Below, in pieces: positions 1-64,000 of a DNA stretch of 64,000 nt. How positions within the stretch are numbered: the stretch's first letter is position 1; each line of letters opens with the position of its first letter. The translations under genes and the position numbers were made by a program. This stretch comes from an uncultured Acidimicrobiales bacterium (GTDB lineage Bacteria > Actinomycetota > Acidimicrobiia > Acidimicrobiales > SHLQ01), in assembly GCA_964562985.1 (NCBI GenBank), contig CAZLWE010000002.1, positions 1,630 through 65,629 of the forward strand, read 5' to 3'. The notes under the pieces were generated by a model, which was not told where the DNA came from, did no database searches, and worked only from the letters and a program-made list of their open reading frames with translations.

Positions 1-627
1 GACTGCGACACGAACCCGAATCTGGGTCTGTCGCTCGGCGTCGGCGACATCGAGACCGAGCGCCTTCTGTCATTGCGCGACCAGATCGACGAAGGCGAAC
101 GCGAACATGCCGCCTCCTGGGACGACATACTCGATGCGTACGGCACCGACGCTCCTGACGGGGTTCGGCTCACCGTGGTCAACCGCATCGACAATCCCGA
201 ACCGGATTGACCGTGATGTGGGTTATCCGCTGAGCAGTTGCTCAGCTCCGTACCAGAATCCGAAACCGTCATCGTTGCCGACCTCGAGGCAGGCATCGGC
301 ACCCTCACCAGGTTGCCCGAAGGTTCCGTCGACTCAACCCTTGTGATCGTCGAGCCGACACCACGTTCCATCGACGTCGGCCAGCGGGCCGTGCTCGTGG
401 CCACCGAACGAAACCAGGGCCAGATCACGGTTGTCGCAAACAAGGTCGCCAACGACGAGGACGAAGCCCGAGTGCGTAGCGCGTTCGACCAATACGACGT
501 GCTGACCATTCCCGACGACCCGGTGGTCGTTGCCGCCGATCGTCGAGGCGAATCTCCAATCGACGTCGACCCGGACGCACCAGCCATCGCAGCAATTGGT
601 TACCTTGCCAAGCGCATAGCGCAGTGA
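1..627 (+). CDS. CooC/MinD-family P-loop ATPase, 5'-partial. The frame is interrupted by two in-frame TGA codons (208-210, 214-216)
   Basis: Frame 1 upstream reads DCDTNPNLGLSLGV..VVNRIDNPEPD. The same frame downstream reads CGLSAEQLL..VIVADLEAGIGTLTR..LVIVEPTPRSIDVG..VVANKV. Both halves resemble a single CooC-type ATPase. Confidence 0.6.
208..246 (+). other. Candidate selenocysteine recoding site: TGA-CCG-TGA followed by a 7-bp hairpin
   Basis: TGA at 208-210 and 214-216. Perfect stem GCTGAGC (229-235) / GCTCAGC (240-246) with an AGTT loop, starting 12 nt after the second TGA. Confidence 0.3.
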
Positions 628-794
628 ACCCATGGTGGGCCACTTTCATTGGCATCCCGACGGAACCACACACTCATGATCAGGGCTCGACAAGCTGAAC
701 CTCGAAGAACTTGGCGAAGATCAACCCGCAAACTCACGTATTCGAGCTCAACTCCGAAACCGGCAACCGTTGAAATACCAACGCTGAAGCCTTA

Positions 795-1166
795 GTGATG
801 AAAACCCCGCTCTGCTTGGAAAGCTCGAGCTCCATCACCGAACTGGCCTGGGCCGCTGGATCGCTCGTGACCACCGTGGAAGAACTCGCCGTGTTTCTCG
901 ATGCGCTCCTCGTCGAAGAACGGTTGATCTCATCCGATTCGCTGGAGGCGATGATCGGCAACGTCCCAGCAGGTGGCGACTACGGCCTTGGACTCGCACC
1001 CGGAACCGATTTCGGACTCGGGCACGGTGGCTCGATCTTCGGGTTCAATTCCGACGCCCAGCTCGACCCCGAAACCGGCGAAATGGTCATCGTCGTCGTC
1101 AACAAGGACATCCGCAGACCCTCCATCGCCACCGAACTCATCACCGACTTCGTAGGGATTGAGTAG
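795..1166 (+). pseudogene. C-terminal remnant of a beta-lactamase-family serine hydrolase
   Basis: Only about 120 aa are present, covering the C-terminal part (AAGSLVTTVEELAVFLDALL, GLGHGGSIFGF). The same frame upstream carries stops at 696-698 and 771-773. No N-terminal SxxK region is visible. Confidence 0.45.
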
Positions 1167-1382
1167 CCGAGAGATCAGCCTGTCACACCCCACCCGTAGT
1201 GTCGCTTGCATGGACACCAACCCCCAACGACTCACCGCTATGCGAACCGCCATCGAGCTTGGCGTCGATGAAGGCGACTTCACGTTCCGAAGCCTCGCGG
1301 AGCGTTCAATCTGGACCGAACTCGAAGCCGAGTTTCACGCCTTCGCTGACCGCGACGACCTCGTCTGGGTGGTGGTGGCGGC

Positions 1383-1985
1383 TTAACCTAGCCAGGCGCT
1401 CAAGCGCCTGAAGCTAAATAGGCGGCCGAGGGCTACTGCGACGGTTTCGCGGGCTCGTCTAGAGAAGCTCGTATCGTCGCTGGAGGCGACAACCTCGGCA
1501 TCGAGGCCGACCTCGGCGGCAATCTCTGCGCTTCGTCGAGCGTGGTACGCATCGGTCACAATCACGACCGTCTCTTCGGTATCTGCCAGCTGGTTTCTGG
1601 CTGCAAGCAGAGACTCGTAGGTGTCTCCCCCATCGGTGACGACCACAATCTCCTCTTCGGCGACACCTTGATTGCGAAGGTAGGTAAAGGCTGCGAAGCC
1701 TTCCGTGAACGTGTCACCAGGCTGATTCGCTCCCGTTGTCACGATGCGATCTGCCGCTCCCTCATTCCACAGCGAGAACGCGGTATCGAGACGCTGCTCC
1801 AGCACCGGCGAAGGCTCCCCGTTGTACTGCGCAGCGCCGAGCACCACGATCGCATCGCCGGTTGCCGCTGTGGCCTGGGCGTCATTGCCGGCGGAGGTCA
1901 CCTGAACAAAGACCACACCGAGCCACACCACGAGGAATCCAGCGAACAAGAGCGTCCCCCAACCAAGGACGCGACGAAGAATCAT
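1383..1985 (-). CDS. DUF218 / YdcF (SanA/ElyC-like) membrane-anchored protein
   Basis: N-terminal TM helix followed by DAIVVLGAAQYNGEPSPVLEQRLDTA..IVTTG, typical of the DUF218 family. Confidence 0.7.
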   Translation of the reverse strand: MILRRVLGWGTLLFAGFLVVWLGVVFVQVTSAGNDAQATAATGDAIVVLGAAQYNGEPSPVLEQRLDTAFSLWNEGAADRIVTTGANQPGDTFTEGFAAFTYLRNQGVAEEEIVVVTDGGDTYESLLAARNQLADTEETVVIVTDAYHARRSAEIAAEVGLDAEVVASSDDTSFSRRARETVAVALGRLFSFRRLSAWLG

Positions 1986-2059
1986 GGTCTGTATCCGGTC
2001 GCTTTGGGCGCCCGCACCCCGGCTTGACCTCGCGGCTTCACAACCACCATGCTACGCCC

Positions 2060-2704
2060 ATGCCCGCTTCCAATCTCGACGCCAAGCGAACCTTTGATGT
2101 CTCGGACCTCGACATGATCAGCTCTTACAAGCTCAGTACCGGGCTGATCGTGCCTCGTCCGATCGGTTGGATCGGCACAATTTCTGCCGACGGCGTACGC
2201 AACCTCGCGCCGTTCTCGTTCTTCAACGTTGTTGCCATGCACCCGCCAACATTCGTGATCGCTCCGGTCACCGCAGGCGGACGCAAAGACACGCTCAACA
2301 ACATCGAGGAGACCGGCGTCTTCACCGTCAACGTCGTGACAGAAGAGACGGTCGAGCCAATGAACGCAACCGCAGCGGCACTGCCACCCGAGGTGGACGA
2401 ATTTACCCACGTAGGGCTTACCCCCGTCACCTCCGAGACGTGTGCCGCCCCAATGGTGGGCGAAGCGGTGGCAAACTTTGAATGCACGCTCTCGCAAATG
2501 ATCCCGGTCGGCACCCCGACCGAAGATCAGGCAGGGCTTGGCATGTTGATCATCGGCGAGGCCACCCGGATTCATATCGCCGAACGGGTCGTCTCCGATG
2601 ACCTCCGCATCGACCAGCAGGAGCTTCGGGCGGTGGGTCGACACGTGGGCAACGCCTACTGCATGACCGCAGGGTCGCTCTTCGACATCGACAGGCCTGA
2701 ATAA
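2060..2704 (+). CDS. Flavin reductase-like FMN-binding (split-barrel) protein
   Basis: VPRPIGWIGTISADGVRNLAPFSFFN motif. Start moved to the ATG at 2060, because the upstream part of ORF 1736.. is Arg/Pro-rich off-frame text overlapping the DUF218 gene. Confidence 0.8.
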   Translation: MPASNLDAKRTFDVSDLDMISSYKLSTGLIVPRPIGWIGTISADGVRNLAPFSFFNVVAMHPPTFVIAPVTAGGRKDTLNNIEETGVFTVNVVTEETVEPMNATAAALPPEVDEFTHVGLTPVTSETCAAPMVGEAVANFECTLSQMIPVGTPTEDQAGLGMLIIGEATRIHIAERVVSDDLRIDQQELRAVGRHVGNAYCMTAGSLFDIDRPE

Positions 2705-2721
2705 CCCGCTACGGTCGCCGC

Positions 2722-3534
2722 CTATGGCAGCACTTGCTCATCAACGTCGACACCGTCGAAGAGCAACACCGCCGTCGTGGGCCCCTCGGGGACTCCCTCT
2801 ACCCGCACGCTAGCAATCGCTGAGGAACCACTGGGAATCTCTTGATGGATGAAGCGGACCAAGGCTGGAATTCGCTCGCCGTCCGCGTCCTGAACCTCGA
2901 TTGTGAATCCTTCGGTTGACACGACCGGCTCATCACTGGCATTCGAGATTCGGATAGCAAATGACCGAGTGCCCTGATTTATCGGGTCTATGTCATATAC
3001 CGACAATCCAATGTTCCCGGCCAACGGCGACGAAGCCGTCGGGACTTGCTCTGTTGGCTCGGGCGCCGGGGGATCGCTCGACCCGACCGGCTCATCGGTG
3101 GAGTCCGCTGCGGTCACATCTTCGACCTCTACCGCCGGGGCGACATCGGTGCCATCGTCGACTACCGCGTCGTTCTCTTCGACCGCGCCAGCCACCTCGG
3201 CCTGGACCTCGACATCGGCTATTGGCCCTGATCCGACAAACACCGTCCAGGCAGCAAAGCCAATGAGGGCCAGACCGACCAGGACCATGGTGGTCAACAC
3301 GACAAGCGTTCTCGACGTGCCCGATTGTACGTTCTCACGCGGCTGCTCCGGAACCGCAAGGCTGGCCGGACGGACGCTTAGTCGATCGGGCTGAGTGCGA
3401 AGGGGATCTCGTCGTCGACGATGATCATGGCTGCGTGCGCTGTTCCTGCCGTGGCGCGCGACTACTTTCGCTAGTAGCGCTTCGCCCTCCTCGGTGAGAA
3501 CGGGAGCAACAGGATCCTTATCTTCGTCGTTCAC
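2722..3534 (-). CDS. Hypothetical single-pass membrane protein
   Basis: Basic N-terminus, one TM (LVVLTTMVLVGLALIGFAAWTVFV), an acidic linker and a C-terminal beta-rich domain. No family recognised. Confidence 0.5.
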   Translation of the reverse strand: MNDEDKDPVAPVLTEEGEALLAKVVARHGRNSARSHDHRRRRDPLRTQPDRLSVRPASLAVPEQPRENVQSGTSRTLVVLTTMVLVGLALIGFAAWTVFVGSGPIADVEVQAEVAGAVEENDAVVDDGTDVAPAVEVEDVTAADSTDEPVGSSDPPAPEPTEQVPTASSPLAGNIGLSVYDIDPINQGTRSFAIRISNASDEPVVSTEGFTIEVQDADGERIPALVRFIHQEIPSGSSAIASVRVEGVPEGPTTAVLLFDGVDVDEQVLP

Positions 3535-3617
3535 AGTTGCACGCCCCTAACACTCGACGCCTCACAAAAATACCACCTGAGGCACAACTAGTGCAATAGC
3601 GCGCTACTCAGGGTGGC

Positions 3618-5030
3618 CTACCCGTCGGTAAGGAAGCGCAACAGCTTCTGGAAACGAGCGACCACCACGTCGCGCTCGAGCGTTGTCACCGCATCCCAAA
3701 TCGGTATCCCAGCGGTGGATCCGGTGATGGCCGCGCGAGCCGGAACTTGCGAGCGTGCGCCGAGTTCGTTCCCGACCTCGCCTACCGCTTCGTTCATCGC
3801 CTCAGCAGTCCACTCAACGCTGTCGAAACGCTCGATGAGGGCAGTGAGTATTTCGGGAACGAGCTTGCCTTTGCGAATCCCTTTGGTCCAGCCCTTGTTC
3901 TCGTTGTCGAACTCCACCTCGTCGGTGAATAGCCACCCGATGAAACGCGGGATATCGGCGAACTTCTCGACCCGCTGCTGCACCTCGCCAGCCACCATCG
4001 CAAATACCTCGGGGCGATAGGCACCATTTTCCCACGAAACCTCGGTGTCGAGACCGTAAACGAACGGCTCAGCTTTGTCGATGAAGTCCTCCACCGGGAG
4101 CGCTCGAATGTACTCACCGTTGATGTGATTGAGCTTCGTCACGTCAAAGAAGGCCGAGCCCTTGTTCACGTTCTCCAGCTTGAACAGCTCAATGATCTCC
4201 GTAATAGGGCGAATCTCGACATCGTCGGGCGGGCCCCAACCCAGCAAGGCCAGATGATTCACCATGGCCTCTGGGAGATAGCCCTGACGCAAGAAGTCCA
4301 TCAGCGACACATCATCTCGTCGCTTGGACAGCTTCTTTCGCTTGTCGTTTACAAGCAATGGCAGGTGGGCGTACGTGGGCTTGTCACCGAAATTCAGCGC
4401 ATCCCAAATCAACATGACCTTTGGAGTGGTGTTCAGAAGATCCTCTCCGCGAATGACGTGGGTGATACTCATGTCTGCGTCATCAACTGCATTCGCGACG
4501 AGGAAGGTCGGGGTTCCGTCGCTTCGGCGCACGACGAAGTCTTCGAGATCCGCGCATGAAAAGGTCACCTCACCGCGAATCACGTCCTCGATGACGATCT
4601 GCCCCTCGTCGGGAGTACGAAAGCGGACCACACAATCTGGGCCGTCGGAGAGTCCCTTATCTCGAGACCATCCGTGATACCCCGATGGAAGTCCCGCCTC
4701 CTTGGCAAGTTCGTCGGACTGCTCTCGAGTGAGGTTGCAGAAATAGGCGTGGCCGGATTCGACGAGCTGCTCAACAGCGTCGACGTGGAGTCGTTGGCGT
4801 TGAGATTGATAGTAGGGCCCCTCATCCCAGTCGATTCCGAGCGTTTGCAACGGCTTCACGATGGCATCGATGTACTCGGGCTTGCGTAGCGCCGCGTCGG
4901 TATCCTCAATTCGCAGGATCATCTCGCCACCGGTGGAACGGGCGTAGAGCCAGTTGAATAGAGCTGAACGTGCCGATCCGACGTGCAGGAAGCCGGTTGG
5001 GGCTGGCGCAAAGCGCACTCGTGTATTCAC
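3618..5030 (-). CDS. gltX: Glutamate--tRNA ligase
   Basis: RVRFAPAPTGFLHVGSARSALFNWLYAR (HIGH-type motif) and KLSKRR (KMSKS-type motif), 470 aa. Confidence 0.95.
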   Translation of the reverse strand: MNTRVRFAPAPTGFLHVGSARSALFNWLYARSTGGEMILRIEDTDAALRKPEYIDAIVKPLQTLGIDWDEGPYYQSQRQRLHVDAVEQLVESGHAYFCNLTREQSDELAKEAGLPSGYHGWSRDKGLSDGPDCVVRFRTPDEGQIVIEDVIRGEVTFSCADLEDFVVRRSDGTPTFLVANAVDDADMSITHVIRGEDLLNTTPKVMLIWDALNFGDKPTYAHLPLLVNDKRKKLSKRRDDVSLMDFLRQGYLPEAMVNHLALLGWGPPDDVEIRPITEIIELFKLENVNKGSAFFDVTKLNHINGEYIRALPVEDFIDKAEPFVYGLDTEVSWENGAYRPEVFAMVAGEVQQRVEKFADIPRFIGWLFTDEVEFDNENKGWTKGIRKGKLVPEILTALIERFDSVEWTAEAMNEAVGEVGNELGARSQVPARAAITGSTAGIPIWDAVTTLERDVVVARFQKLLRFLTDG

Positions 5031-5056
5031 GATGGCACAGGCTAGCGACCGTGAGC

Positions 5057-5578
5057 CTAGAACCGGAGTTGATCTCGCCAGTCTGCGCGATAGCGCGTCG
5101 CGACCTCGTCAGGCGTTTGCTTCAGAACCTCAGCGCTGACCATGTCTGCGATAGCACGTCGTTCGAAGTAATGGAAGGAGTAGTGGACCTCCGCGAACGC
5201 CTCTTTGCGGAACTTCACCAGCTCTGGATCGGCTCCCTCATCGAGGAACCCGAACAGGGTGTAGGCAATACGCAGGTCATGCACAACGGGTGCCCGATGG
5301 AACTGCGACGCCCGCTTGAGAGCCACGCCTACGCAGCCAGCGTCGACGTCACCTCGGTATTCGCCATCGGTGAGGATGAGCTTGGTATCGAACAGTGGAG
5401 TCAACGTGAGGACGAAGCCCTGATCGGGCCCTTGGGCGCCGAGACGTCCACCATCACCGGCGGGAGTACCGAAGGTCTCTCCCGGTCGATTCGCAGCGCC
5501 CTTGCCCGCGCGTTGCGGCGGCGAAGAGTAGTGGCGTTTTGTTGTGGGAGCTGCGGGAACGAATTCAGGTGCGGCCAT
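5057..5578 (-). CDS. Hypothetical protein
   Basis: 173-aa ORF with coding-like composition in its C-terminal two thirds. No family recognised. Confidence 0.45.
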   Translation of the reverse strand: MAAPEFVPAAPTTKRHYSSPPQRAGKGAANRPGETFGTPAGDGGRLGAQGPDQGFVLTLTPLFDTKLILTDGEYRGDVDAGCVGVALKRASQFHRAPVVHDLRIAYTLFGFLDEGADPELVKFRKEAFAEVHYSFHYFERRAIADMVSAEVLKQTPDEVATRYRADWRDQLRF

Positions 5579-5587
5579 GGCTTTAGC

Positions 5588-6163
5588 CTAGGCCGCGGAC
5601 TGCCCGAGATCTGCGCTGTTTGAAATTCCGATGCGTGCGATGATCGGCTGACGACTCGACGACCGGCGATCTCTGCGAAGCGTCGCACGCTCCAGAAATT
5701 CGACAGCAGCGGTGAGTTCGAGTCCGAAGATTTCCGCGAGGTCCATGGCCAGCTGCTCGTCCTCGGTATCCAACATGGAGAAGATGATGTCGGCTTCCTG
5801 GTCACGCATGTACACAAGGCCGTTGTCGGGCAGATGTCGCATGCGACGAATACTCTTCGCGACAACATCGAGCATCTCACGGTTGGTTGGCGATGTGAGT
5901 CCCTCGAAGCAATTGAGCCAGCTGAGCACCACGTTCCAACCCGCCTCGGGCACGTTGGCCTGGCAGTCATCGGAGTACAGGCTTGCGAGCTTGCGAAGCA
6001 AAACGGCATCGGGCCCGACCTTGTCGGCCTCAATGCCAAGTAAATGAGTAATCGACTGCCCGGTCACCCGAGAGACTTCACCCAGTGTGATATCCGACGC
6101 TTCGCGCCATTCGCGCAATGCGCCACCGAGGGTCTCTCCCGTGCGGGGATCTTCGTACACCAT
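5588..6163 (-). CDS. XRE-family helix-turn-helix regulator
   Basis: N-terminal LREWREASDITLGEVSRVTGQSITHLLGIEADK HTH-like segment. Confidence 0.6.
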   Translation of the reverse strand: MVYEDPRTGETLGGALREWREASDITLGEVSRVTGQSITHLLGIEADKVGPDAVLLRKLASLYSDDCQANVPEAGWNVVLSWLNCFEGLTSPTNREMLDVVAKSIRRMRHLPDNGLVYMRDQEADIIFSMLDTEDEQLAMDLAEIFGLELTAAVEFLERATLRRDRRSSSRQPIIARIGISNSADLGQSAA

Positions 6164-6279
6164 CGTTGCTCCTAAAGGTCGCCACTGTACGAGTCGGCGA
6201 ATTTGGGTGACCGTTTAGTAACGAAACACGATTGCTAGCAAAATAGGGCAACTTGCGCCAAAAAGTGAGTTCGGGTCGG

Positions 6280-7944
6280 CTACTCCTGGTGGAGTAAGCC
6301 AAAGACAACCGAATCGGCAAGTGCTTGCCAACTGGCCTCGATGATGTTCTCGCTGACGCCCATCGTCGACCATGTCTTTTGGCCGTTGGTCGACTCGAGC
6401 AATACTCGCGTGATTGCACCGGTGCCTTCACCGGTGTCGAGGACTCGCACCTTGTAATCGGTGAGTGAAATGGCCGCGAGTTCGTCGGCATAGTGTCGCC
6501 GGAGGCCAAACCGGAGCGCGGCGTCGAGGGCGTTGACCGGACCGTTCCCCTCGCCGGTCGCCACGATCCGTTCCTCGCCAACCCACAGCTTCACGGTTGC
6601 TTCGGTCTCCACTTCAACGGTCTTGTGGGTCCATGCTCGACCGCCCGAACCGGAGCGGTGATCGAGGTTTACGCGGAAGCTCTCCAGCCGGAAATAATCC
6701 TGTTCCCATCCCGCCGCGCTTCGCATCAGCAGCTCAAGCGATGCATCCGCAGCCTCGAAGTGGTAACCCTCGTATTCGAGACGCTTGAGCGTGTCGGTGA
6801 TGTCACCGAGGACTTTCCCGTCGATATCGATCCCGAGCGCCTCGGCCTTCAAGGCGAGCGTCGAACGGCCAGCCATGTCCGAAACGAGAAAGCGGGTGCC
6901 ATTGCCGACGGTGCTGGGGTCGATGTGTTCGTACGCGTCCGGGCGTCGGGCGATCGCGGAGGTATGTAGTCCCGCCTTGTGCGCAAAGGCCGTCGCACCC
7001 ACGTACGGCTGTTGTGGATCGGCGGCGAAGTTGACCAAATCTGCGACGCTGTGGGCAACACTGGTGAGATTTTGCAACGCCGCCTCGCCGATAGTTTCGA
7101 CCCCCATCTTGAGCGAGAGGTTTGCGATAACCGGGACGAGGTCGCAGTTGCCAACCCGTTCGCCGTAGCCGTTGATCGTGCCCTGCACTTGTGAGGCTCC
7201 ACCGCGTACGCCCGCGAGCGCATTGGCCACGCCGCATCCGGTGTCGTTGTGCAGATGCACACCGACATCGCACGTTCCGTCCGCCCCGCCAAGGTGGTCG
7301 TACACATCAGCAACCATGCGCTCAACATCGGTCGGAAGCGAGCCTCCGTTAGTGTCACACAGAACCAGGCAGTCCGCTCCAGCGACGGCCGCTGCTTCGA
7401 GGACGGCGAGGCTGAATTCTGGGTTGCGTCGGTAGCCGTCGAAGAAGTGCTCAGCGTCGAAGAAGACCTTTTTGCCCTCGCCCGTCAAGAATGCGATCGA
7501 GTCGGCGACCATGGCGATGCCCTCATCGAGGGTGGTCTGCAACGCTTCGGTGACGTGGTAATCCCAGGTTTTGCCGACGATGCACACCACGCCGGTCTCT
7601 GCGCTGAGCAGATTTTGCAACGTCGGGTCGGTATCGCTCTTGCCCTTGGCCCGACGCGTCGATCCGAACGCGACCATCTGTGCTGTCTTGAGGTCGAGTT
7701 CGCCGCGAGCGCGCTCGAAAAACTCGACATCTTTCGGGTTCGCTCCGGGCCAGCCTCCCTCGATGTAGGTGACGCCGAGCCGATCGAGTTGACGGGCGAT
7801 CTTGAGCTTGTCTTCAACGGTGAGCGAGATGCCTTCGAGCTGGCTGCCGTCACGCAAGGTCGTGTCGTAGATTTCGACGCGCGACGGCTGACGGTCGGTG
7901 CGATCGATCCCTGTTAGGTCGCCCTGGACACCCGAATCGGTCAT
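6280..7944 (-). CDS. cimA: Citramalate synthase (2-isopropylmalate synthase family)
   Basis: [55 protein letters not shown], and a C-terminal LeuA-dimer-like domain. Overlaps leuB by 4 nt. Confidence 0.8.
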
Positions 7945-8912
7945 AGCGCAGCGATCACCAAGTCGGCGAGTTCGACGGTGGTTCCGGATTCGGCGGCGAC
8001 CTTCTCGACCGCGCTCGTGATTCGCTCAGCTGCGGCGGTTTCGCCAAGGTGAGCGAGCATCATGGCACCCGACGAGATGGCAGCGAGCGGGTTCGCGATG
8101 CCCTGACCGGCAATGTCTGGTGCGGAGCCGTGGACCGGCTCAAACATCGAGACACCTTCTGGGTTGAGGTTTGCCGACGAGGCCAGGCCGACCCCACCTG
8201 ACACCGCACCACCGAGATCGGTGAGGATGTCGCCGAACAGATTGTCGGTCACGACGACGTCGTAACGCTGAGGATCTTCAACGAAATAGATGCAGGCAGC
8301 GTCGACGTGGTTGTAGGCGGTCTCGACGCCTGGGAACTCCGCAGCAACGTCGTCAAAGGTGCGTTGCCAGAGGTCTCCCGAGAACGTCAAGACGTTCGTC
8401 TTGTGCACCAGGGTCAGGTGGTTGTTGCGCTTGGTGGCCAAGTCGAACGCGTAGCGAACGCAACGTTCTACCCCGTGGCGAGTATTGACCGAGCCTTGGG
8501 TCGCGATCTCGGCGGGCGTCCCTTTGCGAAGGAAGCCGCCCTCACCGGCATAGGTCCCCTCGGTGTTCTCTCGAACGACAACGAAATCGTGCGATCCGTC
8601 CGGGGCGAGGAACGGGCGATGGTTGATGTAGAGGTCGAGTTCGAAACGCATCCGGAGCAACAAACCACGTTCGATGACCCCAGGCGGGACATCGGGGGAA
8701 CCGACCGCACCCAGGTAGAGAGCGTCAAGGTCGCGCCACTCGGCGATGATCTCGTCGGTGAGGGTCACCTCGTCACGGAGATACCGCTGACCTCCGAGGT
8801 CATAGTCGACCGTATCGAGGTCGACGCCGGCAGCCTCGATAACGCGCAGCCCTTGCGCAATAACTGCGGGGCCAATGCCATCGCCACCAACGATTCCAAC
8901 CTTGTGAGCCAT
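7941..8912 (-). CDS. leuB: 3-isopropylmalate dehydrogenase
   Basis: [67 protein letters not shown], collinear with actinobacterial LeuB. Confidence 0.9.
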
Positions 8913-9112
8913 GAGGTCCTCTCTAGAAACAGACTCGACAAGTGTATGGGCAGTGCGTTGCGGAGCGGAATTCGGTCGACATAGGACGCAGATACGGCGA
9001 ATCCACCAAACTTGGTGGAAGTAGGTCTGCTATCGGTTGAAAACAGCACTTCTTTACAACTGCTGCCGATTGGCGTTGCATCGTCCATGGCGGGGCGACT
9101 GGAGAAGTCCCG

Positions 9113-12100
9113 GTGTCTAGGACCATATGGAAACTATCTGCGCGGGCCATCGCCTTACTTCTGGTGGCGAGCACTCTCGCGGTTGTCCCCTATAGCGAAT
9201 CGCTGGCAGCTCAAGACCAGCACCCACGTTGGGAATGTGACGGCACGCCGATCCTGATGCGTGGTGGGGTCTTCCACTTCATTCTTCCGGACCCCGCCGT
9301 ACCAGGGAACCTGATCATCGAAGCGATCCCGGGCACGAGCGGCATTTTCAACTCGACCGCCTATGACCCGACCACCGACTGGGTCTACGGCGTCGGCAGA
9401 GTCGGAGGCGTACGAACCGTCCGCGCCTACGACGCCAACGGCGACACGGTGTTCGACACTCCCATTCAGGCGCCTTACCCCCAAGACGCCAACCAGTTCG
9501 CCGGAACGGTACTCGGCGACGGCCGCTACATCGTCCACTCGGTCGGCGCTGGCAACGGTACGGGTTGGTTCAACGGCGAGCGATGGAACATGTGGTCGAT
9601 CGACCCGCTCACCGGTGCCGCCACCCACATCGGATCAACCCCAGTGAACCTCGCTGACTTCTCCTACAACCCACTGGATGGCTTCATCTATCAAGTGGTC
9701 AACCGTCAGCTCTACAAGTTCAACCCCAACGACGGTTCGATCACGAGCACACCCATGCCAGCCGCGTTCCCCAACGGAAGCTTCGGCGCGTCGTGGTTCG
9801 ACGCCGCCGGCAACCTCTTCCTTTTCCGCAACAACCCAGGAGACATCTTCCGAGTCGACCCGAACGATGTAGCCGCCTGGGCCGAGGTCGGCGAGCCCGG
9901 TTCGAACGGAGGAACCGATGCTGGCTCATGTGTGAGTTCGATCGATATCAAGAAGGACGTGATCGACGGAGCCGGGAACGCCGTGATTCCCGGGGACCGG
10001 GTCTACTCGCCCGGAGACACCGTTGCCTACGAGATCACCCTGATCAACAACGGCCTTCCCACCCAGGATCGCATCGTCGACCTCTGCGACGTGTTGCCCG
10101 GCGATGGACGAACCTTCACCGGCAACTGGACATCGACCGACCCGAACACCATCGTGACCAGCGGCGGCGCCGCGGGTGATACCGACGTCTGCTTCCAGGC
10201 CGAGATGCCTTCGAGCCTCTGGACCGACCCCGACACCCCTGGCGCAGCCCCGACCGTGCTCACCGTTGACGTGCTGCTCGCCGACGACATCGTGCCGGGC
10301 GAATACGAAAACCAGGCCACCCTCGACTTCGATCAGGACGGCACCGTCGACGTGCTCTCTGACGACCCGGGCGACGGCAGCGATCCTCGAGATCCGACCA
10401 CGATCGAGGTGCTCGGCGCCTTCACCGTGACCAAGACCGTCGAAGGCCACCCGGTCTCGAACGACACCGACTCGTTCCCGGTTACCCTCACCTGCACCAC
10501 CGCCGACGGCAGCACGCATAGCGTCGCCGCAGGTTCGATCTCCGATGCGGCCACGGGCGCGCCGTGGCCGGGAGCAGCTACCAATTCGTTCACGTTCGCC
10601 AACGGCGATGACGTCCGCATCGACGACCTTCCTCCAGGTACGACGTGCACCGTCACCGAGGCCAACAACACCGCCTACACCGCAACGGTTGCCGTGGCTG
10701 GAAGCGGTGGTGGAACGGGCGCTTCTGGAGCGATCTCTACAGGATCGTTGAGTCCCGCTCTGGTCAACGACAACTGCCAGGACGGCGAAGCGAGCGGATT
10801 CGTTCCGTTCAATCTTCAGGTTCGCAATACGACGTCGGCTGCCACCGACTGGGAAGTGATTTGGCGCAACCGGCCCTACTCGACGATTCCAAACCTCAGC
10901 ACCGGACCGTTCACTCACACCGTCATCCCAGCTGCTGGCGGCCTCTTCGATCACGTATTCACCGGCACCGGCACGCTGAACCCATTCGGCAACATCACCA
11001 TCGTCGGCAGCCCGCCCGTCCCGACCGGCGCAGACAGCGGCTGCGGCGACGTCGAGAACTACAGCGGCATCTCCAGCCCCGCAGGTGACGCCGCAAGCGG
11101 TGACGGTGTCGAGAGCAGCACCGCTGACATCACCGCCGACGAAGCGCTCGAGAACGAGAACGTGGCGTTCACCAATACCACCTCGACCATCCGGATTCGA
11201 AAATCGAGTTCGTCAGGAGGTGACCTGCCTTTAAGCGACGATGGTACGTTCACTTTCGATATCACTTGCGCCAACGGGCTCAGCGAAACGGTCACCATCA
11301 CCACCACCGGTGGAGGCACCACGATCAGTTACCCCGCTACGCCGCTCATCGGGTCGGGGGTCGACTGCACGATCTCGGAGAACGTGCCCCCAGGCTGGAC
11401 ACTCACCACCGCGAACGACGTGGAGGTCACCACCGACTCCGCCACCCCACAGAACGCCTCTTTCCAGAACGAGCGCGCGCTCGCAGATCTCACCGTGACC
11501 AAGACGATTCTCGGCCTACCCGACGGCGCCGACCCAACCGATTCCAAGTTCGGCCTCACCGTTACGTGTACCGGCGGATTCGACCCCGACCCATACACCG
11601 TGCTCGGAGCCTTCGCCGTTGGCACGCCGTTTGTTGTTGAGGACCTTCCTGTGGGTGCCGAGTGCACGGTCACTGAAGACCCAGCGGCCGGTTTCAACAC
11701 TCGCTATGAGCCAGGCCAGGTCGTTACGATCGCGAGCGATGGCAGCGAGGTGGATGTCACCAACAGCACCGGGTCTCTCATCATCGAGAAGGACGCTGTT
11801 GCACCAACCTCCCACCCGATCGACCCGGTGATCGACGTCGACTTCACCCTCGAGTGCACCTTCCCCGACGGGTCCAGCACCTCACAGAACTTCACGGTTG
11901 CTATTGACTCGCTGACAGCGACCGGGGCGAATGGTGGAGTGAGCCACACCGATATCGGCGTGCTACCACCGGGAACGGTTTGTGAGGCCACGGAGACCGC
12001 CGCCCCAGCTGGCTGGACACTCACCAGCCCTGACACGGTCACGCTCAACGTCACCGCCGACAACCCAGAGCCAACCGCTACCTTCGAGAACACCCGCGAT

Positions 12101-15100
12101 ACCGGTTCGCTGACCGTCACGAAAGCCGTCGACGGCGTGCCGGCAGGACTCAACTTCGACGACGAGCTCTTCGCGGTTGACGTCTCGTGCTCCGGCGGAT
12201 TCACCGTAGACCCCTACATCATCACCGGGCTCAGCGTCTCGGTGAACTCCCCGTTGGTCATCGACGACCTCCCGACCGGCGCGGACTGCACCGTTACCGA
12301 AACCCCTGACCCTCGATTCGATGCGACCGTCGGTTCCGGTTCGGCCACGATCACGACGGATGGCGAGACGGTTGCGCTCTCCAACACCACCTCCTCGTTC
12401 GATATCACTAAGACAACGGCCGCCAGTCCGCTCGTGGCCACGAGCGATGGAACGTTCAACTTCTTCGTGACGTGCAACAACGACGGGGTCGAAGTGGTCA
12501 ACACCGTCGTGTCGGCAACGACCACTGGCGGCACCGGAAACATCGCCGCCGCCGACTTGCCGCTCGTCCCCGCTGGATCGACCTGTTCGGTCATCGAGAT
12601 CGTTCCGGCCGGATGGACCCTCACCAACCGAGCCGGCGGCACCGAAACCGGTGACGCCGGAATCGAGTTCGTCACCAGCGCGGAAGGAACCTCACTCTCG
12701 TTCGAAAACACGCTCGATACCGCAGCGCTCAACATCACCAAGGACGTCACCGGTGTGGCCGCAACCCCAGCCCTCGAAGCTGAGGCCTTCACGGTGACCG
12801 TCGAGTGCACTGGCAACTTCCCTGGCGGGGTGTTTACCACGACGCTGAGCATCGTCGAGGGCGCGCCGATCAACGTGCCGGGAATCCCGGTTGGTTCAGC
12901 GTGCACTGTCACCGAAGCCGACGACAGCCGATTCCTCACCACCTACTCGCCAGACCAATCCGTCTTCATCGCAACCGAAGGCACAACCGTGGCGATCGAG
13001 AACGAGACCAGCGTCTTCTCCATTTCCAAGGAAACGTTCGTGGATGATCCGACGGTCGTCGAGATTGACGGCACGTTCGAGTTCACAGTCGAGTGCACCA
13101 ACGACGGGGCGATCGTGTTCACCGACACGGTCACCATCACCACGATCGATTCGCTCGGCGAGTGGGACGCCTCTCCATTCCTTGCGCCGGGCACCGAGTG
13201 CTCGGTAACGGAGAGTCTCCTCGAAGGCTGGACGCTCCAAGAGTCGACGACTCAGACCACTACCACCGACGGTTCAACCGCTGAACAGATTGTGTTCACG
13301 AACGTACGCGACGTCGCCGACCTGACGATCACCAAGACCCTGCTCGGACCGGGCAGCGAAGGCTTCGTCAACCGCAACTTCACCGCAAATGCCACCTGCG
13401 TTGGCGACTTTGCAACAAGCCCAGTGGTTGTTGAGGACATCGTGTTCTCCTCGACGACACCGGGGGTTATTCCCGACCTCCCGACAGGTGCTGTTTGTAC
13501 CGTGACCGAGGAATTCGAGAGCCAGTTCCAGACGTTGTACGCGCCGGACATCGGTGATGGATCCGCAGCCCAGGTGACGATCGAGTCCGGTGGCACCGAG
13601 GCGGGCATCTCGAATGTGACGGGAGCGCTTGCCGTGCACAAGTCGACCATCGGCCCGACCGAACATGGCGAAGACCTCTTGGCGGATTTCGAATACAACT
13701 TTGTGTGTCAGGTCCCCGGCGCACCAAATGGCGGGACCATCACCTTCACCGAAACCCTCTTTACCGAGATCCTGGAGGTTGACGACCTCTCCGGCGGTCA
13801 AGGCGTTGGTGTACTGACCTATACCGACCTACCGCCGCTCGCGAACGGCACCGTATGCACGGTTACCGAAGTCGTGCCGGCCGGATGGACCTTGACCACA
13901 CCGAACTCCTTGACGATCACGGCTACCGATACCCCCGAACCGCCGAGCATCGACTTCATCAACGAGCGGAACGCCGGTGCGCTGACCATCACCAAGAGCC
14001 TCGTCGGAGTACCCGAGGGCGTCGACCTCGGCGACGAGCCGTTCACGGTCGATGTCACCTGCACGGGAGGCTTCACGAACAACCCCCTCATTCTCGCTGA
14101 CCAGAACGTCACCGCGAACACGCCCTTGGTGATCGACAACCTTCCGACCGGCGCGGAGTGCTCAGTCACCGAGGATGTCGACCCGCGCTTTTCTTCCGCC
14201 GTGTCGGCTCCGGTCACTATCGATGACGACGGTGAAGAGATCGTCGCAACCAACACCACGAGCACCTTGACGATTGCCAAGACCACCACCGGCACCACCG
14301 CACATCCGGTCGACCTCGACGCCACGTTCACCTTCGCGGTGAACTGCGGTGCGGCCTTTACCGGCGCAGCGACTCTCACGACCACTGGCCAGACCGGTGC
14401 GTGGGACACCACCACTACCCCGCTACTTCCACCAGGCACCGAGTGCACGGTGGCCGAGGAGAACATCCCCACCGGATGGAGCCTCACGACTCCGAACGAC
14501 GTCGTGGTCACGACCGGCTCCGAAGCAATCGTCGAAGCGGCCTTCGTCAACGATCGTCAAGTCGCCAACCTCAACATTCTCAAGACGATTATCGGCGAGC
14601 CCCAAGACCTCTCCGATGAACCATTCACCGTCAACATCAGTTGCATCAATGGCTTCAACGTCGAGCCGTATCTCATCGGGCCACTCACCATCACCGAGAA
14701 CGCCCCGATCGCCATCGACGATCTTCCGGTTGGCGCGGAGTGCACGGTGTCCGAGGAAGCCGACGTCCGCTTCCTTCCGAGTTTTAGCCCCGACGACCAG
14801 GTTGGCGTTATCGCCGAAGACGGCGCGACCGTCGACATCGACAACCGCACCGCAGCGCTCGAGATCACTAAGGAAGTCAGCTCCGAACCAGGCCAACCGG
14901 TCGATCTGACCGGCTCATTCGACTTCTTCGTTGACTGCACAAACGGCACCACTGCCAATGTCACGATCGACATCGTCGACGGCGTCGCCGAAACCCTCGA
15001 GTTTCCCGACCTACCGCTCGTTCCCGACGGTACGGCGTGCACCGTCTCCGAAACCGGTATTCCTGCTGGCTGGACTCTGACGACCCCGAATGATGTCGAG

Positions 15101-18034
15101 GTCGTGGCGAACTCGGGTAACCCGGGCTTCGTCAGCTTCGAAAACGAGCGTGACACCGCCGACCTCACGGTCACCAAGACCGTCATCGGCGCACCTACCG
15201 GCCTCGACCTGGTCACCACGGTCTTCACCGTCGACGTGAGCTGTTCGGGCGACTTCGATGCCTCACCACTCGAGTTCCTCGACCAGGAGATTCGCCACGG
15301 CGAGACGCTCACCTTCCCGAACCTTCCGACCGGCTCGCTCTGCACGGTCATCGAAGACCCAGACCCCCGCTTCGCGGTGACGACCACTCCAGCTGACGCA
15401 GTTGGCGCGGGGGTCGTGATCGATGCCGACGGCGAGGATGTCGCCATCGTGAACGCCACCGGCGAGATCATGATCGTGAAGAACACGCAGGTGGCCTCGG
15501 GACTTCCAGTCGACGTGACCGAGTCGTTCGACTTCATCGTCAACTGCGGCACCACCTATACCGGCACCCACTCGGTCACGACCGACACCCTCACCAGTGC
15601 CACCACCGCGACCGGATTCCTCCGCTACGACGACCTGCCTGCGCTACCTGATGGAACAGCATGCACCGTCACCGAACAAACTCCGCCCGCCGGGTGGACT
15701 CTGGTCTCGGCGAACGACGTGCCTTTGATCGTGGACTCCACTGGCGTCGTCACTGCCTCCTTCACGAATGAGCGTGAGACCGGAGCGCTGACCGTCACCA
15801 AGACCCTTGACGGCGTGCCTGCAGGAACCGACCTCAACGGCGAACTCTTCGATATCGCGATCACCTGCGCCGGAGGGTTCTCAACGGCCTCTCACGTCGT
15901 GAACGGACAGATTTCGGCCGACACCGCATTCACACTCGAACAAATACCAACCGGCGCTAGCTGCTCCATCACTGAAACCGCAGACCCGCGCTTCGCCACG
16001 AGCATCGACCCGGCAGCCACGATCACCACCACCGGCCAATCCATCGAAGTCACGAACACGACGAGCACGCTATCGATCGCAAAGGTGACCGATGGTCCGA
16101 GTACCCACGCGATCGATCTCGACGCCACGTTCATCTTCGACGTCACCTGCACAGCTCCCGATGGTGCGGAGCTGTTCGACGGAGCTCAAACCATCACTAC
16201 TGACGCACAAGCTGGCTCTTGGGTAACTCCGGCCACGCCGTTGCTACCACCGGGCAGCGAATGCAGCATCGTTGAACAACCGCTGGCCGGTTGGACCCCA
16301 ACAACCCCATCCGCTGTGACGGTCGAAACGGACTCGGCAAGCATCGTCGAGGCGGCCTTCGTCAACCGTCGAGACACCGGCGAATTGACGGTTGCCAAGG
16401 TTCTCGAAGGAGTACCTGCCGGAGTCGACCTCAACGCCGAGACCTTTGACGTCGAGGTGACCTGTTCGGGAGAGTTCACCACCCCGGACATCCTCGTTAG
16501 CGGGCAGATCTCGGTCGACAGTGCCTTGATCATCGCTGACCTGCCCACGGGCACCGAGTGTGCCGTGCTCGAAGCTCCCGACGCCCGATTTATCACCACG
16601 ATCGATCCGGCGGCGACACTGACGAGCGCTGGCGAAACGGTCAACGTCACAAATACGACCAGCACATTGTCGATCACGAAGGTCACCGAGGGCCCGACCA
16701 CGCACCCGTTAGCGCTAGACGCCGAGTTCCTTTTCGATGTCACCTGCACCGCAGCCGATGGCACTGCACTGTTCTCAGGCACCCAAGCCATCACCACCAC
16801 TGACCAGACGGGTTCCTGGGCAACGCCCGAAACGCCGCTCGTCGCGCCAGGTACCGAGTGCACCGTTGTCGAACAGGCACCCCCGACGGGATGGACGAAC
16901 ACCAGCGGCGACACCCAAATCGTTTCGACCGACTCCGCGGAGATCGTTGACGCGGCGTTCACCAACGTACGAAATACCGCAACGCTCACGATCAACAAGA
17001 CCGTGACTGGTGCCCCGGAGGGAGTGAACTTCGACGACACGCTCTTCGATGTCACTGTCACGTGCACGGGCGACTTCACAGAAACCGAACACCGTGTCAC
17101 CGGCCAGGTATCGGTGAATGCACCCTTCGAGGTTCCCGACCTGCCAACGAACGCCGAATGCATCATCGTCGAAGCCGACGACGCTCGCTTCCAAACCACC
17201 TACTTCCCCGAGAGCGCCACGACCGACGCCGCCGAGACGGTTGTCGGAGACGACGGCGCGATCGTCGCGATTACCAACAGTACGGGGGCGATCATCGTCG
17301 CTAAGCAGACCATCGTGTCGGCGCTGCACCCGATCGACCCGGTTGCCGAGTTCACGTTCACCATCGACTGCGGAGCCGTCTACAACGCTGACCACACCCT
17401 GACCACCGATCTTGTCGGAACGGGAGGAGCGAGCGGCCTGATCTTGTACAGCGACCTGCCGTTGATCCCCGAAGGCACCTCATGCGCCGTGACCGAGCAC
17501 GACGAAAACCCGGAGTGGGTCTTGGTTACCGACCGCACGGTCGACTTGGTCGCAACGAGTGCTAGCCCGGTAACAGCGAGCTTCACCAATCAGCGCACCG
17601 AGACATCACTTACCATCACCAAACAGGTTGAAGCCCCGGACTCCGTGGACTTCAGCGAAGAGGTCTTCGAGGTCATGCTGACCTGTTCGGGCGGATTCAC
17701 CGAAGACAGCTACGAGATCGTGGGTGAATTTTCGGTGCTCTCGCCGTTGACCATCGATGAGCTGCCCCTTGGCGCCGAATGCTCCGCCGTCGAAACTCCA
17801 GATGACCGATTCGCCGTCGACAATCTCACCGGAGCAGTGGTGCTCGGTGACTGGCCAGCAACCATCGACATCCTCAACGAACTCCTCGAATCCGAGACCA
17901 TCACGGCGTCGCCACCAGCACTCGCCTTCACGGGCGCCACCATCGGAACCCTCGTGTGGATCGCGACGATCATGCTGGCTGGCGGAATGTTCGTGCTGTT
18001 CGGCAGCCGTCGCCGAGAAGAACCCGAGCTCTAG
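9113..18034 (+). CDS. Giant (2,973 aa) cell-wall-anchored repeat surface protein / adhesin
   Basis: GTG start preceded by GGAGAAG. Signal peptide, then an N-terminal propeller-like region, then a DUF11-like module (DIKKDV..YENQATLDFDQDG). About 23 Cys-pair domains follow, then a C-terminal LAFTG + TM + RRREE sorting signal. Confidence 0.9.
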   Translation: MSRTIWKLSARAIALLLVASTLAVVPYSESLAAQDQHPRWECDGTPILMRGGVFHFILPDPAVPGNLIIEAIPGTSGIFNSTAYDPTTDWVYGVGRVGGVRTVRAYDANGDTVFDTPIQAPYPQDANQFAGTVLGDGRYIVHSVGAGNGTGWFNGERWNMWSIDPLTGAATHIGSTPVNLADFSYNPLDGFIYQVVNRQLYKFNPNDGSITSTPMPAAFPNGSFGASWFDAAGNLFLFRNNPGDIFRVDPNDVAAWAEVGEPGSNGGTDAGSCVSSIDIKKDVIDGAGNAVIPGDRVYSPGDTVAYEITLINNGLPTQDRIVDLCDVLPGDGRTFTGNWTSTDPNTIVTSGGAAGDTDVCFQAEMPSSLWTDPDTPGAAPTVLTVDVLLADDIVPGEYENQATLDFDQDGTVDVLSDDPGDGSDPRDPTTIEVLGAFTVTKTVEGHPVSNDTDSFPVTLTCTTADGSTHSVAAGSISDAATGAPWPGAATNSFTFANGDDVRIDDLPPGTTCTVTEANNTAYTATVAVAGSGGGTGASGAISTGSLSPALVNDNCQDGEASGFVPFNLQVRNTTSAATDWEVIWRNRPYSTIPNLSTGPFTHTVIPAAGGLFDHVFTGTGTLNPFGNITIVGSPPVPTGADSGCGDVENYSGISSPAGDAASGDGVESSTADITADEALENENVAFTNTTSTIRIRKSSSSGGDLPLSDDGTFTFDITCANGLSETVTITTTGGGTTISYPATPLIGSGVDCTISENVPPGWTLTTANDVEVTTDSATPQNASFQNERALADLTVTKTILGLPDGADPTDSKFGLTVTCTGGFDPDPYTVLGAFAVGTPFVVEDLPVGAECTVTEDPAAGFNTRYEPGQVVTIASDGSEVDVTNSTGSLIIEKDAVAPTSHPIDPVIDVDFTLECTFPDGSSTSQNFTVAIDSLTATGANGGVSHTDIGVLPPGTVCEATETAAPAGWTLTSPDTVTLNVTADNPEPTATFENTRDTGSLTVTKAVDGVPAGLNFDDELFAVDVSCSGGFTVDPYIITGLSVSVNSPLVIDDLPTGADCTVTETPDPRFDATVGSGSATITTDGETVALSNTTSSFDITKTTAASPLVATSDGTFNFFVTCNNDGVEVVNTVVSATTTGGTGNIAAADLPLVPAGSTCSVIEIVPAGWTLTNRAGGTETGDAGIEFVTSAEGTSLSFENTLDTAALNITKDVTGVAATPALEAEAFTVTVECTGNFPGGVFTTTLSIVEGAPINVPGIPVGSACTVTEADDSRFLTTYSPDQSVFIATEGTTVAIENETSVFSISKETFVDDPTVVEIDGTFEFTVECTNDGAIVFTDTVTITTIDSLGEWDASPFLAPGTECSVTESLLEGWTLQESTTQTTTTDGSTAEQIVFTNVRDVADLTITKTLLGPGSEGFVNRNFTANATCVGDFATSPVVVEDIVFSSTTPGVIPDLPTGAVCTVTEEFESQFQTLYAPDIGDGSAAQVTIESGGTEAGISNVTGALAVHKSTIGPTEHGEDLLADFEYNFVCQVPGAPNGGTITFTETLFTEILEVDDLSGGQGVGVLTYTDLPPLANGTVCTVTEVVPAGWTLTTPNSLTITATDTPEPPSIDFINERNAGALTITKSLVGVPEGVDLGDEPFTVDVTCTGGFTNNPLILADQNVTANTPLVIDNLPTGAECSVTEDVDPRFSSAVSAPVTIDDDGEEIVATNTTSTLTIAKTTTGTTAHPVDLDATFTFAVNCGAAFTGAATLTTTGQTGAWDTTTTPLLPPGTECTVAEENIPTGWSLTTPNDVVVTTGSEAIVEAAFVNDRQVANLNILKTIIGEPQDLSDEPFTVNISCINGFNVEPYLIGPLTITENAPIAIDDLPVGAECTVSEEADVRFLPSFSPDDQVGVIAEDGATVDIDNRTAALEITKEVSSEPGQPVDLTGSFDFFVDCTNGTTANVTIDIVDGVAETLEFPDLPLVPDGTACTVSETGIPAGWTLTTPNDVEVVANSGNPGFVSFENERDTADLTVTKTVIGAPTGLDLVTTVFTVDVSCSGDFDASPLEFLDQEIRHGETLTFPNLPTGSLCTVIEDPDPRFAVTTTPADAVGAGVVIDADGEDVAIVNATGEIMIVKNTQVASGLPVDVTESFDFIVNCGTTYTGTHSVTTDTLTSATTATGFLRYDDLPALPDGTACTVTEQTPPAGWTLVSANDVPLIVDSTGVVTASFTNERETGALTVTKTLDGVPAGTDLNGELFDIAITCAGGFSTASHVVNGQISADTAFTLEQIPTGASCSITETADPRFATSIDPAATITTTGQSIEVTNTTSTLSIAKVTDGPSTHAIDLDATFIFDVTCTAPDGAELFDGAQTITTDAQAGSWVTPATPLLPPGSECSIVEQPLAGWTPTTPSAVTVETDSASIVEAAFVNRRDTGELTVAKVLEGVPAGVDLNAETFDVEVTCSGEFTTPDILVSGQISVDSALIIADLPTGTECAVLEAPDARFITTIDPAATLTSAGETVNVTNTTSTLSITKVTEGPTTHPLALDAEFLFDVTCTAADGTALFSGTQAITTTDQTGSWATPETPLVAPGTECTVVEQAPPTGWTNTSGDTQIVSTDSAEIVDAAFTNVRNTATLTINKTVTGAPEGVNFDDTLFDVTVTCTGDFTETEHRVTGQVSVNAPFEVPDLPTNAECIIVEADDARFQTTYFPESATTDAAETVVGDDGAIVAITNSTGAIIVAKQTIVSALHPIDPVAEFTFTIDCGAVYNADHTLTTDLVGTGGASGLILYSDLPLIPEGTSCAVTEHDENPEWVLVTDRTVDLVATSASPVTASFTNQRTETSLTITKQVEAPDSVDFSEEVFEVMLTCSGGFTEDSYEIVGEFSVLSPLTIDELPLGAECSAVETPDDRFAVDNLTGAVVLGDWPATIDILNELLESETITASPPALAFTGATIGTLVWIATIMLAGGMFVLFGSRRREEPEL
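10421..17890 (+). repeat. In-frame array of about 23 domain repeats alternating between two types
   Basis: Type A: LTVTK..G.P.G....F.V.V.C.GGF........LP.GAECTVTE..D.RF. Type B: L.I.K......HP.D....F.F.V.C........PL.P.G..C.V.E..P.GWTL. The two types alternate strictly. They resemble DUF5979/SpaA-type surface domains (family name from memory). Confidence 0.8.
17921..18031 (+). other. LAXTG-type (class E sortase-like) cell-wall sorting signal
   Basis: LAFTG (17921-17935), followed by the hydrophobic segment ATIGTLVWIATIMLAGGMFVLFG and the charged tail SRRREEPEL. Confidence 0.75.
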
Positions 18035-19302
18035 CTAGCGGCTGCAACGACGAGCGACGCGAGATCTGGAGCGTCACCGGGAAGCCCAAAGAACTCCATG
18101 ACATAGAGCGAGTCGTCTACTTGGGTCGCTGCGAGACTCGCCTGCACGTCGAAGATCTGCCCGCTCAATAGCTGTTCGATCTCCACATCGATAACGACGA
18201 CCTCATGACCTTCTGCCTCAACCACCTCGGTCGCCGCAGTCTGCGGATCGAAGGCATCGTTCATCGACAGCTCTACAGGAAGACACGACGCGCCACGCTC
18301 GACAAGCTCAGCGAAGGCATCCTCGGCTTCTGCGGCGCTGGCGTATCGCTCGAAGGATTGCTCGATCTGGCTTGAACCCGCACCTTGGGTAAGTAGCACC
18401 CACGACAAGCCGTCTGCTCCAGCGACCGTCTGGGAATCCAGGCACGGCCGCAGACCGCTCGGCCCGTCGAATCGCAGCGGGGTGATGAGCAGAAAATCCT
18501 CGGGGAGGTCGTCAGCCTCAAGGGCGGCGTCGCGGTACTCCTCCGCGAGTTCGTCGAAGTCGACGGCCTCCGACAGCTCCGGAGTGGGCCGGTCGAAGAA
18601 CGCCGAAAGCACCTGTGCTTCGAGCGCGTCAGCCGAAGATGTTGGAGCGAGGACCGCGATCGTGAGCGCTGTCCGACCCTGGACGACCGTGGTGATTCGC
18701 TGCGCGATGTCCTCCGCGCGAAATCCCGCCGAAACGGAGAAGCCATACACGCGGGACTCGGCGACGAATTCGCTTGGTACCTCGGCGGCAACTGCGATAG
18801 GGGCCCCCACCCCGTCACCGAAGTCGTATCGGACCCTCGGCAACGAAAGTTCTTCCAAGCGGCCGACGTTTATTTGATCGCATTCCGCAGCGGACTCGCC
18901 ATTCAGTGCCTCGACCGCAATCTGGGCTTGGTCGCCAGATTCATAGACCCTCGCCTCGGCGGTGATTATCTCGACAATCGCATCCGACCCCGCTGCAAAC
19001 CGAGCGAGCGAACGGGCTTGCAGCGCCGAGGGTTCGGGAATACCACAGATATCGGGCACCGGTTGGGGAACGGTCAATCCCGGTGTCCACTCGCCATTGA
19101 CGTCGCCGAGGCGCCCGACCCACGCTCCAGCCTCAAACGCGAGCCCACCTGGCCCGAAGCCAGCTTCGCGGAACTCGAGGGCGCTTTGTCTAAAGTCGGC
19201 ACCGCGGTCTATTTGCTCAACGGCGCAACCGGTCAACACCACAGCTGCACCCACGAGCCAGTTGATCCAGCGGGGGCCTCGATGTCGGCCCGAGAATCTC
19301 AT
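18031..19302 (-). CDS. Hypothetical secreted lipoprotein with repeated Cys-containing modules
   Basis: Lipobox VVLTGC near the N-terminus. Internal modules such as ..C.DS......G..W......AGSSQ...ERYASAAEAEDAFAELVERGASC. No family recognised. Confidence 0.6.
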   Translation of the reverse strand: MRFSGRHRGPRWINWLVGAAVVLTGCAVEQIDRGADFRQSALEFREAGFGPGGLAFEAGAWVGRLGDVNGEWTPGLTVPQPVPDICGIPEPSALQARSLARFAAGSDAIVEIITAEARVYESGDQAQIAVEALNGESAAECDQINVGRLEELSLPRVRYDFGDGVGAPIAVAAEVPSEFVAESRVYGFSVSAGFRAEDIAQRITTVVQGRTALTIAVLAPTSSADALEAQVLSAFFDRPTPELSEAVDFDELAEEYRDAALEADDLPEDFLLITPLRFDGPSGLRPCLDSQTVAGADGLSWVLLTQGAGSSQIEQSFERYASAAEAEDAFAELVERGASCLPVELSMNDAFDPQTAATEVVEAEGHEVVVIDVEIEQLLSGQIFDVQASLAATQVDDSLYVMEFFGLPGDAPDLASLVVAAAS

Positions 19303-19334
19303 GCTTCGAAGCTACTGCCAACCGCTGCCCTTTC

Positions 19335-19856
19335 ATGACCACGCTTATGAGGCATGATCAGGTGATGCAGGATTCAGGCGCCCGGCCAGGCGAACACACG
19401 ACCCCGGTGTTGGTTTTCACCGATGACGGTGGCGAGCGCATGGTGACCCGCAAGGGAGATGCGGGCGAGTTCGGGGTGTTCGTGCATTGCGTCCCGGGTG
19501 CCGCGATCTTCTCGCTGCCTCCGGGGATTGACCGACAACTCACGGGAGAAGAGCTCAGCTTGGCGATCAAGCATTTGCGAATGTTCGCACGAAGCCGCGG
19601 CGACTGGATCACGCCGATTGTCAGTTTCGATGGACGGCCCCTCGAGCTCGGCCCAATAGTAGAGCTCAACTCGGTGGAACCTATGGCTGGGCACCGCTTC
19701 GATTGGGGCGGTCGATCGTGTGCGCTCGTCGTTACCAAAACCGTCGACCCGCTTTTGGAGGTAACCACCGGCCAGGTGTACACCTACGATCACGATTGGG
19801 TAGACCCCAAACCCGGCGTGATGGACAGACTGTTCGGCCGGTTCTTCAACGACTAG
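19335..19856 (+). CDS. Hypothetical protein
   Basis: 173-aa ORF with coding-like composition, convergent with udp (4-nt overlap). No family recognised. Confidence 0.4.
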
Positions 19857-20623
19857 GCAGATTCCTTCGCGATCAACATCCGTACCGCCTCCACCCCCAC
19901 GGTCACCGCCGTTGCCGCAGCCTTGCTTGCAACATCTGGATCGGGAATCTCCTCGTCGGAGCGGCTGACGATGACGCCGAGGACGCACCCTGCTCGAAGA
20001 CCCGAGCTTGCGCACATGGTCAACAACGTTGCGGCTTCCATCTCGAAATTGAGCACCCCCATCGACTGCCACTCCTCGGCCGAACCTCGAAACTTTCGTA
20101 CCACTCGCCCAGAGAAGGTGTCGTAGCGTTCCTGTCCCGGGTAGAACGTGTCGGTCGATGCCGATACACCGACATGGACCGATGATCCGCTCGCCTCGGC
20201 GGCCGCAACAAGGGCGTTGGTGCACACGAAGTTGGCGACCGCCGGGAACTCCGTTGGCGCAAAGTGCGTGCTCGCTCCGTCGAGACGGACGGCGCCGGTA
20301 GTGACGATGAGATCTCCAACGTGGACAGTGGGCTGGATACTTCCCGTCGTGCCGATCCGCACGAATGTGCGAACTCCCAGTTGGGCCAGCTCCTCAACAG
20401 CGATCGACGTTGACGGTCCTCCGATGCCCGTCGACGTCACGATCACCGGAACGCCACTGACGTAACCGAGCCACGACGTGAATTCGCGATGTGCAGCGAG
20501 GAACCGCGGCTCATCGAGCAGGCTGGCTATTTTCTCCACTCGCTCTGGATCGCCCGGCACGATGGCGAGGGTCGCTCCCTCCAACATTGGGGCATCGAGT
20601 CGAAGGTGGAACGTGATTGCCAT
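19853..20623 (-). CDS. udp: Uridine phosphorylase (nucleoside phosphorylase family 1)
   Basis: [42 protein letters not shown], about 255 aa. Confidence 0.8.
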
Positions 20624-20637
20624 AGGCCAAAGATAGG

Positions 20638-21543
20638 TCAGTTGGCCGCCAGAGTCGTTGTGTAGAGGTCGTCGGCGACCACCACTTCACCCTCATAGCC
20701 GCCGGCTCGAACTTCGTCGACAAAGAGTTGGCGTTCTGCGTCGGTGTGTGGAGCCGGGATCAAATGGGTCAGGACGAGCTTAGGCACGCCGAGCGCCGCG
20801 GCTTGCGCACCGATGAGTGCGGTGTCGGCGTGGTAGTCAGTGACGTAACGACGTTGCTCGGGCAGGGTGTCGAAGTGCGAGAAGCGCATCGCCTCGTAGA
20901 CCAGGATGTCGACGCCTTCGGCCAGTGCAGCTACTTCATTGCACACCCGTGTATCGCCGGAGATCGCAATCGACCCATCCGGCGTGTCGACTCGGTACCC
21001 CACGGCGTTCGGGCATGGTTCATGGCGAACCTGACCTGCGCTCACCACGACATCGCCGTGACGCCATACCCCGGTTGGTTTGTCTGGGATATCGAAGGCG
21101 ATCGAGCGGAGGTTCGGTCGGTTCGTTCGACGCGCGTGTGCGGCACGAACCTCGATATCGCGCTCCCAGCCGTCGAGGAGTGTGTCGACGTACTTCGACG
21201 CGTCCCCGCGCGGGGCAATGACCGGAAGCTCTGGGTTCGCATCGGCACGGTCCATGACCCAGTGCGTGAGCACCACGTCCGCCAGCCCGACCAGGTGGTC
21301 GCTGTGGTGGTGGGTTACAAACACAGCCGTGAGGTCGGGCACCCACACCCCCGCTCCAGCGAGTCGCTGCACCGTGGAGCGACCAGCATCGAATTGCAGC
21401 GTTACGTCGTCGTAGCGCACGAGCGCTCCCGGCCCAGCTCGATGAGGGTCCGGAATAGGTGACCCCGACCCCGTAATCGTTAATGAGGTAGCCACTAGAC
21501 GAGAACTCGGGGGTCTGAACCCAGACGTCCTCCCACAGGACAA
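20638..21543 (-). CDS. MBL-fold metallo-hydrolase (RNase Z-like)
   Basis: [19 protein letters not shown] (HxHxDH) and downstream His/Asp ligands. The start is uncertain. Confidence 0.7.
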
Positions 21544-21571
21544 GGACGCTCTGACCCCATGAGTTGCGTAC

Positions 21572-22858
21572 TCATTCTTTGACGTAGGGCTGGCCGTCGG
21601 CTGCAGGAACTCGGGACTTTCCGACTAGGCCGGCGACGACGATGATGGTGGCGATGTAGGGGGCCATGAGCAGGAACTCCGATGGGATCGGTGTTTGGAG
21701 GATGGCGAGCTTGCCCTGCAGCGAGTCGGCGAAGCCAAACACGAGGGCAGCGCCGAGGGCGCCGACAGGCATGTAGCGACCGAAGATCATTGCGGCCAAC
21801 CCGATGAAGCCCAGGCCGACGGTGATGTTCTCGTCGAAACGTCCAGCAGAACCGAGCGTAAAGAAGGCCCCGCCGAACCCGGCGATGGCTCCACCGAGCA
21901 TGACATTGCGGTAGCGGATCTTGAAGACATCGATACCGACGGTGTCGGCAGCCCGTGGCTTCTCCCCTACGGACCGGGCGCGGAGGCCCCACCGGGTCCG
22001 GAAGAACGCCCATTGGAAGAAGATCGCAAGCACGATCGCCCCGTACACAAAGATGTTGTTGTTGAACAGGACCGGCCCGATGATCGGGATGTCGCCGAGG
22101 ATCGGGATATCGATCGGGAGGAACCGTTCGCTTGAGTTCAGGTCGGGGTTTGCGGACAAGAGCCGAGACGCCAAGAACGAGGTGAGTCCGAGGGCGAAGA
22201 TATTGATGAACACGCCGATGATGATCTGATCAACGAGGTATTTGATCGCGAGCACCGCAAGCACCCAGCCGAGCACGACGCCCGAAATGACCGCCGCGAG
22301 TAGGCCGATCCATTGGTTCGTGACCGACCCAACGATCACCGCGACAAATGCACCGGTGAGGAGCTGGCCTTCGATAGCGATGTTGATAACGGCGACGCGT
22401 TCGCACAGGATGCCTGCCATACCCCCGAGCGCGATGGGTGCCGCTTGGGTGAGAGTGGCCTGCAACATACCGACCAGGCTGAAGCTTCCGCCGGCTGCGG
22501 CCCAGGTCAAGAACGCGAACACAAAAACCATCAGGGCGCCACCGAGCACGAGGTTGGCCTTGTCGCCGAAGCCTCGAGTGAGTTGCACCGCCCCCAAGAA
22601 CCCGAAGAGCACCGCGACGGCGATGGTCAACGCCCGTGCCGGCACCTCAAGGGGCGACACTTCGATGGCGTCGGTTGGTCGGGACAGTCCGAACGACGCG
22701 ACGTCTCCACCCGCGATGGAGAACGTGAAGGCGAACAACACCAGCGCCGCCAGTCCGATGTACACGAGGCCGAGCACCCGCGCCCGGCGGATCTCTTCGG
22801 GTGTTTGCAGCTTGGCTGGTTTGGAGGTGGAGATTGGGATAGCCGTCATGCGCCCCAC
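21572..22858 (-). CDS. Nucleoside/simple-sugar ABC transporter permease
   Basis: Polytopic membrane protein of the BMP-associated permease type. Overlaps the upstream permease gene. Confidence 0.8.
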   Translation of the reverse strand: MGRMTAIPISTSKPAKLQTPEEIRRARVLGLVYIGLAALVLFAFTFSIAGGDVASFGLSRPTDAIEVSPLEVPARALTIAVAVLFGFLGAVQLTRGFGDKANLVLGGALMVFVFAFLTWAAAGGSFSLVGMLQATLTQAAPIALGGMAGILCERVAVINIAIEGQLLTGAFVAVIVGSVTNQWIGLLAAVISGVVLGWVLAVLAIKYLVDQIIIGVFINIFALGLTSFLASRLLSANPDLNSSERFLPIDIPILGDIPIIGPVLFNNNIFVYGAIVLAIFFQWAFFRTRWGLRARSVGEKPRAADTVGIDVFKIRYRNVMLGGAIAGFGGAFFTLGSAGRFDENITVGLGFIGLAAMIFGRYMPVGALGAALVFGFADSLQGKLAILQTPIPSEFLLMAPYIATIIVVAGLVGKSRVPAADGQPYVKE

Positions 22859-24081
22859 CCCTTGGTGAGCTGTGCTGGTCCTTCGTCTTCACCCTTGATT
22901 CGGTAGAGGCCTCGGATGAGCGCAGGGGCGGCAACGAAGACGATTACGAGTGCCTGGATAATCGAAACCAAGTCGATGGGGATGAACTCGGTTGCCTGCA
23001 TCTCTCGGCCACCTGCCCGCAACGCTCCGAAGAGGATTCCGGCGAGAACGACGCCCACGGGATGCGAGCGGCCGAGCAGGGCGAGCCCGATGGCGTCGAA
23101 GCCAATATTGGCGGAGAAGCCTGGTGTTCCTCGGTGTAGGACGCCTTGAATGGTGTCGGACCCGGCCAAGCCGGCCAGGCCACCGGCGACGGCCATCGCA
23201 GCGACGTAGAGGGTGTTCACTCGCATACCGCCGTATCGGGCGGCGTTGGGGTTGCTGCCGAGAGCTCTGAACTGGAACCCGATGGTGGACTTGAAGAGAA
23301 ACCAGTGCACGAACCAGGCGGCGAGCAACGCGACGATGATCCCTGCGTGCACGCGCAACTGCGGGTCGATGAAGGACAGCAAGCGAGGCAGTTGCGCTCC
23401 GTCGTCGATGGTTTGGCTGAGCGGGTCGTTGCGGTCAGGGACGCCGAACAGGTCGGTCGTGAGAAGCCACAGCACGAGGAACGACGCGATGAAGTTCAAC
23501 ATGATCGTCGTGATCACTTCGTGGGCGCCCGTTCGGGCCTTTAAGTATCCGGCGAAGCCGCCCCAGATCGCACCGCCGAGGGCGCCGCCGACGAGACCGG
23601 CAAGCGCCAGCAGGGGGAATGGGACGCTCGTGAAGGTGATTCCGACAAAGATGGCGAACATCCCGCCGATGAGCACTTGCCCTTCACCGCCGATGTTGAA
23701 CAGGCCAGCCCGAAAGCCAACCGCCACCGACAGCCCAGCCAAGATGACCGGCGATGCAGCCACGAGTGTTTCCGAAACCGCTCGGACCGAACCGAACGAG
23801 CCTCGGAACAGCGCACTATAGGCACGGCTGATCTGATCCCATGATGCGCTGAACCACTCAGCCGAACCGAACAAGTCCCACAGTTCGGGATCGGTCAGGA
23901 TCAATACCAGCGCTCCGGCTACCAACGCCGTGAAGACCGCCAGAAACGGGATCACTACGGCTTGCACCAGGGTGCTATTCGTCCCCGCAACATCGGCCAG
24001 CAGCGCATGGGTGTTGTCGACCGGCCCGTCACCGGCTGACGATGAGTCTTGCTCGGTGCGGTCGTCGTCTTGCACGCTCAC
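22846..24081 (-). CDS. Nucleoside/simple-sugar ABC transporter permease
   Basis: Polytopic membrane protein. 4-nt overlap with the ATPase gene. Confidence 0.8.
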   Translation of the reverse strand: MSVQDDDRTEQDSSSAGDGPVDNTHALLADVAGTNSTLVQAVVIPFLAVFTALVAGALVLILTDPELWDLFGSAEWFSASWDQISRAYSALFRGSFGSVRAVSETLVAASPVILAGLSVAVGFRAGLFNIGGEGQVLIGGMFAIFVGITFTSVPFPLLALAGLVGGALGGAIWGGFAGYLKARTGAHEVITTIMLNFIASFLVLWLLTTDLFGVPDRNDPLSQTIDDGAQLPRLLSFIDPQLRVHAGIIVALLAAWFVHWFLFKSTIGFQFRALGSNPNAARYGGMRVNTLYVAAMAVAGGLAGLAGSDTIQGVLHRGTPGFSANIGFDAIGLALLGRSHPVGVVLAGILFGALRAGGREMQATEFIPIDLVSIIQALVIVFVAAPALIRGLYRIKGEDEGPAQLTKGWGA

Positions 24082-25625
24082 GACACAGCCTCCTCTGCCT
24101 CTTGGGTACTCGGCACAACGTCGGGGCTACTACCGGCCATGTAGAGGCCAAGTTCGGTGGCGTCGGTCGCATCGCGATCGAGCACGGCCACGACACGGCC
24201 GTCGAACATCACCGCAATACGGTCTGACAGGGCGAGCACCTCGTCGAGCTCGGTCGACACGAGCAATACCGCTGAACCGCTGTCTCGCTTCTCGATCAGT
24301 TGACTGTGGATGTACTCGATGCTGCCCACATCGACGCCGCGGGTGGGTTGGGACGCAACGATTAAGTCGAGGTCGCGACTGAACTCGCGGGCCACGATCA
24401 CTTTTTGCTGGTTGCCGCCCGAGAGGTTCGAGGCAGGTACCTCGATGCCGGGGGTTCGAACGTCGTAGTGCTCGACGAGTTTCTCGGCGGTCGATTCGAC
24501 CTTGTCCCATTTCATATTCAATCCCGACGAGAACTCATCGGTGTAGTAGCTATCGAGCACCATGTTCTCGGCGACGGTGAAATCGAGTACGAGGCCCATC
24601 ACCTGCCGATCTTCGGGGATGTGGGCGACCCCGAGTTGGTGGATCTCGCGAGGCCCGGCGGCGGTGGTGTCGGTACCGCTGATCGTGACCGATCCGCTTA
24701 GCGCTGTGCGCAGCCCCGTGATCGCTTCTACAAGTTCGCTTTGGCCGTTGCCTTGAACACCAGCAATGCCAACAACTTCGCCACGGCGAACCTCAAAGCT
24801 GGCATCGGTGACCGCAGCCTGACCGCGGTCATCGGCCACGACCAAGTCGGTTACCGAGAGGATCGTGTCGCCGGCGTTGGCGTCTACCTTGTCGATCTCG
24901 AGCTCTACGGGACGACCGACCATGAGCTCGGCCAGCGACTCGGGGGTAGCGGTCGACGGATCAGCGGAGCCAACGACCTTGCCCCGACGGAGGACCGAAA
25001 TACGATCCGCGATCTCGATCACCTCGTTGAGTTTGTGGGTGATGAAGATGATCCCCTTGCCGTCAGCGCGCAGCTCACGAAGAATCGCGAACAGCTCGTC
25101 AACCTCTTGAGGGGTGAGCACAGCGGTGGGCTCGTCGAGAACGAGAAACTGTGCGTCCCGAAAGAGCACCTTGATGATCTCGACCCGTTGCTGAATACCA
25201 ACCGGAAGGTCCTCGATGATGGCATCGGGATCGACCGACAAGCCGTACTGTTCCGAGATCTCCCGTAGGCGCTTCTTGCCCTGGCGAAGATTCAAAACGC
25301 CGAACCCTTTGGTTGGCTCGTCGCCCAGAACGACGTTCTCGACAACACTGAACACGGGCACGAGCTGAAAGTGCTGATGCACCATTCCGATACCGGCAGC
25401 GATGGCGTCAGACGGCGAATCGAAGTCTTGCACCTGCCCATCGATCGCAATGTCGCCCTCGTCGGCTCCATAGAGCCCGTAGAGGACGTTCATCAACGTG
25501 GATTTTCCCGCGCCGTTCTCACCGAGCAGCGCGTGGATCTCGCCGGCGGCCACATCGAGACTGACCGAATCGTTCGCGACTACTCCAGGGAATCGCTTCG
25601 TAATTCCACGAAGCTCTAGGCGCAT
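24078..25625 (-). CDS. ABC transporter ATP-binding protein with duplicated ATPase
   Basis: Two nucleotide-binding domains: GENGAGKST plus LSVG/LSGGNQQK signatures and DEPT Walker B motifs. Confidence 0.9.
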   Translation of the reverse strand: MRLELRGITKRFPGVVANDSVSLDVAAGEIHALLGENGAGKSTLMNVLYGLYGADEGDIAIDGQVQDFDSPSDAIAAGIGMVHQHFQLVPVFSVVENVVLGDEPTKGFGVLNLRQGKKRLREISEQYGLSVDPDAIIEDLPVGIQQRVEIIKVLFRDAQFLVLDEPTAVLTPQEVDELFAILRELRADGKGIIFITHKLNEVIEIADRISVLRRGKVVGSADPSTATPESLAELMVGRPVELEIDKVDANAGDTILSVTDLVVADDRGQAAVTDASFEVRRGEVVGIAGVQGNGQSELVEAITGLRTALSGSVTISGTDTTAAGPREIHQLGVAHIPEDRQVMGLVLDFTVAENMVLDSYYTDEFSSGLNMKWDKVESTAEKLVEHYDVRTPGIEVPASNLSGGNQQKVIVAREFSRDLDLIVASQPTRGVDVGSIEYIHSQLIEKRDSGSAVLLVSTELDEVLALSDRIAVMFDGRVVAVLDRDATDATELGLYMAGSSPDVVPSTQEAEEAVS

Positions 25626-25754
25626 GAGATACGCCCTGCCCGGGAGTGCAGGATCGGCTTAGCAAAACGTTCAGCTCTAGTCACAGCGTATGTTGCCGCG
25701 GATATCCGACGCTGTCGACTCGGCCAATGCACAACGACCCAAATCGTTTTCGCA

Positions 25755-25801
25755 TGACACAAAACGACAACGGGGTGCCCCGGCGAACCGGAACACCCCG
25801 T
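25755..25801 (-). terminator. Candidate intrinsic terminator/attenuator between the binding-protein gene and the ATPase gene
   Basis: Minus strand: ACGGGGTG..CACCCCGT 8-bp stem (25770-25777 / 25794-25801), followed by TTGTCGTTTTGTG. Confidence 0.45.
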
Positions 25802-25837
25802 TGCGATGACAACATCTATGTCGTTCAGATGAGCCGA

Positions 25838-27025
25838 TCAGCCGGTTCGGGTGGCGATCGATCCGTCGATGATTCCAGCGCTGATGGTCTCAAGGGCCTC
25901 GTCGAGGCCAGTGCCCTCGTTCCAAGCGTTGGTTACCGGGGCAACACCCACACCGCCCGACTCGAGAGTCGAAAGGAGCACAGGACCCGTGGTGCCATCG
26001 TTCACTGCGGTCGCAGCGTCAAGAACAGCAACATCGATGTTCTTAAGGATCGAGGTGAGGATCACATCGTCAAACTCTGCAGCGGTCTGGGTCCAGTCGG
26101 CGTCAACACCGATCAGACGAAGGCCACGCTCCTGGACAAGAGCAGCCGAGCCCAAACCAACAGGTCCAGCGACAGGAAGAATGATGTCGGCGCCCTCATC
26201 AGCAAGGTTCTCCGCGAAGGCACGGCCATCTTCGAGCGAGTCGAAGTTACCGGTGAACAAACCGTCCTGGGCATCGATGTCCCAACCAAGCACGGTCACA
26301 TCGGTGCCGTTTGAAGCGTTGAAATAGGCGACGCCCTGGGCGAAGCCTTCCATGAAGTCCGTTACCGGCGGAATTGGGATACCGCCGAAGGTGCCGACAA
26401 CGCCGGTCTGGGTTTGGTCAGCAGCAATAACACCAGCAAGGAACGCAGCCTGGTCGATCTGGAACAAGAGACCCTGGACGTTGTCGATCGCTGGGTCATA
26501 CGCGAAGTCAACAATCGCGTAGTTCTGATCGGGGTTGGCCTCAGCCGAAGCTTGGGTTGCGTCGCCCAACAAGAAACCGACGGTAACGATCAGGTTGCAA
26601 TCGCCCTGATCAACAAACGATGCGATGTTCGGATCGAAGTCGGTCGCCGAAACAGACTCGACCACACGCGCTTCCCAACCGAACTCTGCTTCGGCCTGCT
26701 GCGCGCCTTCATAGGCAAGCTGGTTGAAACTGCGATCATCAACACCACCGGTGTCGGTCACTTCACAGATCGCACCGTTGCCGCCAGCATCAGCAGCCGG
26801 AGCTTCTTCGTCATCTTCCATGGCTTCTTCGTCATCTTCCATGGCTTCTTCGTCATCTTCCATGGCTTCGTCGTCGTCGTCGCCGTCGACGGCGTCCTCG
26901 ACAACCTCGGCAGCGTCATCAACGACGTCCGTGGCAGTGTCGGCAACGTCGCTTCCGCAAGCGGCCGCAAACAATGCGAGCGCCGCAAGAAGTGCGAGCA
27001 ACCGCGATGTAGTGCGCAGCTTCAT
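25838..27025 (-). CDS. BMP-family (PnrA/Med-like) ABC substrate-binding lipoprotein
   Basis: Lipobox LFAAAC, an acidic linker, then a BMP-type fold (GGVDDRSFNQLAYEG..). First gene of the transporter operon. Confidence 0.85.
   Translation of the reverse strand: MKLRTTSRLLALLAALALFAAACGSDVADTATDVVDDAAEVVEDAVDGDDDDEAMEDDEEAMEDDEEAMEDDEEAPAADAGGNGAICEVTDTGGVDDRSFNQLAYEGAQQAEAEFGWEARVVESVSATDFDPNIASFVDQGDCNLIVTVGFLLGDATQASAEANPDQNYAIVDFAYDPAIDNVQGLLFQIDQAAFLAGVIAADQTQTGVVGTFGGIPIPPVTDFMEGFAQGVAYFNASNGTDVTVLGWDIDAQDGLFTGNFDSLEDGRAFAENLADEGADIILPVAGPVGLGSAALVQERGLRLIGVDADWTQTAAEFDDVILTSILKNIDVAVLDAATAVNDGTTGPVLLSTLESGGVGVAPVTNAWNEGTGLDEALETISAGIIDGSIATRTG
26802..26872. repeat. 21-bp in-frame tandem repeat (3 full copies plus a partial)
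   Basis: gcttcttcgtcatcttccatg occurs three times (26802-26864), plus a partial copy. It encodes (EAMEDDE)n in the lipoprotein linker. Confidence 0.9.
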
Positions 27026-27196
27026 TTCTTCCTCCTGGTTCGTCAGCCACCGAATTCTCCGACGGCAGCGGCCACCCCTCCAAGGGCGCCGTGTAACTGA
27101 TCGGCAGCCTATAGCGCGCGATCGGGCGCGCGCCCGCGGTTTACACAGATGACATGTTTTGGCTCAGGCAACACCCGGTGCCCAAAAGAGGGAGCG

Positions 27197-27239
27197 CCCC
27201 GTTCCTAGTAGTACGGCGGGATGACGACTAGGAACGGGG
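27197..27239 (-). terminator. Candidate intrinsic terminator downstream of gene 27342-27821
   Basis: 13-bp perfect inverted repeat CCCCGTTCCTAGT / ACTAGGAACGGGG with a 17-nt loop. On the minus strand it is followed by CGCTCCCTCTTTTGGG. Confidence 0.4.
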
Positions 27240-27341
27240 CTTAGATGAATGATCGGTGTTCAAGAGATTGGCGTGAGTGCCTATCTCAAGAACTAGCTGC
27301 GCTGCTAGTCCGAGAGTCTAGAGACGTGACAGCGTGACTAA

Positions 27342-27821
27342 TCAGGCCGCTATGCGGCGTTCTTCGATTGCGCTGATCAGGTCTACTGCGACCGTGTCGA
27401 GGCGGCTGCCAAAGGGAGGAGCGACACCGACGTGGGTCTTCTTTCCGCTGGCGTCAGTGAGCACCAGAATCCGGGCAGGCGGCTGGTGATTTCGGTCGAG
27501 CTTCGACAGAAGACCATGGACGATGTAGCGGTTGAACCACCAGCGTCCACGTGTCCTTTGGGCATCGATGCTGACGCTGTGCAGATCGAACTCGACACGC
27601 TGATCGAGATTCACCACGATGACCTTGTCATCGGTGACAGCCACTCGCATTCGAGCGACTCGAGCAAACAACTTCCATGCGAAGTAGAGGCCGAACCCGA
27701 CGAGAAGTATGCCGCGAACTAAGGAAACCGTGGAAGCTACCCCACCGAAGATCGCAACTACGGCTGCGCCTAAAATGATGGCGGGAACTATGGAAATTTG
27801 GGCAATAGTGGTTTCCTTCAT
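27342..27821 (-). CDS. Small membrane protein with a PH-like (bPH-type) C-terminal domain
   Basis: Start set at MKETTIAQ.. (ATG 27821). Two TM helices, then RVAVTDDKVIVVNLDQRVEFDLHSV. The longer ORF upstream runs through an intergenic tandem repeat. Confidence 0.55.
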   Translation of the reverse strand: MKETTIAQISIVPAIILGAAVVAIFGGVASTVSLVRGILLVGFGLYFAWKLFARVARMRVAVTDDKVIVVNLDQRVEFDLHSVSIDAQRTRGRWWFNRYIVHGLLSKLDRNHQPPARILVLTDASGKKTHVGVAPPFGSRLDTVAVDLISAIEERRIAA

Positions 27822-27956
27822 GGGGGTACTTCTTCTTTCTGCATCCTTTGCGGTTGTGGGTATGGCGTGGAAAGCAGAAAAAGGCCCCAAGAAGTTCCTA
27901 GTCCCCCGCTTGTTAAGCAGAACGTTCGCGCAAAGCGCTAGGCGTGGCGCCCCAAT

Positions 27957-28050
27957 CCGCAGAGCCCACCGAGCGAAGCGAATGGGCGATTGCGGCGAAT
28001 GATCCGCAGAGCCCACCGAGCGAAGCGAATGGGCGATTGCGGCGAATGAT
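27957..28050. repeat. Perfect 47-bp tandem duplication in intergenic DNA
   Basis: ccgcagagcccaccgagcgaagcgaatgggcgattgcggcgaatgat at 27957-28003 is repeated exactly at 28004-28050. Confidence 0.95.
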
Positions 28051-28070
28051 TGTGCGTGAACCCCGTGCCG

Positions 28071-28093
28071 CCAAAATTGCGCACGAACGCGCA
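28071..28093 (-). terminator. Weak candidate intrinsic terminator after the L,D-transpeptidase gene
   Basis: Minus strand: TGCGC-GTTCGT-GCGCA hairpin followed by ATTTTGG. Confidence 0.3.
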
Positions 28094-28122
28094 GGGTTCG
28101 CTGTCGCTGGCGGCTAAGGGCT

Positions 28123-28965
28123 TCACGCCACGAAGTCGACGGGGGTGCCTAGCGGTACGTGCTCGGCGAGGAAGCGCAGCACGGACGGCGGGATGCGGAC
28201 GCAGCCGTTGGAACCGACGTTGTGATCGGACTCTTGGCCTTCGGAGAAGGTGCGGTGGATTGCGATCACGGGCAGCCCACCATCGAAGGTGTCGAGCGCT
28301 TCAGAGAATGAAGAAAGGACGAGGGCCGGTTCACCGAAGTAGTCGTCGACGGCGGCAGCAACATAGAAGCTTCCAAATGGTGTGGGGCTGTTCGCTCCAC
28401 CCACGACAGCGTCGGTTTCTGCGATGACTTCGCCGTTCTCCCACACGGTTACCCGTTGGGAAGTGAGATTGACTTCAGCACGTACGAACACCGGGCTGAT
28501 GTCGTAGTCCTCGGTAGACACCCAGGCTTCCTGGCCGTTCGGTCGAATCGGTAGCTGAACCTTTACCCATTCGTCGCCAGGCTGGCCCTCGGTGACCATA
28601 AGGGTCAATGGAGTGCCAAATTGATGCGGATTCGGTTGCAACCACGGCATGGCAAACGGGGCGCCGTCAGGTTCGATTCGAGGTGCCAAGGACGCCACGT
28701 GATCTCGAGCCGTCGCAATCCAGGTACGGGTCGGGTCTGGGGCGAAGGTCGACGTGGTAGTCGTTGGCGCTGCCGTCGTGGTCGTGGTGGGCGCTGCCGT
28801 CGTTGTGGTCGTCGCTGGCGCCACGGTGGTAGTCGTCGCTGGGTCGTCGGCGAGGGCAAGGGACTCAGAGGCGGTCGTCGCCTCGCTCCCACATGCACTA
28901 GCGATCACCGCGATAGTTACGAGGAACGCAACGAGACGACGGGTCATATGAGAACTATCGGCCAA
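28123..28965 (-). CDS. L,D-transpeptidase (YkuD domain) lipoprotein
   Basis: Lipobox IASAC, a Thr/Pro/Ala-rich linker, and the C-terminal catalytic motif H..GSNGCVRIP. Confidence 0.8.
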   Translation of the reverse strand: MADSSHMTRRLVAFLVTIAVIASACGSEATTASESLALADDPATTTTVAPATTTTTAAPTTTTTAAPTTTTSTFAPDPTRTWIATARDHVASLAPRIEPDGAPFAMPWLQPNPHQFGTPLTLMVTEGQPGDEWVKVQLPIRPNGQEAWVSTEDYDISPVFVRAEVNLTSQRVTVWENGEVIAETDAVVGGANSPTPFGSFYVAAAVDDYFGEPALVLSSFSEALDTFDGGLPVIAIHRTFSEGQESDHNVGSNGCVRIPPSVLRFLAEHVPLGTPVDFVA

Positions 28966-29087
28966 TGAAACCCGAAATCCAGATAAGTCGGAAGCCCCTT
29001 AAGCCTGGGTATTCCGGCCGTCTACCCACCCCCCGCAGAACGACAACCAGAGCAACACATGGCACGAATCGGCTCCGCTGAGGCGCC

Positions 29088-29768
29088 CTACTTGCCGGGC
29101 TTGATCAACCCATTCTCGTAAGCGAACACGACCGCTTGCACACGGTCTCGAAGACCGAGCTTGCTCAACACATGTGAAACGTGCGTCTTGACCGTAGCTT
29201 CGCCGACAAAGAGCTCTTCAGCTATCTCTGCATTGCTCAGCCCGCGCGCCACCTGCTCGAGCACTTCGCGCTCGCGGCCGGTTAGCTCGTCTAGCCGCTC
29301 CGAGCGAGCGACGCCGGGGCCGGCTTGGGTGAAGCGTCCGATGACGCGCCCGGTCACGGATGGGTCGAGGAGCGAATTTCCCGAGGCGACGACTCGAACG
29401 GCGTCGACGAGGTCCTCAGGCGGTGCCGTTTTGAGCAAGAATCCGCTCGCTCCCGCACGAAGGGCATCAAAGATGTAGTCGTCACGCTCAAAGGTGGTCA
29501 CGATCAGCACTCGGACATCGACGCCCTCGAGTTCGCTCAGTTGTGCCGTCGCTGCAATTCCGTACATGTCGGGCATCTGCACGTCCATCAACACAACGTC
29601 GGGGGCCAACTCTCGGACACGTTCGATCGCTTCTGCACCGGTCTCGGCCTCTCCTACCACCTCGAGGTCGGGCTGGTTGTCGATCAGCAGCTTGAACCCG
29701 GCCCGAATCATCGCCTGATCGTCAGCCAACAGCACGCGGATTGTTGTTTCGTCACCGGAATCGGTCAT
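29088..29768 (-). CDS. NarL/LuxR-family response regulator
   Basis: ATG at 29768 lies 7 nt after GGAGG. REC domain ([20 protein letters not shown]) and a LuxR HTH ([36 protein letters not shown]). Confidence 0.85.
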
Positions 29769-30451
29769 CGTGAGCCTCCAAAGGGCAGTACCGCCGACAC
29801 GCTCCAGCCCTGCCCGCTCGGCTCCCCGTGCGACGATCTCGTCGAATGCTGCTGTCGCTGCCGCAACATCTTCGTAGATCCGCGTATCCTGACCGGCCTG
29901 GCTTGTGCCTGCGTTCGGATTGACAGAGAACCAGAACGGTCCGGCTGCAACCGCAACCGGAGGTGCGGACTCGAAGCAAACGTCGAGTTCTCCGGGGCCG
30001 TCAAACATGAGCTGCCCAACCGGCTCGAAGAAGCTCGGGAGTTCATCGTCGGCCAGGACTCCTGCCCGAATGTTCTCTGCGATCTGGTCTAGGTCTGTCC
30101 CTTCTCGCATCTGGGGAGCTGGGTCGCCAAACATCGCATCGACCACCTGGTCCTCAAGACGATCGACCTCTTCAGGTGATGCAACCGTCGAGAGAAGATT
30201 TCAAACCGTGGCTCCTCGCCCACCGGTACGAGTGCCTCGGCCACGGTTGTAGTCGATTCGGTCTGGACCGTTGTAGGTGTGTCCACGACCTCGTTCTCCA
30301 CCTCAGCGGGAACTGACGTGACCGCTTCGGCCTCCGTCGTGGCCTCGGCCGCCTGTGCTCCACATCCCACGAGGATCACGAACAGCGGCAGCAGTACCGC
30401 AATGATCCAGCTGTCGTCGGCCCAGTGGTTCTTTTCGCCGTTTCCAGCCAT
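29769..30451 (-). pseudogene. Frame-split lipoprotein remnant, paralogous to 18031-19302
   Basis: One frame carries ATG 30451, a signal/lipobox (ILVGCG) and a linker. A second frame (downstream of a TGA near 30200) carries the domain [42 protein letters not shown]. That second frame has no stop before the regulator gene. Confidence 0.5.
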
Positions 30452-30557
30452 GTCGTTCGCCTTTCGTTTTTCCGTTGATAACAACGTAGAAAGCGACCCT
30501 CTGGCAGCGAATCGGCCGCGACGGCGATCCTTGGTCTCATCCTGAAGTAGGAGGAGC

Positions 30558-31718
30558 TCAGATCTCCGCGTTGCCCCGGTTGACGAAGGCTTCCTTGAAC
30601 CCGACACGACTCCCCGTGCGCAACAGCGAGTAGCGGTAGATACCGCCGGCGAGCCTCATCAGCAAGACCGTGGAGATGACCAAAATCACCAGACTGAGAA
30701 TTGGCTGCCACAGCGGCGGGTCTACCAGCGCTTCTCGGAACGGAATCAGCACCGGCGAGAAGAAAGGCACATAGGAAGCGATGGTCACGACGGTGTTGCC
30801 AGGGTTGGCGAAGTTCGAGAAGGCGATGATGTAGCCCACGATAAGCGGCATCATGACGATGGTCTGAACGCTGGTGGCGTCTTCGACACGTGGAACGAGT
30901 GAGCCCGCCGCGGCCGCAGCCGTCGCGTAGAAGGCGAACGACACGGCGAAGGTGACCAGAGCAAAGGGCACGGCGCCCCAGACCCCTGGTGGTACGTCGA
31001 AATCGAGGAAGAGCAACGCAACCGTAACTCCGAGTACGAGGATCACCATCTGCACGAAGGCCAGGACTCCGAGCCCGAGGAGCTTGCCGCTCAGCAAGGT
31101 GGTAGGTCGCACATGGGAGAGCAACACTTCGACGACCCGAGACGACTTCTCTTCGATAACCCCCATCGTCATGAACTGGCCCCAGACCTGGAGCAGAACA
31201 AAGATCCCGAAACCGGTGACTCCGGCGACAGCGGCTCGGGCCGCCAAGTCGTCCTCCCCGCCATCGAGGCGGACCTCCTCGATCTCCACCTCGGCGAACA
31301 GCGTCGCAATATCGTTCTGTCCGAGATCGAGGCCTTCGGCCCGTTCGGAAAACACCGCCTGCTGGATGACGGAACGAACGTAGCCATCGATGTCGATATC
31401 TGGAAAGCCCTCCCACGTCAGGCTGGTTCCGTCAAAGATCACGTCGACATCACCGTCCTCTAGAGCGGTGACATCACCCTCCTCGAGGTTCAACACCGTT
31501 GGGTTTAGGTCGTCATCTCCGACCTCCAGGAAAGGGGTAAGAACAGCACTGTCTTCAGTGACCCCTATCGAGATCTCGCGGGCCTCGCCGTCGCCATCGA
31601 GGAATTGCGGGACTACACCCGCCGCTACCACCAACAAGAACATGATCGCAATAATCGCTTGGAAGCCCTTGGAACGACCTCGGGTGATGATCTCTCGTTT
31701 CGCGATCAGCCAAATCAC
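30558..31718 (-). CDS. ABC-2 type transporter permease (NatB-like)
   Basis: N-terminal TM, a large extracytoplasmic loop and five C-terminal TM helices. 4-nt overlap with the ATPase gene. Confidence 0.75.
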   Translation of the reverse strand: MIWLIAKREIITRGRSKGFQAIIAIMFLLVVAAGVVPQFLDGDGEAREISIGVTEDSAVLTPFLEVGDDDLNPTVLNLEEGDVTALEDGDVDVIFDGTSLTWEGFPDIDIDGYVRSVIQQAVFSERAEGLDLGQNDIATLFAEVEIEEVRLDGGEDDLAARAAVAGVTGFGIFVLLQVWGQFMTMGVIEEKSSRVVEVLLSHVRPTTLLSGKLLGLGVLAFVQMVILVLGVTVALLFLDFDVPPGVWGAVPFALVTFAVSFAFYATAAAAAGSLVPRVEDATSVQTIVMMPLIVGYIIAFSNFANPGNTVVTIASYVPFFSPVLIPFREALVDPPLWQPILSLVILVISTVLLMRLAGGIYRYSLLRTGSRVGFKEAFVNRGNAEI

Positions 31719-32686
31719 GACAACACCTCGGTCTCACTACGCGCTCCCACGCCCGCCACCATGTCGACGAAGACTTCATCGAGACCGGGCGGCTCCAGCG
31801 ATACTTCCACCACTTGGCCAACACTCGCGACACTCGCTAGCAACTCGCCACTGTCGGCATCGCTTGGCATGTCTAGGACGGCATGCGCTTCGCCTTGTTC
31901 GAGAACCTCGCCCACAGCTGGTGTCCACTCGACGGGCTCAGCCCATCGAACCGATAGGCGGCGGCGCGGAGACGCCGCTCGTAGGTCTGCGATTTGGCCC
32001 GAGGCAATGCGGCGGCCGTCGGCCACGATGACAACCTGCTTACAAAGCCCCTCGACGAGGTCGAGTTGGTGAGAAGAGAACAGAACCGAAGCCCCCTCCT
32101 CCGCGCGTTCAGCGATGATACTGCGCATCGTTTCGGCAGCGATCGGGTCGAGCCCGGCGAACGGCTCGTCGAGCACGAGGAGCTCGGGCTGGTGTACGAG
32201 CGATACGGCGAGCTGAACCCGCTGCTGGTTGCCCCCCGACAGGTCTTGGACAAAGGAGTCAGCTCGCGCCGTGAGATCGAGCCGCTCAAGCCAGTAGTCA
32301 GCGCGCTCGCCAGCCGCGGCTGAGGACATTTGTGCGAGCCTCCCGAAATACACGACCTGCTCCCGAACTTTCATTCGGGGGTAGAGCCCGCGTTCTTGGG
32401 GCATGTATCCGGTCTTGGTCCGGACCGAGTCGTCGACCAGAACCCCATCCCAAGAGATAGTTCCGCTGTCGGGGCGAACCATGCCGACGATCGACCTCAT
32501 GGTGGTCGTCTTCCCTGCACCGTTCGGACCCAGAAAGCCGATCAGAGATCCACGCGGAACGTCGAGGCTGATGTCATCAACCGCTTGGATGTCTCCGTAC
32601 CTCTTCGACAGACCACGAATTGCGAGTCCACCATCCCCGGCCATTGCGGCAATGTAGTTGAACCCTGGTTGCTTGTTGGCCGCCAC
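31715..32686 (-). CDS. ABC transporter ATP-binding protein (NatA-like)
   Basis: GPNGAGKTT, LSGGNQQRV and LLVLDEP motifs, with a C-terminal accessory domain. The true start may be the internal Met at about 32644. Confidence 0.85.
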   Translation of the reverse strand: MAANKQPGFNYIAAMAGDGGLAIRGLSKRYGDIQAVDDISLDVPRGSLIGFLGPNGAGKTTTMRSIVGMVRPDSGTISWDGVLVDDSVRTKTGYMPQERGLYPRMKVREQVVYFGRLAQMSSAAAGERADYWLERLDLTARADSFVQDLSGGNQQRVQLAVSLVHQPELLVLDEPFAGLDPIAAETMRSIIAERAEEGASVLFSSHQLDLVEGLCKQVVIVADGRRIASGQIADLRAASPRRRLSVRWAEPVEWTPAVGEVLEQGEAHAVLDMPSDADSGELLASVASVGQVVEVSLEPPGLDEVFVDMVAGVGARSETEVLS

Positions 32687-32843
32687 CTGACATCTCCCTC
32701 ATTCGGTAGAGGTAAATGTAGGGGACCAAACCGTGGCAGCGGATCCCTCGCATCGGTGATCCTGCATCTCCTCCTCAAGGATGAGAGGAAGGACTCGTTC
32801 GAAAGCCCGATCAGCTGGGCAACGCGACGGGCCTCGTTGGGCT

Positions 32844-33716
32844 TCAGTCGATCAGAGCGTCAGTGCGAACCCGCTCTTGTTCTGCATCAATATGTGCTTG
32901 GAGAACTCGCCCGAACAGCTGCTGGGTACGCTCCAGTCGACCGATCACGCCGGGCTGCTCGGTATAGGCGAAGATCGCAGCATGACGGGGTTTTGAATCG
33001 GCTGCGACCCGGCTCACCGAGTGCAGCGAGTATCGACCACGGAAGATCTGCATGTCGCCCGGGCGAAGATCGAGCGTGTGCACGCCCCGCCGCCCTCCTT
33101 CGAGAACCTCTTTGATGTGGTCGAAACCCTCGTCGCCGTCACTACGGATGTTGTGTACGTATTCGAAGAGCCCGCCATCGTCGGCCTCTTCAACGAGCAC
33201 CGTGACGGCGAACTCGTTGGTGTCAAAGTGCCAGGTGAACTGCTGGCCGGGGTCGAGAATGTTCGCGGTTAGTCCGGCGAGCGGATCGGCGTATGGGTGA
33301 AGCTCAGGAATGTCGAGACAATCGGCGAGGAACCGGGCTAAGTCGGGGTGCTCGAACATCACGCGCATCGCGGTCGTGTCTTCCCAAGAGTCTCCGGGTA
33401 TGAACCCACTCGACCGCTCAAGAAACGTGTTCATCGCGTGCTCGTCGTCGAAGTCGGGGTTGTGGTTGAAGTGAAAGTATGGATTGATCACCTGAGTGGA
33501 GAAGTGAGTGGTCGGCTTGCGGTCCCAAATCTCCTCACCAAGGCGGCGGAGAGCGTCGGGACGGACGAGGTCCTTGATCACCGCACATCCCACCGAGTCA
33601 AGGTCGGCACGGGCCGCATCGACGACCGCCTGGTAGTCCGGTGTGTCGGGCAGATCGATGGGGTAACGGTCAAGATCTACCAGTTCGCAAAGTGTGATCG
33701 TCCCCAAGTCATGCAT
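32844..33716 (-). CDS. Fe(II)/2-oxoglutarate-dependent oxygenase family protein
   Basis: WHFDTNEF (HxD) with a distal His (RYSLHSV) and a jelly-roll-like length. The subfamily was not recognised. Confidence 0.55.
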   Translation of the reverse strand: MHDLGTITLCELVDLDRYPIDLPDTPDYQAVVDAARADLDSVGCAVIKDLVRPDALRRLGEEIWDRKPTTHFSTQVINPYFHFNHNPDFDDEHAMNTFLERSSGFIPGDSWEDTTAMRVMFEHPDLARFLADCLDIPELHPYADPLAGLTANILDPGQQFTWHFDTNEFAVTVLVEEADDGGLFEYVHNIRSDGDEGFDHIKEVLEGGRRGVHTLDLRPGDMQIFRGRYSLHSVSRVAADSKPRHAAIFAYTEQPGVIGRLERTQQLFGRVLQAHIDAEQERVRTDALID

Positions 33717-34629
33717 CCCAGTGTGGAACCCAGTCGCCCTCTAGTCGGAACGATAGTTGAGCGTCTTCCTCGATTCGCTTTGCGACGTGCAACTCGCCGA
33801 CGTCGGGCCCATAGCGTTCGGTGGCCCGCTCGAATATCTCGTAGGCCGATTGGGTCATTGGTAGGTCTGTCCCGACGTACTCGCCCAGTTCAATCGTGAG
33901 ACCGAGGTCCTTCATGCACAAGCCGAGGGTAAAGCTCGGGTCATAGTGCCCCGCGAAGATGGAGGGGGCATCGTGGCGAGCGACGAAACTGTCGCCGACC
34001 GAGTCCTTGATTGCATCCCACAGCACGTCGAGTTCGACGCCGTTGGCCATGCCAAGGGCGAAGCCTTCACCAATCGATGCGGCATGAATAAACCACAGCT
34101 GGTTGGTGACGAGCTTCGTGACGTTGCCCGTACCGAGCTGCCCGCATTTGATTGCCCGCCCGAGGTGTTCGAGAACCGGGCAGACGCGGTCGAGATCTTC
34201 AGGTGTTCCACCGGCGAAGAGGGTGAGCTTGCCCTTGCGGGCCCCATCCACGGCCCCAGTGACCGGCGAGTCGACCACCGTCACGCCTTCCGGGGCGGAG
34301 TCAGCGAGTTCGATGACGAAGTCACGTCGGTTGGTGGTGAGGTCGACCCAGACGTTTCCTGCGGAGAGTTCGTTGAGCGCTCCGCCGTCCACCATTACCT
34401 CTCGCACGTGGTCGGGGCGCGGGAGCGATGTCAATAGGAGGTCCGCGTGACGGGCGCACGCGTTGGCATCGGCGCCAGCCGTGCAGCCGGCTTCGACAGC
34501 AGCGTTGAGGGCGTCGGCGTTGATGTCGAACGCCATGACGTCGTAGCCCGCAGCAGCGAGTCGTCGAGCCATCGGGCCGCCCATGTTTCCCAGGCCGACG
34601 AATCCGATCTTCTCTCGCTTGTCACTCAT
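33709..34629 (-). CDS. NAD(P)-dependent oxidoreductase (3-hydroxyisobutyrate dehydrogenase family)
   Basis: IGFVGLGNMGGPMARRL Rossmann motif and a C-terminal 6PGDH-like helical domain. Confidence 0.8.
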   Translation of the reverse strand: MSDKREKIGFVGLGNMGGPMARRLAAAGYDVMAFDINADALNAAVEAGCTAGADANACARHADLLLTSLPRPDHVREVMVDGGALNELSAGNVWVDLTTNRRDFVIELADSAPEGVTVVDSPVTGAVDGARKGKLTLFAGGTPEDLDRVCPVLEHLGRAIKCGQLGTGNVTKLVTNQLWFIHAASIGEGFALGMANGVELDVLWDAIKDSVGDSFVARHDAPSIFAGHYDPSFTLGLCMKDLGLTIELGEYVGTDLPMTQSAYEIFERATERYGPDVGELHVAKRIEEDAQLSFRLEGDWVPHWDA

Positions 34630-34789
34630 CTATTTTGTTCCTCGTCTTACCGTCATGCACAGTACGTGAAAGACATTTAGTGGTCAATTGGACCGGATGG
34701 CCTCGTTCATCAGTAGTGCATGGGTCGCAATGGGTCTCTCTGGGTCACGCGAATTTCGGGAGCCTTAGCACCATGGCAAACTAGCGGTC

Positions 34790-35887
34790 ATGGCGAACAC
34801 CGCAGAAAGCCGCACCACCAAACGAGCGCGCGCCCTCGTCTCCGATACGCGCGTGCGGGTGGCAATTCCAGCCGAGCTGCTATCGGCGGACGATGGCGAG
34901 ACCAAGCCCACCAAGCGCGGGTTAAAGGGACTACTGACCTCCTCGATTGGCCCATCGGCGGACCCCCGAGCCCGAGTCCTGGCGTTCACCGCAAGCGGAA
35001 CGATCATCATGACGGCGAAGAGCTCAAACGGCGGTATCCCAGACGAGGTGAGCTCCCAGACCGATTCGTTCCCCGAGGTGGTCGACAACAACGACGACGG
35101 TTCCGAACTGGTCATCCGACTCGATGACCACAACTACCGGATCAGTCCGATCCATCGCTACACGACCTTATCGGCGATCGAGGCCGCGAGAAGCGCTGAC
35201 GAGATCGTCGAAGAGTCGCCCGAGGATGCGTCCGACGACCTCACCGACAGCGCCGAGGTTGCAGACCAAGCGGACGATACGGACACCGAGGAGCTCTCCA
35301 ACGCTGCCCAGGGCCCCACCGACGACGCGGTGGAATCCCTCGTGGAACCCACGATCGGCTCCAATACGCCGATCGATAGTGATACCGAAGTCGACGAACC
35401 GTCCGTTGAGGTGGAGAAAGAGTCGCAGCTCGGGGCGAAGGAACGGGCGAGCGCAACGGCAGCAAGCTTGGCTGCATCGCTCAAGCGGAACTTTCTGACC
35501 GACGAGTTCGGCGAGATCGAGATCGAAACACGATCACGTCCCACGATGCAGTGTCAGCGTCTGCTGCGAGATCGCTACGTGTACTTGGCTGTCCCCGGGA
35601 AGGCCTTGCCGAGAGAAGGCACGGAAGACCCGAAAGGCAAGTTCGTCCTCGCCTTCACCGACCAAGGCGTGATGTTGTTCAAGCCAAGCCGCGGCAACGA
35701 GGCACTCCCCCGAGATGTGATCGGCCAAATAGATTCCACCCCGATCGACTTTGCGTCAGCCGACTACAACGCCAAAGAAGGTGGCTGGCTAACAGTGGGG
35801 GCGCGTCGCTACCTGATCACCCGGCCATATGTGCGGAGTTTGACGAACTACATCGCGGAGCACCACGGCGGTATTCCGCTGCCCTAG
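34790..35887 (+). CDS. Hypothetical protein: two related beta-rich modules joined by a long acidic linker
   Basis: The N-module (RVLAFTASGTIIMTAK..LVIRLDDHNYRIS) and the C-module (FVLAFTDQGVMLFKPS..LTVGARRYLIT) resemble each other. The linker is D/E/S/T-rich. Confidence 0.55.
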   Translation: MANTAESRTTKRARALVSDTRVRVAIPAELLSADDGETKPTKRGLKGLLTSSIGPSADPRARVLAFTASGTIIMTAKSSNGGIPDEVSSQTDSFPEVVDNNDDGSELVIRLDDHNYRISPIHRYTTLSAIEAARSADEIVEESPEDASDDLTDSAEVADQADDTDTEELSNAAQGPTDDAVESLVEPTIGSNTPIDSDTEVDEPSVEVEKESQLGAKERASATAASLAASLKRNFLTDEFGEIEIETRSRPTMQCQRLLRDRYVYLAVPGKALPREGTEDPKGKFVLAFTDQGVMLFKPSRGNEALPRDVIGQIDSTPIDFASADYNAKEGGWLTVGARRYLITRPYVRSLTNYIAEHHGGIPLP

Positions 35888-35902
35888 CGATATCGGCATT
35901 CG

Positions 35903-37297
35903 TTAGTGCGCTGGACCCCAGTAGCGCTTGCATTGAGGCGTGTCGGAGAATTCGATCGCCCGCAGGTAGAACACGCGCTCGAGAAAGCTGTCGGCCGGGT
36001 CCACGAGGGCGGCAACTTGCAGTGCACTGGTCGGAGCTCTTGGATCGGCGAAAGCGAGTGCGACCGGCACCTCGCCGGCACTCGACTCGTTCGCCCACTG
36101 CGCGAGATTTGGCTCGGGAATCAACAGCAATCCATCGCGACTGTAGAAGTCGAGCGGTGACGGATTGTCCTCGTCGAATTGTGCTTCATACAGCGTTGGA
36201 ACATCTCGTAGGGGCAGCGTTCCTGGCAGGAGGAAGTGATTCGTCTCGCCGTTGGCCACTGCCAGGTTCGAGTACATGTTGAAGGCGCCAGCCGTTCGGA
36301 TCTCCAGATAAGGCGAGGCCGCGTTCAGGACGGTGAGACCGATCGCCACCAACATGATCGGGGCGAATCGAAAGTTGAGCGCTGGCCGCGGGACGGTGTA
36401 CTCCACCCGTGCCGCGACGGTATGCCGTATGACGAACGCGGCGTAAGCGAGCCAGAACGGATAGTCGAACAGCCAGTTGGGAACCACTCGTCCGAAAGCG
36501 ATGATCCCGTTCGCGAAGTAGTTGCCGAGGATGATGACGGCGAGCATGAGCCCCATCCGGCGTGTTCCCAGGTTGGTTCGCAAATTGTCGACCGCGCCGC
36601 TGAACCGCTCCGACTCTTCCGAGGTAAGGAACAGCAGGAAGAGCATGAAGAGCACGGATGTGAAGTCGAACACGTGGCCTGCCGGCTCTAGGGCGAGCAC
36701 GGTGTGAAAGCCCAATCCGACGATCACGCCGATGCGACGCCAGCGTCGGGTCATGAGCAATACCGGAATGGACAGCTCGAAGACGATCGTGGCAACGATT
36801 GTGAGGTTGGCGAGGGCCGCCGACTGGCTAACCGATACGCCGACCCAGGCACCGAATTCGTCACCAAAGACCGCAGCGCAGCTCACCGCTCGATCGACAA
36901 AGCCCGCGTTCAGCTTGGAGAAAGCGATCGCGGAGTAGGCGATGAGCAGCACCCAACGCATCGGCGCGATGGCGGCCGACAGCCAGCCATCACGCTTCGT
37001 GATCAGCCCAAGAAGGATCGCGATGTTTGCCAACAAGAGGATGACCTCGTGGTTACCTACCAATGGCATCTTCAGATAGATCACGAGGAGATGAGACGCG
37101 GCAAGTGCCCCGGCAGCGAGCGCCGATGGCCGCAACAGCATGAATACGGCTGCGGCAAGAAGCGGAATCTGCGCGAGACCGACCGTGGTCAGGTTGACCA
37201 GAAAATAGTCATTCCCAGCCAGATGAAAAAGAACAGCAAGAGGCCAAAGGCTAAGAAACCATCGATAGGGATGGCCGGTCTCCGCGTCGGCACTCAC
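35903..37297 (-). CDS. Polytopic integral membrane protein with a C-terminal soluble domain
   Basis: About 9-10 hydrophobic helices. Possibly HTTM/VKGC-like, but not confirmed. Confidence 0.5.
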   Translation of the reverse strand: MSADAETGHPYRWFLSLWPLAVLFHLAGNDYFLVNLTTVGLAQIPLLAAAVFMLLRPSALAAGALAASHLLVIYLKMPLVGNHEVILLLANIAILLGLITKRDGWLSAAIAPMRWVLLIAYSAIAFSKLNAGFVDRAVSCAAVFGDEFGAWVGVSVSQSAALANLTIVATIVFELSIPVLLMTRRWRRIGVIVGLGFHTVLALEPAGHVFDFTSVLFMLFLLFLTSEESERFSGAVDNLRTNLGTRRMGLMLAVIILGNYFANGIIAFGRVVPNWLFDYPFWLAYAAFVIRHTVAARVEYTVPRPALNFRFAPIMLVAIGLTVLNAASPYLEIRTAGAFNMYSNLAVANGETNHFLLPGTLPLRDVPTLYEAQFDEDNPSPLDFYSRDGLLLIPEPNLAQWANESSAGEVPVALAFADPRAPTSALQVAALVDPADSFLERVFYLRAIEFSDTPQCKRYWGPAH

Positions 37298-37369
37298 GGT
37301 AGTGAAATCGGCTAGTCGAGCCTGTTCTTGATTAAAAGACTCGTGAGTTCCGCTCGGACCTGCCCGTCC

Positions 37370-38023
37370 TTATAGGTGGGCCCGGAGCTTCTCGGCGAGG
37401 AATTCCGCTGTTTGGCGCCAGGCGACCGCCTCTGCAGCTGCATCGAATTCAGGGCGGCCATCCTCGGCGAACCCGCTGGCCGTACCCTCGTGATGCTCGA
37501 AGCGGAAGTCGACCCCGGCCATTTGCAGATTCAGACCAAGTTCAGCGACTTCAAGGTCACTCACCAAGATGTCGGCCTCCGCCCAGTGACACAGATACGA
37601 AGCCGCTGAACCTTCCATTGCGACTTCCTGTGACCCGTAGTAGGTGACCACGGCCCCGACCTCCTCGGTGAGACGAGCGGAGACCCAGAGTGCCCACGAG
37701 GCGCCCGGACCGTACCCCACCACACCGATGGGTGCCTCCGGCTCGGCTGAGGCCTTTCGGAGCACTCCAAGACTCGACTGCACGAGCGAAGCGGTCACGT
37801 TCATATCGGCCTCGTGCAGGGCGCCTAGCGCCTCGGCAGGGTCGTCGAACTCCTGGCCTGCGTTGAGATCGGGTGCGACGACGGTGAATCCATGATCGGC
37901 CAAACGGTTCGCGGTGTCCTTCGCGTGACGGTTCAGACCCCACATGGAATGGAGCAACAGCACTCCGGGCCCTGGTCCTGCTTCGGGGGAAATGAAGTAA
38001 CCCGAACCCGCGCTAGCACTCAC
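37370..38023 (-). CDS. Dienelactone hydrolase family protein
   Basis: GVLLLHSMWGLN..VVAPDL..GVVGYGPGASWAL pattern, about 217 aa. Confidence 0.7.
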   Translation of the reverse strand: MSASAGSGYFISPEAGPGPGVLLLHSMWGLNRHAKDTANRLADHGFTVVAPDLNAGQEFDDPAEALGALHEADMNVTASLVQSSLGVLRKASAEPEAPIGVVGYGPGASWALWVSARLTEEVGAVVTYYGSQEVAMEGSAASYLCHWAEADILVSDLEVAELGLNLQMAGVDFRFEHHEGTASGFAEDGRPEFDAAAEAVAWRQTAEFLAEKLRAHL

Positions 38024-38217
38024 GATTCCGTGCCGGCTCCGTAGAGCACTTCAGGGAGTACCACGGCTTGAGCGACGTAGGTGGTCGTGCCATCGAAGGT
38101 GAGACTTGGCGAGCCGTAGAGCACGTACCCGTCGGCGAGCGCGTTGGACACTCGCTCGCAAAACGCAGATGTGTCTGGGCCGGTTAGTAGTCGGTATCGC
38201 AAGGGTGACTCTTCCAT
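38020..38217 (-). CDS. DUF1737-like small protein
   Basis: YRLLTGPDTSAFCERVSNALADGYVLYGSP pattern. 4-nt overlap with the downstream hydrolase gene. Confidence 0.6.
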   Translation of the reverse strand: MEESPLRYRLLTGPDTSAFCERVSNALADGYVLYGSPSLTFDGTTTYVAQAVVLPEVLYGAGTES

Positions 38218-38342
38218 ACGTTGACGCTATCGCCTCGGTCAGGATGCGCTCATCGACACCTACGCCTCGGCCGAGAACTCGCGGTGAAAAACGCCTCGAC
38301 GCACGTTCTGCTAGCGACTCTCTTTTTATAGGCTCCACCTTC

Positions 38343-38738
38343 ATGAACTACGCAGGCGACCTGTCTCCGACCGATGCCCACAATCTCCTTGTGGAGAAGC
38401 CAAACGCCGTGCTCGTCGACTGTCGTACGACGGCCGAGTGGTCCTTCGTCGGTGTTCCTGACATGCCGGGGACACGACTCGTCGAGTGGACGAGCTGGCC
38501 AACCGGTGCGCTGAACACCGATTTCGTCACCGCAGCCTCCGAGGGCCTGGAGGCCGACCAACCAATCGTCGTGATCTGCCGATCGGGCGGACGCAGTGCT
38601 GCCGCCGGAAGCGCCCTCGCTGCCGCGGGCTTCACTCAAGTCTTCAACGTGCGTGAGGGCTTTGAGGGCCATGTCGACGCCAGTGGACACCGCAGCGGCG
38701 GATGGCGCGGTGCCGGGCTGCCCTGGCGTCAGTCATGA
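38343..38738 (+). CDS. Rhodanese-domain sulfurtransferase
   Basis: Start at ATG 38343. Active-site loop VVICRSGGRS. Confidence 0.8.
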   Translation: MNYAGDLSPTDAHNLLVEKPNAVLVDCRTTAEWSFVGVPDMPGTRLVEWTSWPTGALNTDFVTAASEGLEADQPIVVICRSGGRSAAAGSALAAAGFTQVFNVREGFEGHVDASGHRSGGWRGAGLPWRQS

Positions 38739-39922
38739 CCGCCGACGGGTCGGACTGGGCAGAAGCGACCGCCCTGATCCGAGGCGGGATTACACGCACC
38801 GGGTTCGACGAAACCGCAGAAGCGATCTTCCCGACTTCGGGATACGTCTATGCCAACGCGGCCGAAGCCGAAGCGGCCTTTGCTGGCGAGCTCGACCGCT
38901 TCCTCTACTCCCGCTACGGGAACCCGACCGTGGCGATGTTCGAAGAACGACTGCGCCTAATCGAAGGCGCCGAAGCTTGCATGGCCACCGCCTCGGGGAT
39001 GTCGGCGATCTTCGCATCGCTGGCATCGCTGGTGACCGCGGGCGACCGCGTCGTTGGCTCACGAGCCTTGTTCGGTTCGTGCAGCGTGATCTTGACCGAC
39101 ATCTTGCCGCGCCTGGGCGTGGACACCGTTTTGGTCGATGGCACCGACCTCGACGAATGGACCGCAGCTCTTTCTGAGCCAACGAAGGCTGTGTTTCTCG
39201 AAACCCCATCGAACCCCGGTTTGCAGATTGTCGATCTACAGGCCGTCGCAGACCTTGCGCACGCAGTCGGCGCCACCGTCGTGATCGACAACGTCTTCGC
39301 GTCGCCAATTCTCCAGCACCCGCTCGAGTTCGGTGCCGACGTGGTGGTCTACTCGGCCACCAAACACATCGATGGTCAGGGCCGCGTCCTCGGTGGTGCG
39401 GTACTCAGCACGCAGGAGTACAAGAGCGATGTCTTGATGCCGTTCCTGCGCCACACTGGTCCGTCGCTCAGCCCGTTCAACGCATGGATTCTGCTCAAGG
39501 GCATGGAGACGATGCGTCTACGGGTAGATGCGGCAGCGTCGTCTGCAGCCGCGATTGCGAACGAACTGGCCGAGCACCCAAAGCTCACCCAAATGCGATA
39601 CCCACACCACGACAGTCACCCGCAGGTCGATCTCGCAAAACGCCAGATGTCCTCGGGGGGCACGGTGCTGACGATCACCATCGATGGCGACAAGGACGCA
39701 ACCTTTCGGTTCCTCGACAGCCTCCGCTTGTTCGATATCTCGAACAACCTCGGCGACACAAAGAGCCTGGCCACTCACCCGGGTACGACCACCCATCGGC
39801 GCCTCGGCCCGGAAGGGCGGGCCCTGGTGGGGATCGGTGAATCGTTGGTTCGATTGTCGATTGGCCTCGAAGACCGCGGCGATCTCCTCGACGACATCAC
39901 CACAGCGCTCGATGAGGTGTAA
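38735..39922 (+). CDS. metZ: O-succinylhomoserine sulfhydrylase (Cys/Met-metabolism PLP enzyme)
   Basis: EAIFPTSGYVYANAAEAEAAF..YSRYGNPTV..ATASGM..YSATKHIDGQGR (PLP-Lys). ATGA overlap with the rhodanese gene stop. Confidence 0.75.
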   Translation: MTADGSDWAEATALIRGGITRTGFDETAEAIFPTSGYVYANAAEAEAAFAGELDRFLYSRYGNPTVAMFEERLRLIEGAEACMATASGMSAIFASLASLVTAGDRVVGSRALFGSCSVILTDILPRLGVDTVLVDGTDLDEWTAALSEPTKAVFLETPSNPGLQIVDLQAVADLAHAVGATVVIDNVFASPILQHPLEFGADVVVYSATKHIDGQGRVLGGAVLSTQEYKSDVLMPFLRHTGPSLSPFNAWILLKGMETMRLRVDAAASSAAAIANELAEHPKLTQMRYPHHDSHPQVDLAKRQMSSGGTVLTITIDGDKDATFRFLDSLRLFDISNNLGDTKSLATHPGTTTHRRLGPEGRALVGIGESLVRLSIGLEDRGDLLDDITTALDEV

Positions 39923-39957
39923 GTGACGTTCACGTAGGCGCCCATTACCATGGGTGA

Positions 39958-40422
39958 ATGGTTTCCAAAGACCTCACCCAAGAGACCTACGATCGCCTCA
40001 AGGCTGAACACGAAGACCTCACGACGCGCGGGCGAATCGACATCGCCCGCAAGATCGAGACCGCCCGTGAACTCGGCGACCTTTCCGAGAACGGCGACTA
40101 TCACGCCGCCAAAGAAGAGCAAGGCAAGATGGAGGGACGCATCATGTTCCTCGCGAAGACCTTGGAAGAGGCCGAAATAGTCGAGGTTGTCGACGATGGC
40201 ACGGTGTCGCTCGGCATCATCGTCGAGTTACGTTACGAAGGCGACGACGAAACCGAGAAGTACTTGGTCGGTTCGATCGAGGAACGCCAAGAAGGCGTCG
40301 AGATTTTGTCTCCGGGATCGCCGCTCGGTGAAGCGCTCATCGGCTCAACCGCTGGCGACGTCGTGTCGTTCGAGTCCCCCTCGGGAGCAACCCTCAAGGT
40401 CGAGGTAGTCAACGTCGGGTGA
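39958..40422 (+). CDS. greA: Transcription elongation factor GreA
   Basis: GDLSENGDYHAAKEEQ motif, coiled-coil N-terminus, 154 aa. Confidence 0.9.
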   Translation: MVSKDLTQETYDRLKAEHEDLTTRGRIDIARKIETARELGDLSENGDYHAAKEEQGKMEGRIMFLAKTLEEAEIVEVVDDGTVSLGIIVELRYEGDDETEKYLVGSIEERQEGVEILSPGSPLGEALIGSTAGDVVSFESPSGATLKVEVVNVG

Positions 40423-41282
40423 GTTCGTCTCCTGCCCCCACTGCCCGGCTCCCGCAACCAACGGTGATCGAACTTGGCGAGCGCGCCACCACGGCCGTCT
40501 ATGACAGCGGATTCGGCGCCAGCGACAATGCAGCGCCGGTGGTCTTGTTGCACGGTTGGTGGGTAAACGGTTACACGAACTTCGGGTCGGCATATGGAGT
40601 GCTAGCAGCGAACCGTCGAGTGGTCATGATCGACCTCCGAGGGCATGGAAACGGCGCGGACACCGAGGGGCGCTTCGACCTGGACACTTGTGCCGACGAC
40701 GTGACCCGAATCCTCGACGAACTCGGCATCGAAGCCGCAACAGTCGTGGGCTACAGCCTTGGCGGGGCCGTTGCGCAACTCGTTGCCAAACGCTCTCCAG
40801 AACGAGTCGCGGGCCTAGTACTGGCATCGACTACCGAGCTCTTTTGCGGACACCTCGCAATTCGTTGGCAGTTCAAGGGGCTCGAGCTCAGCGCGGCAGC
40901 CCTGAAACGAATTCCGACGCCCATACGTACGCCGCTCTTTCATTCGATCGCCTCGATCTTTTGCGCTCGGTATCCCAAATGGGTTCGCCCCGAAGTGCTT
41001 CGTTGCGACCCGGTCGCGGTTCTCGAGGCTGGCGCTGCGCTCGGCTCGTTCAACTCGAGCGAGTGGATCGGCGAACTCTCGATGCCGATCGCCGTGGTCG
41101 TTACCGCACGTGACCGCGTAATTCCGAGCGATGCCCAATATCGCCTCGCCGATGACGCCCGCGCGGTCACCACGATCCAGATCGACGCCGACCACGACAT
41201 CCCCGTACGCAACGACCCCCGGTTCACCGATGCTCTCGTGCAAGCCATTCGCACGGTCGAGCCCGTTCCCATCGGAGTATGA
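40419..41282 (+). CDS. Alpha/beta-fold hydrolase
   Basis: VVLLHGW.., nucleophile elbow GYSLGG, and a C-terminal D...H. Confidence 0.75.
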   Translation: MSSSPAPTARLPQPTVIELGERATTAVYDSGFGASDNAAPVVLLHGWWVNGYTNFGSAYGVLAANRRVVMIDLRGHGNGADTEGRFDLDTCADDVTRILDELGIEAATVVGYSLGGAVAQLVAKRSPERVAGLVLASTTELFCGHLAIRWQFKGLELSAAALKRIPTPIRTPLFHSIASIFCARYPKWVRPEVLRCDPVAVLEAGAALGSFNSSEWIGELSMPIAVVVTARDRVIPSDAQYRLADDARAVTTIQIDADHDIPVRNDPRFTDALVQAIRTVEPVPIGV

Positions 41283-41325
41283 CGCTGAACCACCTGAGCG
41301 CGCCCGAGCACTAAAATCTCGCTCG

Positions 41326-42630
41326 GTGCATCTCACTCGCTTTTTCATTGCCGCTGTGGCCCTCGTCCTTGCGCTCGCGGCGTGTGCCCCTCGCGACGGC
41401 GATCAGATCGGCGGGGCGCCGATCTTTAACGGCACCACACCCGATGGCCAAGTTGTCGAGCCTCCAATCACCACCCTGCCACCGCCCAATATCGACGCGA
41501 TTCGCGTACCCGTGGACTTCGCCACCATTCAGGAAGCCGTCAACACCGCACAACCCGGTGACCTCGTCCTTATCGACCCGGGCGTGTATTTCGAACAGGT
41601 CGACATTACGACGCCGGATATCGTCATCCGCGGGCGTGACCGCAATGCCGTCTTCGTCGATGGGATCCACGAGACGACCACAGGGTTCACGGTTCGAGCC
41701 GATGGCGTCGCTATCGAAAACCTGACGGTCCGAAACTACGTCGATCATTCGATTTCGGTCATCGACGACGGCAACGGCGTTCCCCGCAACGGATTCCGAG
41801 CCCTCCACGTCACGTCGTCGAACTCCGGTGGTAGCGGCATCCATGTGAGGAACGGGCAGAACATCGAGATCCGACAGGGGTGGTTCTCTGGCCACGGCGA
41901 CGCAGGGGTGTCGATCACCGACTGCACCCAATGCACCACGCTGATCACCACCAGCCTGGCCGAGTTCAACGCCCGCGGTTTCGTGGTGTCGGGGGCAAAC
42001 GACGGCGTCAGCATCTTCGCCTCGACCAGTCGAAACAATCGAGCGGGCATCGTCGTGCAAGACAGCGCGACCACAATCACGACGGGGGCCGTAGTCGCCG
42101 GAAGCCTGGTGCAGAACAACGGGTTCGCACAGAGCCCGAGCAATGACGACCTGTGGGACAACCTCTATGGCGTGGGCGTCAGTGTCGGCGGGACGCTCAA
42201 CTCCAATGTGATTGCGAACCGCGTCGAGGGGAACCTGCGCGCAGGAGTGCTCCTGTCGCCCAACGTGGAACAGACTTCCAACGACCCCGTCGCTACCCGG
42301 GTGGAGCGCAACGCCGCGAGCAATCATCCCGAAGGCGACATCGTGCTGGCGTTAGAAGGCGGCGCGATCGACCCGTCCTTGTGCGTCGCTGAAAACGTAG
42401 CCGCCGTGATTGCGCCCGACGGAGCAGCGGAAGCCGCTGCCTGCACCGACGCAAACACGGCTCCCCCAGCCCTCGCATGGGCTGGCGAAACCCGTACCTC
42501 TATCCCGCATCAGAACGTCGCCATACCTCCGGTCATCGACGGCATGACCGACGCGGACATCGCCGTGCCAATCCCCGCTGGACCCGTCACTCTCCCGGAT
42601 CCCAATAGCGCAGCGGTACCCGACGCCTAG
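41326..42630 (+). CDS. Right-handed parallel beta-helix (NosD/pectin-lyase-fold) lipoprotein
   Basis: GTG start at 41326. Lipobox LALAAC. IQEAVNTAQPGDLVLIDPGVY, then repeated G..I / N..I rungs. Confidence 0.7.
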   Translation: MHLTRFFIAAVALVLALAACAPRDGDQIGGAPIFNGTTPDGQVVEPPITTLPPPNIDAIRVPVDFATIQEAVNTAQPGDLVLIDPGVYFEQVDITTPDIVIRGRDRNAVFVDGIHETTTGFTVRADGVAIENLTVRNYVDHSISVIDDGNGVPRNGFRALHVTSSNSGGSGIHVRNGQNIEIRQGWFSGHGDAGVSITDCTQCTTLITTSLAEFNARGFVVSGANDGVSIFASTSRNNRAGIVVQDSATTITTGAVVAGSLVQNNGFAQSPSNDDLWDNLYGVGVSVGGTLNSNVIANRVEGNLRAGVLLSPNVEQTSNDPVATRVERNAASNHPEGDIVLALEGGAIDPSLCVAENVAAVIAPDGAAEAAACTDANTAPPALAWAGETRTSIPHQNVAIPPVIDGMTDADIAVPIPAGPVTLPDPNSAAVPDA

Positions 42631-42708
42631 AAGCCCTGAACGTGGCCGAGACGACGTGAAGAAGACCCTGGCTTTATTACAGTTCGCCGCGAGTTCTTTC
42701 GACAAGAG

Positions 42709-43422
42709 TTAGGCCCCGGTCCGTTTTGGACCCTCAAGAATCACGATCATTGCGAGAACGGCGACGAGCACAAAGCCTGCGACGGCGAACCCCCAAAGCT
42801 GACGCGGCGGGTCAGCGGTGGTCCACACGACGCGGAACTCATCGGGATGGTCGTCGTCGAGATCCCAAATGACGATACGACCCTGGATACGGTCGCCGTT
42901 GTGTTCCTCGATGAGGTCGTCGGTCTGGATGCGAAACTCTGCGGATGGCCAACGCGACCGGGCGACAAGTTCTGCGAGTTCGGGGTCATCGGTGTTGGCC
43001 AAGGTCTCGTTGAGCGACCCGGCTGGAAAGAACACGGCTTCGGTCCGTTCCTCGTCCAAGACGGTGATTTCGCCGCCGGTTACCAACAGCGAATTCAACT
43101 CGGTTGCCGAAGTGCGCCAGAGGGCATCGACGGTGCGGCGGTCCTGCTCACCGCTGGCCACCAACGACACCTCGTTCGGGTCCACCTCGAAATCGAAGGG
43201 CAGCTCACCGATCTCACCGGTGCGAACAGCACGATCGATGACTTCGCAGGGGTCGCCGTCAAACAGTTCCTGTTGCAACGGGTCGGTGCAGACCACAATC
43301 GCCTGCGCAGCGAGCTCTACCTCACCATCGCGGCGAACCTTTACCTCTTCGATATATCCATCACACGCGGAGAGCAAGAGGACCGCAAGAACAGCAAAGA
43401 GTTGCCAACGAGACCAGCGCAC
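42709..43422 (-). CDS. Hypothetical lipoprotein with a C-terminal TM anchor
   Basis: Lipobox LLLSAC and a C-terminal hydrophobic helix FAVAGFVLVAVLAMIVIL. Confidence 0.55.
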   Translation of the reverse strand: MRWSRWQLFAVLAVLLLSACDGYIEEVKVRRDGEVELAAQAIVVCTDPLQQELFDGDPCEVIDRAVRTGEIGELPFDFEVDPNEVSLVASGEQDRRTVDALWRTSATELNSLLVTGGEITVLDEERTEAVFFPAGSLNETLANTDDPELAELVARSRWPSAEFRIQTDDLIEEHNGDRIQGRIVIWDLDDDHPDEFRVVWTTADPPRQLWGFAVAGFVLVAVLAMIVILEGPKRTGA

Positions 43423-43508
43423 CTCGCCATGCTAGGACCGACCGGGCCCCGAGTAGGCACCGACCCGGGAATCAGCTCAGGCGATTTTTTCGACACACCC
43501 ACGGTGGA

Positions 43509-45140
43509 TCAGCTGAGGATCTCTCGTGTGCAGTCCGATGACGCTGGCACCATCACCAACTCGTCGACGAAGAGCAGCCCGGGGCCTGCGGCCTTGAAGA
43601 TCCGAGGAACACCGAAGGCTGAGTCTTCTGGCGATAGCCGGGTGATAAGCGCGTGTTGACCGTCCGCCAGCTCTGCGAGGTTCAGCGCGTCGCTCTCACC
43701 GATGACCCGACGATTTGTATCCAGCCATTCGATCGACACCTGGGCCTCGGGGACATCGCCTGCAATGTTGAAGTTGAGGCTAAAGAGATACGACGTTTGG
43801 CCATTCACGGGAATCACTTCGCCATAGGTCCCCTCACCTCCCGGATCACCGATCTCCAGTGCCGCGCTGCCGTCCACCCCTGCTCCGACAACGATTTGTT
43901 CGCGGCCTGGGTTGTTCGGATCTGCATAGAAGTTTGTGGGAAGGTTCGAATTCTCAAAGTCGAAGCTAACGACGGCGTTGCACTCGATCGACGCTGCCTG
44001 TCCGTTCTCCCAACCGTCGATAGCGATCTGAAGAAAGTCCTCTCCGGTGCCAGCTAGGGGTTCGAAGGGCACCTCGGGATTGCTCACTTCTCGGGTAGCA
44101 GGCCCCTCCTCGCCGTTGAAGAACGCAAGAAATCCTCCAACGCCAATGAGCACTCCGAGGGCGACCGCCGCAGCGGCTTTGACGAACTCGTTTGGGCGCG
44201 ACCGCCCCTTCTTCGCGGCTTTCGCCGCCGATCGGGCTGCGGTTTCCTCGCTGCTACCGGAACGAGTTTTGGTGGCCTTGGCCGACCGTTTCCGTCCTCC
44301 GCCCGAGGGATTCTCGGCCAATGGCGGGCGTTCCTCGATTCCCCTCGCCGCTACCAGGAAGTTGGACATTGTCGGGAAACGGTCTTCTGGCTTCTCCGAT
44401 AGCGCTCGAAGCAGCGCCGCTTCGAAGGTCTCGCTTACGGAAGGCTTCAGCGTCCGGATCGGGGTTGGCGCGCCACCCTCGGACGTGAAAGGCAGCAAGC
44501 CGGTGATCAACTCATAGGCCATCATCGCGACGACGAACTGGTCAGATTGAGCAAGTCGGTCCTCTGAAGACTTGAGCTCGGGCGGACAGTGCCGGCCATC
44601 CTTGGGCGGCAACGTCGAGGCCTTCTCAAACGCGTCGCCACCTCGACTGATCGCGAGATCGATGATCTTCACATCTGTACGAGGGCCCGAATTGGCCAGC
44701 GACACAACGCTTCGCGGCCCGAGATCTGGGTGACGGATTCCAGCCGAGTGCAAGCTGTCGAGTGCCGCCACGAGTTGCTCGACGATATGTAGTGCCTCTC
44801 CCGAGGAGATGGGCCCGCGACGCTCCATGAAGCGCTCCAACGTTTCACCCTCGATCCAATCGAGGACGAGCATCGACCAGCCCGAAACGACTCGATGTTC
44901 GCGGAGGTTGGCGATACCGGGATGTTGAAAGGTCGTGAGGATGGCAGCTTCGCGATGAAAACGCTCGCTATCGAAGCCGGGACGAACGAAACGGAGCGCG
45001 ACCTCATCGCCTGAATCCAGGCTGTTTCCTCGGTAGACCGTATCGAATCCATCTACAAATGGACCGTCAGCGATCGAGTAACCGAGCTCCCGCACCGCTT
45101 CACGGAAATCCGTCAACACTCCTCCATATTTCCTACGCAA
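43509..45140 (-). CDS. Membrane-spanning Ser/Thr-kinase-like protein with a degenerate catalytic site and an extracellular jelly-roll (CBM-like) domain
   Basis: Kinase fold is recognisable, but VALR replaces VAxK, HPDLGPRS replaces HRDLKPxN, and DLA replaces DFG. TM near AAVALGVLIGVGGFLAFF. C-terminal beta-rich domain. Confidence 0.75.
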   Translation of the reverse strand: MRRKYGGVLTDFREAVRELGYSIADGPFVDGFDTVYRGNSLDSGDEVALRFVRPGFDSERFHREAAILTTFQHPGIANLREHRVVSGWSMLVLDWIEGETLERFMERRGPISSGEALHIVEQLVAALDSLHSAGIRHPDLGPRSVVSLANSGPRTDVKIIDLAISRGGDAFEKASTLPPKDGRHCPPELKSSEDRLAQSDQFVVAMMAYELITGLLPFTSEGGAPTPIRTLKPSVSETFEAALLRALSEKPEDRFPTMSNFLVAARGIEERPPLAENPSGGGRKRSAKATKTRSGSSEETAARSAAKAAKKGRSRPNEFVKAAAAVALGVLIGVGGFLAFFNGEEGPATREVSNPEVPFEPLAGTGEDFLQIAIDGWENGQAASIECNAVVSFDFENSNLPTNFYADPNNPGREQIVVGAGVDGSAALEIGDPGGEGTYGEVIPVNGQTSYLFSLNFNIAGDVPEAQVSIEWLDTNRRVIGESDALNLAELADGQHALITRLSPEDSAFGVPRIFKAAGPGLLFVDELVMVPASSDCTREILS

Positions 45141-45249
45141 CCGCTAAGGGTACGCCGTACGCGGGCACTCTTTCCATCAGGCTTTCGACCTATTTGCGAG
45201 CGGAGCGCTGCTTCCTCGCGTCGAAAGCACGTGCTATCGAGGCCACTTG

Positions 45250-45420
45250 CTCGCTACACTCGGCCCCTGGTGCGTTCCGAAGTTCGGTGAAATCCCGACA
45301 CTGTCCCGCAACGGTAGAGCTCGAAAGAGACGAGTCCGGTCGAGTTCGTATCAACCACGAACCACGAGCCCTCGAGGAGGGGATCTGGTCTTCACGGACT
45401 CTCCGGTGTTGACCAGCCAG
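45250..45420 (+). promoter_or_regulatory. Cobalamin (B12) riboswitch
   Basis: Core GGTGAAATCCCGACACTGTCCCGCAACGGTA (45286-45316) matches the conserved cobalamin-riboswitch core. CTGGTC..GACCAG pairing lies next to the GGAG RBS of the downstream B12-type binding-protein gene. Confidence 0.75.
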
Positions 45421-45429
45421 GAGAAAATC

Positions 45430-46464
45430 ATGAAGTTCCGTGTTCTGATCGCCATGTTGGCGATGACGTTGATCGCTGCCGCGTGCGGCGGCGACGCCGA
45501 CGTGACTGCAACCGTTACCGGCGATGACACCGCCGATGAATCCGCCGAGTCCCAAGAGGCCGTGGACGAAGAGGCGGTGGACCAAGAGGCCATGGAGGAC
45601 GACGAACCGGAGGCTGCAGAAGCTGACGCTGGTGGCGACGCAGGCCCAGATGCCAACGCGGCGGCTGCGATTGAGGAAGGCGAGGCGGCCGAACAACGCA
45701 TCGTCTCGTTGAGCCCAACCTCGACCGAGATGCTCTTCGCTGTTGGCGCAGGCGATCTCGTCGTTGCCGTCGACGACTTCTCGAACTTCCCGCCCGAGGC
45801 GCCAACGACAGACCTCTCGGGCTTCACCCCGAACGTTGAGGCGATCGCCGCATTCGAGCCAACGGTCGTCTACTCATCAGGCCCGATTGAAGGCCTTGAC
45901 GCCATCGGCATCGAGAACATCGTGCTTCCGGCCGCTGTCACCATCGATGACGTGTACGCACAAATCGAACAGGTCGGTGCCGAGACGGGCAACGTCGCGC
46001 AAGCAGCCGAACTGGTATTGCAAATGCAGACCGACATCGACGCGATCCTGGCCTCGCTACCCGACCGCGAGGCGCCGCTGACCTACTACCACGAACTCGA
46101 CACCACCTTCTTCAGCGCGACCTCGAGCACGTTCATCGGCCAGGTGTACAGCCTGCTCGGGCTAGAGAACATCGCTGACCCTGCGGACCCCGATGGCGAA
46201 GCGTTCGGTTTCCCACAGCTGACCGAGGAATTCATCATCGAAGCTGACCCCGACATCATCTTCCTCGCCGACACCATCTTCGAAGGCCAAACCGCCGACA
46301 CGGTCTCTGCCCGTCCTGGCTGGGAGCAGCTCTCCGCTGTTTCGAACGGCAACGTTATTGAGATGAACGACGACATCGCCTCCCGCTGGGGACCGCGCAT
46401 CGTCGACTTCCTTGAAGTGGCAGGTGCCGCCGTTGCAGAAATCGAGGCCGTCCCAGCGGGCTAA
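45430..46464 (+). CDS. ABC substrate-binding lipoprotein (BtuF / iron-siderophore type)
   Basis: Start at ATG 45430 (MKFRVLIAMLAMTLIAAACGG lipobox). RIVSLSPTSTEMLFAVGAG..VAVD pattern. Confidence 0.8.
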   Translation: MKFRVLIAMLAMTLIAAACGGDADVTATVTGDDTADESAESQEAVDEEAVDQEAMEDDEPEAAEADAGGDAGPDANAAAAIEEGEAAEQRIVSLSPTSTEMLFAVGAGDLVVAVDDFSNFPPEAPTTDLSGFTPNVEAIAAFEPTVVYSSGPIEGLDAIGIENIVLPAAVTIDDVYAQIEQVGAETGNVAQAAELVLQMQTDIDAILASLPDREAPLTYYHELDTTFFSATSSTFIGQVYSLLGLENIADPADPDGEAFGFPQLTEEFIIEADPDIIFLADTIFEGQTADTVSARPGWEQLSAVSNGNVIEMNDDIASRWGPRIVDFLEVAGAAVAEIEAVPAG

Positions 46465-46485
46465 TCGCCTCGGGACAATCGAGTC

Positions 46486-47523
46486 ATGACTACCCGCCCC
46501 GCCGGGATCCGCCCCTTGTGGATTCTCGGCGCGGCGGGTTTTGTCGTTCTCTCCTGCGCAGCTGCGCTGTTGATCGGCCCGATCAGCATCGACCGTGCTG
46601 GCATCGTCCGCGAAGTCCTCGACGCGGCGTTGCCGTTCTCGATCGAATCCGGACTGAGCGACCAACAATCCGCCATCGTTCGAAACATTCGCCTTCCCCG
46701 AGTCGTACTTGGGTTGCTCGTCGGGGCTGCCTTGGGCACGGCGGGGGCGAGCTATCAGGGTGTCTTTCGGAACCCGCTCGCAGACCCCTTCCTGCTCGGT
46801 GTGGCCGCAGGTGGCGGGCTCGGGGCGACCATCGCCTTCATCAACCAACTCGGCGACGGCCGCGGCATCCTCGACCCGATCCAGATCTTCGCATTCGTCG
46901 GAGCTTTGGTCGCGGTAGGGATGGCCTGGCTGCTCGGCGTTCTGGGCGACCGGACGCGATCCGCGGCGACCCTCATCCTTGCCGGTGTCGCAATCGCCAA
47001 CTTTTTCACAGCGATTCAGACCTACCTGCAACAACGCAACAGCGATCAGATCCGCCGAGTATTTGCCTGGATCCTCGGCGGATTGAACACCGGTGGTTGG
47101 GACGAACCTCTCCAGCTCCTACCTATCGCCATCGTGTGCATTGGTCTGCTGTGGTTGAGCGGACGCACGCTCGACATCTTGGCTGTTGGCGACGAGGAGG
47201 CGACCACACTCGGCCTATCCGTGGGCAAAGCACGGCTCTTCATCGTCGTTATCGCGTCACTGCTCACCGCTTCGGCGGTTGCGGTGAGTGGTCTGATCGC
47301 CTTTGTCGGATTGATCGTGCCGCACACCGTTCGTCTGCTGTTCGGGTCGAGCTTCAAAGTGATCGTGCCGCTGTCATCTGCCCTAGGTGCCGGGTTCCTC
47401 GTGCTTTGTGATCTGCTCGCCCGAACGCTGCTCTCCCCCGCGGAGCTACCAATCGGCGTGGTCACCGCGTTCTTCGGCGCACCATTCTTCGTCGTCATCT
47501 TGCGAACGGCGAGGCTCCGATGA
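46486..47523 (+). CDS. FecCD-family ABC permease (BtuC-like)
   Basis: RLPRVVLGLLVGAALG.AG...Q...RNPLADP..LG and GAPFF C-terminal motifs. Confidence 0.85.
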   Translation: MTTRPAGIRPLWILGAAGFVVLSCAAALLIGPISIDRAGIVREVLDAALPFSIESGLSDQQSAIVRNIRLPRVVLGLLVGAALGTAGASYQGVFRNPLADPFLLGVAAGGGLGATIAFINQLGDGRGILDPIQIFAFVGALVAVGMAWLLGVLGDRTRSAATLILAGVAIANFFTAIQTYLQQRNSDQIRRVFAWILGGLNTGGWDEPLQLLPIAIVCIGLLWLSGRTLDILAVGDEEATTLGLSVGKARLFIVVIASLLTASAVAVSGLIAFVGLIVPHTVRLLFGSSFKVIVPLSSALGAGFLVLCDLLARTLLSPAELPIGVVTAFFGAPFFVVILRTARLR

Positions 47524-48317
47524 GCACCTCCCTCATGGACGTCCGTTCGGTGGCCTTTTCGGTGAAGGGCACCACACTCATCTCCGATGTGGACGTCGAC
47601 GTCGATCGCGGCGGGTGGCTCTCGATCATCGGCCCGAACGGAGCGGGCAAGTCAACGCTGCTACGAGCGATCGCAACCGGCACTGCATCGGCAGGTTCCG
47701 TGTCGATCGACGGCCAAAACCTCGCTGACCTCTCCCACGCCCAACGTTCAAAGCTGGTGTCGTGGGTTCCTCAGTCGCCGGTCATTCCTGCGGGTATGAG
47801 CGTGCTCGACTACGTGCTGCTCGGCCGAACCCCACACCTACACCCCCTAGCGAGTCCTAAGTCAGCCGATGTCGCCTTGGCCGAGTCGATCCTCGACGAT
47901 CTTGGACTCATCGACTTTGCGAGTCGCTTTGTCGAGACGCTGTCGGGTGGAGAACTCCAGCGCGCCGTCATCGGTCGGGCGCTTGCCCAAGAAGCGCCTC
48001 TGCTGTTGCTCGACGAGCCAACGAGTGCCCTTGACCTCGGCCACCAACAAGAGGTGCTGTCGCTGCTCCAGCGGCTTCGCTCCAGCGGCGACCGGGCCAT
48101 CGTGACGACGATGCACGACCTGACTCTCGCTGGCGCTTTTGCTGACGAACTGGTGATGATGAGCAACGGAGGCGTCGCACGCCGGGGGACAGCAACAGAA
48201 GTTCTTACCGAATCCAACATCGCCGAGCATTACGGCGCGAACGTACGAGTCGAGGTTGTAGACGGCACCGTGCTCGTCGTACCGAAGCTCGATCTACCAA
48301 CCAAGGAAGAGTCATGA
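47520..48317 (+). CDS. ABC transporter ATP-binding protein (BtuD/FepC-like)
   Basis: GPNGAGKSTLL, LSGGELQR and LLLLDEPTSALD motifs. 4-nt overlaps on both sides. Confidence 0.9.
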   Translation: MSTSLMDVRSVAFSVKGTTLISDVDVDVDRGGWLSIIGPNGAGKSTLLRAIATGTASAGSVSIDGQNLADLSHAQRSKLVSWVPQSPVIPAGMSVLDYVLLGRTPHLHPLASPKSADVALAESILDDLGLIDFASRFVETLSGGELQRAVIGRALAQEAPLLLLDEPTSALDLGHQQEVLSLLQRLRSSGDRAIVTTMHDLTLAGAFADELVMMSNGGVARRGTATEVLTESNIAEHYGANVRVEVVDGTVLVVPKLDLPTKEES

Positions 48318-48880
48318 CCACCGAACCACCCATCGAATCGCCTGATAAGTCCGACACGTCCGTGGCCAAGTCGCTCGTGCTGGTGAACACCGGCGAGGGC
48401 AAGGGCAAGTCGAGTGCGGCGTTTGGTGTAATGGTGCGCGGCCTGGCGATGGACTGGCCTGTGGCGGTTGTGCAGTTCATCAAGTCGGGCGACTGGAATG
48501 TCGGCGAAGAGAAGATGGGTCGCAAGTTGGGCGTCGACTGGTTCAACCAGGGCGACGGGTTTACGTGGAACTCCGAGGACCTAGAACACGACAAGGAACT
48601 GGCCCAGCAAGGATGGCAACAAGCGGCCGACCTGATCGCTGCGAACGAGCATCGACTGATCATCCTCGACGAGCTGACCTACCTCATCAACTGGGGATGG
48701 ATCGATCCCGAACCGGTCTACGAGGCCATCCGCGACCGGCCCGAGAAGGTCAACGTCGTGATCACCGGCCGCGACGCGCCGGAAGGCTTGATCGAGGTCG
48801 CCGACACCGTCACGGAGATGACCAAGGTCAAGCATGCCTTCGACCGCGGCATCATCGCGAAGAAGGGCATCGACTACTGA
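48314..48880 (+). CDS. cobO: Cob(I)yrinic acid a,c-diamide adenosyltransferase
   Basis: VNTGEGKGKSSAAFG..VVQFIKSG.W..GE..LIILDELTY pattern of the CobA/CobO/BtuR family. Confidence 0.85.
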   Translation: MTTEPPIESPDKSDTSVAKSLVLVNTGEGKGKSSAAFGVMVRGLAMDWPVAVVQFIKSGDWNVGEEKMGRKLGVDWFNQGDGFTWNSEDLEHDKELAQQGWQQAADLIAANEHRLIILDELTYLINWGWIDPEPVYEAIRDRPEKVNVVITGRDAPEGLIEVADTVTEMTKVKHAFDRGIIAKKGIDY

Positions 48881-49428
48881 TGGCAGATTCGTTGGCGATC
48901 GGACGCGGGTTCACGCTGCTTTTGGGCGGCGCACGCAGCGGCAAGAGCGACCTGGCCGTTCGGCTCGCGACCGAATGGGACGGACCCGTGGTGTTCGCCG
49001 CAACGGCCGAGGCCAGCGACGACGATATGGCCGACCGCATCGGGCGCCATCAGCTGGAGCGTCCCGCCGAATGGGAACTCCTTGAATCACCAATGCTGCG
49101 TGGCGGCGAGGTCGCCGATTGCGATCCGACCGCCCTGGTCGTCATCGATTGCATCACCTTGTTGGTGAACAACCTGATCTTTAACGAACGCACCGACGAC
49201 CAGATCACCGAACACGCCAACGTGATGTCACACGCGCTCGTAAGCCGACCGACCCCCACGCTCGTGATCTCGAATGAGGTCGGCTTGGGCGTAGTTCCCG
49301 AGACCGAACTCGGTCGCCGCTACCGAGATGTGCTCGGCCGGTACAACCGACAGTTGGCCAGCCGCGCTCAGACAACCCTGTTCGTCGCCGCCGGAAAGGC
49401 AATGCCGCTACTGCCCATCAGCTGGTAG
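48880..49428 (+). CDS. cobU: Adenosylcobinamide kinase / adenosylcobinamide-phosphate guanylyltransferase
   Basis: LLLGGARSGKS P-loop, about 182 aa. TGATG junction with cobO. Confidence 0.8.
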   Translation: MADSLAIGRGFTLLLGGARSGKSDLAVRLATEWDGPVVFAATAEASDDDMADRIGRHQLERPAEWELLESPMLRGGEVADCDPTALVVIDCITLLVNNLIFNERTDDQITEHANVMSHALVSRPTPTLVISNEVGLGVVPETELGRRYRDVLGRYNRQLASRAQTTLFVAAGKAMPLLPISW

Positions 49429-49519
49429 CTGTCGTTCGGTATGCACTAGCGCTCTGCGCCACTAGGTGCGAGGAGCTGGTCGGTGAGTTCCTCCCCGTGG
49501 AGCTGCACGAACCATGCTC

Positions 49520-49687
49520 TCACTGGGCTCTGGTGAAGTTGGGGTTGCGAGAACGGATTCCCTCAAGCGCAATTTCTTTGGCCGACTCAGACATCTCAAT
49601 CGCAGCTTCGACGCGCTCCTCACCCGTCATTGCAGCGAAGACCTGCCGCTGCACAGCTCTCGCTGCCGGTGACCCGTTCGTAGCCAT
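49520..49687 (-). CDS. Possible small protein (55 aa), below the ORF-track cutoff
   Basis: ATG 49687 to TGA 49520: MATNGSPAARAVQRQVFAAMTGEERVEAAIEMSESAKEIALEGIRSRNPNFTRAQ. Helical, protein-like composition in otherwise unassigned DNA. Confidence 0.35.
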   Translation of the reverse strand: MATNGSPAARAVQRQVFAAMTGEERVEAAIEMSESAKEIALEGIRSRNPNFTRAQ

Positions 49688-49705
49688 AAGCCACACTGTA
49701 CCGGC

Positions 49706-50140
49706 CTAGGCCGATCCCTCGAAGCGGTCGATGACGCCGACTTTCTCCGCTCGGTCGATGATTTCCAGGCCGAGGACAGAGAACCCGAAGTACAGGATTG
49801 CGCCTGCGAGTAGGGGCCAGCCCCACGTGAATCCGAAAAAGCCGAGTACGAGACCAGCTATGCCGAACGCGGGTGCTGCAAGGCCGCTCACGCCGAAGCC
49901 GATCTTGGCGAAGGCGATGATCGCCTCGTTGCGCTGCAACAGGCCGAAGGTGGTGCCCGCTGTTCCAGACACCGTTGCGAGCGCTGCGATCCAACCCAAA
50001 GAGCCCAAGAAGAAGTTCACCCCGGCGAAGATGGTCGACCCAATCAACATCATGTAAGCGAGCAGATTGAGATCGCCCGCAGCCGCGTCATGGCGCTGAT
50101 CGTCAGTAAGCCCGTCGGCGGGTTCTTCAGCCACGGTCAA
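49706..50140 (-). CDS. Small integral membrane protein
   Basis: Four Gly/Ala-rich hydrophobic helices. No family recognised. Confidence 0.55.
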   Translation of the reverse strand: MTVAEEPADGLTDDQRHDAAAGDLNLLAYMMLIGSTIFAGVNFFLGSLGWIAALATVSGTAGTTFGLLQRNEAIIAFAKIGFGVSGLAAPAFGIAGLVLGFFGFTWGWPLLAGAILYFGFSVLGLEIIDRAEKVGVIDRFEGSA

Positions 50141-50216
50141 ACGCTACTGGCAGCGACACCGAGCTGACACGGCCACGTCGTTTGGTGCGGAAGATCGATG
50201 GGCCTAGCCTGCGCTG

Positions 50217-51233
50217 GTGATGGGTGACATGCCAACAACACAGCTTCTGCTCGATCAGCTTGCCGCGGCTCCCATGGCTGACGACGAGAGTCGTGCGGCT
50301 ACCCAAGCTCGGGTCGACGACATCTTGCGGCCAGGGGGCGCGTTCGCTCGGCTCGACGAGGTCGCCGTGCACTTGTCGGCGTGGCAACGAACCCCCTCCC
50401 CGATGGTCAGGGCTCCAGCCGCGCTGATTTTCGCAGCAGATCACGGCGTCGCAGCTGACGGCGTGAGCGCGTATCCGGCCGAGGTGACCGGCGCGATGCT
50501 CGCCGCGTTCGAGGCATCGAAGGCGACCGTGTCTGCCCTGGCGACGGTGGCGGGCGCAACCGTGCGGGCAATCGATGTGGGAGTCGGCAACCCAACCGCG
50601 AACCTGCGAACCGAAGCAGCTATGAGCCCGCAGCGTTTCGGCGAGTCCTTCGACGCTGGTCGAAGCGCTGTTGCCGAGCGAGAAACCGACCTGCTGATTC
50701 TGGGCGAGATGGGTATCGGCAACACCTCGGCTGCCGCAGCCGTTACCGCGGCGATCATCGGCGGCGACACGGCGACCTTCGTTGGGCGAGGAACGGGAGT
50801 CGACGATGAGGCATACGAGAACAAGGTTGCTGTCATATCCGAAGCCGTCGAGCGCATCGCCGAGGTCGAAGACCCGCTGGAAGTACTGCGAGAGGTCGGT
50901 GGCGCTGAGCTAGCCGCTATCGCTGGCGCGCTGGTCGAAGCTCGTATGCGCTCGATTCCGGTGTTGTTGGACGGCTACATCGCCAGCACGCCAGCACTGG
51001 TGCTTCACGCGATCGACCCACGCCTGACCGAGCATTGTTTGGCCGGACACGGTTCGGCTGAGCCGGGGCACCAACACATTCTCGATCGCCTTGGTTTGGA
51101 ACCCTTGATCACGCTCGACCTGCGCCTCGGCGAAGCATCGGGAGCGATGGCAGCGGTGCCGCTGGTAAAGATGGCGTGCGCCGCTGTGACCGAGGTGCCG
51201 ACATTTGCTGAGTGGTTCGGGCCCAACGAATGA
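50217..51233 (+). CDS. cobT: Nicotinate-nucleotide--dimethylbenzimidazole phosphoribosyltransferase
   Basis: LILGEMGIGNTSAAAA and GEASGA motifs, about 338 aa. Confidence 0.9.
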   Translation: MMGDMPTTQLLLDQLAAAPMADDESRAATQARVDDILRPGGAFARLDEVAVHLSAWQRTPSPMVRAPAALIFAADHGVAADGVSAYPAEVTGAMLAAFEASKATVSALATVAGATVRAIDVGVGNPTANLRTEAAMSPQRFGESFDAGRSAVAERETDLLILGEMGIGNTSAAAAVTAAIIGGDTATFVGRGTGVDDEAYENKVAVISEAVERIAEVEDPLEVLREVGGAELAAIAGALVEARMRSIPVLLDGYIASTPALVLHAIDPRLTEHCLAGHGSAEPGHQHILDRLGLEPLITLDLRLGEASGAMAAVPLVKMACAAVTEVPTFAEWFGPNE

Positions 51234-51955
51234 GCGTTCGGGTAGCGGTCGGGTTCCTGACCCGCATCCCTGTCGGCGACCCCAGCTCTGGAGGTTCACG
51301 AGAGGTCAAGGTCGGCCGTGCCGTGCCGTGGTTTCCCATTGTGGGAGCACTCATCGGCGCCACCCAAGGTGGCGTCTGGTGGTTGCTCGCCCAAGGCACT
51401 ACTCCCCTCGTCGCAGCTACATTGTCGACCACCGTCGCAGCGCTCATCACCGGCGCGTTCCATCACGATGGCTTAGCCGATATGGCCGACGCCTTCGGCG
51501 GTGGATGGACGGTCGAGCAGCGCATGGAGATCTTGAAGGACTCCCGCCTAGGCACCTACGGCACCACGGCACTGGTGCTGGCGTTCGGCCTGGAGATTGC
51601 CGCGCTCTCGTCGTTCGAGCCAACCGCTGGCGCCCTCACGCTCATCGCAATGCACATGTTCGGGCGAACGCTCGCCGTCTTCGCCATGCTTGCAGCACCG
51701 GTTGCCGGAGACGGATTGGGCGCGGCCTACATGGCGGATATACCGCGCTTGTCGACGCAGATTGTCTTGTTCTTCGCAACCGTGGCGACGGCCGCCGCGC
51801 TCAATTCGACCGCGTGGGCGATCGCTCCCGCAGCTCTCGCCGCGATCACAATCGTCGTGCTCGCTCGCCGCAAGATCGGTGGCATCACCGGCGATGTCCT
51901 CGGCGCAATCACCGTGGTGAGCGGCGTGACGATGCTGGTGGCCGCGACGTTCTAG
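51230..51955 (+). CDS. cobS: Adenosylcobinamide-GDP ribazoletransferase (cobalamin synthase)
   Basis: Start at ATG 51230 (ATGA overlap with cobT). FLTRIPV and HHDGLADMADA motifs; polytopic. Confidence 0.85.
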   Translation: MSVRVAVGFLTRIPVGDPSSGGSREVKVGRAVPWFPIVGALIGATQGGVWWLLAQGTTPLVAATLSTTVAALITGAFHHDGLADMADAFGGGWTVEQRMEILKDSRLGTYGTTALVLAFGLEIAALSSFEPTAGALTLIAMHMFGRTLAVFAMLAAPVAGDGLGAAYMADIPRLSTQIVLFFATVATAAALNSTAWAIAPAALAAITIVVLARRKIGGITGDVLGAITVVSGVTMLVAATF

Positions 51956-51966
51956 CGAGTGGGCCC

Positions 51967-52416
51967 CTAGCACTGACCAGTCCCCGTGATCCGCGCGATG
52001 GCTGCCGCAAGCGCCTCCTTGTAGTCGCCCGCGAGCACTTGTGGGAGTGTCTCCTCGAGCGAGGCTTCAAGATCCCACAACACCCGGCGCTCGTGTTCTG
52101 GAAGAATGTCAAACGCTTCCAACTCGGTGAAACGAGACAACCAATCGAAGAATACGAGCGCCTGATCATCGCTCATAAGCGAAGCCTCGTCCGTCATGCC
52201 AAGAGCCCGACCATCTCCGTGTCGAAGGGTCTTCTTCTGAGCCACAAGGCTCGATAGAAGCGACTGTAGTTCGTCTGCATCAGCGCCGACGCGAGTCGAG
52301 ATATCGCCGTCGCTTAACGCGTCAAGAGTCTCACGAAGACCACCTTGCAAGAGTGACAATTCACGCTTCGTCACCTCAAGAACGAAGAGCCTTGCATCGG
52401 AATGACTAAGTTCCAT
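51967..52416 (-). CDS. Hypothetical acidic helical protein (second candidate immunity/accessory gene)
   Basis: 149-aa ORF downstream of the toxin-immunity pair on the same strand. No family recognised. Confidence 0.45.
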   Translation of the reverse strand: MELSHSDARLFVLEVTKRELSLLQGGLRETLDALSDGDISTRVGADADELQSLLSSLVAQKKTLRHGDGRALGMTDEASLMSDDQALVFFDWLSRFTELEAFDILPEHERRVLWDLEASLEETLPQVLAGDYKEALAAAIARITGTGQC

Positions 52417-52473
52417 AGCTCACGCTAACCCAACGACTCGACCCTCCCGGAAAGCAGAACTCAGGCAACCCGT

Positions 52474-53076
52474 TCAAGTACAGCCTGACCGAGAGCCTGC
52501 TGCGAATTCCTGCTCGTCATCCCACATCGTCTCGACCGTAGTTGTGAGAAACGAACCGTCTGGCGCAAAGATCGCGGCACGGGCGCCAGGTGACTCTTCC
52601 GAGACAATTACGCCATGTTCGATAGCAGCAGGCCTTGCCTTCCAATCTGCCTGACCGAACTGTGCCTCCGCGTTACGTACGGCTCGCTCGAGGTCGACTT
52701 GTTCTTGTTCGTGCAGTGGCAGCGACGACCGGATCGAATCAAATTGCTCCCGCAACTCGTGGCGCTCAACGAAAGACAGCTCAAACCACAACGATCTTGC
52801 CTCTGCGACCACCTCGCCCTCGGCGTTGAGCAATAGCGACACAATTGCGGCCTGACCCACCGGCAGGGCTCCGAACATTAGGGGCTGTCGATTGATATGG
52901 CTCCGTGCGAGGTCCACGAACTCTGCCATGCCTTCCGGGGTGATGCGCCTCGTGAGCGCAAACAGGCTCCGAGCGCGAACGACGGCAACCGCAGCTAGCG
53001 CCCCGTCCACTAACTCCGCCGACGACTGAACGTCGTACTCGGAATCAGCAGTCATCAAGTCCTCAAGCTTTGTCAT
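52474..53076 (-). CDS. Hypothetical protein, candidate immunity protein
   Basis: Starts 12 nt after the toxin stop, with AGGTGA as the RBS. 200 aa, cytoplasmic, acidic. Confidence 0.5.
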   Translation of the reverse strand: MTKLEDLMTADSEYDVQSSAELVDGALAAVAVVRARSLFALTRRITPEGMAEFVDLARSHINRQPLMFGALPVGQAAIVSLLLNAEGEVVAEARSLWFELSFVERHELREQFDSIRSSLPLHEQEQVDLERAVRNAEAQFGQADWKARPAAIEHGVIVSEESPGARAAIFAPDGSFLTTTVETMWDDEQEFAAGSRSGCT

Positions 53077-53088
53077 ATGGATTCACCT

Positions 53089-54681
53089 CTAGTCAAGAAA
53101 GTAGATCGCCCTAAACTCGGCGTCCTTGTTTGCGACAAGTTCTTCGGCGATGTCTGCCCGGCCTGCCTCATGCGCGGCCTCTATCTCAAGATCGTACGCC
53201 CGTTGCTCCATTGCCCACCGAGCATCTGGGTTCTGGGAGTAGTAACCCATGCCTGGGAAGCCGTTGGCGGCATCGTCAAGCGCATGTTGTGCCTCATGAC
53301 GAAGGGCGGACATCGAAGCATCTGGATCCAGGATTATTCTCCCGGGCTGACCTTGCGCTGGGCTATACGCAAGTGACCCTGGACGATTGGTGACAACGTC
53401 AAATCCCTGAGATCGCAGTTCTTCTACCAGTTGAGAAAATTCAGGCGTGCCTCTTCCGGGACCCTGGACTGCTCGCATCGGGTCGCCGTTCGATCGCAAT
53501 ACGTCGGTAGTTGCGTTGACAACATTGTCGCCACTTCGGCCGAGAATCCCCGCGTCTTCGAGCCAGCGTTTGGCCCATTGGAGTGCTTCGTCCAGGTTGC
53601 GGAAGATTAGTCCGTCGGCTGCGGCCTTGATAGCGGGTTTGGCCAACGTTGCGGCTTGTCCGATGCCCGGCAGTAGCGCAATGGAAGACAGCGCTGCGTC
53701 GAGGTACTCGCCTTCAGCCAGGTACCAGGCAGCGTTGATGCCATCGGCTGCGTTGCCGACTACTGGGACCATGCCGAACACGTCGAGCGTGAGGTGCCCA
53801 ATGTCGGAGAACGACCAACCGCCACCGGATTGGCTGATGCCCAGATGGTCTCGGGCGTCCTCCGAAGACTCGGCCATCGCGAGGACGATTCGCGCGTATT
53901 CGACTTGTTCGTCGGTGTAATAGCCGTGCTCGTTTTCGATCATGGCGTTGAGGTCGTTGGTCGACCAGACACCATCAGCGTCGGCAGAGCCGATGCCATC
54001 ACCGCGATCTTGTTTCGCAGTATCCAAGATGTCGCGGATTTGATCGAGTGCGTGCTCGGCGTCTTCGAACGGTGTCCGTTCGGGCGTGGACCATGCTTCG
54101 GCTTCTTGACGCCGGAACGCCGCCCACAGGTCGTCTACTTCTCGTTGACGCTCATCCATTCGCTCTTGGATGTCGCGGGCCTCACGCAACATGGCGTCGA
54201 GAATTGGGTCGTTGTCGCTGCCCGACCAGTTTTCGATCTTGTCGTTGAGTTCGGCGAGGCGTAACCGGTCCAGCGTTGCCTCGGGATCACGAGACTTCGC
54301 GGCTTCGGTGGCGTGATCGAACGACACGCCATCGCGCATCATGTCTTCAGCGGCTTCGATCTCTTCGGGTGTGAGCCCGGCTTGCCGGAACGCTGCGTTG
54401 AGGTCGGCGGGGATGAACGCTCGAACCCGGCCAGTGAGACCTAGCGGCTGGGCGTCGGTGGAGTGTAGGTAGTCCACTCGCCATGCAACATCGTCTCGCT
54501 CGGTGCGTAGGTCGTTCGCCAGTACGGTTAACGCCGGAATCGGCCCATAGGACGGATTCTGACCTGGCCGATTCAACAACGCGTACGCCTCGGTCAGCAG
54601 CGGCGACAATGCCACCATCGCTTCGCGCGCATTAGCCGAAGCAACGCCATAGGCGTCGGTGAGCGCCCCTGCGCTACTCAT
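53089..54681 (-). CDS. Polymorphic-toxin-like protein: helical N-terminal region, PT-TG-like module, C-terminal HEXXH domain
   Basis: LDVFGMVPVVGNAADGINAAWYLAEGEYLDAALSSIALLPGIGQAATLAK resembles the pre-toxin TG module of LXG-type toxins. The C-terminal about 150 aa carries LRHEAQHALDD. Start set at ATG 54681. Confidence 0.6.
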   Translation of the reverse strand: MSSAGALTDAYGVASANAREAMVALSPLLTEAYALLNRPGQNPSYGPIPALTVLANDLRTERDDVAWRVDYLHSTDAQPLGLTGRVRAFIPADLNAAFRQAGLTPEEIEAAEDMMRDGVSFDHATEAAKSRDPEATLDRLRLAELNDKIENWSGSDNDPILDAMLREARDIQERMDERQREVDDLWAAFRRQEAEAWSTPERTPFEDAEHALDQIRDILDTAKQDRGDGIGSADADGVWSTNDLNAMIENEHGYYTDEQVEYARIVLAMAESSEDARDHLGISQSGGGWSFSDIGHLTLDVFGMVPVVGNAADGINAAWYLAEGEYLDAALSSIALLPGIGQAATLAKPAIKAAADGLIFRNLDEALQWAKRWLEDAGILGRSGDNVVNATTDVLRSNGDPMRAVQGPGRGTPEFSQLVEELRSQGFDVVTNRPGSLAYSPAQGQPGRIILDPDASMSALRHEAQHALDDAANGFPGMGYYSQNPDARWAMEQRAYDLEIEAAHEAGRADIAEELVANKDAEFRAIYFLD

Positions 54682-54842
54682 ATGCATGCGAATTATCGGC
54701 ATAACATGAAATGTAGTGAAAAGCATTGAACGCGTCAAGCTACGATCTCTAGCCGTCCCTGCCGACGGCCTTGAACAGTTGGGGACCTGTACCTAACTGT
54801 TCTGTTGGTCAACCTGAGGACTCCGGGCACCGATAGAGAGAT

Positions 54843-55547
54843 ATGCAGGAACATGTTCTTGTTGTTGAGGACGCACCGGAGTTCCAACACATTCACCGCG
54901 AATCCCTATCGAAGGCGGGCTATCGAGTTTCGGTAGCTGGCGATGGCGCGCGGGCGCTGGAGATCGCGCGGTCCACCGAGCCGGTCGTAATCATCTTGGA
55001 TCTAGTCCTGCCCGATGTGGACGGCATGGAACTGTGCGCGGAGTTCCGCAAGTTCACCGATGCCTACATCATCATGGTGACGAGCCGAAGCGACGAGGTC
55101 GACAAGCTCGTCGGGCTGGCCGCTGGAGCCGATGACTACATCACCAAGCCATTCAGCAACCGTGAACTCGTGGCGAGGGTAGGCGTCCTACTTCGTCGGC
55201 CCCGGACGCTTGGCGAGGACGAATCGACCGCTCGTGACTTCGGTGATCTCGTCATCGATGCCGCGGCCCGAGAGGTCACGCTCGACGGCGAGACCCTCTC
55301 GTTGACCAAGATCGAGTTCGACATTCTCGACGCGCTCACGATCGACCCCAACGTGGTGCGATCGCGCGACTCACTGCTGGAACACGTATGGGGCCCGAAC
55401 TGGGTTGGCGACACTCACGTGATCGACGTACACCTGGCGAATCTGCGCAAGAAAATCGACGCCAACGGCGTCAAGCACATCAAGACCATCCGAGGTGTCG
55501 GCTATCGGTTCGCTGGCAGCAGCGCTACGGCGCAAACGGCAGCGTAA
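54843..55547 (+). CDS. OmpR/PhoB-family response regulator
   Basis: REC domain (VLVVEDAPE..ILDLVLPDVDG..DDYITKPF) and a winged-helix output domain (LTKIEFDILD..IKTIRGVGYRF). Confidence 0.9.
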   Translation: MQEHVLVVEDAPEFQHIHRESLSKAGYRVSVAGDGARALEIARSTEPVVIILDLVLPDVDGMELCAEFRKFTDAYIIMVTSRSDEVDKLVGLAAGADDYITKPFSNRELVARVGVLLRRPRTLGEDESTARDFGDLVIDAAAREVTLDGETLSLTKIEFDILDALTIDPNVVRSRDSLLEHVWGPNWVGDTHVIDVHLANLRKKIDANGVKHIKTIRGVGYRFAGSSATAQTAA

Positions 55548-56409
55548 CGGTCACCGTCGTCGACTCGCCGGGTGCCGACTCGATGCCCAATGCGGCGTTC
55601 GTGTGGGTCGCGAGACGTTTGATAAGCGAGTAACCAATACCCCGAGCTTGGGAGTTCGACCAATCGTGGAACGTCGGGTCGAGCAGCGGTCCCACGTCGT
55701 CGATCCCGGGGCCGGCATCGACCACCGAGAACACCACACCGTCGTCTGCGTCGTCGGCAGCGATCTTCAAGAGGCCTGGCTGACCGTGCTTGATCGCATT
55801 GCCGATCAGCTCATCGAGGATCGTATCGAGGTCCGATCGGTGCCCGAGCGCAGAGTCGTCGCCAGCGCATCGGTACTCGCTAGCGAGCAATAGGCCCGCC
55901 CGCAGCGCACGGTGCTTCCATCGCTCGCCCGCGCGCGTTAGGACGTCCATGACGTCGATCGCGCCAACCTCGGTCGAGTGCGGTTCCTCCAGCTCAAGAA
56001 ACAAGAGCAGTCGGGTCATGATGACTTCGAGGTCGCGCGCCGAGGCCAAACCATCTTCGAGCCAAGCGCGCATCTGTTCAGACTTTGCGTTGGCACCAGC
56101 CGTCTCCATCACCCCGAGCACGCCGTTAAGCGGTGAGCGGGTCTCTCGCGAGAGGAGGCGAAGGAATTCGGCGCGCTCAGCGGCCGATAGTGCTGCCTTC
56201 GTCCGTTCCTGCTCGAGTTCTTCGGTGCGTTGCGCGACGCGATCGTCGAGTTCTTGGTTGACAAGGAACAGCCGGCGCATGCCGTCCTCGGCGATGCGTT
56301 CGGCTTCTTCGCGCGCCGAGCGCTCACGTGCTACCCGTCGCTCCAGGCGCGCGACCCTTTTCTCAAGGTCGGCCCGCTCTAGGTCGGACAGTTCCAGCTC
56401 AGGCGACAT
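55525..56409 (-). CDS. Histidine-kinase-like protein lacking the phospho-acceptor His (coiled coil + degenerate HisKA + HATPase_c)
   Basis: The H-box reads AEFLRLLSRETRSPLNGVLG, with Arg where the SHE(L/I)RTPLN His is expected. N-box ELIGNAIKHG, G1 VDAGPGID and G2 GIGYSL are intact. No TM or sensor domain. Confidence 0.75.
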   Translation of the reverse strand: MSPELELSDLERADLEKRVARLERRVARERSAREEAERIAEDGMRRLFLVNQELDDRVAQRTEELEQERTKAALSAAERAEFLRLLSRETRSPLNGVLGVMETAGANAKSEQMRAWLEDGLASARDLEVIMTRLLLFLELEEPHSTEVGAIDVMDVLTRAGERWKHRALRAGLLLASEYRCAGDDSALGHRSDLDTILDELIGNAIKHGQPGLLKIAADDADDGVVFSVVDAGPGIDDVGPLLDPTFHDWSNSQARGIGYSLIKRLATHTNAALGIESAPGESTTVTVTLPFAP

Positions 56410-56950
56410 CGCGTTGCGCTACGACCTCGCGCCGGACGGCGATCACTGATTCAGTGCCTTCACCGCTGAGCACCTCGATCGTCACTGGCTCGTTGTAGTG
56501 GTCACCCGCACCGAGGATGAGCCCTTCGGCCAGTGGGGACAGTCCCCGTTCGGACCGGTAGGTCAGGTGTAGTTCGTCGTCGCTGATTCGCTCGGGGATC
56601 ACGTCTGGTGGCTTGGCGTTCGGATCGAGCTTCTTGACTTCCACATGGATGATGCTGTGGATCGATTCCAGGAACGCGAGCACATCGAGGTCGGGGTCGA
56701 GGAAGTCCGACATCGACGCGACGAGATGCGGCAGGGCCTGTCGTCCGACGAGGCGTTGCACGTCGGCCGGGTCGTGGCCGGTCTTGCTAGCCGCAACCGA
56801 CACCAGGGCGAGGAGGTCTTCGTCCGGATAGGTCCCGAGGGCGGTGTAGCCACCGTTGAGGCCGGCGTCGTCGAGCAGGTCGTCCCAGGCGTCCTCACCA
56901 AGTAGCTCAGTGACGGCCTTCTCGGTGACGTTAAAGATGATGCCTTTCAT
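56399..56950 (-). CDS. H-NOX (haem nitric oxide/oxygen-binding) sensor protein
   Basis: MKGIIFNV..LLGEDAWDDLL N-terminus, candidate proximal His in LESIHSIIHVEVKK, KPP Pro, and the Y-x-S-x-R motif (LTYRSERG). ATGA overlap with the upstream kinase gene. Confidence 0.8.
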   Translation of the reverse strand: MKGIIFNVTEKAVTELLGEDAWDDLLDDAGLNGGYTALGTYPDEDLLALVSVAASKTGHDPADVQRLVGRQALPHLVASMSDFLDPDLDVLAFLESIHSIIHVEVKKLDPNAKPPDVIPERISDDELHLTYRSERGLSPLAEGLILGAGDHYNEPVTIEVLSGEGTESVIAVRREVVAQRDVA

Positions 56951-58428
56951 GCGGCCATCCCCGTTTCTAGTCGTTGTTGTAGTTGGGCTTCCACGTGAGA
57001 AATCTCCCCTACCAAGCGAGCCCGAAGGGCATCGCTTGGATGATCTGTCTTTTCGTATTCGGCGCACAGGCGGGCAAGCCGCTCGGCGCCGATCAGGGCG
57101 CTCGTCGACTTGAGGGTGTGTGCGGCCCGGCGCGCCTCTTCACCGGTGTCAGCCTCATTACCCACGAGGAGTTCGGTACGGGATCCCAACTCGGCAAGGT
57201 AGGTCTCGATCACGACCCGCACCGTGTCGGCGTCGCCGAGATCCTCAACCAGGGCTTCGATGGCCTCGTGCATCGTGTCGGTGCTGTCGGCCTGACGTTG
57301 CGTGGCGTCGAAGCTTTGATCGGTGGTGTCGTCGTGACCTAACCAACGCGTCATCATGGCGCGCATGTCGTCGAGGCTGACCGGTTTCCCAAGGTGGTCG
57401 TTCATACCGGCATCGAGGCATGCGAGACGATCTCCTGCCAATACGTTGGCGGTCATAGCGATGATCGGAACGTCGGGTGGCACGAGCTCTTGCGCACGAA
57501 TCTCTTGGGTGGTCTCGATACCGTTTGCGCCCGGCAGGTTCCAGTCCATCAAGATCAGGTCGACAGATTCGGATGTGAGGAATTCGAGCGCTCGCTCGCC
57601 GCTGTCGACGGCCACAGCACCGAGGCCGAGTAGCTCGAGTTGTTTGAGCGCGAGGGTGCGGTTGATCTCGGAGTCTTCTACGACGAGCACCGTTCCCGAC
57701 GCGGTACCGGTTGGGGCGATTCGTTCGACGTCTTTGCTTTCGGCTGCTGCACATGGAATCGAGAAAACAAAAGTGCTACCCACACCGACCGTGCTATCGG
57801 CCGAGATCGTGCCGTCCATCGCATCGGCGATCCGCCGCACAATGGCCAAACCAAGGCCGGTCCCTTGCACACCTGCGTTTCCGACCCGAACAAACGGTTC
57901 GAAGATGACCTCCAGGTCATCGGGCTCGATGCCGACACCGCTGTCTCGCACCTGCACCGAGAGGTTCGTGGCGTCGGAGGCCAAGGTGACCTGAACCGAG
58001 CCGATCTGGGTATAGCGGATGGCGTTGCTGATGAGGTTGTGGACGACCTGGCCGAAACGGACGGAGTCGCCCATGACCCGCAAGGGCACATCGGAGGAGA
58101 AGTCGACCAGCAAGCGAAGACCCGCTTCCTTGGCATCGGGACGCAGTCGATCGGCGATGGAGGTCACCAAGGTGCGCGGAGCGAAAGGTTCGTTTTCGAG
58201 GCTCGGGGTGGTGGAACTGAACTCGCCGTAGGTGATGACATCATCCACGAGCACTCGCATCGAGGCGGCCTCGTCGTACAGGGTTTGTGCGATCCGGTGG
58301 TTGGCATCGTCGAGGTCGCTGTTGAGCAAGAGTTCGGACAGCCCGAGAAAGGCGTGCAGCGGCCCGCGCAGTTCGTGGCTGACCGCAGCCATGAACCGTT
58401 CATCGCTTGATGTGGATCGCTTCGTCAT
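56947..58428 (-). CDS. Sensor-less hybrid histidine kinase (HisKA-HATPase-REC-Hpt)
   Basis: Starts almost directly at the H-box (FMAAVSHELRGPL). N/G1/F/G2 boxes present. REC domain (VLVVEDSE..LILMDWNLPG..GKP). Hpt domain (AAHTLKSTSALIGA). Confidence 0.85.
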   Translation of the reverse strand: MTKRSTSSDERFMAAVSHELRGPLHAFLGLSELLLNSDLDDANHRIAQTLYDEAASMRVLVDDVITYGEFSSTTPSLENEPFAPRTLVTSIADRLRPDAKEAGLRLLVDFSSDVPLRVMGDSVRFGQVVHNLISNAIRYTQIGSVQVTLASDATNLSVQVRDSGVGIEPDDLEVIFEPFVRVGNAGVQGTGLGLAIVRRIADAMDGTISADSTVGVGSTFVFSIPCAAAESKDVERIAPTGTASGTVLVVEDSEINRTLALKQLELLGLGAVAVDSGERALEFLTSESVDLILMDWNLPGANGIETTQEIRAQELVPPDVPIIAMTANVLAGDRLACLDAGMNDHLGKPVSLDDMRAMMTRWLGHDDTTDQSFDATQRQADSTDTMHEAIEALVEDLGDADTVRVVIETYLAELGSRTELLVGNEADTGEEARRAAHTLKSTSALIGAERLARLCAEYEKTDHPSDALRARLVGEISHVEAQLQQRLETGMAA

Positions 58429-59726
58429 CGTCGGGAACCTCCAGTGACCAATCGGCGGCCACCGCCATTTCGTTGAGTAGCACGATTGCCAACCACGACG
58501 ACGCCCCATGTGGTGAGTACGAGCAACCCGACCACCACCGTGCGTGCGACGACGAAGGACTCAAGCGATGCCGACCTCGTGGCGAGGACCACCCCGAGGA
58601 CGACCACTCCTCCAAGGAGCAGAGTTGCCGGTCGGGCGTCGCCATCGACCGACGACACCATTGCGGCCCCGGCGACTACGGCGATCAGCCCCGTTCCCAA
58701 GGCATACGGGCCGACGAGGTAGGCCAGGTCGGCGAACTCGGTGCCGTAGGTGATCCCAACCCAGACATCGGCGGTCAACCAGGCGCCGGTCACGAGGATG
58801 GCGACTAAGACGAGATTTCCGGCGGTGAATATGCGTCGACGGAGCACTGGTGTCAGTGGCGCGTCTTCGGCGGTCACGAACGGAAGGACCGCTTGTTGGA
58901 TGGTCCACGACCCGAAGAACACGATCCGCCCGGCCAGCGTGAGTGCAGCGAACCCTCCGGCGGTCGCCGGATCGAAGGCAGCTTTGGCAATGATGAGATC
59001 GAGATTCGTCAGCGCGGTGACAGCGATGAGACCAGCACCGACGGAACGAAGCGGCGGGTGCCCGGCGGGTGAGGACAGGTCACACCACGACCAGCGGCCG
59101 AGATGCGGTCGGCAAACGACGTAGCTGGCAAGAAAGCCGATGTTGAGCGCGATCGTCAACCCGAGAAGCCCCTTGAAGAGGACGACGACCACCGCCGTGG
59201 CCGCAGCGCGAGCAATGCCTTCCGCTAGCAGAGCGGTGGTGAGCTTTGCGAAAGCCATTTCGCCGTGGAGCCGGCCCCGCTCGACGGCGAGTTGAAGGTG
59301 CACGGGAAGACCGAACGCCATGACGAGAAGCGCCCAGGGGCTCTCGATGTTCAGCGCGCCGGCGAGTTGTGGTGCAGCCAGACCGAGCAACAGCGCACCA
59401 CCCAAGCCGATCCGGTTGGTGAGCAATCGCATTGCTGCTACGTCGCTCGCAGAATCTCGAGCCGGGTTCAACACCGCTACCGAGGTCGTGAGTTGCAGTA
59501 CGCAGGCCAGCACGCCAATGACGAGCAGCAGGGTCACCATGAGCGAGATATCGCCGAAGGTTTCAGGCGATAGCACCGACGCGAGCCAGATGTTGATGCC
59601 AAAGTTCACTGCATTGACGACCATCATCGCCGCCACCAATGTTGCGCTTCCGCCACCGAGCTTCTTGAGCGACGAGGTCCGGTCGTTGGTGACTTGCGTG
59701 GCTGCCTTTCTTCTCATAGCGATCAT
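58425..59726 (-). CDS. Wzx/MOP-family polysaccharide flippase-like membrane protein
   Basis: About 12 TM helices. Start set at ATG 59726 (ATGA overlap with the upstream STAS gene). The longer ORF N-terminus is Arg-rich off-frame text. Confidence 0.7.
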   Translation of the reverse strand: MIAMRRKAATQVTNDRTSSLKKLGGGSATLVAAMMVVNAVNFGINIWLASVLSPETFGDISLMVTLLLVIGVLACVLQLTTSVAVLNPARDSASDVAAMRLLTNRIGLGGALLLGLAAPQLAGALNIESPWALLVMAFGLPVHLQLAVERGRLHGEMAFAKLTTALLAEGIARAAATAVVVVLFKGLLGLTIALNIGFLASYVVCRPHLGRWSWCDLSSPAGHPPLRSVGAGLIAVTALTNLDLIIAKAAFDPATAGGFAALTLAGRIVFFGSWTIQQAVLPFVTAEDAPLTPVLRRRIFTAGNLVLVAILVTGAWLTADVWVGITYGTEFADLAYLVGPYALGTGLIAVVAGAAMVSSVDGDARPATLLLGGVVVLGVVLATRSASLESFVVARTVVVGLLVLTTWGVVVVGNRATQRNGGGRRLVTGGSRR

Positions 59727-60007
59727 GGCCGCATCGTCCCGACGATTCCTACAGTGCTCAGCAGATGCTGGGCTTGACTGTTTGGATCCACGACGACCTT
59801 CACGTCGCCGTATCGAGCGCGAGCCAGTGTTCGTGCTTTGACGAGCACGTTCACCACGCCGAGGTGCGCCGAGGCAACGTCGACGAAGCGAACCTCTACT
59901 TGCGGTCGGGGCTTGTCGAGCAGTTCGGTGAGGGCGACCTCGATCTCGTCCAGGCGGCCGGGACCAATGTCTCCGGTGAGGGTCAGCGTGTCGTGTGCGG
60001 AGCTCAT
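59723..60007 (-). CDS. STAS-domain protein (anti-sigma-factor-antagonist-like)
   Basis: 94 aa. The L.L.G.I pattern plus length and predicted fold resemble SpoIIAA/RsbV. ATGA overlaps on both sides. Confidence 0.5.
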   Translation of the reverse strand: MSSAHDTLTLTGDIGPGRLDEIEVALTELLDKPRPQVEVRFVDVASAHLGVVNVLVKARTLARARYGDVKVVVDPNSQAQHLLSTVGIVGTMRP

Positions 60008-60351
60008 TGGGCACCTCCGGTGAATACCGGAATCAATGAGTCGAAGCCCGTGAGTTCGAGCGTGGCGCGAAGTTCGTCGCTGGGTAGCGCGATGACAAGG
60101 TCACCGTCGCGGCCGAGCGCCGTGAGCCGGGCATCGACCAACGACTGAAGCGAGGACATGTCAGCGAAAGCAACGTTCGAGCCGTCGATCAAAAGCGTGG
60201 TCCCTGCTTCGCTGAACATGGCCTGCACGTCGAGATCTGCGTGAACGTCGAACCGCTGCGGCAACTCGATCGTGCGGGCGACGCGAGTCTGGTGCAGGGC
60301 GACCGGTGGTGCAGTGGCGCTGAAGTGTTGTTGGTTGGAGGAGAGGTTCAT
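60004..60351 (-). CDS. STAS-domain protein (anti-sigma-factor-antagonist-like)
   Basis: LLIDGSNVAFADMSSLQSLVDA..LVIALPSDELRATLELTGFDSLIPVF matches the STAS pattern, including a DxSS-like Ser. Confidence 0.6.
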   Translation of the reverse strand: MNLSSNQQHFSATAPPVALHQTRVARTIELPQRFDVHADLDVQAMFSEAGTTLLIDGSNVAFADMSSLQSLVDARLTALGRDGDLVIALPSDELRATLELTGFDSLIPVFTGGAQ

Positions 60352-60392
60352 GGCTGGGGTCTTTCTGATCGGTGGGTCTTGGAAACGAGTGG

Positions 60393-62321
60393 TTAGGCGC
60401 AGGCTTCGAGGAGGTGGTGGTGATGCCAGGCAGCGATATCGGCGAGCGGCAGACTGTTCGCCGCTGCGTGGTTGGTGGATGCCTGTTGGTCGCGCAGCTC
60501 GTCGTCGGAGAGAATCTGCTCGATCGCCGCTCGTAGAGATTCCATCGAGGACGGGTCGAATGGGAGCCCCACGAAACCTTCTTCTTCGATGAGGCCGATG
60601 AAGTCGCCAAGCTCAGGCACGACCACCGGGCGTCCGAACGCACCGGCCTGGTGCAGCGGACCGGAACTGCCGGTCGTGGAGGTATAGGGGAACACCACGA
60701 CCGAGCTCGATTCGAACAGCGGCTCGACATCCTCTTCTTCGATGTAGCCAAGGAAGCGAAGGCCCGCGAGATCGTCGTTGGTGGCAGCGACGGCGTCGAG
60801 GTAACCGGGGGCGTTGGGGCTGTCGGTTCCGCCGATGACGAGTTCGACATCGGCGAACGCTGGGTCGTTGGTGAGTTGGCGGTAGGCGTCGATCAGGTTC
60901 TCGAGGCGTTTGTAGGTGCCGAACTTTCCGAACGCCAGGATGCGGCGACCGCCATCGACAGGGTCGCAGCCGTTGTAGTGCGTGGTGTCGAATGTGCCGT
61001 GTGGGGTGAGGAACACATTGTCGGCGCCGTAGGTGTGGTGGAGGATTTCGACGTAGTTGGGCATCGTGGTGACGACACGGTTCGCCCGAAGCACGATCTT
61101 GGTGAGTGCGGTGCCGATGCCTCGGAGCACTCGCTCGATGATGGAGCTGCTCCCGAAGCCGGCAGCATCGAGGTCGACGGTGTCGACCAGGTTGTGCAGG
61201 AGCACCACAGAGGGCACGCCAGCGCAACGGGCAAGCATCGGAGTGAACAGCCCAAGTGCGGCGGGCACCTTCTTATTACCGAAGGCGGTGAAGTGGATGT
61301 TGAAGAGCACTGCGTCGGGGCGTTCCCGACGCAGTGCCCGGACGAGGCGCACGGCGTTGGTGAGGTCATTGAACTTCCAGCTCTCGACTCCACGAACTCC
61401 GGGTGGGGTTTGCGCCTCGCCATCCTCATGGAATGCGATGACCTCCTCGACGCCGTCGAGGGTGGCGAGGTGACGGGTGAGGTGGAAGCCGTATTCGTTG
61501 AGGGTGGTGTCTGATGGAGGCAGCGCGGTGACGACGCCAAACCGGGTCGGGCGTCCGGCACGTTCGGTGGCCTTGTTCGGGCGAGCGAACCGGAGCTTGG
61601 CGAGTTGCAGCACGAATGAGCCCGCGTCACGAAGGGGCCGCACGGTCGAGCCAGGGGCGTCGAACCAGGTGACCGGCACTTCGACTACCTCGTAGCCGAG
61701 ATGGTTGGCGAGCCACAGCGCTTCGAGATCGAAGCTGAAGTCAGCACTCTTGAGCGAGGTGAAAATGTCTTCGGCGGCGTCGCGCTCAAACAGTTTGAAG
61801 CCGCATTGGGTGTCGCAAATTTCCGAACCCAGCACCCACTTGACCAGAACCCGGAGAACACCACTGCAGGTGCGGCGGATCGCCGAGCGGTTCTGCTCGG
61901 TGGCCTCGGCATGTGCCCGACTCCCGATCACGACCGGGGTGCCGCGGCGAGCCTCGGCGAGCATGGTGTCGACATGCGCGATTGGGGTGGAGAGGTCGGC
62001 GTCGGTGACGAGGACGTACCGGCCCGCTGCGGCGAGCACGCCGGCCTTGACCGCTGCACCCTTACCTCGGTTCACGCCGGGGTCGAGCACCCGGACGTTG
62101 CGCAGCCCGAGCAGGCGAACCATCGCCACCGTGCCGTCGGTCGAGCCGTCGTCGGACACGACGATCTCGAAACTCTCCCCGGCTCGGGCGAGGTGGGCGG
62201 CGGTGGCAGCGATCGTCGGGACGATGCGCTGCGCCTCGTTGAACGCAGGGATGACCACACTGATTTCTGGCGTGTCAGCGACCGGCTCGCTCTTCCAAAG
62301 GGTGAAGTTCTCGTAGCTCAT
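60393..62321 (-). CDS. Bifunctional glycosyltransferase (N-terminal GT2, C-terminal GT4/GT1)
   Basis: GT2: VVIPAFNEAQRI..VVSDDGSTDGT..VTDADL. GT4-like: GKFGTYKRLENL..FLGYIEEEDVEPLF..GSSGPLHQAGAFGRPVVVP. Confidence 0.8.
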   Translation of the reverse strand: MSYENFTLWKSEPVADTPEISVVIPAFNEAQRIVPTIAATAAHLARAGESFEIVVSDDGSTDGTVAMVRLLGLRNVRVLDPGVNRGKGAAVKAGVLAAAGRYVLVTDADLSTPIAHVDTMLAEARRGTPVVIGSRAHAEATEQNRSAIRRTCSGVLRVLVKWVLGSEICDTQCGFKLFERDAAEDIFTSLKSADFSFDLEALWLANHLGYEVVEVPVTWFDAPGSTVRPLRDAGSFVLQLAKLRFARPNKATERAGRPTRFGVVTALPPSDTTLNEYGFHLTRHLATLDGVEEVIAFHEDGEAQTPPGVRGVESWKFNDLTNAVRLVRALRRERPDAVLFNIHFTAFGNKKVPAALGLFTPMLARCAGVPSVVLLHNLVDTVDLDAAGFGSSSIIERVLRGIGTALTKIVLRANRVVTTMPNYVEILHHTYGADNVFLTPHGTFDTTHYNGCDPVDGGRRILAFGKFGTYKRLENLIDAYRQLTNDPAFADVELVIGGTDSPNAPGYLDAVAATNDDLAGLRFLGYIEEEDVEPLFESSSVVVFPYTSTTGSSGPLHQAGAFGRPVVVPELGDFIGLIEEEGFVGLPFDPSSMESLRAAIEQILSDDELRDQQASTNHAAANSLPLADIAAWHHHHLLEACA

Positions 62322-62419
62322 ACCCAGGTCTCGGGTCTGAACATCAAGGTGACCGGTGCGCTACCTCAAGATCAGGTCAAGGTCGCCGAGCTGTCTAAGC
62401 CGCTGCTACAAGCAGTCGC

Positions 62420-63976
62420 CTAGGCGTTGAAGACCTTGTCAACGGTGTGGTCGAAGGCGTTCGACGTCCCTATGTTCGGTTCCGATCCAACCGCCGCTGG
62501 CCCATAGGTATCAGCAGCCCTTCCGATAGCGCGACTAATTCTCCGAAAGCTGGGAATCGCAAGTGATGGACTATGACCCGAAGAGCTGCGGAACCGTGCC
62601 GTAACTAGTTTGTCAATCGACAAGTGATGGGGCGTAGGAAAGCTCACCACTCGCGACTCTAGGAGCTTCCTTCGCTTGTGTAGCGCCGAATGAATGGTCT
62701 GCAACAACCACCCATCAAGCTCAGAAAGGTAGTCGCCATCATCAATCAACGGATACGCCGAGAGAGCCCCTCGGAAATGCCTGAGCTTTATCTCGCCGCG
62801 CTGAAAAGATCTCACCTGCTTTTCATTCAAATCACCATAGAGGTAGCGACGAAGCTGACTTAGAAGACGGACGTAGTCCTTGTCGACGTTCGCTGCGATG
62901 CGGTCGAGGTTCTGACAGCCGCGCATGGGTTCGCGCAGAAGGTGGTCGTAGATCATTCCTGCGCAATCACTCTGTATCTTTTTGCGCGCCCTCTTGCTGG
63001 GCTTGCAGGACCCTAGTCCGAGGTCGTAACCCAAAAATTGAACTACTCGTTTTGTTCGAATCTCACCGTTCGGCCAGTTGGCGGGAACCAGCAAACTGAT
63101 CCCATCGGACTTGGCCTGGTTCAGACTGACACCCATTCTCGAAGCTGCTTCATTGAGAACGTTGAACGCTTGACAAACCAAATCGTAAGAGTCTGACCAA
63201 ATCAGGGTGTCATCGGCATACCTAACGAACTGAAGGCCGAGCCGCTCAAGGTTTCTATCCAATTCACTGGCAGCAAGGTTCGCGAGGATGAGACTTACGC
63301 TTGTGCCCTGCGGAATCCCCCTTCTGTTATCCAATGGCTTGCCGGGATAGTCACTGGCGAGTGCGGGCTTGAGGGGCATAAATGCTCGGAGCACATCAAG
63401 CTCGTGTCTAGACAAGAACATGGTTCTCTCGTCCAGGACGCGTTCAATGTGATCATGCGAGATCGAGTCGAAGAACGCTGAGAAATCGAATTCAGCGATG
63501 AACACCCGCTGCTTTTCGCTCCATGCATTCTTCACTGTTAAGACAGCATCTTGGGCGCTCAAGTCCCTTCTATACGCATAGGAGCTGCCGCTCATCCTGC
63601 TCGAATTCTTAGCGAGTACGCTCTCAAAGACCATTTTCGAGACCGCACTGTCGGCGACCTGAAATATGGAGACAGTTCGGAAAGTTCCATCGCCCTTTGG
63701 CACCGATTGGAGCACCGGGGGACGAGGCGCATAGCTACCTGCCTGTAAGGACTTCCAGATCGAATCGCCGATCGCAGCGGCGTTCTTCTTCGCGTGATAG
63801 GGGTCGAACCCCGAGTCGACGGCCCACCATGACGGATCGTGCGATTCGAGCGACTCTAAGTCTTTCGTAGAGCGCTCTTGCCTAGCTTTTGACTCCAAAC
63901 GCGCCCCCATTATCCTGCCCTCATGTCGGCGAATAAGGCGGTTTGCCTCCCGGATGATGTGGTCTTCGATCTTCAT
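62420..63976 (-). CDS. Reverse transcriptase, orphan/unclassified, possibly UG/Abi-like defence-type
   Basis: RT motifs present: VPKGDGTFRTVSI, FDFSAFFDSISH, RGIPQGTSVSLILANL, RYADDTLIW (YADD at 63209-63220), SLNQAKS, VQFLGYDL. About 200-aa helical C-terminal extension. G+C is visibly lower than the flanks. Confidence 0.85.
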   Translation of the reverse strand: MKIEDHIIREANRLIRRHEGRIMGARLESKARQERSTKDLESLESHDPSWWAVDSGFDPYHAKKNAAAIGDSIWKSLQAGSYAPRPPVLQSVPKGDGTFRTVSIFQVADSAVSKMVFESVLAKNSSRMSGSSYAYRRDLSAQDAVLTVKNAWSEKQRVFIAEFDFSAFFDSISHDHIERVLDERTMFLSRHELDVLRAFMPLKPALASDYPGKPLDNRRGIPQGTSVSLILANLAASELDRNLERLGLQFVRYADDTLIWSDSYDLVCQAFNVLNEAASRMGVSLNQAKSDGISLLVPANWPNGEIRTKRVVQFLGYDLGLGSCKPSKRARKKIQSDCAGMIYDHLLREPMRGCQNLDRIAANVDKDYVRLLSQLRRYLYGDLNEKQVRSFQRGEIKLRHFRGALSAYPLIDDGDYLSELDGWLLQTIHSALHKRRKLLESRVVSFPTPHHLSIDKLVTARFRSSSGHSPSLAIPSFRRISRAIGRAADTYGPAAVGSEPNIGTSNAFDHTVDKVFNA

Positions 63977-64000
63977 GGTTATTGGTGTGGGTGGTGGCGT

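Follow-up and report, generated by a model that had tools for sequence, protein, structure and literature searches.

The gene with which the analysed stretch of DNA begins very probably encodes an intact 242-residue CooC/MinD-type ATPase with a U-P-U-C-G motif, in which both in-frame UGA codons are decoded as selenocysteine (Sec) by SelA, SelB, SelD and tRNA-Sec with the aid of a single hairpin, and we hold this reading with considerable confidence. Our analysis establishes the recoding signature, made up of the correspondence between UGA and Cys, a covarying hairpin, the Sec machinery and selection downstream of the UGAs. It likewise establishes the conserved pairing of the gene with a Cys-less paralogue and its linkage to hypF and [NiFe] hydrogenase. 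That selenium is present in the product and that one SECIS element serves both codons are inferences, for which there is no protein or transcript evidence.

The window, by which we mean the whole stretch of 64,000 nucleotides that was analysed, starts at G000:C2:1630 and spans G000:C2:1630-65629 of a 131-contig draft genome (G000) that is 96% complete. The ATPase gene begins 102 nt upstream of it, with an ATG at G000:C2:1528, and the first 34 of its 242 codons, which begin with MKIAVVGKGGSGKT and contain the deviant Walker A motif, lie just outside the window at G000:C2:1528-1629; codons 35-242 and the stop, assigned from frame 1 and from homology, occupy positions 1-627 on the plus strand, where all of the gene's features described below also lie. 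The first-pass annotation had seen two in-frame TGAs at the Cys-x-Cys site of a CooC-like ATPase, and we confirm both: frame 1 is open from the first base of the window to the true stop codon of the gene, the TGA at 625-627, except at TGA 208-210 and TGA 214-216, which are separated by a single CCG. The first of these UGAs (codon 104) aligns with the first Cys of a C-x-C-C-G motif and the second (codon 106) with the second motif Cys, each being read as Sec in our proposal, and they are followed by a TGT at 217-219 that encodes Cys107, the invariant third Cys of the aligned motif. Further 3' of both UGAs, the D-L-E-A-G of the Walker B / switch II strand (codons 128-132, positions 280-294) is invariant in homologues. 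The product therefore reads MKIAVVGKGGSGKT ... NRIDNPEPD-U-P-U-CGLSAEQLLSSV ... VADLEAGIG ... KRIAQ-stop. Residues 7-14 (GKGGSGKT) match the deviant Walker A consensus GKGGxGK[ST], whose signature lysine is residue 8, a feature of CooC-type (MinD/SIMIBI) ATPases that PMC9164220 defines. Directly downstream of the gene (region 630-1166) we observed the C-terminal part, about 120 aa, of a serine-hydrolase ORF of the beta-lactamase family (795-1166), which looks truncated; this downstream neighbourhood is not conserved among relatives.

The initial description of the product as a CooC-like ATPase stands for fold and motif, and does not stand for CooC in the strict sense. In Pfam the product matches CbiA/AAA_31, and since NCBIfam and Pfam return only generic MinD/CbiA-type matches below family cut-offs, there is no curated model for the family. 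A search of 5.8 billion proteins yielded 738 homologues at E<=0.001, the best 120 of these 738 being 225-290 aa long and up to 63% identical. Among the matches listed, the names are 'CO dehydrogenase maturation factor' or 'AAA family ATPase', and the named sources are Acidimicrobiia, Acidimicrobiales and Iamia. The motif in a 31-homologue alignment is G-C-P-C-C-G-L-S, with P105, C107 and G108 invariant and C104 and C106 at least 90% conserved, and all five motif residues are invariant in an alignment of 36 sequences. Both TGAs fall on the C104 and C106 columns. By sequence, the best solved structure is that of CooC1 from Carboxydothermus hydrogenoformans (3KJE, E=1.8e-14, residues 1-218), and in the HMMER alignment the C-P-C of homologues lies on the C-Y-C metal motif of 3KJE; the Cys anticipated at both columns is thus near-invariant in homologues and aligned with a metal site. 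A structure was modelled with AlphaFold2 for the closest Cys homologue (P0002, 63% identical, pLDDT 90.3), not for the Sec protein itself. In this model the motif loop precedes helix 111-117, and a Foldseek search with it returned MinD 1HYQ (E=2.4e-13) and CooC1 3KJE (TM 0.73, a TM-score that no other of the ten top-ranking fold matches equals) as best matches, with FleN and nitrogenase Fe proteins ranked beside them. As far as a predicted structure of a Cys homologue can establish it, the ATPase has a MinD/CooC fold.

CooC1 (PDB 3KJE/3KJG/3KJH/3KJI) is the ATP-dependent Ni-insertion factor of Ni,Fe-CO dehydrogenase. It has in common with our protein the deviant Walker A with signature Lys8, the D-x-E/x-A-G strand and a C-x-C on the aligned loop before the same helix, whereas identity is only about 26% and our protein has a C-x-C-C-G motif in which Sec takes the place of two Cys. 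The surroundings differ as well, in that the gene described here has a Cys-less paralogue as its partner and is associated with hyp and hydrogenase genes, a hydrogenase-maturation context, and its genome appears to lack the client of CooC: TIGR01702, the CooS/AcsA Ni,Fe-CO dehydrogenase model, has no match in the 96%-complete genome, so the ATPase is CooC-like and not CooC proper. Nor is the product a HypB/G3E protein, as it matches MinD-type models only.

The two UGA codons are shared widely among relatives. All six orthologues found in 42 genomes of the bacterium's own family (70-82% identical to the query) have two TGAs, and none has one or none. Among 401 genomes of the order, 43 have an orthologue, with two TGAs in 27, one in 12 and none in four, and 400 genomes from the rest of the phylum, besides our own, contain 12 orthologues, with two TGAs in five, one in four and none in three. 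The order and phylum sets are sub-samples, and the carrier genomes are kin, so these counts do not represent independent events. When 34 order-level loci were read as DNA, 22 proved to be U-x-U-C-G (x being P, L or A), eight C-x-U-C-G and four C-P-C-C-G. Cys, single-Sec and double-Sec forms therefore coexist at the motif codons, the kind of interchange that the first-pass annotation had proposed looking for in orthologues. No U-x-C form was present among these 34 loci, the TGA lies at the second position in all 12 single-TGA loci read in the order and the phylum, and codon 106 is the Sec codon in every TGA-bearing orthologue read, C-x-U forms included. The TGA positions are kept in the TGA-bearing orthologues read (30 from the order and 9 from other classes) down to 44% identity. 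The random stops in relatives that would have marked a decaying gene are absent: in the 30 TGA-bearing order orthologues there is no other internal stop, TAA or TAG, but only TGA, and only at the two motif codons. It is this comparison, in which TGA positions and hairpin recur in 30 order and nine phylum orthologues, that supplies the proof, within what sequence evidence can prove, that the pattern goes beyond chance. A sequencing or assembly error that turned TGC or TGT into TGA, conceivable in a 131-contig draft without read-level evidence, retains practically no credibility when the same TGAs stand in independent assemblies of dozens of species, including the single-contig genomes G021, G176 and G287. 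Separately, we observed a CooC-like paralogue (L081, G615:C115:11219-11920, minus strand) that is 41% identical and has a single in-frame TGA in KPG-U-GGLSAGQLL; having one Sec and neither the second nor the third Cys, it may represent a separate Sec-bearing subfamily.

The region beyond the UGAs evolves as a translated one. Nei-Gojobori dN/dS over codons 117-241 is 0.15-0.44 at a dS of about 1 (12 pairs), and in the upstream part 0.06-0.22; judged by these estimates, the half of the gene downstream of the UGAs is under purifying selection. In the short interval from the second UGA to the hairpin (codons 107-110), amino acids are kept and codons vary synonymously, and because the Cys107 codon varies between TGT and TGC among orthologues, this stretch is translated in frame 1. 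We also considered a two-gene reading, with an N-terminal fragment and a C-terminal ORF starting from TTG 238 (codon 114), and rejected it, as codons 107-113 are conserved as amino acids with synonymous variation. Inactivation of a former CooC-like gene by two nonsense mutations would account for two stops within 9 nt, and the truncated hydrolase remnant just downstream (630-1166) could be taken as a sign of such decay. However, it does not follow from that remnant that the ATPase gene is decaying, and a pseudogene is exceedingly improbable given that the TGA positions are kept in the 39 orthologues read without any other stop or frameshift, that the stops fall only on Cys columns and that dN/dS remains low downstream of them. 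The shared TGA forms, the conserved hairpin and the downstream purifying selection together exclude both a pseudogene and a sequencing error.

The SECIS-type hairpin lies within the coding sequence at 229-246, with a 7-bp stem (229-235/240-246) and an AGUU loop (236-239). Its sequence, GCUGAGC-AGUU-GCUCAGC, is separated from the second UGA by 12 nt and from the first by 18 nt, and the perfect stem reported earlier at this place was located exactly. The stability of the single sequence is suggestive and not decisive, as a 58-nt stretch folds at -19.1 kcal/mol (z = -2.4) and 5 of 200 shuffles fold equally well, and an Rfam scan of 150-330 at E<=10 gave only a meaningless snoRNA match and no match to a bacterial SECIS reference. 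When 30 Sec forms are aligned without gaps, 95.2% of the cells of the 7-bp helix are paired, compared with 22-51% when the 3' partners are slid by 1-3 columns. Two stem pairs show compensatory changes (C-G 19 / U-A 9 / U-G 1, and G-C 17 / C-G 4), the observed covariation score was reached by no shuffle, and RNAalifold predicts the identical helix; what had been put forward as a SECIS-like hairpin is thus conserved with covariation. In a single relative with a Sec form (L024) the stem contains a C-A mismatch. E112, Q113, L114 and L115 are encoded by GAG CAG TTG CTC in 30/30 Sec forms, a codon entropy of 0; the mean for 120 other conserved, degenerate columns is 1.18 bits, with only two at zero, and TTG is otherwise a minority Leu codon in the ATPase gene. 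The AGUU loop is invariant in 39/39 Sec forms (30 from the order and 9 from other classes of the phylum) on a stem of 6-7 bp, and in distant Sec forms the stem keeps pairing despite amino-acid change by means of wobble pairs (GGGC/GCUC, GAGC/GCUU). The 12-mer hairpin core is kept in only 2 of 10 Cys forms, the rest changing the loop or breaking the 3' arm. Since the E-Q-L-L amino acids are conserved in Cys forms too and tend to encode a palindrome, the hairpin is partly a by-product of the protein sequence, and what argues for it is the behaviour of the synonymous sites together with the covarying pairs that flank the core. Two all-Cys orthologues, L075 (G449:C19) and L086 (the metagenome contig encoding P0002), still carry the GAGCAGUUGCUC hairpin core, which suggests recent switching between Sec and Cys forms.

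The genome is also equipped to decode Sec. Its lack of the machinery would have refuted the reading as first proposed, and selA, selB, selD and tRNA-Sec were all found above curated cut-offs: one tRNA-Sec with anticodon UCA (65 bits, by aragorn and Rfam), selD at 277 bits, and, next to each other, selA at 390 bits and selB at 283 bits, the latter complete with its C-terminal domain. In the order sample selA is detectable in 38/39 TGA-bearing genomes compared with 272/401 overall, and the sole TGA-bearing genome without detectable selA is 87% complete. A genome-wide reassignment of TGA was considered and ruled out, as TGA terminates 891 of 2188 long open frames in G000; the ATPase gene itself ends in TGA, so TGA normally terminates translation in this organism and recoding is confined to the two motif codons. 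G000 contains a second selenoprotein gene, encoding an fdhA-like molybdopterin oxidoreductase with an in-frame TGA in CNRT-U-HAPS (L082, G000:C11:~38186-38629, minus strand). Its hairpin, GUCGUC-GGUCU-GGCGAC, has a 6-bp stem and a GGUCU loop and starts 12 nt after the UGA, the same spacing as that between the second UGA of the ATPase gene and its hairpin. Like the fdhF/fdhA SECIS elements, the hairpin of the ATPase gene is a short in-gene structure that lies 12 nt downstream of a UGA and carries G-U in its apical loop; unlike them, it has a loop of only 4 nt (AGUU) on a bulge-free stem of 6-7 bp, and apparently serves two UGAs.

How one hairpin might serve two codons can be set out as a model. 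The base of the hairpin would be 12 nt from the A site, as in the fdhA-like gene, when the second UGA occupies it, and 18 nt from it when the first UGA does; SelB on the hairpin would have to reach the A site 6 nt further upstream and then reload within two codons. On the most economical account, Sec arose first at position 106, at canonical spacing, with position 104 recruited later. C-x-U forms are common, and U-x-C forms did not turn up; the ancestral Sec site is therefore probably the second position, and the first probably a later one. In work on E. coli fdhF, the efficiency of Sec insertion reportedly drops as the spacing departs from about 11 nt, and with 18 nt between it and the hairpin the first codon may therefore be read inefficiently. 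It is conceivable, then, that the UGAs are read through without Sec, with Cys inserted by a UGA-reading tRNA or Trp/Cys by near-cognate decoding, or that only the second UGA is Sec and the first is a selenium-dependent attenuator terminating most ribosomes. The distance of the first UGA from the hairpin does exceed the canonical spacing by 6 nt, and the C-x-U forms show that only the second position is universally recoded. Nevertheless, we regard these possibilities as unlikely, for the Sec system is complete and canonical and selA accompanies 38/39 carrier genomes, TGA is an ordinary stop genome-wide, and two TGAs, present in 27/43 order orthologues and placed on the Cys104 column in 22/22 of those read, would be hard to maintain if the first merely terminated translation. 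The first-pass annotation had itself cautioned that two UGAs with one SECIS would be unusual; the concern is a real one, and is answered by these same double-TGA orthologues, all of those read being U-x-U.

Decoding of both UGAs as Sec has partial precedents in bacterial proteins that are predicted to contain two Sec in a UxxU or UxxxxU motif, namely the metal-binding protein NF041115, an FmdB-family protein, a Prx-like protein and TsoB (PMC13188914 Table 1). These share with the ATPase two close UGAs in a short motif, presumably with one SECIS, and differ from it in protein family and in spacing, which is U-x-U (6 nt) here.

As for function, the evidence comes from gene context. A 261-aa MinD-type paralogue without the Cys motif overlaps the start codon of the ATPase gene (ATGA overlap) and is directly upstream in 43/46 loci, and a heterodimer of the two proteins is possible. 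The equivalent loop of this partner has no conserved His or Cys, only GDLPGGTRQ being conserved, so no partner ligand can be proposed. In one distant relative (L072, G588:C15) we observed an in-frame stop in the partner gene (AVQR-stop-SVTAPDG). Divergent from the pair is hypF, an N-terminal fragment at the contig start in G000 and full length in relatives (732 bits against TIGR00143, plus Pfam matches), which also adjoins the closest Cys form. The hyp cluster of one relative (L062, G273:C8:50000-69500, at about 9300-19300) holds hypF, hypE, hypD, hypC and a PadR regulator, with a SIS-domain gene between hypD and hypC, together with four MinD/CooC-type ATPases: the U-x-U form, the Cys-less partner, and C-x-C paralogues with GCTCGGH and GCLCSAH. 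An Opp/Nik-type ABC transporter lies between the ATPase pair and hypF in G021 and G287, its family scores in G021 all being below curated cut-offs. G000 has several CooC-like ATPases, and its [NiFe]-hydrogenase large subunit (C35:5859-7730) adjoins a C-x-C CooC-like paralogue. The hydrogenase is 17-20 kb from the ATPase gene in two contiguous relatives, and is present in 5/6 own-family carriers compared with 8/42 family genomes overall. The association is incomplete in that no hydrogenase was found in one carrier (G003, 90% complete) and three hydrogenase-positive relatives are without the ATPase gene. In the 96%-complete G000 genome the best match to the HypB model TIGR00073 reaches 24 bits against a cut-off of 121, and HypA has no match.

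Our best functional guess, inferred from this gene context only, is a Se-ligated, nucleotide-gated metal chaperone, most likely for nickel, that acts in hydrogenase maturation. In such a scheme selenolates and thiolate would bind the metal at the dimer interface under ATP control; the metal would be nickel and the client [NiFe] hydrogenase, and the role of the missing HypA and HypB would be filled. Nickel is usually delivered to [NiFe] hydrogenase by HypB, a G3E GTPase, together with HypA. Our ATPase resembles HypB in its type of neighbourhood (hypF, hypC, hypD, hypE) and in its proposed role, whereas it is a MinD-type ATPase, not a G3E GTPase, and has selenium in the site. The architectures of CooC and HypB are very similar, both having nucleotide-coupled metal sites (PMC9164220).

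A genuine selenoprotein need not be a nickel chaperone, and the U-x-U-C site could instead form an Fe-S bridge (as in NifH or proteins of Mrp/NBP35 type), bind another metal or act as a selenylsulfide/diselenide switch. We think such a role rather doubtful, though it retains a real chance of being right. It would suit the ranking of MinD, FleN and nitrogenase Fe proteins beside CooC1 in the fold search, the failure to find a Ni-CODH client and the sub-threshold scores of the Opp/Nik-type transporter, and the zinc/cobalt chaperones of COG0523 likewise have a C-x-C-C motif (PMC9164220). On the other side, the best sequence match and the motif alignment both lead to the metal site of CooC1, and the linkage to hypF/hyp genes and [NiFe] hydrogenase is consistent, with HypA/HypB undetected. 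We thus prefer a nickel chaperone, and an Fe-S-bridging or redox role is not excluded. Taken as a whole, our proposal is of an unannotated, widespread selenoprotein family of Acidimicrobiia-like Actinomycetota, in which the ATPase, working with its Cys-less partner, supplies an aerobic [NiFe] hydrogenase with nickel through a U-x-U-C selenolate/thiolate site, replacing HypA/HypB, and in which one SECIS serves two UGAs 6 nt apart. This composite claim is put forward tentatively, our belief in it stopping a little short of the halfway mark.

No CooC/MinD/CbiA-type ATPase and no U-x-U motif is among the 119 prokaryotic selenoprotein families/subfamilies of the May 2026 inventory (PMC13188914, Table 1), and a CooC/MinD/CbiA-type ATPase is absent from the 2016 survey (PMC5029168). 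Full-text literature searches found no description of a selenoprotein or selenocysteine in connection with CooC, hydrogenase, a P-loop ATPase or a metallochaperone. The only NTPase metallochaperone relative in the May 2026 list is a CobW-related G3E selenoprotein (UxxC, PMC13188914), in which Sec likewise replaces a metal-binding Cys; in contrast to it, the protein described here is a MinD/SIMIBI ATPase with two Sec, not one, in a different motif. Gene callers split or truncate the ATPase gene and databases hold only Cys forms at full length, so a hydrogenase-linked selenoprotein has been missed in many genomes.

If our reading is right, the family would add to the selenoprotein repertoire an NTPase metallochaperone with a Se-ligated metal site, and would connect the availability of selenium with the maturation of hydrogenase, and with H2 oxidation, in actinobacteria that live aerobically. 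The coexisting C-x-C, C-x-U and U-x-U forms, together with the fixed hairpin, constitute a natural series on the limits of UGA-SECIS distance, and the same series bears on what selenium offers a metal-transfer site beyond sulfur.

Follow-up and report, generated by a model that had tools for sequence, protein, structure and literature searches.

The closest described systems are polymorphic toxin systems, above all the LXG and WXG toxins that Gram-positive bacteria export by type VII secretion, in which a carrier without a signal peptide leads through a pre-toxin module to an exchangeable toxin domain and an immunity gene lies downstream; toxin tips of these systems also occur as orphans and are common to other delivery systems (PMC3482391). 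The zincin-like domains among polymorphic toxins, which include Tox-MPTase1-5, HopH1/NleD-like domains and PVC-metallopeptidase (PMC3482391), are small alpha+beta domains in which one helix bears HExxH and the following one a conserved Glu; in many phyla they form the C-terminal end of RHS, WXG and TcdB-type carriers. In the CdiA-CT/CdiI and Rhs-CT/RhsI pairs, identity collapses after a sharp junction motif, tip and immunity gene are exchanged as one unit, and promoterless orphan tips are headed by the junction motif. The locus described here is like all of these in the respects just named. It differs from the CdiA and Rhs systems in its carrier, in having neither a VENN nor a PxxxxDPxGL motif, and in its monoderm actinobacterial host.

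The locus lies in a stretch of 64,000 nucleotides from an uncultured Acidimicrobiales bacterium (the window), with a response regulator gene of a two-component system on one side and cobS on the other. All 3 minus-strand genes of the initial annotation are present in the ORF list, a toxin gene followed by two small genes that we call ORF1 and ORF2 (Table 1). The reading frame given earlier for the toxin stands, while its start at ATG 54681, which would give 530 aa, probably gives way to one 21 nt upstream. The open frame spans 53089..54738 on the minus strand, homologues of the toxin begin with M-[PS]-[IV]-[IV]-R-M-H in the alignment, and an arrangement of TTGACG, 17 nt, TAnnnT, 7 nt and ATG is found directly upstream of all eight copies of the N-terminal domain in this genome. 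Given these homologue N-termini and this shared arrangement, translation most likely starts at ATG 54702, for a protein of 537 aa. Since the promoter-like site ends so close to this ATG, the toxin mRNA is probably leaderless, if the site does act as a promoter. ORF1 begins 12 nt past the toxin TAG and has GAGGTG ahead of it as its own ribosome-binding site, just as had been described.

Table 1. Features of the toxin locus, in coordinates of the window.
Feature	Coordinates	Strand	Details	Basis
Promoter-like site	54710..54738	-	TTGACG, 17 nt, TACATT; ends 7 nt before ATG 54702	Consensus scan
Polymorphic toxin gene	53089..54702	-	537 aa + stop	ORF list, homologue starts
N-terminal carrier domain	54133..54702	-	aa 1-190; presumed export domain	AF2, tblastn, profile search
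Glycine-rich pre-toxin module	53632..53829	-	aa 292-357; GGGWSFSDIGHLTLDVFGMVPVVGNAADGINAAWY...LLPGIGQ	Resembles PT-TG only by placement and pattern
Junction helix	53536..53604	-	aa 367-389; FRNLDEALQWAKRWLEDAGILGR	Last conserved segment ahead of variable tip
C-terminal toxin domain (tip)	53092..53535	-	148 aa, aa 390-537; zincin-like	Clusters, conservation, AF2
HEAQH motif	53284..53298	-		Translation checked
Swappable cassette	51963..53520	-	Toxin tip + ORF1 + ORF2	Identity breakpoints, composition
ORF1	52474..53076	-	200 aa; likely cognate immunity protein	Homologues downstream of same tip
Conserved spacer	52419..52466	-	48 nt; directly upstream of ORF2 start codon	Comparison with L014, L015
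ORF2	51967..52416	-	149 aa, acidic; in swappable cassette	ORF list

The initial annotation proposed looking in relatives for variable C-termini on a conserved N-terminus, and the outcome is clearly positive. We found 52 homologues of the toxin, many with variable C-termini; in the alignment, the relatives keep aa 1 to ~390 and then run into unrelated C-termini, whose Pfam matches include Colicin_D, CdiA_C_tRNase, RNAse_A_bac, EndoU, Ribonuclease (barnase), Gln_amidase, YwqJ-deaminase and others. Near-identical strains carry different cassettes of tip and small genes at the same chromosomal site, between the response regulator gene and cobS: as far as ~aa 392 the syntenic loci share 94-98% identity, beyond it they share none, and their downstream genes differ too. 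At the DNA level, identity to three of these loci (L013, L014 and L015) ends at 53520-53539 and returns at 51953-51962, where cobS ends. The patch of lower G+C that had been remarked on is real, but it is modest and confined to this swappable cassette (G+C 0.574 versus 0.608 for the genome, sd 0.018; 3.7th percentile among genome segments of equal size). The conserved body of the toxin is at the genome average of 0.608. In the genome as a whole, tblastn and profile search bring the N-terminal domain to 8 copies, as 7 full-length genes with different tips and 1 fragment, Gln_amidase and EndoU being among the tips. There is also at least one orphan tip (G000 C14:57496-57047), which has no start codon, is headed by the junction motif and has small ORFs after it. 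The junction helix is the last segment that the relatives conserve and is likely to be the recombination handle. Recombination at the junction exchanges the tip, along with the small genes after it, among strains. The gene as a whole almost certainly encodes a polymorphic toxin with an exchangeable tip.

The neighbours of the locus, cobS and a two-component system, are housekeeping genes, which would suit a reading with no conflict system at all, in which a secreted or cytoplasmic housekeeping protease is encoded together with a chaperone or inhibitor. That reading is contradicted by the C-terminal variability and we consider it highly improbable: in near-identical strains nucleases and deaminases stand in place of the tip at this site, RHS, PAAR, Hcp and MuF carriers bear the same tip, an orphan copy exists in the genome, and the composition of the cassette is atypical.

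The initial annotation could put no name to the C-terminal domain or to either small protein, and this holds for the libraries as well, with Pfam, NCBIfam, PHROGs and PDB sequences yielding no match. The tip is present in 534 cluster representatives (E <= 1e-3), and among those listed it lies at the C-terminus with only three exceptions; its carriers include RHS, PAAR, Hcp, MuF, WXG100, T7SS_signal, PT-HINT and SpvB/TcdB proteins. At one locus, L011, it sits (64% identity) on a T7SS_signal protein within an EssC-WXG100 cluster. The HEAQH motif and downstream Glu residues that first suggested a zincin are borne out across the family, HExxH being nearly invariant and D, E, Y and E conserved after it. 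Across 25 diverse members there is no variation at E470, H473, E499, Y503 and E506 and next to none at H469 and D476; a set of 21 members agrees closely. The AF2 model of the tip, a confident one (pLDDT 90.9), runs from a helix through three strands to the HExxH helix (75-90) and a Glu helix (103-123) that bears E499, which is the canonical zincin layout.

Comparison with known families and folds gives neighbours of the same general kind, each below significance. Foldseek of the tip model against the PDB has ArdC as its best match (E 0.5, not significant), the C-terminal domain of which we take to be a metalloprotease. Of the viral structures in BFVD, the minor capsid protein of a MuF type comes first (E 0.011, probability 1.0; likewise not significant), and IrrE, matrixin, SprT and PolyVal peptidases follow as weak matches (E 0.08-0.9). 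No zincin family model in Pfam exceeds its threshold on the tip. Below threshold, Peptidase_M9 appears in 8 of 21 members and Tox-MPTase4 and Tox-MPTase2 in 1 of 21 each, no other Tox-MPTase model being listed. With no significant family or fold match, the zincin assignment rests on the motif and on how helices and strands are ordered in a predicted model. By its carriers, and by these only, the tip can be likened to Tox-MPTase1, which has been reported on T7SS-WXG, TcdB/TcaC and RHS proteins (PMC3482391), a range that overlaps that of the tip. In contrast to MPTase1-5, for which no immunity protein is listed (PMC3482391), a dedicated immunity family is evident for the tip here.

Catalytic-type residues that are invariant or almost so over hundreds of clusters argue for catalysis, and the tip is probably a metal-dependent, zincin-like hydrolase. 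We also lean, with considerably more reserve, towards a protein as its substrate. If the tip were toxic without being a peptidase, its HExxH motif might hydrolyse something else, such as an amide bond in a small molecule, a nucleotide or a cell-envelope precursor, or the tip might act by binding. The absence of any peptidase family above threshold and the fold searches without significance would fit such an activity. So would a conserved hydrophobic stretch of ORF1 (aa 65-84), which could be a membrane helix and may put ORF1 in the membrane; a membrane helix there would also weaken the case for a cytoplasmic target. We nevertheless think a non-peptidase tip unlikely, since the catalytic-type residues are so widely kept, the strands, HExxH helix and Glu helix are ordered as in zincin peptidases, almost all of the weak neighbours by profile and fold are metallopeptidases, and zincin toxin domains are an established class among polymorphic toxins (PMC3482391).

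The small downstream genes had both been described as immunity-like, a description that fits ORF1, which travels with the tip on other carriers, and fails for ORF2, which is found in just one near-identical strain. ORF1 consists of a conserved domain, from aa 1 to ~120, and a lineage-specific C-terminal extension. Its homologues lie directly downstream of the tip at L017 (43% identity), L019 (39-41%), L011 and L020 (both 25-28%), loci that between them cover three different carrier kinds. An iterated ORF1 profile, which was run on a small sequence set and can drift, detects the family behind the tip at 12 of the 22 further tip-bearing loci. Where this chromosomal site holds another tip, the ORF1 family is absent and different small genes follow. 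ORF1 is thus very probably the cognate immunity protein, predicted to bind the tip.

ORF2 presents a different picture. The only other place where it occurs is L016, a 97%-identical locus with the same cassette; it has no detectable relatives, and a search of 400 Actinomycetota genomes gave marginal matches only. At the other loci that bear the tip (L017, L019, L011 and L020) it is missing, and in another cassette, at L014 and L015, its place is taken by a non-homologous second small gene behind the same 48-nt spacer, which is 89% identical there. Sister loci also accumulate extra small genes, one of which (L016_122) is homologous to L014_151, the immunity candidate of a different tip. These observations, together with a public contig record that annotates just 76 aa of ORF2, point to an unrelated small gene or to a leftover orphan immunity gene of an earlier cassette, and we consider it reasonably likely that ORF2 is one of these and not a second immunity protein. 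On the other side, ORF2 sits within the swapped block and its 149-aa frame remains open in all six full-length variants of its cluster. ORF2 could be a second or an orphan immunity gene; we rate an immunity role as rather unlikely.

The carrier of the tip, aa 1 to ~390, is built of an N-terminal helical domain, a helical middle, the glycine-rich module and the junction helix. The absence of a signal peptide that had been noted agrees with a maximum 19-residue hydropathy of 1.41, and the description of the protein as acidic and helical with a pI of 4.4 and a mostly helical predicted structure. An LXG-type N-terminus, which had also been proposed, is not found by profile search: the models WXG100 (PF06013), LXG (PF04740) and T7SS_signal (PF21725) give no match on the toxin at E <= 1 and none on 48 members of its family at E <= 0.1. 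In the AF2 model, the N-terminal domain (pLDDT about 85-95) has a short strand, a helix at 8-42, a loop, a helix at 54-81, small helices and a long helix, and the turn of its helical hairpin has no WxG motif. A comparison with T7SS_signal carriers by hhalign gives a probability of 0.3%, that is, no relationship, and Foldseek with the 390-aa carrier model returns no matches. When the profile of the domain is run against the PDB, the best matches are WXG100 proteins, namely EsxA of S. aureus (E 0.015), a marginal match of 33 residues over aa 1-33 that is aligned from residue 1, and SAG1039 (E 0.58). A profile search of 250 further genomes of the class did not find the domain, and it appears to be restricted to one lineage.

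The glycine-rich segment occupies the place expected of a pre-toxin module, and the initial annotation assigned it to PT-TG (PF14449). It is like PT-TG in covering ~65 residues immediately ahead of the toxin tip, in its pattern (M/L)xPxVGxAxD ... G ... LxPxxG, and in being followed directly by PT-HINT in one relative, where the module is 61% identical; longer paralogues have it as well. Membership in the family, on the other hand, is not borne out. The Pfam model, which has a family cut-off of 23.5 bits, does not match the toxin at E <= 1 or anything in the genome at E <= 10, and the same search detects the family in Bacillus subtilis and 4 other control genomes, so the module fails the model at every threshold tried. 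The TG motif is absent as well: the toxin has W-Y at this position, where 3 of 4 aligned genuine PT-TG matches from the phylum have TG and the fourth SG. Aligned to PT-TG by hhalign, the module reaches a probability of 35% (pairwise E 4e-4 over 48 columns), with a PT-TG profile built from only 4 sequences.

As in type VII LXG/WXG systems, the genome encodes an FtsK/SpoIIIE ATPase and a WXG-like gene: the ATPase, on contig C53, is 1390 aa long, combines an FHA domain and two transmembrane segments with FtsK_SpoIIIE domains, and is homologous over its full length to the ATPase of the L011 WXG100 cluster (28% identity over 1488 aligned positions). Its neighbour is an ORF of 167 aa that has a W-R-G motif. 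The type VII and WXG100 genes that the initial annotation proposed to look for are in this sense there in part, namely an EssC-like ATPase with a WXG-like neighbour that stays below the WXG100 cut-off (17.2 versus 27.3 bits). EccB, EccD/YukD and EssB/YukC gave no matches in the genome, which is 96% complete. Unlike LXG/WXG toxins, the toxin has an N-terminal domain outside the LXG, WXG100 and T7SS_signal models and apparently of one lineage; small helical partner genes are missing upstream, there is no linkage between the ATPase and the toxin genes, and the putative promoter common to all paralogues points to leaderless mRNAs.

The absence of a signal peptide, the weak resemblance to EsxA and the unlinked EssC-like ATPase beside a WXG-like gene lead us to favour type VII export, if only guardedly. 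The same toxin-immunity cassette could instead be exported by an undescribed route, or set free when a fraction of the cells lyses, as with colicins and soluble pyocins. An N-terminal domain outside all three signal models and found in 0 of 250 other genomes of the class, the lack of linkage to the ATPase or other type VII genes at any examined locus bearing that domain, and the three components not detected in the genome would all be in keeping with another route. Yet WXG100 proteins are the top PDB matches of the domain, from residue 1, the toxin is predicted to begin with a helical hairpin, the genome does encode an EssC-like membrane ATPase with its WXG-like neighbour, and elsewhere T7SS_signal and WXG100 proteins bear the same tip; neither a lysis gene nor a contractile system came to light, and a search of the genome for a contractile sheath gene found none. 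A route other than type VII is possible, but we hold it to be the less probable one.

If type VII export is accepted, the parts can be put together as follows. The toxin would be translated from a leaderless mRNA, from the promoter common to all paralogues, and its WXG100-like N-terminal helical hairpin would be recognised by a minimal type VII-like machinery encoded elsewhere in the genome, consisting of the membrane FHA-FtsK/SpoIIIE ATPase and a WXG-like partner, through which it would leave the cell. The tip would act as a small zincin-type metallohydrolase, with H469 and H473, probably together with E499, holding zinc and E470 serving as the catalytic base, and would most likely cleave a cytoplasmic protein of a competing bacterium. 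In the toxin-making cell, ORF1 would bind and block the tip.

Taken as a whole, we consider this proposal, a polymorphic toxin-immunity cassette with a zincin tip, ORF1 as immunity protein and type VII-like export, a probable one. The system itself is of an ordinary and well-known kind of inter-bacterial weapon, but for three of its modules the libraries searched contain no matching family model.

The toxin, ORF1 and ORF2 are arranged head to tail on the minus strand, with 12 nt between the toxin's TAG stop and the start of ORF1, which is preceded by GAGGTG. None of the three products has a usable match in Pfam, NCBIfam, PHROGs or the PDB sequence set, and a search of PDB sequences with the toxin and with a profile of its exchangeable C-terminal domain (aa 390-537, here the tip) likewise gave no usable match. 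Homologues of the toxin begin with M-[PS]-[IV]-[IV]-R-M-H, and the equivalent codon in the window is ATG 54702, so this is probably the true start, giving a protein of 537 aa, rather than the ATG proposed in the initial annotation. Still longer forms beginning at TTG 54738 or ATG 54726 (N-terminus 'MLFTTFHV...') were rejected because the apparent in-frame conservation upstream of ATG 54702 is the nucleotide conservation of a promoter-like sequence. The toxin adjoins a signalling cluster that encodes an OmpR-type response regulator, HATPase-type kinases, an H-NOX (HNOB) protein and a hybrid histidine kinase, and that is kept in the sister loci.

Features of the toxin locus and of related loci (positions refer to the window unless a contig or locus is named; numbering of C-contigs is that of the genome containing the window)
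Feature	Position	Strand	Remarks
Toxin frame	53089..54738	minus	start at ATG 54681 in the initial annotation (530 aa)
ORF1	52474..53076	minus	200 aa
ORF2	51967..52416	minus	149 aa
cobS	51212..51955	plus	flank on one side of the toxin locus
OmpR-type response regulator gene	54843..55547	divergent from toxin	flank on the other side
Signalling cluster	54843-58509
Promoter-like site	54738..54710		located by consensus scan
48-nt spacer	52419-52466; L014:8055-8100; L015:4310-4355		just upstream of the start of ORF2 or of the other second small gene
Extra gene of sister loci	L014:4360-5907; L015:616-2139		515 or 507 aa
Additional small genes	L016:8872-9818		two, past ORF2
Truncated N-domain copy	C1:69134-69289		52 residues, then TAG
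Orphan tip	C14:57496-57047		without start codon
ORFs after orphan tip	C14:57057-56764; C14:56702-56325		97 aa; 125 aa
FHA-FtsK/SpoIIIE ATPase gene	C53:802-4974		1390 aa
ORF beside ATPase gene	C53:95-598		167 aa

A search for homologues of the toxin returned 52 proteins. Their alignment shows conservation from residue 1 to about residue 383 of the 530-aa form, as far as '...WLEDAGILGR', beyond which the C-termini are unrelated. Many kinds of toxin domain occupy this position in the relatives, including nuclease-type matches (Colicin_D, CdiA_C_tRNase, RNAse_A_bac, EndoU_bacteria and barnase-type Ribonuclease) as well as Gln_amidase, YwqJ-deaminase, Prok-JAB, DUF6883 and, weakly, Ntox33. This combination of a conserved N-terminus with variable C-termini bears out the central proposal of the initial annotation, that the gene encodes a polymorphic toxin.

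The same chromosomal site, from the response regulator to cobS, was recovered in four related metagenome contigs (sister loci L013-L016). Over approximately 392 residues, the toxin bodies of L013 and L016 share 94-98% identity with one another, with the window and with L014 and L015, and L014 and L015 are 87% identical to the window over a longer stretch of 434 residues. At this site the tips and the small genes downstream of them differ completely. DNA identity to the window ends at 53520-53539 and picks up again at 51953-51962, and these breakpoints define an exchangeable cassette consisting of the tip, ORF1 and ORF2. The cassette has a G+C content of 0.574, which is at the 3.7th percentile of the genome (0.608, sd 0.018); that of the toxin body equals the genome average. 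In L014 and L015 an extra gene separates the toxin from the response regulator, and one of its two copies has a HemolysinCabind match; such a gene is missing from the window.

Of 1.84 billion cluster representatives searched with the 148-aa tip, 534 matched at E <= 1e-3 and 328 at E <= 1e-10. Among the 150 matches listed, the tip-bearing proteins are 93 to 3429 aa long, and in all but three the tip lies within about 30 residues of the C-terminus. One of these three exceptions, the 2711-aa P0056, is a false positive of the summed score: it consists of ankyrin repeats, lacks HExxH and matched through 12 weak repeated stretches. In 77 carriers scanned, Pfam identified RHS repeats, PAAR, Hcp, DUF4280, Phage_Mu_F, Phage_min_cap2, WXG100, T7SS_signal, PT-HINT and SpvB/TcdB, and in these 77 proteins no Pfam family covers the tip itself. 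A type VII case of the tip on another carrier is P0048, which resembles the window toxin in the tip alone (64% identity) and has a T7SS_signal N-terminus; its gene directly follows WXG100 and DUF6317 genes, which adjoin a divergent FHA-FtsK/SpoIIIE ATPase gene. Other searches differed in yield: a word-index search with the tip region returned 5 proteins, a narrower tip alignment found only 2 genome loci and no locus in metagenome contigs, and the tip alignment A7 found 19 metagenome loci and none in viral contigs.

The conserved pattern of the tip consists of G, Y, P and G followed by DPDAS-x-SAL-R-HE-xx-H-x-x-D ... E-xxx-Y-xx-E, with the conserved residues H469, E470, H473, D476, E499, Y503 and E506 (numbered on the 537-aa form). 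An AlphaFold2 model built with 21 sequences is confident (mean pLDDT 90.9, pTM 0.84). It opens with a helix and three strands, continues through the HExxH helix and a short helix to a long one that carries E499, Y503 and E506, and closes with one further helix; small zincins with this same layout have been described (PMC3482391). Foldseek found nothing significant for this model in the PDB, where the top match was ArdC at E 0.5; in a viral library the top match was a MuF-type minor capsid protein (E 0.011, probability 1.0), followed by weak matches to IrrE-like, matrixin, SprT-like and PolyVal metallopeptidases (E 0.08-0.9). Below threshold, Pfam matched Peptidase_M9 in 8 of the 21 tip members and Tox-MPTase4 and Tox-MPTase2 in 1 each. 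We take the tip to be a zincin-like metallohydrolase without a family model in the libraries searched. The carriers reported for Tox-MPTase1 (Zhang et al. 2012, PMC3482391) overlap those of the tip, and by carrier range the tip may correspond to that family. Should the tip prove to be a protease that acts on a cytoplasmic target, identifying that target could be of wider interest.

The initial annotation regarded both downstream genes as immunity-like; ORF1 behaves as an immunity gene, but ORF2 does not. The 123-aa gene directly after that of P0048 is 28% identical to the first 110 residues of ORF1 (pairwise E 1e-9), and ORF1 homologues also directly follow the tip in three further loci (L017, L019 and L020), the first of which, from an Acidimicrobiales genome bin, is 43% identical over 200 aa. 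The tip loci with ORF1 homologues represent three different carriers. In 19 of the 22 tip loci assembled, a downstream ORF of 116 to 208 aa starts within about 15 nt of the toxin stop; in 2 others the ORF comes after 55-113 nt, and the last has none. An iterated profile joins ORF1 and the downstream ORFs of 12 of these tip loci into one family, in a set small enough for drift to be possible, and a word-index search with ORF1 returned no protein other than the query. At the window's own site, the small genes that come next after other tips are unrelated. Since homologues of ORF1 trail the same tip and unrelated genes trail other tips, ORF1 is, judged from these sequence associations, very likely the immunity protein cognate to the tip. 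A signal peptide is absent from ORF1, and its conserved part spans aa 1 to approximately 120. Within this part, aa 65-84 (window 52825-52884) form a conserved hydrophobic stretch, PLMFGALPVGQAAIVSLLLN, with a hydropathy of 1.77 over 19 residues, which could be a buried helix or a membrane helix.

Outside the window, ORF2 is present only in L016, a 97%-identical locus with the same cassette. It is missing from the other tip-bearing loci (that of P0048, L017, L019 and L020), and 400 genomes of the phylum gave only marginal matches to it. The public record of the contig calls only 76 aa here; the 149-aa frame is open in all six full-length variants of its cluster. In L014 and L015 the position of ORF2 is taken by a non-homologous 120-aa gene, preceded by an 89%-identical copy of the 48-nt spacer; the spacer could serve as a promoter or as a second joint for recombination. 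Further small genes have built up in the sister loci. Past ORF2, L016 has two more, and one of these, of 122 aa, shares 40% identity with the 151-aa gene of L014, the immunity candidate of a different tip; this suggests a build-up of orphan immunity genes. ORF2 itself seems less likely to be a second immunity protein against this toxin than an orphaned immunity gene or a passenger unrelated to it.

Two family assignments offered for the rest of the protein, PT-TG for a segment ahead of the tip and LXG, were not sustained. The segment (aa 292-357 of the 537-aa form) is well conserved where family members keep the middle region, and it recurs in other contexts: in the relative P0053 a PT-HINT domain directly follows it (61% identity over 64 residues), and in longer paralogues a greater distance separates it from the tip. 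This recurrence indicates that it behaves as a pre-toxin module. Pfam PT-TG has no match to the toxin and none in the genome containing the window at E <= 10, and in control genomes the same search does recover the family. The segment has the pattern 'xPxVGxAxD ... G ... ' in common with four genuine PT-TG matches from the phylum, and where three of them have TG and one has SG, the window has W-Y. With an hhalign probability of 35%, a distant relationship between the segment and PT-TG is possible. As for LXG, neither its model nor those of WXG100 and T7SS_signal matched any of 48 family members.

The genome containing the window (3.48 Mb in 131 contigs, 96% complete) has eight copies of the N-terminal carrier domain (aa 1-190, the N-domain), belonging to seven full-length toxin genes, on C2, C14, C107, C66 (two), C98 and C42, and one truncated gene. 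Their tips include Gln_amidase and EndoU. All eight copies are preceded by TTGACG, 17 nt, TAnnnT and 7 nt, with the ATG directly downstream; besides that of the window, these promoter-like sites lie upstream of the N-domain on C14, C107, C66 (two), C98, C42 and C1. This arrangement suggests a leaderless mRNA and common regulation for all N-domain paralogues. The truncated copy on C1 still has the conserved promoter-like site. Downstream of the C14 paralogue and its small gene lies an orphan tip, which opens with the junction motif FRNLDEALQWAKRWLEEAGILRR, is followed by two ORFs, and is nearer in its junction to the window's toxin than to the neighbouring C14 paralogue. Such an orphan is a classical substrate for recombinational tip replacement.

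The toxin has no hydrophobic leader. In a model of aa 1-390, the confident part covers aa 1-190, which form a short strand, a helix (8-42), a loop, a helix (54-81), small helices and a long helix. Foldseek with the 390-aa model returned only long helical proteins from the PDB, which is uninformative. A profile of the first 110 residues has the WXG100 proteins EsxA and SAG1039 as its best PDB sequence matches, with residues 1-33 aligned to EsxA 1-33 at E 0.015; hhalign found no relation between the N-domain and T7SS_signal carriers. On contig C53 the genome encodes a protein that combines FtsK/SpoIIIE domains with an FHA domain and two transmembrane segments. Its homology to the type VII ATPase encoded at the P0048 locus extends along the full length, and the ORF beside its gene has a W-R-G motif and a weak WXG100 match. 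Searches of this genome recovered neither EccB, YukD/EccD or YukC/EssB nor a contractile sheath, and in the window and two other contigs examined the N-domain toxin loci have no linkage to the ATPase. The N-domain was found in none of 250 other genomes of the class, a sample with no other member of this genome's own family. Type VII-like export is the best available inference from these sequences, and we favour it slightly.

Polymorphic toxins are well understood as a class, and this locus leaves that picture unchanged. A joint reading, tentative and on the whole somewhat improbable, would make the N-domain (110-190 aa) an undescribed export signal of one marine Acidimicrobiales clade. It would direct at least seven different toxins, all expressed from one leaderless promoter, to a reduced type VII-like apparatus that lacks EccB/D and EssB and is made up of an FHA-EssC ATPase and a WXG-like protein, with the tip and ORF1 founding undescribed, widespread zincin toxin and immunity families on T6SS, T7SS, MuF and Tc-type systems. 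The locus is a tidy example of cassette exchange and a putative common promoter, and one site with different tips in near-identical strains, together with the orphan tip and the promoter, makes a neat case of how an arsenal is organised and regulated in an uncultured actinobacterial lineage. Three modules, the carrier N-domain, the zincin-like tip and the immunity domain, have no family model in the libraries searched. Current libraries do not cover a toxin domain that occurs on many delivery systems and in hundreds of protein clusters, the immunity family that goes with it, or a lineage-specific carrier domain of poorly studied uncultured actinobacteria, and family models for all three would improve the annotation of toxin arsenals in metagenomes.

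Follow-up and report, generated by a model that had tools for sequence, protein, structure and literature searches.

Gene content of the locus

In the window, by which we mean the whole stretch of 64,000 nucleotides analysed here, positions 55525-62321 of the minus strand hold seven open reading frames, each in frame and with one terminal stop, and the seven-gene string of the original prediction could be confirmed with its coordinates (Table 1). A gap of 41 nt separates the fused glycosyltransferase gene from STAS1, four junctions are ATGA start/stop overlaps (60004-60007, 59723-59726, 58425-58428 and 56947-56950), and the H-NOX and kinase-like genes share an 11-nt overlap, ATGTCGCCTGA, at 56399-56409, all as read before; the earlier domain calls, 'Wzx-like' and 'His-less' included, likewise hold. 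From this degree of translational coupling a single functional unit had been deduced. In the rest of the window, however, a crude count gives about 6 overlaps of 4 nt among about 25 pairs of adjacent genes on the same strand. Such overlaps are thus common in the genome, compatible with an operon and unremarkable by themselves; the gene tables of relatives repeat the same 4-nt overlaps. No convincing -10/-35 pair was detected for the string.

Table 1. Features of the H-NOX locus, with positions in the window.
Feature	Position	Strand	Size and basis of assignment
OmpR/PhoB-family response regulator, convergent	54843-55547	+	Response_reg 1.1e-26, Trans_reg_C 1.1e-22 (Pfam)
Kinase-like paralogue (pseudo-histidine kinase)	55525-56409	-	294 aa; HATPase_c 5.9e-15, HATPase_c_2 8.8e-10, weak HisKA 2e-04
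Stand-alone H-NOX haem sensor	56399-56950	-	183 aa; Pfam HNOB 4e-36
Sensor-less hybrid histidine kinase	56947-58428	-	493 aa; Pfam HisKA, HATPase_c, Response_reg, Hpt
MOP-superfamily Wzx-like lipid-linked glycan flippase	58425-59726	-	433 aa, 14 predicted helices; homology and predicted fold
STAS2, divergent	59723-60007	-	94 aa; Pfam STAS_2 1.4e-03, under gathering score
STAS1	60004-60351	-	115 aa; Pfam STAS_2 2.7e-09, STAS 4.9e-08
Fused GT2-GT4 glycosyltransferase	60393-62321	-	642 aa; Pfam
Leader element, three in-phase direct repeats, pho-box-like	62344-62383	-	motif conservation

The N-terminal part of the glycosyltransferase (Glycos_transf_2, 4.7e-25, residues 21-187) is a GT2 domain of the polyprenol-phosphate-sugar-synthase type, with AglJ, PgfS, ArnC, PpgS and dolichyl-phosphate hexose transferase as best NCBIfam models, all under their equivalog cut-offs, and the C-terminal part is of GT-B/GT4 type (Glyco_transf_4, residues 280-442; Glycos_transf_1, 2.9e-14, residues 459-614); sister clusters encode each half in a gene of its own. 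For the 433-aa membrane protein, Pfam and NCBIfam gave no match. It aligns with its positional equivalent in the metagenome contig L012 over 406 positions (BLASTP 3e-36, 29% identity), and this equivalent matches Polysacc_synt_3 (4.7e-13). Foldseek comparison of an AlphaFold model (pLDDT 78.8) with the PDB returned MATE proteins and WzxE (TM up to 0.72 for these) as well as MurJ, each with a probability of 1.00. By homology and predicted fold, the protein is of the MOP/Wzx type. The cluster encodes neither an initiating phosphoglycosyl transferase nor a Wzy polymerase.

The 3' end of the convergent OmpR-type gene runs 23 nt into the kinase-like gene, and the OmpR-type gene occupies the same position in 11/11 genomes with the gene order of the window (type A, see below). 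Since DNA synteny with relatives extends from 62381 to about 54830, this gene lies inside the conserved block, and the phosphorelay probably ends at its product. The leader element at the opposite end consists of R1 (ACCTTGA, 62383-62377), a 4-nt spacer, R2 (ATCTTGA, 62372-62366), a further 15 nt and R3 (ACCTTGA, 62350-62344), from which 22 nt lead to the glycosyltransferase start codon. At up to one mismatch it matches once in the window, where 0.02 matches are expected. Besides the window, 9 type-A loci have the element before their GT gene, and further loci have it before the STAS1 or GT-C gene; its core, CTTGA / ATCTTGAGG / CTTGA, is invariant, and its spacers vary in length. Judged from the motif, it is the likely site at which the OmpR-family regulator would bind, and likely also the region from which the seven-gene string is transcribed. 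R1 of the window carries one mismatch and abuts the insertion of a DRT9 gene, so that regulation may differ in this strain.

Conservation of the association

A genome scan with an H-NOX alignment yielded 80 loci, whose gene content was scored with custom HMMs across 17 Acidimicrobiales species genomes and 63 loci from other taxa. Hybrid kinase, H-NOX and kinase-like genes occur together in all 17 Acidimicrobiales genomes with this H-NOX clade (43-90% H-NOX identity), and GT2, GT1/4, Wzx-like flippase and STAS genes are also kept in 16 of them, in two gene orders; eleven genomes are of type A, five have a rearranged architecture (type B) and one lacks the GT genes (type C). None of the clusters at the 63 loci of other taxa includes GT, Wzx or trio genes, and within 10 kb only three weak GT matches (26-35 bits) were found, several kb off. 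Independent metagenome contigs display the same pattern with different flanks; all relatives are uncultured MAGs. Immediately upstream, relatives encode a GT-C-fold glycosyltransferase (STT3 1.3e-06; ArnT TM 0.54; also AglB, AftA, AftD and PglB) and two membrane-anchored proteins. This trio (BIG-MID-SMALL) is present in 15/15 genomes whose contig reaches far enough; in the window, a DRT9 defence reverse transcriptase is found in its place. The seven genes thus behave as one unit, as had been proposed, but the unit is larger than its original outline, adding the OmpR regulator, the leader element and, in relatives, the GT-C enzyme with the two anchored proteins.

We consider the chances slightly better than even that the seven genes, the OmpR regulator and the leader repeats constitute the regulatory and cytoplasmic half of a cluster coupling H-NOX to lipid-linked glycan assembly. 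The signalling and glycan genes could instead be co-transcribed neighbours by descent, with no regulatory tie between them and with the targets of H-NOX and regulator located elsewhere, which we regard as unlikely. Every genome comes from one order, and in L025 (one contig with L010) the kinases, H-NOX and the GT-C trio persist although the GT, Wzx and STAS genes are missing, making the trio, which the window does not show, the tightest link of H-NOX. In addition, a Micrococcales MAG has the leader element between its OmpR and H-NOX genes, with glycan genes not nearby, so autoregulation alone could account for the motif. Against mere descent, the association is not unique to this genome, a point on which the original prediction had made itself refutable, and outlasts the complete reordering between types A and B, fusion and splitting of the GT gene, divergence of H-NOX down to 43% identity and changing flanks. 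The motif moreover stands directly before GT, STAS or GT-C genes, and in Chloroflexota a GT-C/MID pair again adjoins a two-component pair with an OmpR regulator. We therefore retain the coupling of H-NOX to glycan assembly as the preferred reading.

Kinases and STAS proteins

The hybrid kinase is built as HisKA-HATPase_c-REC-HPt, with HisKA starting at residue 10, and its H, N, G1, F and G2 boxes, the REC DD/D/T residues and the HPt motif HTLKST are kept in 18/18 genomes. Its paralogue starts with a coiled coil and continues with a DHp domain, in which Arg has replaced His, and a CA domain whose N, G1 and G2 boxes are intact; it reads SRETRSPLNG in place of the SHE.R.PLN of kinases, and the phospho-acceptor His is hence missing. 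The Arg is found in 14 of 18 genomes (the window and 13 of 17 related ones), and His is retained in L026, L032, L034 and the metagenome contig L012. L027, L028 and L030 have degenerate ATP-binding motifs, and for L024 the CA-domain motifs failed to align.

Aligned to PDB 4hyl and canonical STAS proteins, STAS1 carries Met in place of the canonical phospho-serine (FADMSSL), and the residues seen there in STAS1 are Met, Arg or Glu. STAS2, whose orthologues match STAS_2 in Pfam, has a switch loop (S.HLG) with a His that never varies, frequently with a Ser/Thr two residues upstream of it, and has Leu at the canonical serine position by both alignment methods. In L004, L005 and L018 the two STAS proteins are fused in a single ORF. 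The switch serine is thus clearly gone from STAS1 and, in an alignment-dependent manner, probably also from STAS2. An RsbW-type kinase and a SpoIIE (PP2C) phosphatase are absent from the window's version of the cluster; the type-B sister clusters combine a canonical DS(S/T)GL STAS protein with SpoIIE, an RsbW-like HATPase_c_2 protein and a single-domain REC. Of the predicted 'partner-switching-type STAS' pair, the STAS domains stand, but a working phospho-switch is improbable given Met in STAS1, Leu in STAS2 and no RsbW or PP2C.

A true partner switch driven directly by H-NOX would still be conceivable if the kinase-like protein had replaced a lost RsbW, phosphorylating a STAS protein or binding it in an ATP-dependent manner. 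The kinase-like protein does score on the RsbW/SpoIIAB-type model HATPase_c_2 (Table 1) and on an anti-sigma F factor model (1.6e-08), it keeps its N, G1 and G2 boxes in most genomes though the His is lost, type-A clusters retain two STAS genes with neither RsbW nor SpoIIE, and the Ser/Thr near the invariant His of STAS2 could be read in the same sense. We nevertheless judge such a replacement improbable, somewhat more so than neighbourhood by descent: the canonical serine is substituted in STAS1 and, by both alignment methods, in STAS2, the ATP-binding motifs have degenerated in three genomes, and the His→Arg exchange is also found in the type-B genomes L029 and L031, which still have RsbW and SpoIIE, so that loss of the His is independent of loss of RsbW.

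H-NOX sensor

H102, P115 and Y131-S133-R135 are invariant in the H-NOX protein, and position 140, where a distal Tyr would be, is an invariant Leu. A distal hydrogen-bonding Tyr of H-NOX is associated with O2 binding by established work, and the residue pattern observed here points to the NO-selective type. No Cys occurs at all in this H-NOX clade, unlike in outgroup sequences with a C-terminal Cys pair, which argues against a thiol/zinc redox site. That O2, redox state or another signal takes the place of NO is the least probable of the alternatives, for although haem oxidation and thiol/zinc sites are reported as further signals of some H-NOX proteins (PMC8738867; PMC12329717), and NO-metabolism genes were not seen adjoining the cluster, Leu140 speaks against O2 and the lack of Cys against a thiol/zinc site.

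Proposed model

We propose a model in which H-NOX would bind haem and sense NO, as suggested by H102, P115, the Y-x-S-x-R motif and the lack of the distal Tyr, and would control the sensor-less hybrid kinase, to which translational coupling, strict co-occurrence and the precedent of H-NOX/HnoK point; the His→Arg paralogue would probably act as a non-phosphorylatable partner or scaffold. With the required domains and residues in place, phosphate would pass from His to Asp to the His of the HPt domain and then to the OmpR-family regulator. The latter would bind the conserved pho-box-like repeats (7 bp with a 4-bp spacer, the third repeat two helical turns downstream) and thereby set transcription of the operon, its own sensors included. 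Following the family assignments, the GT2-GT4 protein would use polyprenol phosphate as the carrier on which to build a sugar or short glycan, the Wzx-like protein, given its MOP fold, would flip the product, and the GT-C enzyme encoded upstream in relatives would transfer the glycan to an envelope acceptor. The weakest step is a post-translational input of the STAS pair on the glycan machinery: in sister clusters, RsbW-like kinase, SpoIIE phosphatase and single-domain REC would switch STAS by phosphorylation, and in the window's version the pair would most likely be a fixed adaptor or act via binding alone. The block suggests NO control of the cell surface in uncultured marine-type Acidimicrobiales, akin to that of Vibrio biofilm sugar.

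Relation to known systems

Three-component glycosylation systems based on polyprenol-phosphate sugars include ArnC/ArnT, GtrB/GtrA/GtrC and PpgS/Rv3779. As in these, the genes for a GT2 enzyme of the polyprenol-phosphate-sugar-synthase type, for a flippase and for a GT-C transferase occur together, but here GT2 is fused to GT4, the flippase is a 14-helix MOP/Wzx protein rather than a small GtrA/ArnEF one, and the GT-C proteins of relatives, about 1050-1100 aa in length, carry a large outer domain rich in beta structure and belong to an unnamed family. The pseudo-histidine kinases DivL and RetS have a kinase fold with no usable phospho-acceptor and are presumed to bind a partner kinase or regulator; the kinase-like protein differs from them in its conserved Arg replacement and in the translational coupling of its gene to that of the H-NOX sensor.

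In Vibrio fischeri, NO and HnoX-HahK control SYP via SypG and SypE, and SypE controls the STAS protein SypA (PMC12369376). The cluster most likely encodes a phosphorelay under H-NOX control that regulates a pathway for a lipid-linked glycan, a physically fused version of the HnoX-HahK/Syp theme. In V. fischeri the route leads from an NO-sensing H-NOX over a hybrid-type kinase and an HPt step to response regulators and to polysaccharide made by glycosyltransferases and export proteins, and the route here would be the same; both systems contain a STAS protein, SypA acting below transcription. In V. fischeri, however, hnoX-hahK is a separate two-gene operon signalling via SypF and LuxU, the regulator SypG is sigma54-dependent and SypA is switched by SypE, whereas here one cluster holds an OmpR-type regulator, no SypE-like enzyme and an apparently non-phosphorylatable STAS pair (clear for STAS1, alignment-dependent for STAS2), with an extra His-less kinase paralogue and a Gram-positive actinobacterial host. 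As in HnoX-HnoK of Shewanella and Vibrio cholerae (PMC8738867), a stand-alone H-NOX adjoins and is co-translated with a cytoplasmic sensor-less kinase. The HnoK-type kinases carry the phospho-acceptor His and signal to c-di-GMP enzymes, whereas here the gene downstream of H-NOX encodes the Arg, the role of functional kinase falls to the hybrid kinase upstream, and the genes linked to the pair code for glycan enzymes.

The arrangement had been put forward as not described before. The theme as such is known from V. fischeri and from Anabaena, where a partner-switching-like STAS-phosphorylation module acts directly on a glycosyltransferase (PMC13555669), but in the literature we found no report of a physical fusion in one cluster, nor of an occurrence in Gram-positive Actinomycetota (PMC8738867). 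The likeness to Anabaena HenR/Alr3423/All4160 lies in STAS control beside polysaccharide enzymes and in an upstream receiver domain awaiting a histidine kinase (PMC13555669), and the type-B sister clusters with STAS, SpoIIE, HATPase_c_2 and REC closely match this logic. In contrast to the Anabaena STAS domain, which is fused to the transferase and phosphorylated, the STAS proteins of the window are free and lack the canonical switch serine where it would align (STAS1 clearly, STAS2 depending on the alignment), and their cluster has neither the switch kinase nor the phosphatase. In Mycobacterium MAGs, H-NOX directly precedes GAF/PAS-SpoIIE phosphatases, and STAS and RsbW-like genes lie beside them.

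Predicted operon architecture and conservation

All seven minus-strand open reading frames of the original prediction run in frame to one terminal stop codon, and the four ATGA junctions, the last junction and the 41-nt gap between the glycosyltransferase (GT) and STAS1 genes all lie where they had been placed. Pfam finds a GT2 domain and a GT4/GT1 (GT-B) domain within a single 642-aa protein, assigns the 115-aa protein (STAS1) to STAS and gives the 94-aa protein (STAS2) a sub-threshold STAS_2 match, while the 493-aa protein is a HisKA-HATPase_c-REC-HPt hybrid kinase, the 183-aa protein matches HNOB (4e-36) and the 294-aa kinase-like protein carries HATPase_c together with a weak HisKA match. 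The gene overlaps had been taken as a sign of a single unit. They are compatible with an operon, and 4-nt overlaps are seen again in relatives, but in the rest of the window roughly one in four neighbouring gene pairs on the same strand overlaps likewise, a rate that is a rough background only, coming from a crude gene caller which mis-called the target region.

The closest homologues of the window's H-NOX are found in Acidimicrobiia/Acidimicrobiales MAGs. We inspected the neighbourhoods of six H-NOX homologues (86% to 43% identity) and, from an H-NOX alignment scan with one genome per species, collected 80 loci, which were annotated with HMMs built from the first loci. Genes for hybrid kinase, H-NOX and kinase-like protein follow each other in that order in all 17 Acidimicrobiales species genomes, and the proposed check for co-occurrence of HNOB with glycan genes returned GT2, GT1/4, Wzx-like and STAS genes in 16 of 17 Acidimicrobiales genomes.

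These clusters fall into three arrangements. In type A (11 genomes, the form to which the window corresponds), a GT-C-fold protein and two membrane-anchored proteins (BIG, MID and SMALL, respectively), the fused GT, two STAS proteins, Wzx, hybrid kinase, H-NOX and kinase-like protein are encoded in this order on a single strand, with a convergent OmpR-type regulator gene next to them. Type B (5 genomes and the contigs L012, L014 and L098) has the order hybrid kinase, H-NOX, kinase-like protein, GT1, Wzx (Polysacc_synt), GT2, STAS, SpoIIE, HATPase_c_2, STAS and REC, with the BIG-MID-SMALL trio alongside or divergent. Type C (1 genome) contains the trio and the three signalling genes only. STAS1 and STAS2 form a single open reading frame in three related loci (L004, L005 and L018), and type B encodes the GT2 and GT4 halves separately. 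In all 63 H-NOX loci of other taxa, GT, Wzx and trio genes are missing from the cluster, and within 10 kb the only hits are three GT matches of low score (26-35 bits) that lie several kb away. Since the flanking genes vary from locus to locus, while the overlaps recur, the STAS genes fuse, the GT gene splits and the glycan genes are missing from the 63 loci of other taxa, the cluster appears to be a functional module and not an inherited neighbourhood alone.

The core of the original prediction, one functional unit joining a gas sensor to glycan genes, is judged right on comparative grounds, as the association persists across relatives, gene orders and GT fusion or splitting. The seven genes do appear to belong to one unit, but its extent was drawn too narrowly: DNA synteny with relatives runs from position 62381 down to about 54830 and includes the OmpR gene.

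Features of the window and of related loci, with coordinates on the respective sequence
Feature	Sequence	Position	Strand	Remark
Seven-gene string	window	55525-62321	-	
ATGA junctions	window	60004-60007, 59723-59726, 58425-58428, 56947-56950	-	
Last junction	window	56399-56409	-	ATGTCGCCTGA
OmpR-type regulator gene	window	54843-55547	+	convergent
Terminator-like hairpin	window	55474-55456		within OmpR gene (consensus scan)
Leader repeat element	window	62344-62383	-	before GT gene
Synteny break	window	62381/62382		
Reverse transcriptase gene	window	62420-63976	-	518 aa
Region beyond the OmpR gene	window	52000-54830		
Open reading frame	window	53089-54738		549 aa
Open reading frame	window	52474-53076		200 aa
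Repeat-rich open reading frame	window	9113-18034	+	2973 aa
GGDEF-EAL gene and two small open reading frames	L001, relative of 86% identity	1466-4454		between SMALL and GT genes
BIG family example	L010	3268-6510		
BIG family example	L097	10001-14502		
Repeat pattern	type A clusters			before GT gene
Repeat pattern	L001, L024, L027, L028, L030			between GT and STAS1 genes
Repeat pattern	type C cluster			before BIG gene
Repeat pattern	L014			before operon with OmpR gene
Repeat pattern	L051, Micrococcales MAG	4732-4790		between OmpR and H-NOX genes
H-NOX before SpoIIE phosphatase	L050, Mycobacterium MAG	10462-11949		
H-NOX before SpoIIE phosphatase	L068, Mycobacterium MAG	10450-13626		
H-NOX before SpoIIE phosphatase	L087, Mycobacterium MAG	9124-13638		

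Predicted glycan enzymes and the upstream trio

For the 433-aa membrane protein, neither Pfam nor NCBIfam gives a hit, and Polysacc_synt is not matched even at E up to 1. It is, though, related to its positional equivalent in a rearranged relative (BLASTP 3e-36 over 406 aligned positions), which itself matches Polysacc_synt_3 at 4.7e-13. An AlphaFold model built with 19 homologues (pLDDT 78.8, 14 helices) retrieved the lipid III flippase WzxE as best Foldseek match (TM 0.72), together with MATE (5.2e-07) and MurJ. With this homology and the MOP-superfamily fold of the model, the designation as a Wzx-like flippase can be retained as a prediction. For the GT2 half of the window GT, the best NCBIfam matches are the polyprenol-phosphate-sugar synthase models AglJ, PgfS, ArnC and PpgS (1e-16 to 6e-15, far below the equivalog cut-offs); only membership of the GT2 family is secure.

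BIG proteins, of about 1050-1100 aa, have more than 2,400 family members, which are annotated as hypothetical wherever a name is given. Sequence profiles gave weak PMT_2 and PTPS_related hits only. A profile search against PDB sequences returned nothing but noise, and we therefore predicted the fold instead. The resulting model (pLDDT 75.9) matched STT3 (1.3e-06), ArnT (5.9e-06, TM 0.54), AglB, AftA, AftD and PglB in Foldseek, identifying BIG as a predicted GT-C membrane fold. MID and SMALL each have an anchor at the N-terminus, in MID a membrane anchor, and MID also gives weak Ig-like hits. In Chloroflexota, BIG-MID lies beside a REC-GAF kinase, an OmpR regulator and a GH5 hydrolase.

We found no initiating phosphoglycosyl transferase, Wzy polymerase or chain-length regulator among the genes that Pfam annotates in the clusters. 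Lacking the first two, the clusters do not amount to a textbook Wzx/Wzy system. As a set, the enzymes resemble a lipid-linked pathway, in which a glycan would be made on polyprenol phosphate, flipped by the MOP protein and transferred outside the membrane by the GT-C enzyme.

Sensor and proposed phosphorelay

The H-NOX protein matches Pfam HNOB (PF07700) with 124.8 bits over residues 2-160 (cut-off 25.5). The proximal haem ligand H102, the haem-distorting P115 and Y131/S133/R135 of the Y-x-S-x-R propionate-binding motif are invariant in 19 sequences. Tyr140 is the distal hydrogen-bonding residue of the O2-binding Thermoanaerobacter H-NOX, and lack of it marks the NO-selective subclass; in the present clade position 140 is an invariant Leu and the distal-pocket hydrogen-bonding Tyr is absent. 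By these published residue rules, we infer a haem-based, NO-selective sensor. The Acidimicrobiales clade is also free of any Cys, and a Cys pair occurs at the C-terminus of three more distant homologues (P0085, P0107 and P0119). This clade seems to lack the thiol/zinc site that has been discussed for some proteobacterial H-NOX proteins.

In the hybrid kinase, HisKA, HATPase_c, receiver and HPt domains all score above Pfam cut-offs and the catalytic and acceptor residues are kept in 18 of 18 genomes; the H-box of the window protein reads VSHELRGPLH. HisKA begins at residue 10, and the protein has no input domain. The 294-aa kinase-like protein reads LSRETRSPLNG at this point and lacks the HnoK/HahK-type phospho-acceptor His, the position being Arg in 14 of 18 genomes, while the N-box Asn, the G1 DxGxG motif and the G2 box are kept. 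Of the scanned genomes, only L026, L032 and L034 still have His, as does the metagenome contig L012; the change from His to Arg does not follow cluster type. These features are most economically read as follows: the H-NOX protein would regulate the sensor-less hybrid kinase, the kinase-like paralogue would serve as a non-phosphorylatable partner, and the relay would end at the OmpR regulator.

Leader repeats and regulator

The 60 nt preceding the GT start codon are conserved as far as distant type A genomes, and sequence further upstream is not. This leader contains ACCTTGA-CCTG-ATCTTGA followed after 15 nt by ACCTTGA, which makes three direct repeats, offset by 0, 11 and 33. The two-repeat pattern, when up to one mismatch is allowed, has a single match in the window (0.02 expected), and across 1.6 Mb of fetched loci it is found almost only in this cluster, at varying sites (see the table). 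Sites of the PhoB/OmpR family consist of seven-base repeats separated by a four-base spacer, and since the leader matches this layout and the regulator has receiver and winged-helix domains (Pfam), the repeats are a predicted binding site of the cluster's own regulator.

No convincing -10/-35 elements were found, the sigma70 and terminator consensus scan being no better than chance, with one terminator-like hairpin. No Shine-Dalgarno sequence precedes the GT start codon, and the leader may therefore be very short or lacking altogether. Rfam gave no hit within 54000-64000 at E up to 1. As a separate observation, the pattern in the Micrococcales MAG is itself a triple CTTGA repeat (ATCTTGA-N4-TTCTTGA, with a third CTTGA 27 nt on) between the OmpR-family and H-NOX genes, so that regulator and site seem to be an older pair than the glycan cluster.

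The STAS pair

STAS1 passes the STAS as well as the STAS_2 cut-off; STAS2 reaches 19.2 bits against STAS_2 (cut-off 29.2) and is orthologous to proteins that match this family. The switch site of STAS1 reads FADMSSL, with Met in place of the phosphorylatable Ser/Thr of D-S-x-G-L, and across type A this position is Met, Arg or Glu, with Thr in one genome. For STAS2, hmmalign and L-INS-i both place Leu at the serine position, and the loop contains an invariant His. Its switch residue is nevertheless uncertain, as a two-residue shift would restore a D-S motif in some STAS2 orthologues; aligning D-S-x-H-L of STAS2 with D-S-x-G-L is supported by neither alignment method.

Neither an RsbW-type kinase nor a PP2C/SpoIIE phosphatase was found in the window block or in any type A cluster. 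With the switch serine replaced in STAS1 and both enzymes absent, the pair, which the original prediction called partner-switching-type, is probably no working phospho-switch in the window, whose version looks like a simplified descendant with STAS proteins acting without phosphorylation. Type B STAS proteins read F(I/V/C)DS(S/T/A)GL. Encoded with them are a SpoIIE phosphatase, a HATPase_c_2 kinase and a single-domain receiver, which makes the partner-switching set complete; the HPt domain could supply it with phosphate. Two states of a STAS module, switchable and degenerate, are thereby found beside the same enzymes.

How the degenerate pair might act is a more speculative matter. It is conceivable, though rather improbable, that the His-to-Arg paralogue, H-NOX and STAS1-STAS2 form a phosphorylation-independent, NO-gated switch on the GT, the flippase or the GT-C enzyme, parallel to the transcriptional relay; if so, partner switching would gain a new form, and an H-NOX output would be defined for the first time in a Gram-positive bacterium. 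That the His-less protein instead became a STAS kinase phosphorylating the canonical serine is kept as a minor rival of low probability, which the STAS alignments do not support.

Relation to known systems

H-NOX signalling has been worked out almost wholly in Proteobacteria. A 2022 review shows Acidimicrobiaceae H-NOX only in a similarity network and states that an NO-sensing H-NOX had not been reported from any Gram-positive species (PMC8738867). The closest working analogue is that of Vibrio fischeri, where HahK, a kinase under NO/HnoX control, acts with SypF to set how active SypG and SypE are; these two control production of the SYP polysaccharide, SypE acting below transcription via SypA (PMC12369376). 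The likeness is functional only, since SypG (sigma54), a SypE-type kinase/phosphatase and the 18-gene locus have no counterpart in the window block or its relatives. In Anabaena, a partner-switching-like module acts directly on a STAS-bearing glycosyltransferase, and an upstream histidine kinase was proposed by the authors (PMC13555669).

In the literature on H-NOX with STAS, glycosyltransferase, partner switching or Acidimicrobiia, we found no description of this cluster. The claim of novelty seems to hold for the cluster itself, but not for its principle, for which the Vibrio fischeri and Anabaena precedents exist. As far as gene content tells, the cluster is a new version in which a regulatory theme already known is physically integrated, and it belongs to a lineage that has not been studied for this theme. 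The cluster offers a concrete, testable circuit for an order of abundant uncultured actinobacteria, comprising sensor, kinase, pseudo-kinase, regulator, predicted site and presumed targets, and gives the unnamed GT-C family a regulatory context and a likely function in lipid-linked glycan transfer.

In Mycobacterium MAGs, H-NOX genes directly precede those of GAF/PAS-SpoIIE phosphatases, and this link to partner switching suggests a wider actinobacterial theme. One of these loci (L087) additionally has a STAS gene and a HATPase_c_2 (RsbW-like) gene alongside H-NOX; we found no paper that links H-NOX to partner switching.

Flanks of the cluster

Upstream of the point equivalent to position 62381, relatives carry SMALL, MID and BIG. 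The window has a reverse transcriptase gene there, which fills the position of the trio and abuts the first leader repeat; by tblastn, the trio is absent from the window. The encoded protein is a full-length match to the DRT9 anti-phage defence model (4e-164), and its gene has a GC content of about 0.53 vs about 0.63 in the neighbouring operon. Any DRT9 non-coding RNA would lie past the window end. Sequence beyond position 64000 was not recovered, the GT protein giving a 4.2-kb contig and the reverse transcriptase protein and an exact 46-mer giving no match.

The SMALL/GT junction seems to be a recurrent insertion point, which in L001 holds a c-di-GMP enzyme. The GGDEF-EAL protein of this relative has 824 aa and is accompanied by two small open reading frames. 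On the other side, synteny ends just past the OmpR gene; the next two open reading frames of the window (549 and 200 aa) match nothing in Pfam or PADLOC and have a lower GC content of about 0.58, and L001 has AMP-binding enzymes at that position. Far from the cluster, the 2973-aa open reading frame contains 22 DUF5979 repeats together with DUF7601 and SpaA-like domains and looks like a giant Gram-positive surface adhesin.

Follow-up and report, generated by a model that had tools for sequence, protein, structure and literature searches.

The DRT9 antiphage systems of Salmonella enterica (SenDRT9) and Escherichia coli (EcDRT9) form a hexameric complex of reverse transcriptase (RT) and noncoding RNA (ncRNA), make poly-dA that is covalently linked to the RT, and act by phage-triggered abortive infection (PMC12483538, PMC12489045). 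Known phage inputs are a phage ribonucleotide reductase, which raises the dNTP supply, and proteins that shield the 3' ends of DNA (PMC12483538, PMC12489045). Structures are available for the Salmonella and E. coli systems (PDB 9nlv, 9nlx, 9ioa, 9iob, 9vku, 9vma; Tang et al., Nature 2025, PMC12483538; EMBO J 2025, PMC12489045). The priming tyrosines of the C-terminal tail, from which DNA synthesis starts, were regarded as conserved and essential in both mechanistic studies (PMC12483538, PMC12489045); in the E. coli enzyme they are Y496 and Y498, on the priming loop (PMC12489045).

Two other class 2 UG RTs invite comparison. DRT10 (UG17, Eco3DRT10) also has an upstream ncRNA and is protein-primed from a conserved C-terminal residue, which is a serine in one enzyme and a tyrosine in another (PMC12632851). 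Unlike the system described here, it belongs to a separate RT family and requires a SLATT effector gene. Its A-B-A' template yields tandem repeats, in contrast to the homopolymer expected here from a U tract. DRT2 (UG2) likewise copies a structured upstream ncRNA repeatedly, but it acts as a monomer, uses the ncRNA 3' end as its primer and assembles a gene (neo) through rolling-circle copying.

Family assignment and genomic context

The gene under study lies at the edge of a 64,000-nucleotide stretch of contig CAZLWE010000002.1, which we call the window. The original prediction, made from the letters of the sequence, had placed a 518-aa RT at 62420-63976, and these coordinates proved exact. 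The features of the locus in the window are as follows.

62322..62419, minus strand: 98-nt spacer from the RT stop codon to a glycosyltransferase gene, no Rfam match
62420..63976, minus strand: intact DRT9 (UG28) RT gene, open reading frame of 518 aa with ATG start
62423..62554, minus strand: C-terminal tail from the conserved PSF motif (P475) to the end, PSFRRISRAIGRAADTYGPAAVGSEPNIGTSNAFDHTVDKVFNA, counterpart of the DRT9 priming loop
62462..62464, minus strand: TCG codon of Ser505, the proposed priming residue, located by its offset from the PSF motif
63209..63220, minus strand: catalytic YADD codons TAT GCC GAT GAC, residues 253-256, read from the sequence
63977..63986, minus strand: 10-nt spacer from the ncRNA hairpin to the RT start codon, without Shine-Dalgarno sequence and without U-run
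63987..64000, minus strand: final 14 nt (ACGCCACCACCCAC) of the terminal ncRNA hairpin's 3' arm, located by alignment to contig L081; the remaining ncRNA is outside the window

All RT motifs that had been quoted are present in the translation: VPKGDGTFRTVSI, FDFSAFFDSI (from residue 163), GIPQGTSVSLILANL (with PQGTS from residue 222), RYADDTLIW, SLNQAKS and FLGYDL. The YxDD box and the other RT motifs are intact, and D164, Y253, D255 and D256 are invariant in our family alignment A1. Pfam RVT_1 matched residues 92-318 with 89 bits (E 3.4e-25), far above chance given the cutoff of 29.6 bits.

By sequence and fold the enzyme is unambiguously a member of the DRT9 (UG28) family. The PADLOC Drt9 profile matched with 545 bits (E 4e-164), aligning residues 2-498 to profile positions 4-481 of 488, whereas the second-best family reached E 1.5e-31. 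A phmmer search of the PDB returned DRT9 chains at E 1.4e-90 over residues 3-488, and the identity to E. coli DRT9 is 35% over residues 1-492. An AlphaFold2 model (pLDDT 84, pTM 0.79) was superimposed on 9vma_A with a TM-score of 0.86/0.90 and an rmsd of 2.9 Å over 500 columns, and on 9nlv with 0.83/0.87 and about 3 Å; the closest non-DRT9 structure gave 0.55. The match to the solved DRT9 RT takes in both its helices at the N-terminus and its helical C-terminal domain. The family has 165 representatives at E<=1e-30 in a 50%-identity library, and the RT is accompanied by an upstream ncRNA, so the initial labels 'orphan' and 'unassigned class' have to be dropped. No record identical to the 518-aa protein turned up in an exact look-up. 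A scan of GTDB representative genomes yielded mostly group II intron RTs, retrieved through the YADD-region pattern, and two DRT9-like loci with 31-32% identity.

The chance that the enzyme is a group II intron, retron or DGR RT with its RNA or accessory gene beyond the window is negligible. There is a weak cross-family likeness of the RT domain to TIGR04416 (127.6 bits) and to the retron St85 profile (56.7 bits), but these scores are far under the respective cutoffs of 300 and 235 bits, and retron Ec67 scored 24.1 bits against 450. Pfam found RVT_1 alone, with neither a maturase (X) nor an endonuclease domain, and the fold similarity to group II RTs was TM 0.51-0.55 as compared to 0.80-0.86 for DRT9. 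Whether run on 61000-64000, on the whole window or on positions 1-1800 of the related metagenome contig L081, which include 1.67 kb beyond the window edge, Rfam scans gave no match to a group II intron, a retron or any other RNA. The original view of a defense-type UG/Abi RT, and not an enzyme of a group II intron, retron or DGR, thus held up, with Drt9 as the PADLOC assignment and the intron and retron profiles below cutoff. From its candidate list (AbiK/Abi-P2/DRT2/DRT9-like), DRT9 stood and DRT2 did not: NF041746 (NCBIfam Drt2) scored 50.8 bits against a cutoff of 390, and comparison of the fold with 9c0i gave a TM-score of 0.41. DRT10 was rejected as well, with PADLOC RT_UG17 at E 4.4e-22 versus 4e-164 for Drt9 and no adjacent SLATT gene found.

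The composition of the region sets the gene apart. In 500-nt windows the G+C content was 0.518-0.556 over 62250-64000 versus 0.61-0.68 over 56000-62250, confirming the suspected lower G+C relative to the flanking genes. On contig L081 the low-G+C stretch runs on upstream of the RT, and it ends sharply at the RT stop codon. Since G+C reaches the host level in the 98-nt spacer, this spacer is the edge of the low-G+C islet, and the location of the DRT9 system in such an islet suggests horizontal acquisition. The 24 nt 5' of the ATG within the window (ACGCCACCACCCACACCAATAACC-ATG) contain no Shine-Dalgarno sequence, as had been noted before, and a strict scan for sigma-70 promoters and terminators upstream of the RT gave no site.

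Neighborhoods of homologues contain type I restriction-modification, UvrD/DEAD helicase, GmrSD, HEPN, PIN and Mrr genes. The upstream open reading frames at L081 50-1327 and L082 9182-9703 had no Pfam or PADLOC match, SLATT included, and the SLATT family was absent from the neighboring genes of eight other loci of the clade described below. No partner protein gene is conserved beside the system. The locus thereby resembles Salmonella and E. coli DRT9, in which the one protein gene does not depend on a partner. RT family, fold and YxDD box are shared with them as well, and so is the position of the ncRNA directly upstream on the same strand. The host lineage is different, being of high G+C here with Acidimicrobiia MAGs as the named relatives.

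The upstream ncRNA

The possibility of a partner ncRNA 5' of the gene, past position 64000, had been raised, and such an RNA is present on contig L081. This metagenome contig is 99% identical to the window and is not the same molecule: L081 1671-5645 corresponds to window 64000-59999 at 99.1% identity, and the contig adds 1670 nt past 64000. The RT gene of L081 is frameshifted by a 4-nt duplication. In addition, the neighboring gene on this contig has lost 31 nt by a deletion, which suggests assembly or strain noise.

The predicted ncRNA of ~185 nt extends from about L081 1503 to 1687 (window-equivalent 64168 to 63984) on the same strand and directly 5' of the RT. Its parts on L081 are a −10 box (TAGAGT, inferred from conservation across loci), a 5' stem-loop with a CAAGAG loop, and a long-range closing helix around internal stem-loops. 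The putative template loop, CAGCUUUUCCCCUAUCCGGA / CAGCUUUUCCCC / CUUUUCCCC, is single-stranded; it contains a U4 tract (L081 1623-1626) that lies ~120 nt downstream of the inferred 5' end and stays unpaired in the predicted fold. A terminal GC-rich palindromic hairpin of 32 nt (L081 1653-1684; 16+16 nt, 100% complementary) ends 10 nt 5' of the ATG.

Several results argue for a conserved RNA structure. The fold of the L081 RNA had a z-score of −6.5 relative to shuffled sequences. In nine clade loci the three shared helices, with 24 pairs, had 94.8% of the cells paired versus 35-53% with slid partners; compensatory changes occurred at 17 of the 24 pairs, and none of 500 shuffles equaled the observed values. 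The terminal hairpin was both conserved and covarying in these nine loci. Covariance model R2, which was built on these loci with the three modeled helices, also located the RNA directly 5' of the RT in two loci outside its building set, namely L132 (38 bits, E 3.5e-11) and L133 (E 3e-4). It gave weaker matches in L083 and L112. The signature CAAGRG-N77-107-TTTTCC-N2-9-CSGG was present in 21 loci, with a single occurrence per locus and always on the RT strand; wherever the RT start had been tabulated, it preceded the RT directly. It was not found in 80 loci of other RTs, and the chance expectation is 0.03 per 64 kb.

The RNA can be related to that of E. coli DRT9 by its predicted plan, which has in common a 5' stem-loop, a closing helix, a looped U4 ~120 nt from the 5' end and a hairpin before the ATG. 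The E. coli and Salmonella ncRNA sequences are too diverged from it for significant alignment. The E. coli DRT9 locus was not matched by R2, and the case for homology to the experimentally studied RNA thus draws on position, architecture and the U-tract loop. Covariance model R1, derived from 28 upstream regions of RTs with a tyrosine tail, did not detect the L081 RNA; it contained only 4 consensus pairs because the MAFFT alignment was too heterogeneous. Profiles made with nhmmer from the 5' and 3' segments of the R1 alignment found nothing significant, with the true U-tract site in L125 at E 7.5.

Two elements differ from Salmonella and E. coli DRT9. The template loop reads UUUUCCCC...CCGGA here versus ACUUUUAC there, and the 3' hairpin lacks a U-run and has the clade-specific sequence GUGGUGG/CCACCAC. 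This sequence-conserved hairpin may have co-evolved as a component of the complex. The RTs of the tyrosine-tailed sister group (P0034 and P0035, at L132 and L133; 48-49% identity) have an ncRNA that is matched by R2, with the CAAGAG stem-loop and a CAGCUUUUCCCUUUCCGGAAAU template loop, but their 3' hairpin sequence differs and their tail ends in PYGY with tyrosines.

The template loop also bears on the nature of the product. In the nine loci UUCCC is invariant whereas the U's upstream of it vary (UUGUUCCCC in L128, AUUUCCCC in L130), and in two clade members the U tract is shortened, to UUGUU and AUUU; in SenDRT9 the loss of a single U abolished defense. Because the invariant core of the template is UUCCC and not a long U run, a short G/A-containing repeat could be made instead of a pure homopolymer, as by DRT10, which combines short template repeats with a C-terminal serine primer. 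We consider such a changed product improbable. The UUUUCC(C)...CCGGA loop is common to the tyrosine-type sisters and many other tyrosine-type loci, so it did not change along with the tail. Furthermore the U4 is intact at the window-related locus L081, PADLOC assigns the RT to Drt9 and not to UG17, and there is no nearby SLATT gene.

The C-terminal tail and its serine clade

The tail of E. coli and Salmonella DRT9 ends in ...NYDYE; counted from the PSF motif, Y496 and Y498 of the E. coli enzyme have offsets 29 and 31. In the window RT the tyrosine offsets are occupied by T504-S505-N506, within a conserved G-x-S-N-P motif, and there is no tyrosine after residue 491. The motif is shared by a clade made up of the query and the 31 full-length clusters nearest to it. 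A serine is found at offset 30 in 31 of the 32 members and at offset 29 in the remaining one, which has a 1-residue deletion; in P0014 the tail reads TDASNP. Among 82 more distant, tyrosine-type homologues a tyrosine occurs at the priming position in 81, at offset 29 in 66 sequences and at offset 30 in 49. The serine clade was monophyletic in 60 out of 60 bootstraps of a phylogeny from which the tail columns had been left out. When the clade alignment was used to scan metagenomes, all loci retrieved were of the tyrosine type (36-46% identity).

Judged from these sequences, the serine-for-tyrosine tail is a new feature within the known DRT9 system. The clade may well represent a natural serine-primed form of DRT9, in which a C-terminal serine (Ser505 here) would take the place of the tyrosines while the template loop is as in the tyrosine-type sisters. 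The same interchange of Ser and Tyr as found in DRT10 would then apply to this clade.

Templated poly-dA synthesis by a DRT9 enzyme could also start elsewhere: at Thr504, at Tyr491, at another tyrosine brought to the active site within the oligomer, at an RNA 3'- or 2'-OH, or de novo. Thr504 adjoins Ser505 and shares its offset with the first tyrosine of the E. coli tail, Tyr491 is within the tail, and DRT2 provides a precedent for priming from the ncRNA 3' end (PMC12632851). The tail is disordered in the AlphaFold2 model, with pLDDT <50 for residues 499-518, indicating that it is flexible without RNA. We nevertheless find a primer other than Ser505 rather unlikely. Across the clade, residue 504 varies among L, V, A, T and P and residue 491 among H, Y and F, so a hydroxyl is conserved at neither site. 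Only 6 of the 32 members have any tyrosine past offset 17, which leaves the serine as the sole conserved hydroxyl in that region, and two members terminate exactly at this serine.

The loss of the priming tyrosines, the missing Shine-Dalgarno sequence and the frameshift in the near-identical L081 copy might be taken as signs of a decaying, non-functional DRT9 remnant. This is very unlikely. The window copy has a full-length open frame with all RT motifs and the invariant residues of the family, the ncRNA helices covary, and the 31-nt deletion in the gene next to the L081 RT points to assembly or strain noise. Tyrosine loss is common to the whole 32-member clade, and the conservation of G-x-S-N-P across it indicates selection.

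Proposed mechanism and implications

Taken as a whole, the locus probably encodes a two-part DRT9 antiphage system, RT plus ~185-nt ncRNA, that would carry out templated, protein-primed poly-dA synthesis from Ser505 leading to abortive infection. By analogy to the Salmonella and E. coli systems, the RT and ncRNA would assemble into an oligomer (PMC12483538, PMC12489045). The priming hydroxyl would be that of Ser505 in the G-x-S-N-P motif, at the place of the tyrosines, as suggested by its position and conservation. As in the studied enzymes, the RT may copy the short uridine tract repeatedly to give long poly-dA that is held covalently on the enzyme, and the same product as in the tyrosine-type sisters is expected since the template loop is unchanged. 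Poly-dA would be kept low in uninfected cells and, again by analogy, would accumulate upon phage infection and cause abortive infection.

There is no Rfam family for the ncRNA, and the present alignment and covariance model can therefore be used for locus annotation. The results extend the range of DRT9 from the studied Enterobacteria to high-G+C Actinomycetota-type genomes. DRT9 is among the few polymerases known to produce a DNA homopolymer from an RNA template off a protein primer, and a well-supported branch in which RT core, ncRNA plan and uridine template are retained while a conserved serine stands in for the tyrosines offers a direct test of the requirements for the primer residue. If the proposed role of Ser505 is correct, this would be the first serine-primed homopolymer-synthesizing RT and, after DRT10, the second and independent Tyr-to-Ser switch in class 2 UG RTs. 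The Ser/Tyr interchange of DRT10 would then be a general property of class 2 UG enzymes.

Family assignment and gene neighbourhood of the reverse transcriptase

The reverse transcriptase (RT) gene has the position, strand and length given in the original prediction, and all motifs quoted there were found in its translation: FDFSAFFDSI from residue 163, GIPQGTS with PQGTS from 222, and RYADDTLIW with YADD at 253-256. Pfam RVT_1 covered residues 92-318 (E 3.4e-25). The PADLOC Drt9 profile matched residues 2-498 over profile positions 4-481 of 488 (E 4e-164, 545 bits), and the second-best PADLOC families scored 1.5e-31 or weaker. The best PDB match was the DRT9 RT (9ioa, 9iob, 9nlv, 9nlx, 9vku, 9vma; E 1.4e-90, residues 3-488), and BLASTP gave 35% identity between residues 1-492 and E. 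coli DRT9 from NZ_CP039298.1. An AlphaFold2 model built with 33 homologues (mean pLDDT 84, pTM 0.79) superimposed on the cryo-EM DRT9 chains with TM scores of 0.86/0.90 (9vma) and 0.83/0.87 (9nlv) at an rmsd of about 3 Å, whereas group II intron RTs reached only 0.51-0.55 and DRT2 0.41. On the basis of these profile, structure, BLASTP and fold matches, membership of the DRT9 (UG28) family is virtually certain. The labels 'orphan' and 'unassigned class' had to be dropped in view of the Drt9 match and of the 165 family representatives found at E<=1e-30 in a 50%-identity library.

Every NCBIfam model stayed far under its cutoff. The families rejected in this way were group II intron RT (127.6 against 300), Drt3a (60.3 against 200), retron St85 (56.7 against 235) and Drt2 (50.8 against 390).

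Genes at the locus (L081 is a metagenome contig extending past the window edge)
62420-63976, minus strand: RT, ATG start, 518 aa, an ORF at the predicted coordinates
60393-62321, same strand: glycosyltransferase, 642 aa, GT2/GT4/GT1 (Pfam)
60004-60351, same strand: short ORF; its L081 copy matches Pfam STAS
59723-60007, same strand: short ORF (ORF call)
56947-58509, same strand: 520-aa ORF, read as a hybrid histidine kinase/receiver/HPt protein from its translation alone
L081 50-1327, same strand, beyond the window edge and upstream of the ncRNA: 425-aa ORF (ORF call)

The lower G+C content noted earlier was borne out by computation (0.52-0.56 over 62250-64000 versus 0.61-0.68 in the genes downstream), as was the lack of a Shine-Dalgarno sequence in the 24 nt preceding the ATG. 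The low-G+C stretch covers the RT and its upstream region, and at the RT stop codon the value jumps to 0.65-0.72. All four ORFs of 56947-62321 have host-like G+C, including the Pfam-checked fused glycosyltransferase immediately downstream, which is host-like in composition. No partner gene is conserved beside the RT in L081, the homologous locus L082 and the other loci of its clade, and in L081 and L082 the ORFs lying upstream matched no Pfam or PADLOC family, SLATT included. The N-terminal half of the 425-aa ORF is hydrophobic and probably membrane-spanning. Since this ORF was not found beside other clade members, it probably lies outside the DRT9 system. Genes around the homologues include restriction-modification, helicase, GmrSD, HEPN, PIN and Mrr genes.

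A serine in place of the priming tyrosines

In characterised DRT9 enzymes two conserved tyrosines of the C-terminal tail, Y496 and Y498, serve as primers, and the DNA ends up covalently bound to the RT (PMC12483538, PMC12489045). In the E. coli tail, PSFLLIHKALQKGLQESGIEKIMNPQSLNYDYE, two tyrosines stand at offsets 29 and 31 from the proline of the PSF motif. A tyrosine after offset 17 is present in 81 of 82 homologues at 42-49% identity (P0034-P0120), chiefly at offset 29 (in 66 sequences) and offset 30 (in 49). The tail studied here reads PSFRRISRAIGRAADTYGPAAVGSEPNIGTSNAFDHTVDKVFNA; its offsets 29-31 are taken by T504, S505 and N506, and tyrosine is absent beyond residue 491.

This serine pattern is common to the 31 closest full-length clusters (P0002-P0033 minus the C-terminally truncated P0029; 48-63% identity), for which the consensus is ...[HYF]G-A-G-A-V-G-x-D-P-x-x-G-[LVAT]-S-N-P. 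With our protein counted, serine occupies offset 30 in 31 of 32 sequences, a one-residue deletion placing it at 29 in the remaining one. Only 6 of the 32 carry any tyrosine further on in the tail, and two proteins terminate exactly at the conserved serine. In a neighbour-joining tree of 92 sequences, computed with the tail columns excluded, the 32 formed one clade in 60/60 bootstraps, with the tyrosine-tail pair P0034/P0035 (...PYGY) as sister group. The sole source name retrieved among clade members was Acidimicrobiia bacterium (MAGs). Among the full-length 50%-identity representatives inspected, the tail tyrosine was missing only in P0014, which represents the clade, in P0142 (F-S-F) and in the distant P0246. 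Judged by sequence, the clade fails one feature treated as conserved in characterised DRT9 enzymes.

The tail of P0142, a library representative of the DRT9 family, ends in ...NRKSFSFNSS and may reflect a second, independent loss of the tyrosines.

The upstream RNA

In a DRT9 system the RT is accompanied by an ncRNA whose gene directly precedes it; this RNA contains conserved stem-loops as well as a uridine tract (U123-126 or U124-127) that is universally conserved and is the template for kilobase-long poly-dA (PMC12483538, PMC12489045). The complete protein had no exact entry in the protein collection searched, and no GTDB representative genome matched as its source. A 370-aa fragment, 100% identical to our RT, led to L081, a 5645-nt JGI metagenome contig. 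Because its positions 1671-5645 correspond to window 64000-59999 (99.1% identity), L081 prolongs the locus by 1670 nt past the window edge; window positions equal 65671 minus the L081 position. A 367-nt spacer separates the unrelated 425-aa ORF from the RT start at 1695.

L081 carries a 4-nt tandem duplication (AGCA) at about 2162 (window about 63510), which frameshifts the RT, and a 31-nt deletion in the glycosyltransferase gene relative to window 60923-60953. These are either strain variants or assembly errors; if the former, the RT would be a pseudogene in that population.

RNA elements in L081 and their window equivalents
1491-1496 (64180-64175): -10 box TAGAGT
1510-1515 (outside the window): CAAGAG loop
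1623-1626 (64048-64045): U4 of CAGCUUUUCCCCUAUCCGGA
1653-1684 (64018-63987): 32-nt perfect palindrome GTGGGTGGTGGCGTGC/GCACGCCACCACCCAC

Given the position of the palindrome, the window holds just the final 14 nt of the hairpin 3' arm (63987-64000). The comparison took in eight further loci from the nearest homologues (L082, L124-L130) and some 40 loci of more remote DRT9 members. Upstream of every RT a common plan was found: first a TAnnnT -10 box, then a short stem with a CAAGAG-type loop at its tip, followed by a variable stretch, a loop (C/A)UUUUCC(C)...CCGG(A) and, in most loci, a GC-rich hairpin directly ahead of the start codon. The 185 nt of L081 1503-1687 folded at -93.5 kcal/mol (z-score -6.5 versus dinucleotide shuffles). 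In the predicted structure a 5' stem-loop comes first, then a long-range helix formed by GGAGUAGCAAG and UUUUGCGCUUC, which encloses the unpaired U-tract loop together with three internal stem-loops, and finally the terminal hairpin.

In the nine-locus alignment RNAalifold predicted 24 pairs in three helices. The helices had 94.8% of cells paired versus 35-53% with partners slid by 1-3 columns, 17 pairs were changed on both sides, and 0/500 shuffles reached any observed measure. The covariance model built on this alignment matched two unseen loci, L132 (3790-3975, 38.4 bits, E 3.5e-11) and L133 (456-638, E 3e-4), in each case immediately before the RT gene of a tyrosine-type sister-group member, and weaker matches were correctly placed in L083 (E 1e-3) and L112 (E 0.05). 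The composite signature CAAGRG-N77-107-TTTTCC-N2-9-CSGG (chance expectation 0.03 per 64 kb) occurred once per locus in 21 of 130 fetched loci, always on the RT strand and, in all loci with a tabulated RT start, shortly before a DRT9 RT; none of the 80 other-RT loci contained it. Rfam scans of the window and the L081 upstream region returned no family for this RNA. An ncRNA directly upstream of the RT is highly probable. The original prediction, which considered a defence-type RT whose partner RNA might lie past the window edge, proved right on this point.

The experimentally studied E. coli ncRNA (L131 2139-1958, minus strand) is predicted to share this plan, with a 5' stem-loop, a closing helix, a looped ACUUUUAC and, a short distance ahead of the ATG, the end of a 3' hairpin. 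The covariance model does not detect it, as the two RNAs have diverged too far in sequence. The tyrosine-type sister loci have the same template loop as the serine-tail clade, CAGCUUUUCCCUUUCCGGAAAU, so the RNA template was unaltered when the tail switched. The pre-ATG hairpin is conserved in sequence within the clade (GUG(U/G)GGUGG...CCACC(A/C)CAC with a GUGCAC-like centre; compared in L081 1653-1684, equivalent to window 63987-64018, and in L082, L124, L125, L127 and L129) and lacks a terminator U-run. The hairpins at that place in the tyrosine-type sister loci and in E. coli are unrelated in sequence. This pattern suggests a clade-specific role, for example in contacting protein, in processing or in the control of translation.

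The uridine tract is shortened in two clade members, L128 at about 3393-3401 (UUGUUCCCC) and L130 at about 1006-1013 (AUUUCCCC); the invariant core of the clade's template loop is UUCCC, not U4. In L126, at 4999-5033, the GTG start chosen by the gene caller falls within the hairpin of the ncRNA, which places the actual start of the RT further downstream. The E. coli RefSeq CDS (L131 452-2050, 532 aa) likewise begins within the ncRNA; the solved protein has 499 aa.

Proposed mechanism

The published DRT9 RT-ncRNA complex is a hexamer. Exonuclease I holds poly-dA down in uninfected cells, and the phage ribonucleotide reductase NrdAB and the 3'-end binder T5 gp58 lead to its build-up and to abortive infection (PMC12483538, PMC12489045). 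For the present locus, computation showed the family membership, the RNA with its helices and U tract, and the replacement of tyrosine by serine. By homology, RT and ncRNA would assemble into an oligomer and the U tract would be copied repeatedly into protein-attached poly-dA, which would accumulate upon phage infection and cause abortive infection. We favour poly-dA as the product, with reasonable confidence.

In the serine-tail branch Ser505 would supply the priming hydroxyl, being the sole conserved hydroxyl of the tail and located at the tyrosine position. DRT10, a sister family, offers a precedent: Eco3DRT10 uses the C-terminal Ser456 as its primer and Eco1DRT10 uses Tyr444 (PMC12632851); our judgement on priming from Ser505 is evenly balanced. 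As the pre-ATG hairpin has no U-run, ncRNA and RT mRNA may form one transcript in this branch.

The RT studied here is a genuine gene that clearly belongs to the DRT9 lineage. The DRT9 system was already known, and its mechanism appeared in print in 2025; the novelty lies in a monophyletic serine-tail branch of DRT9.
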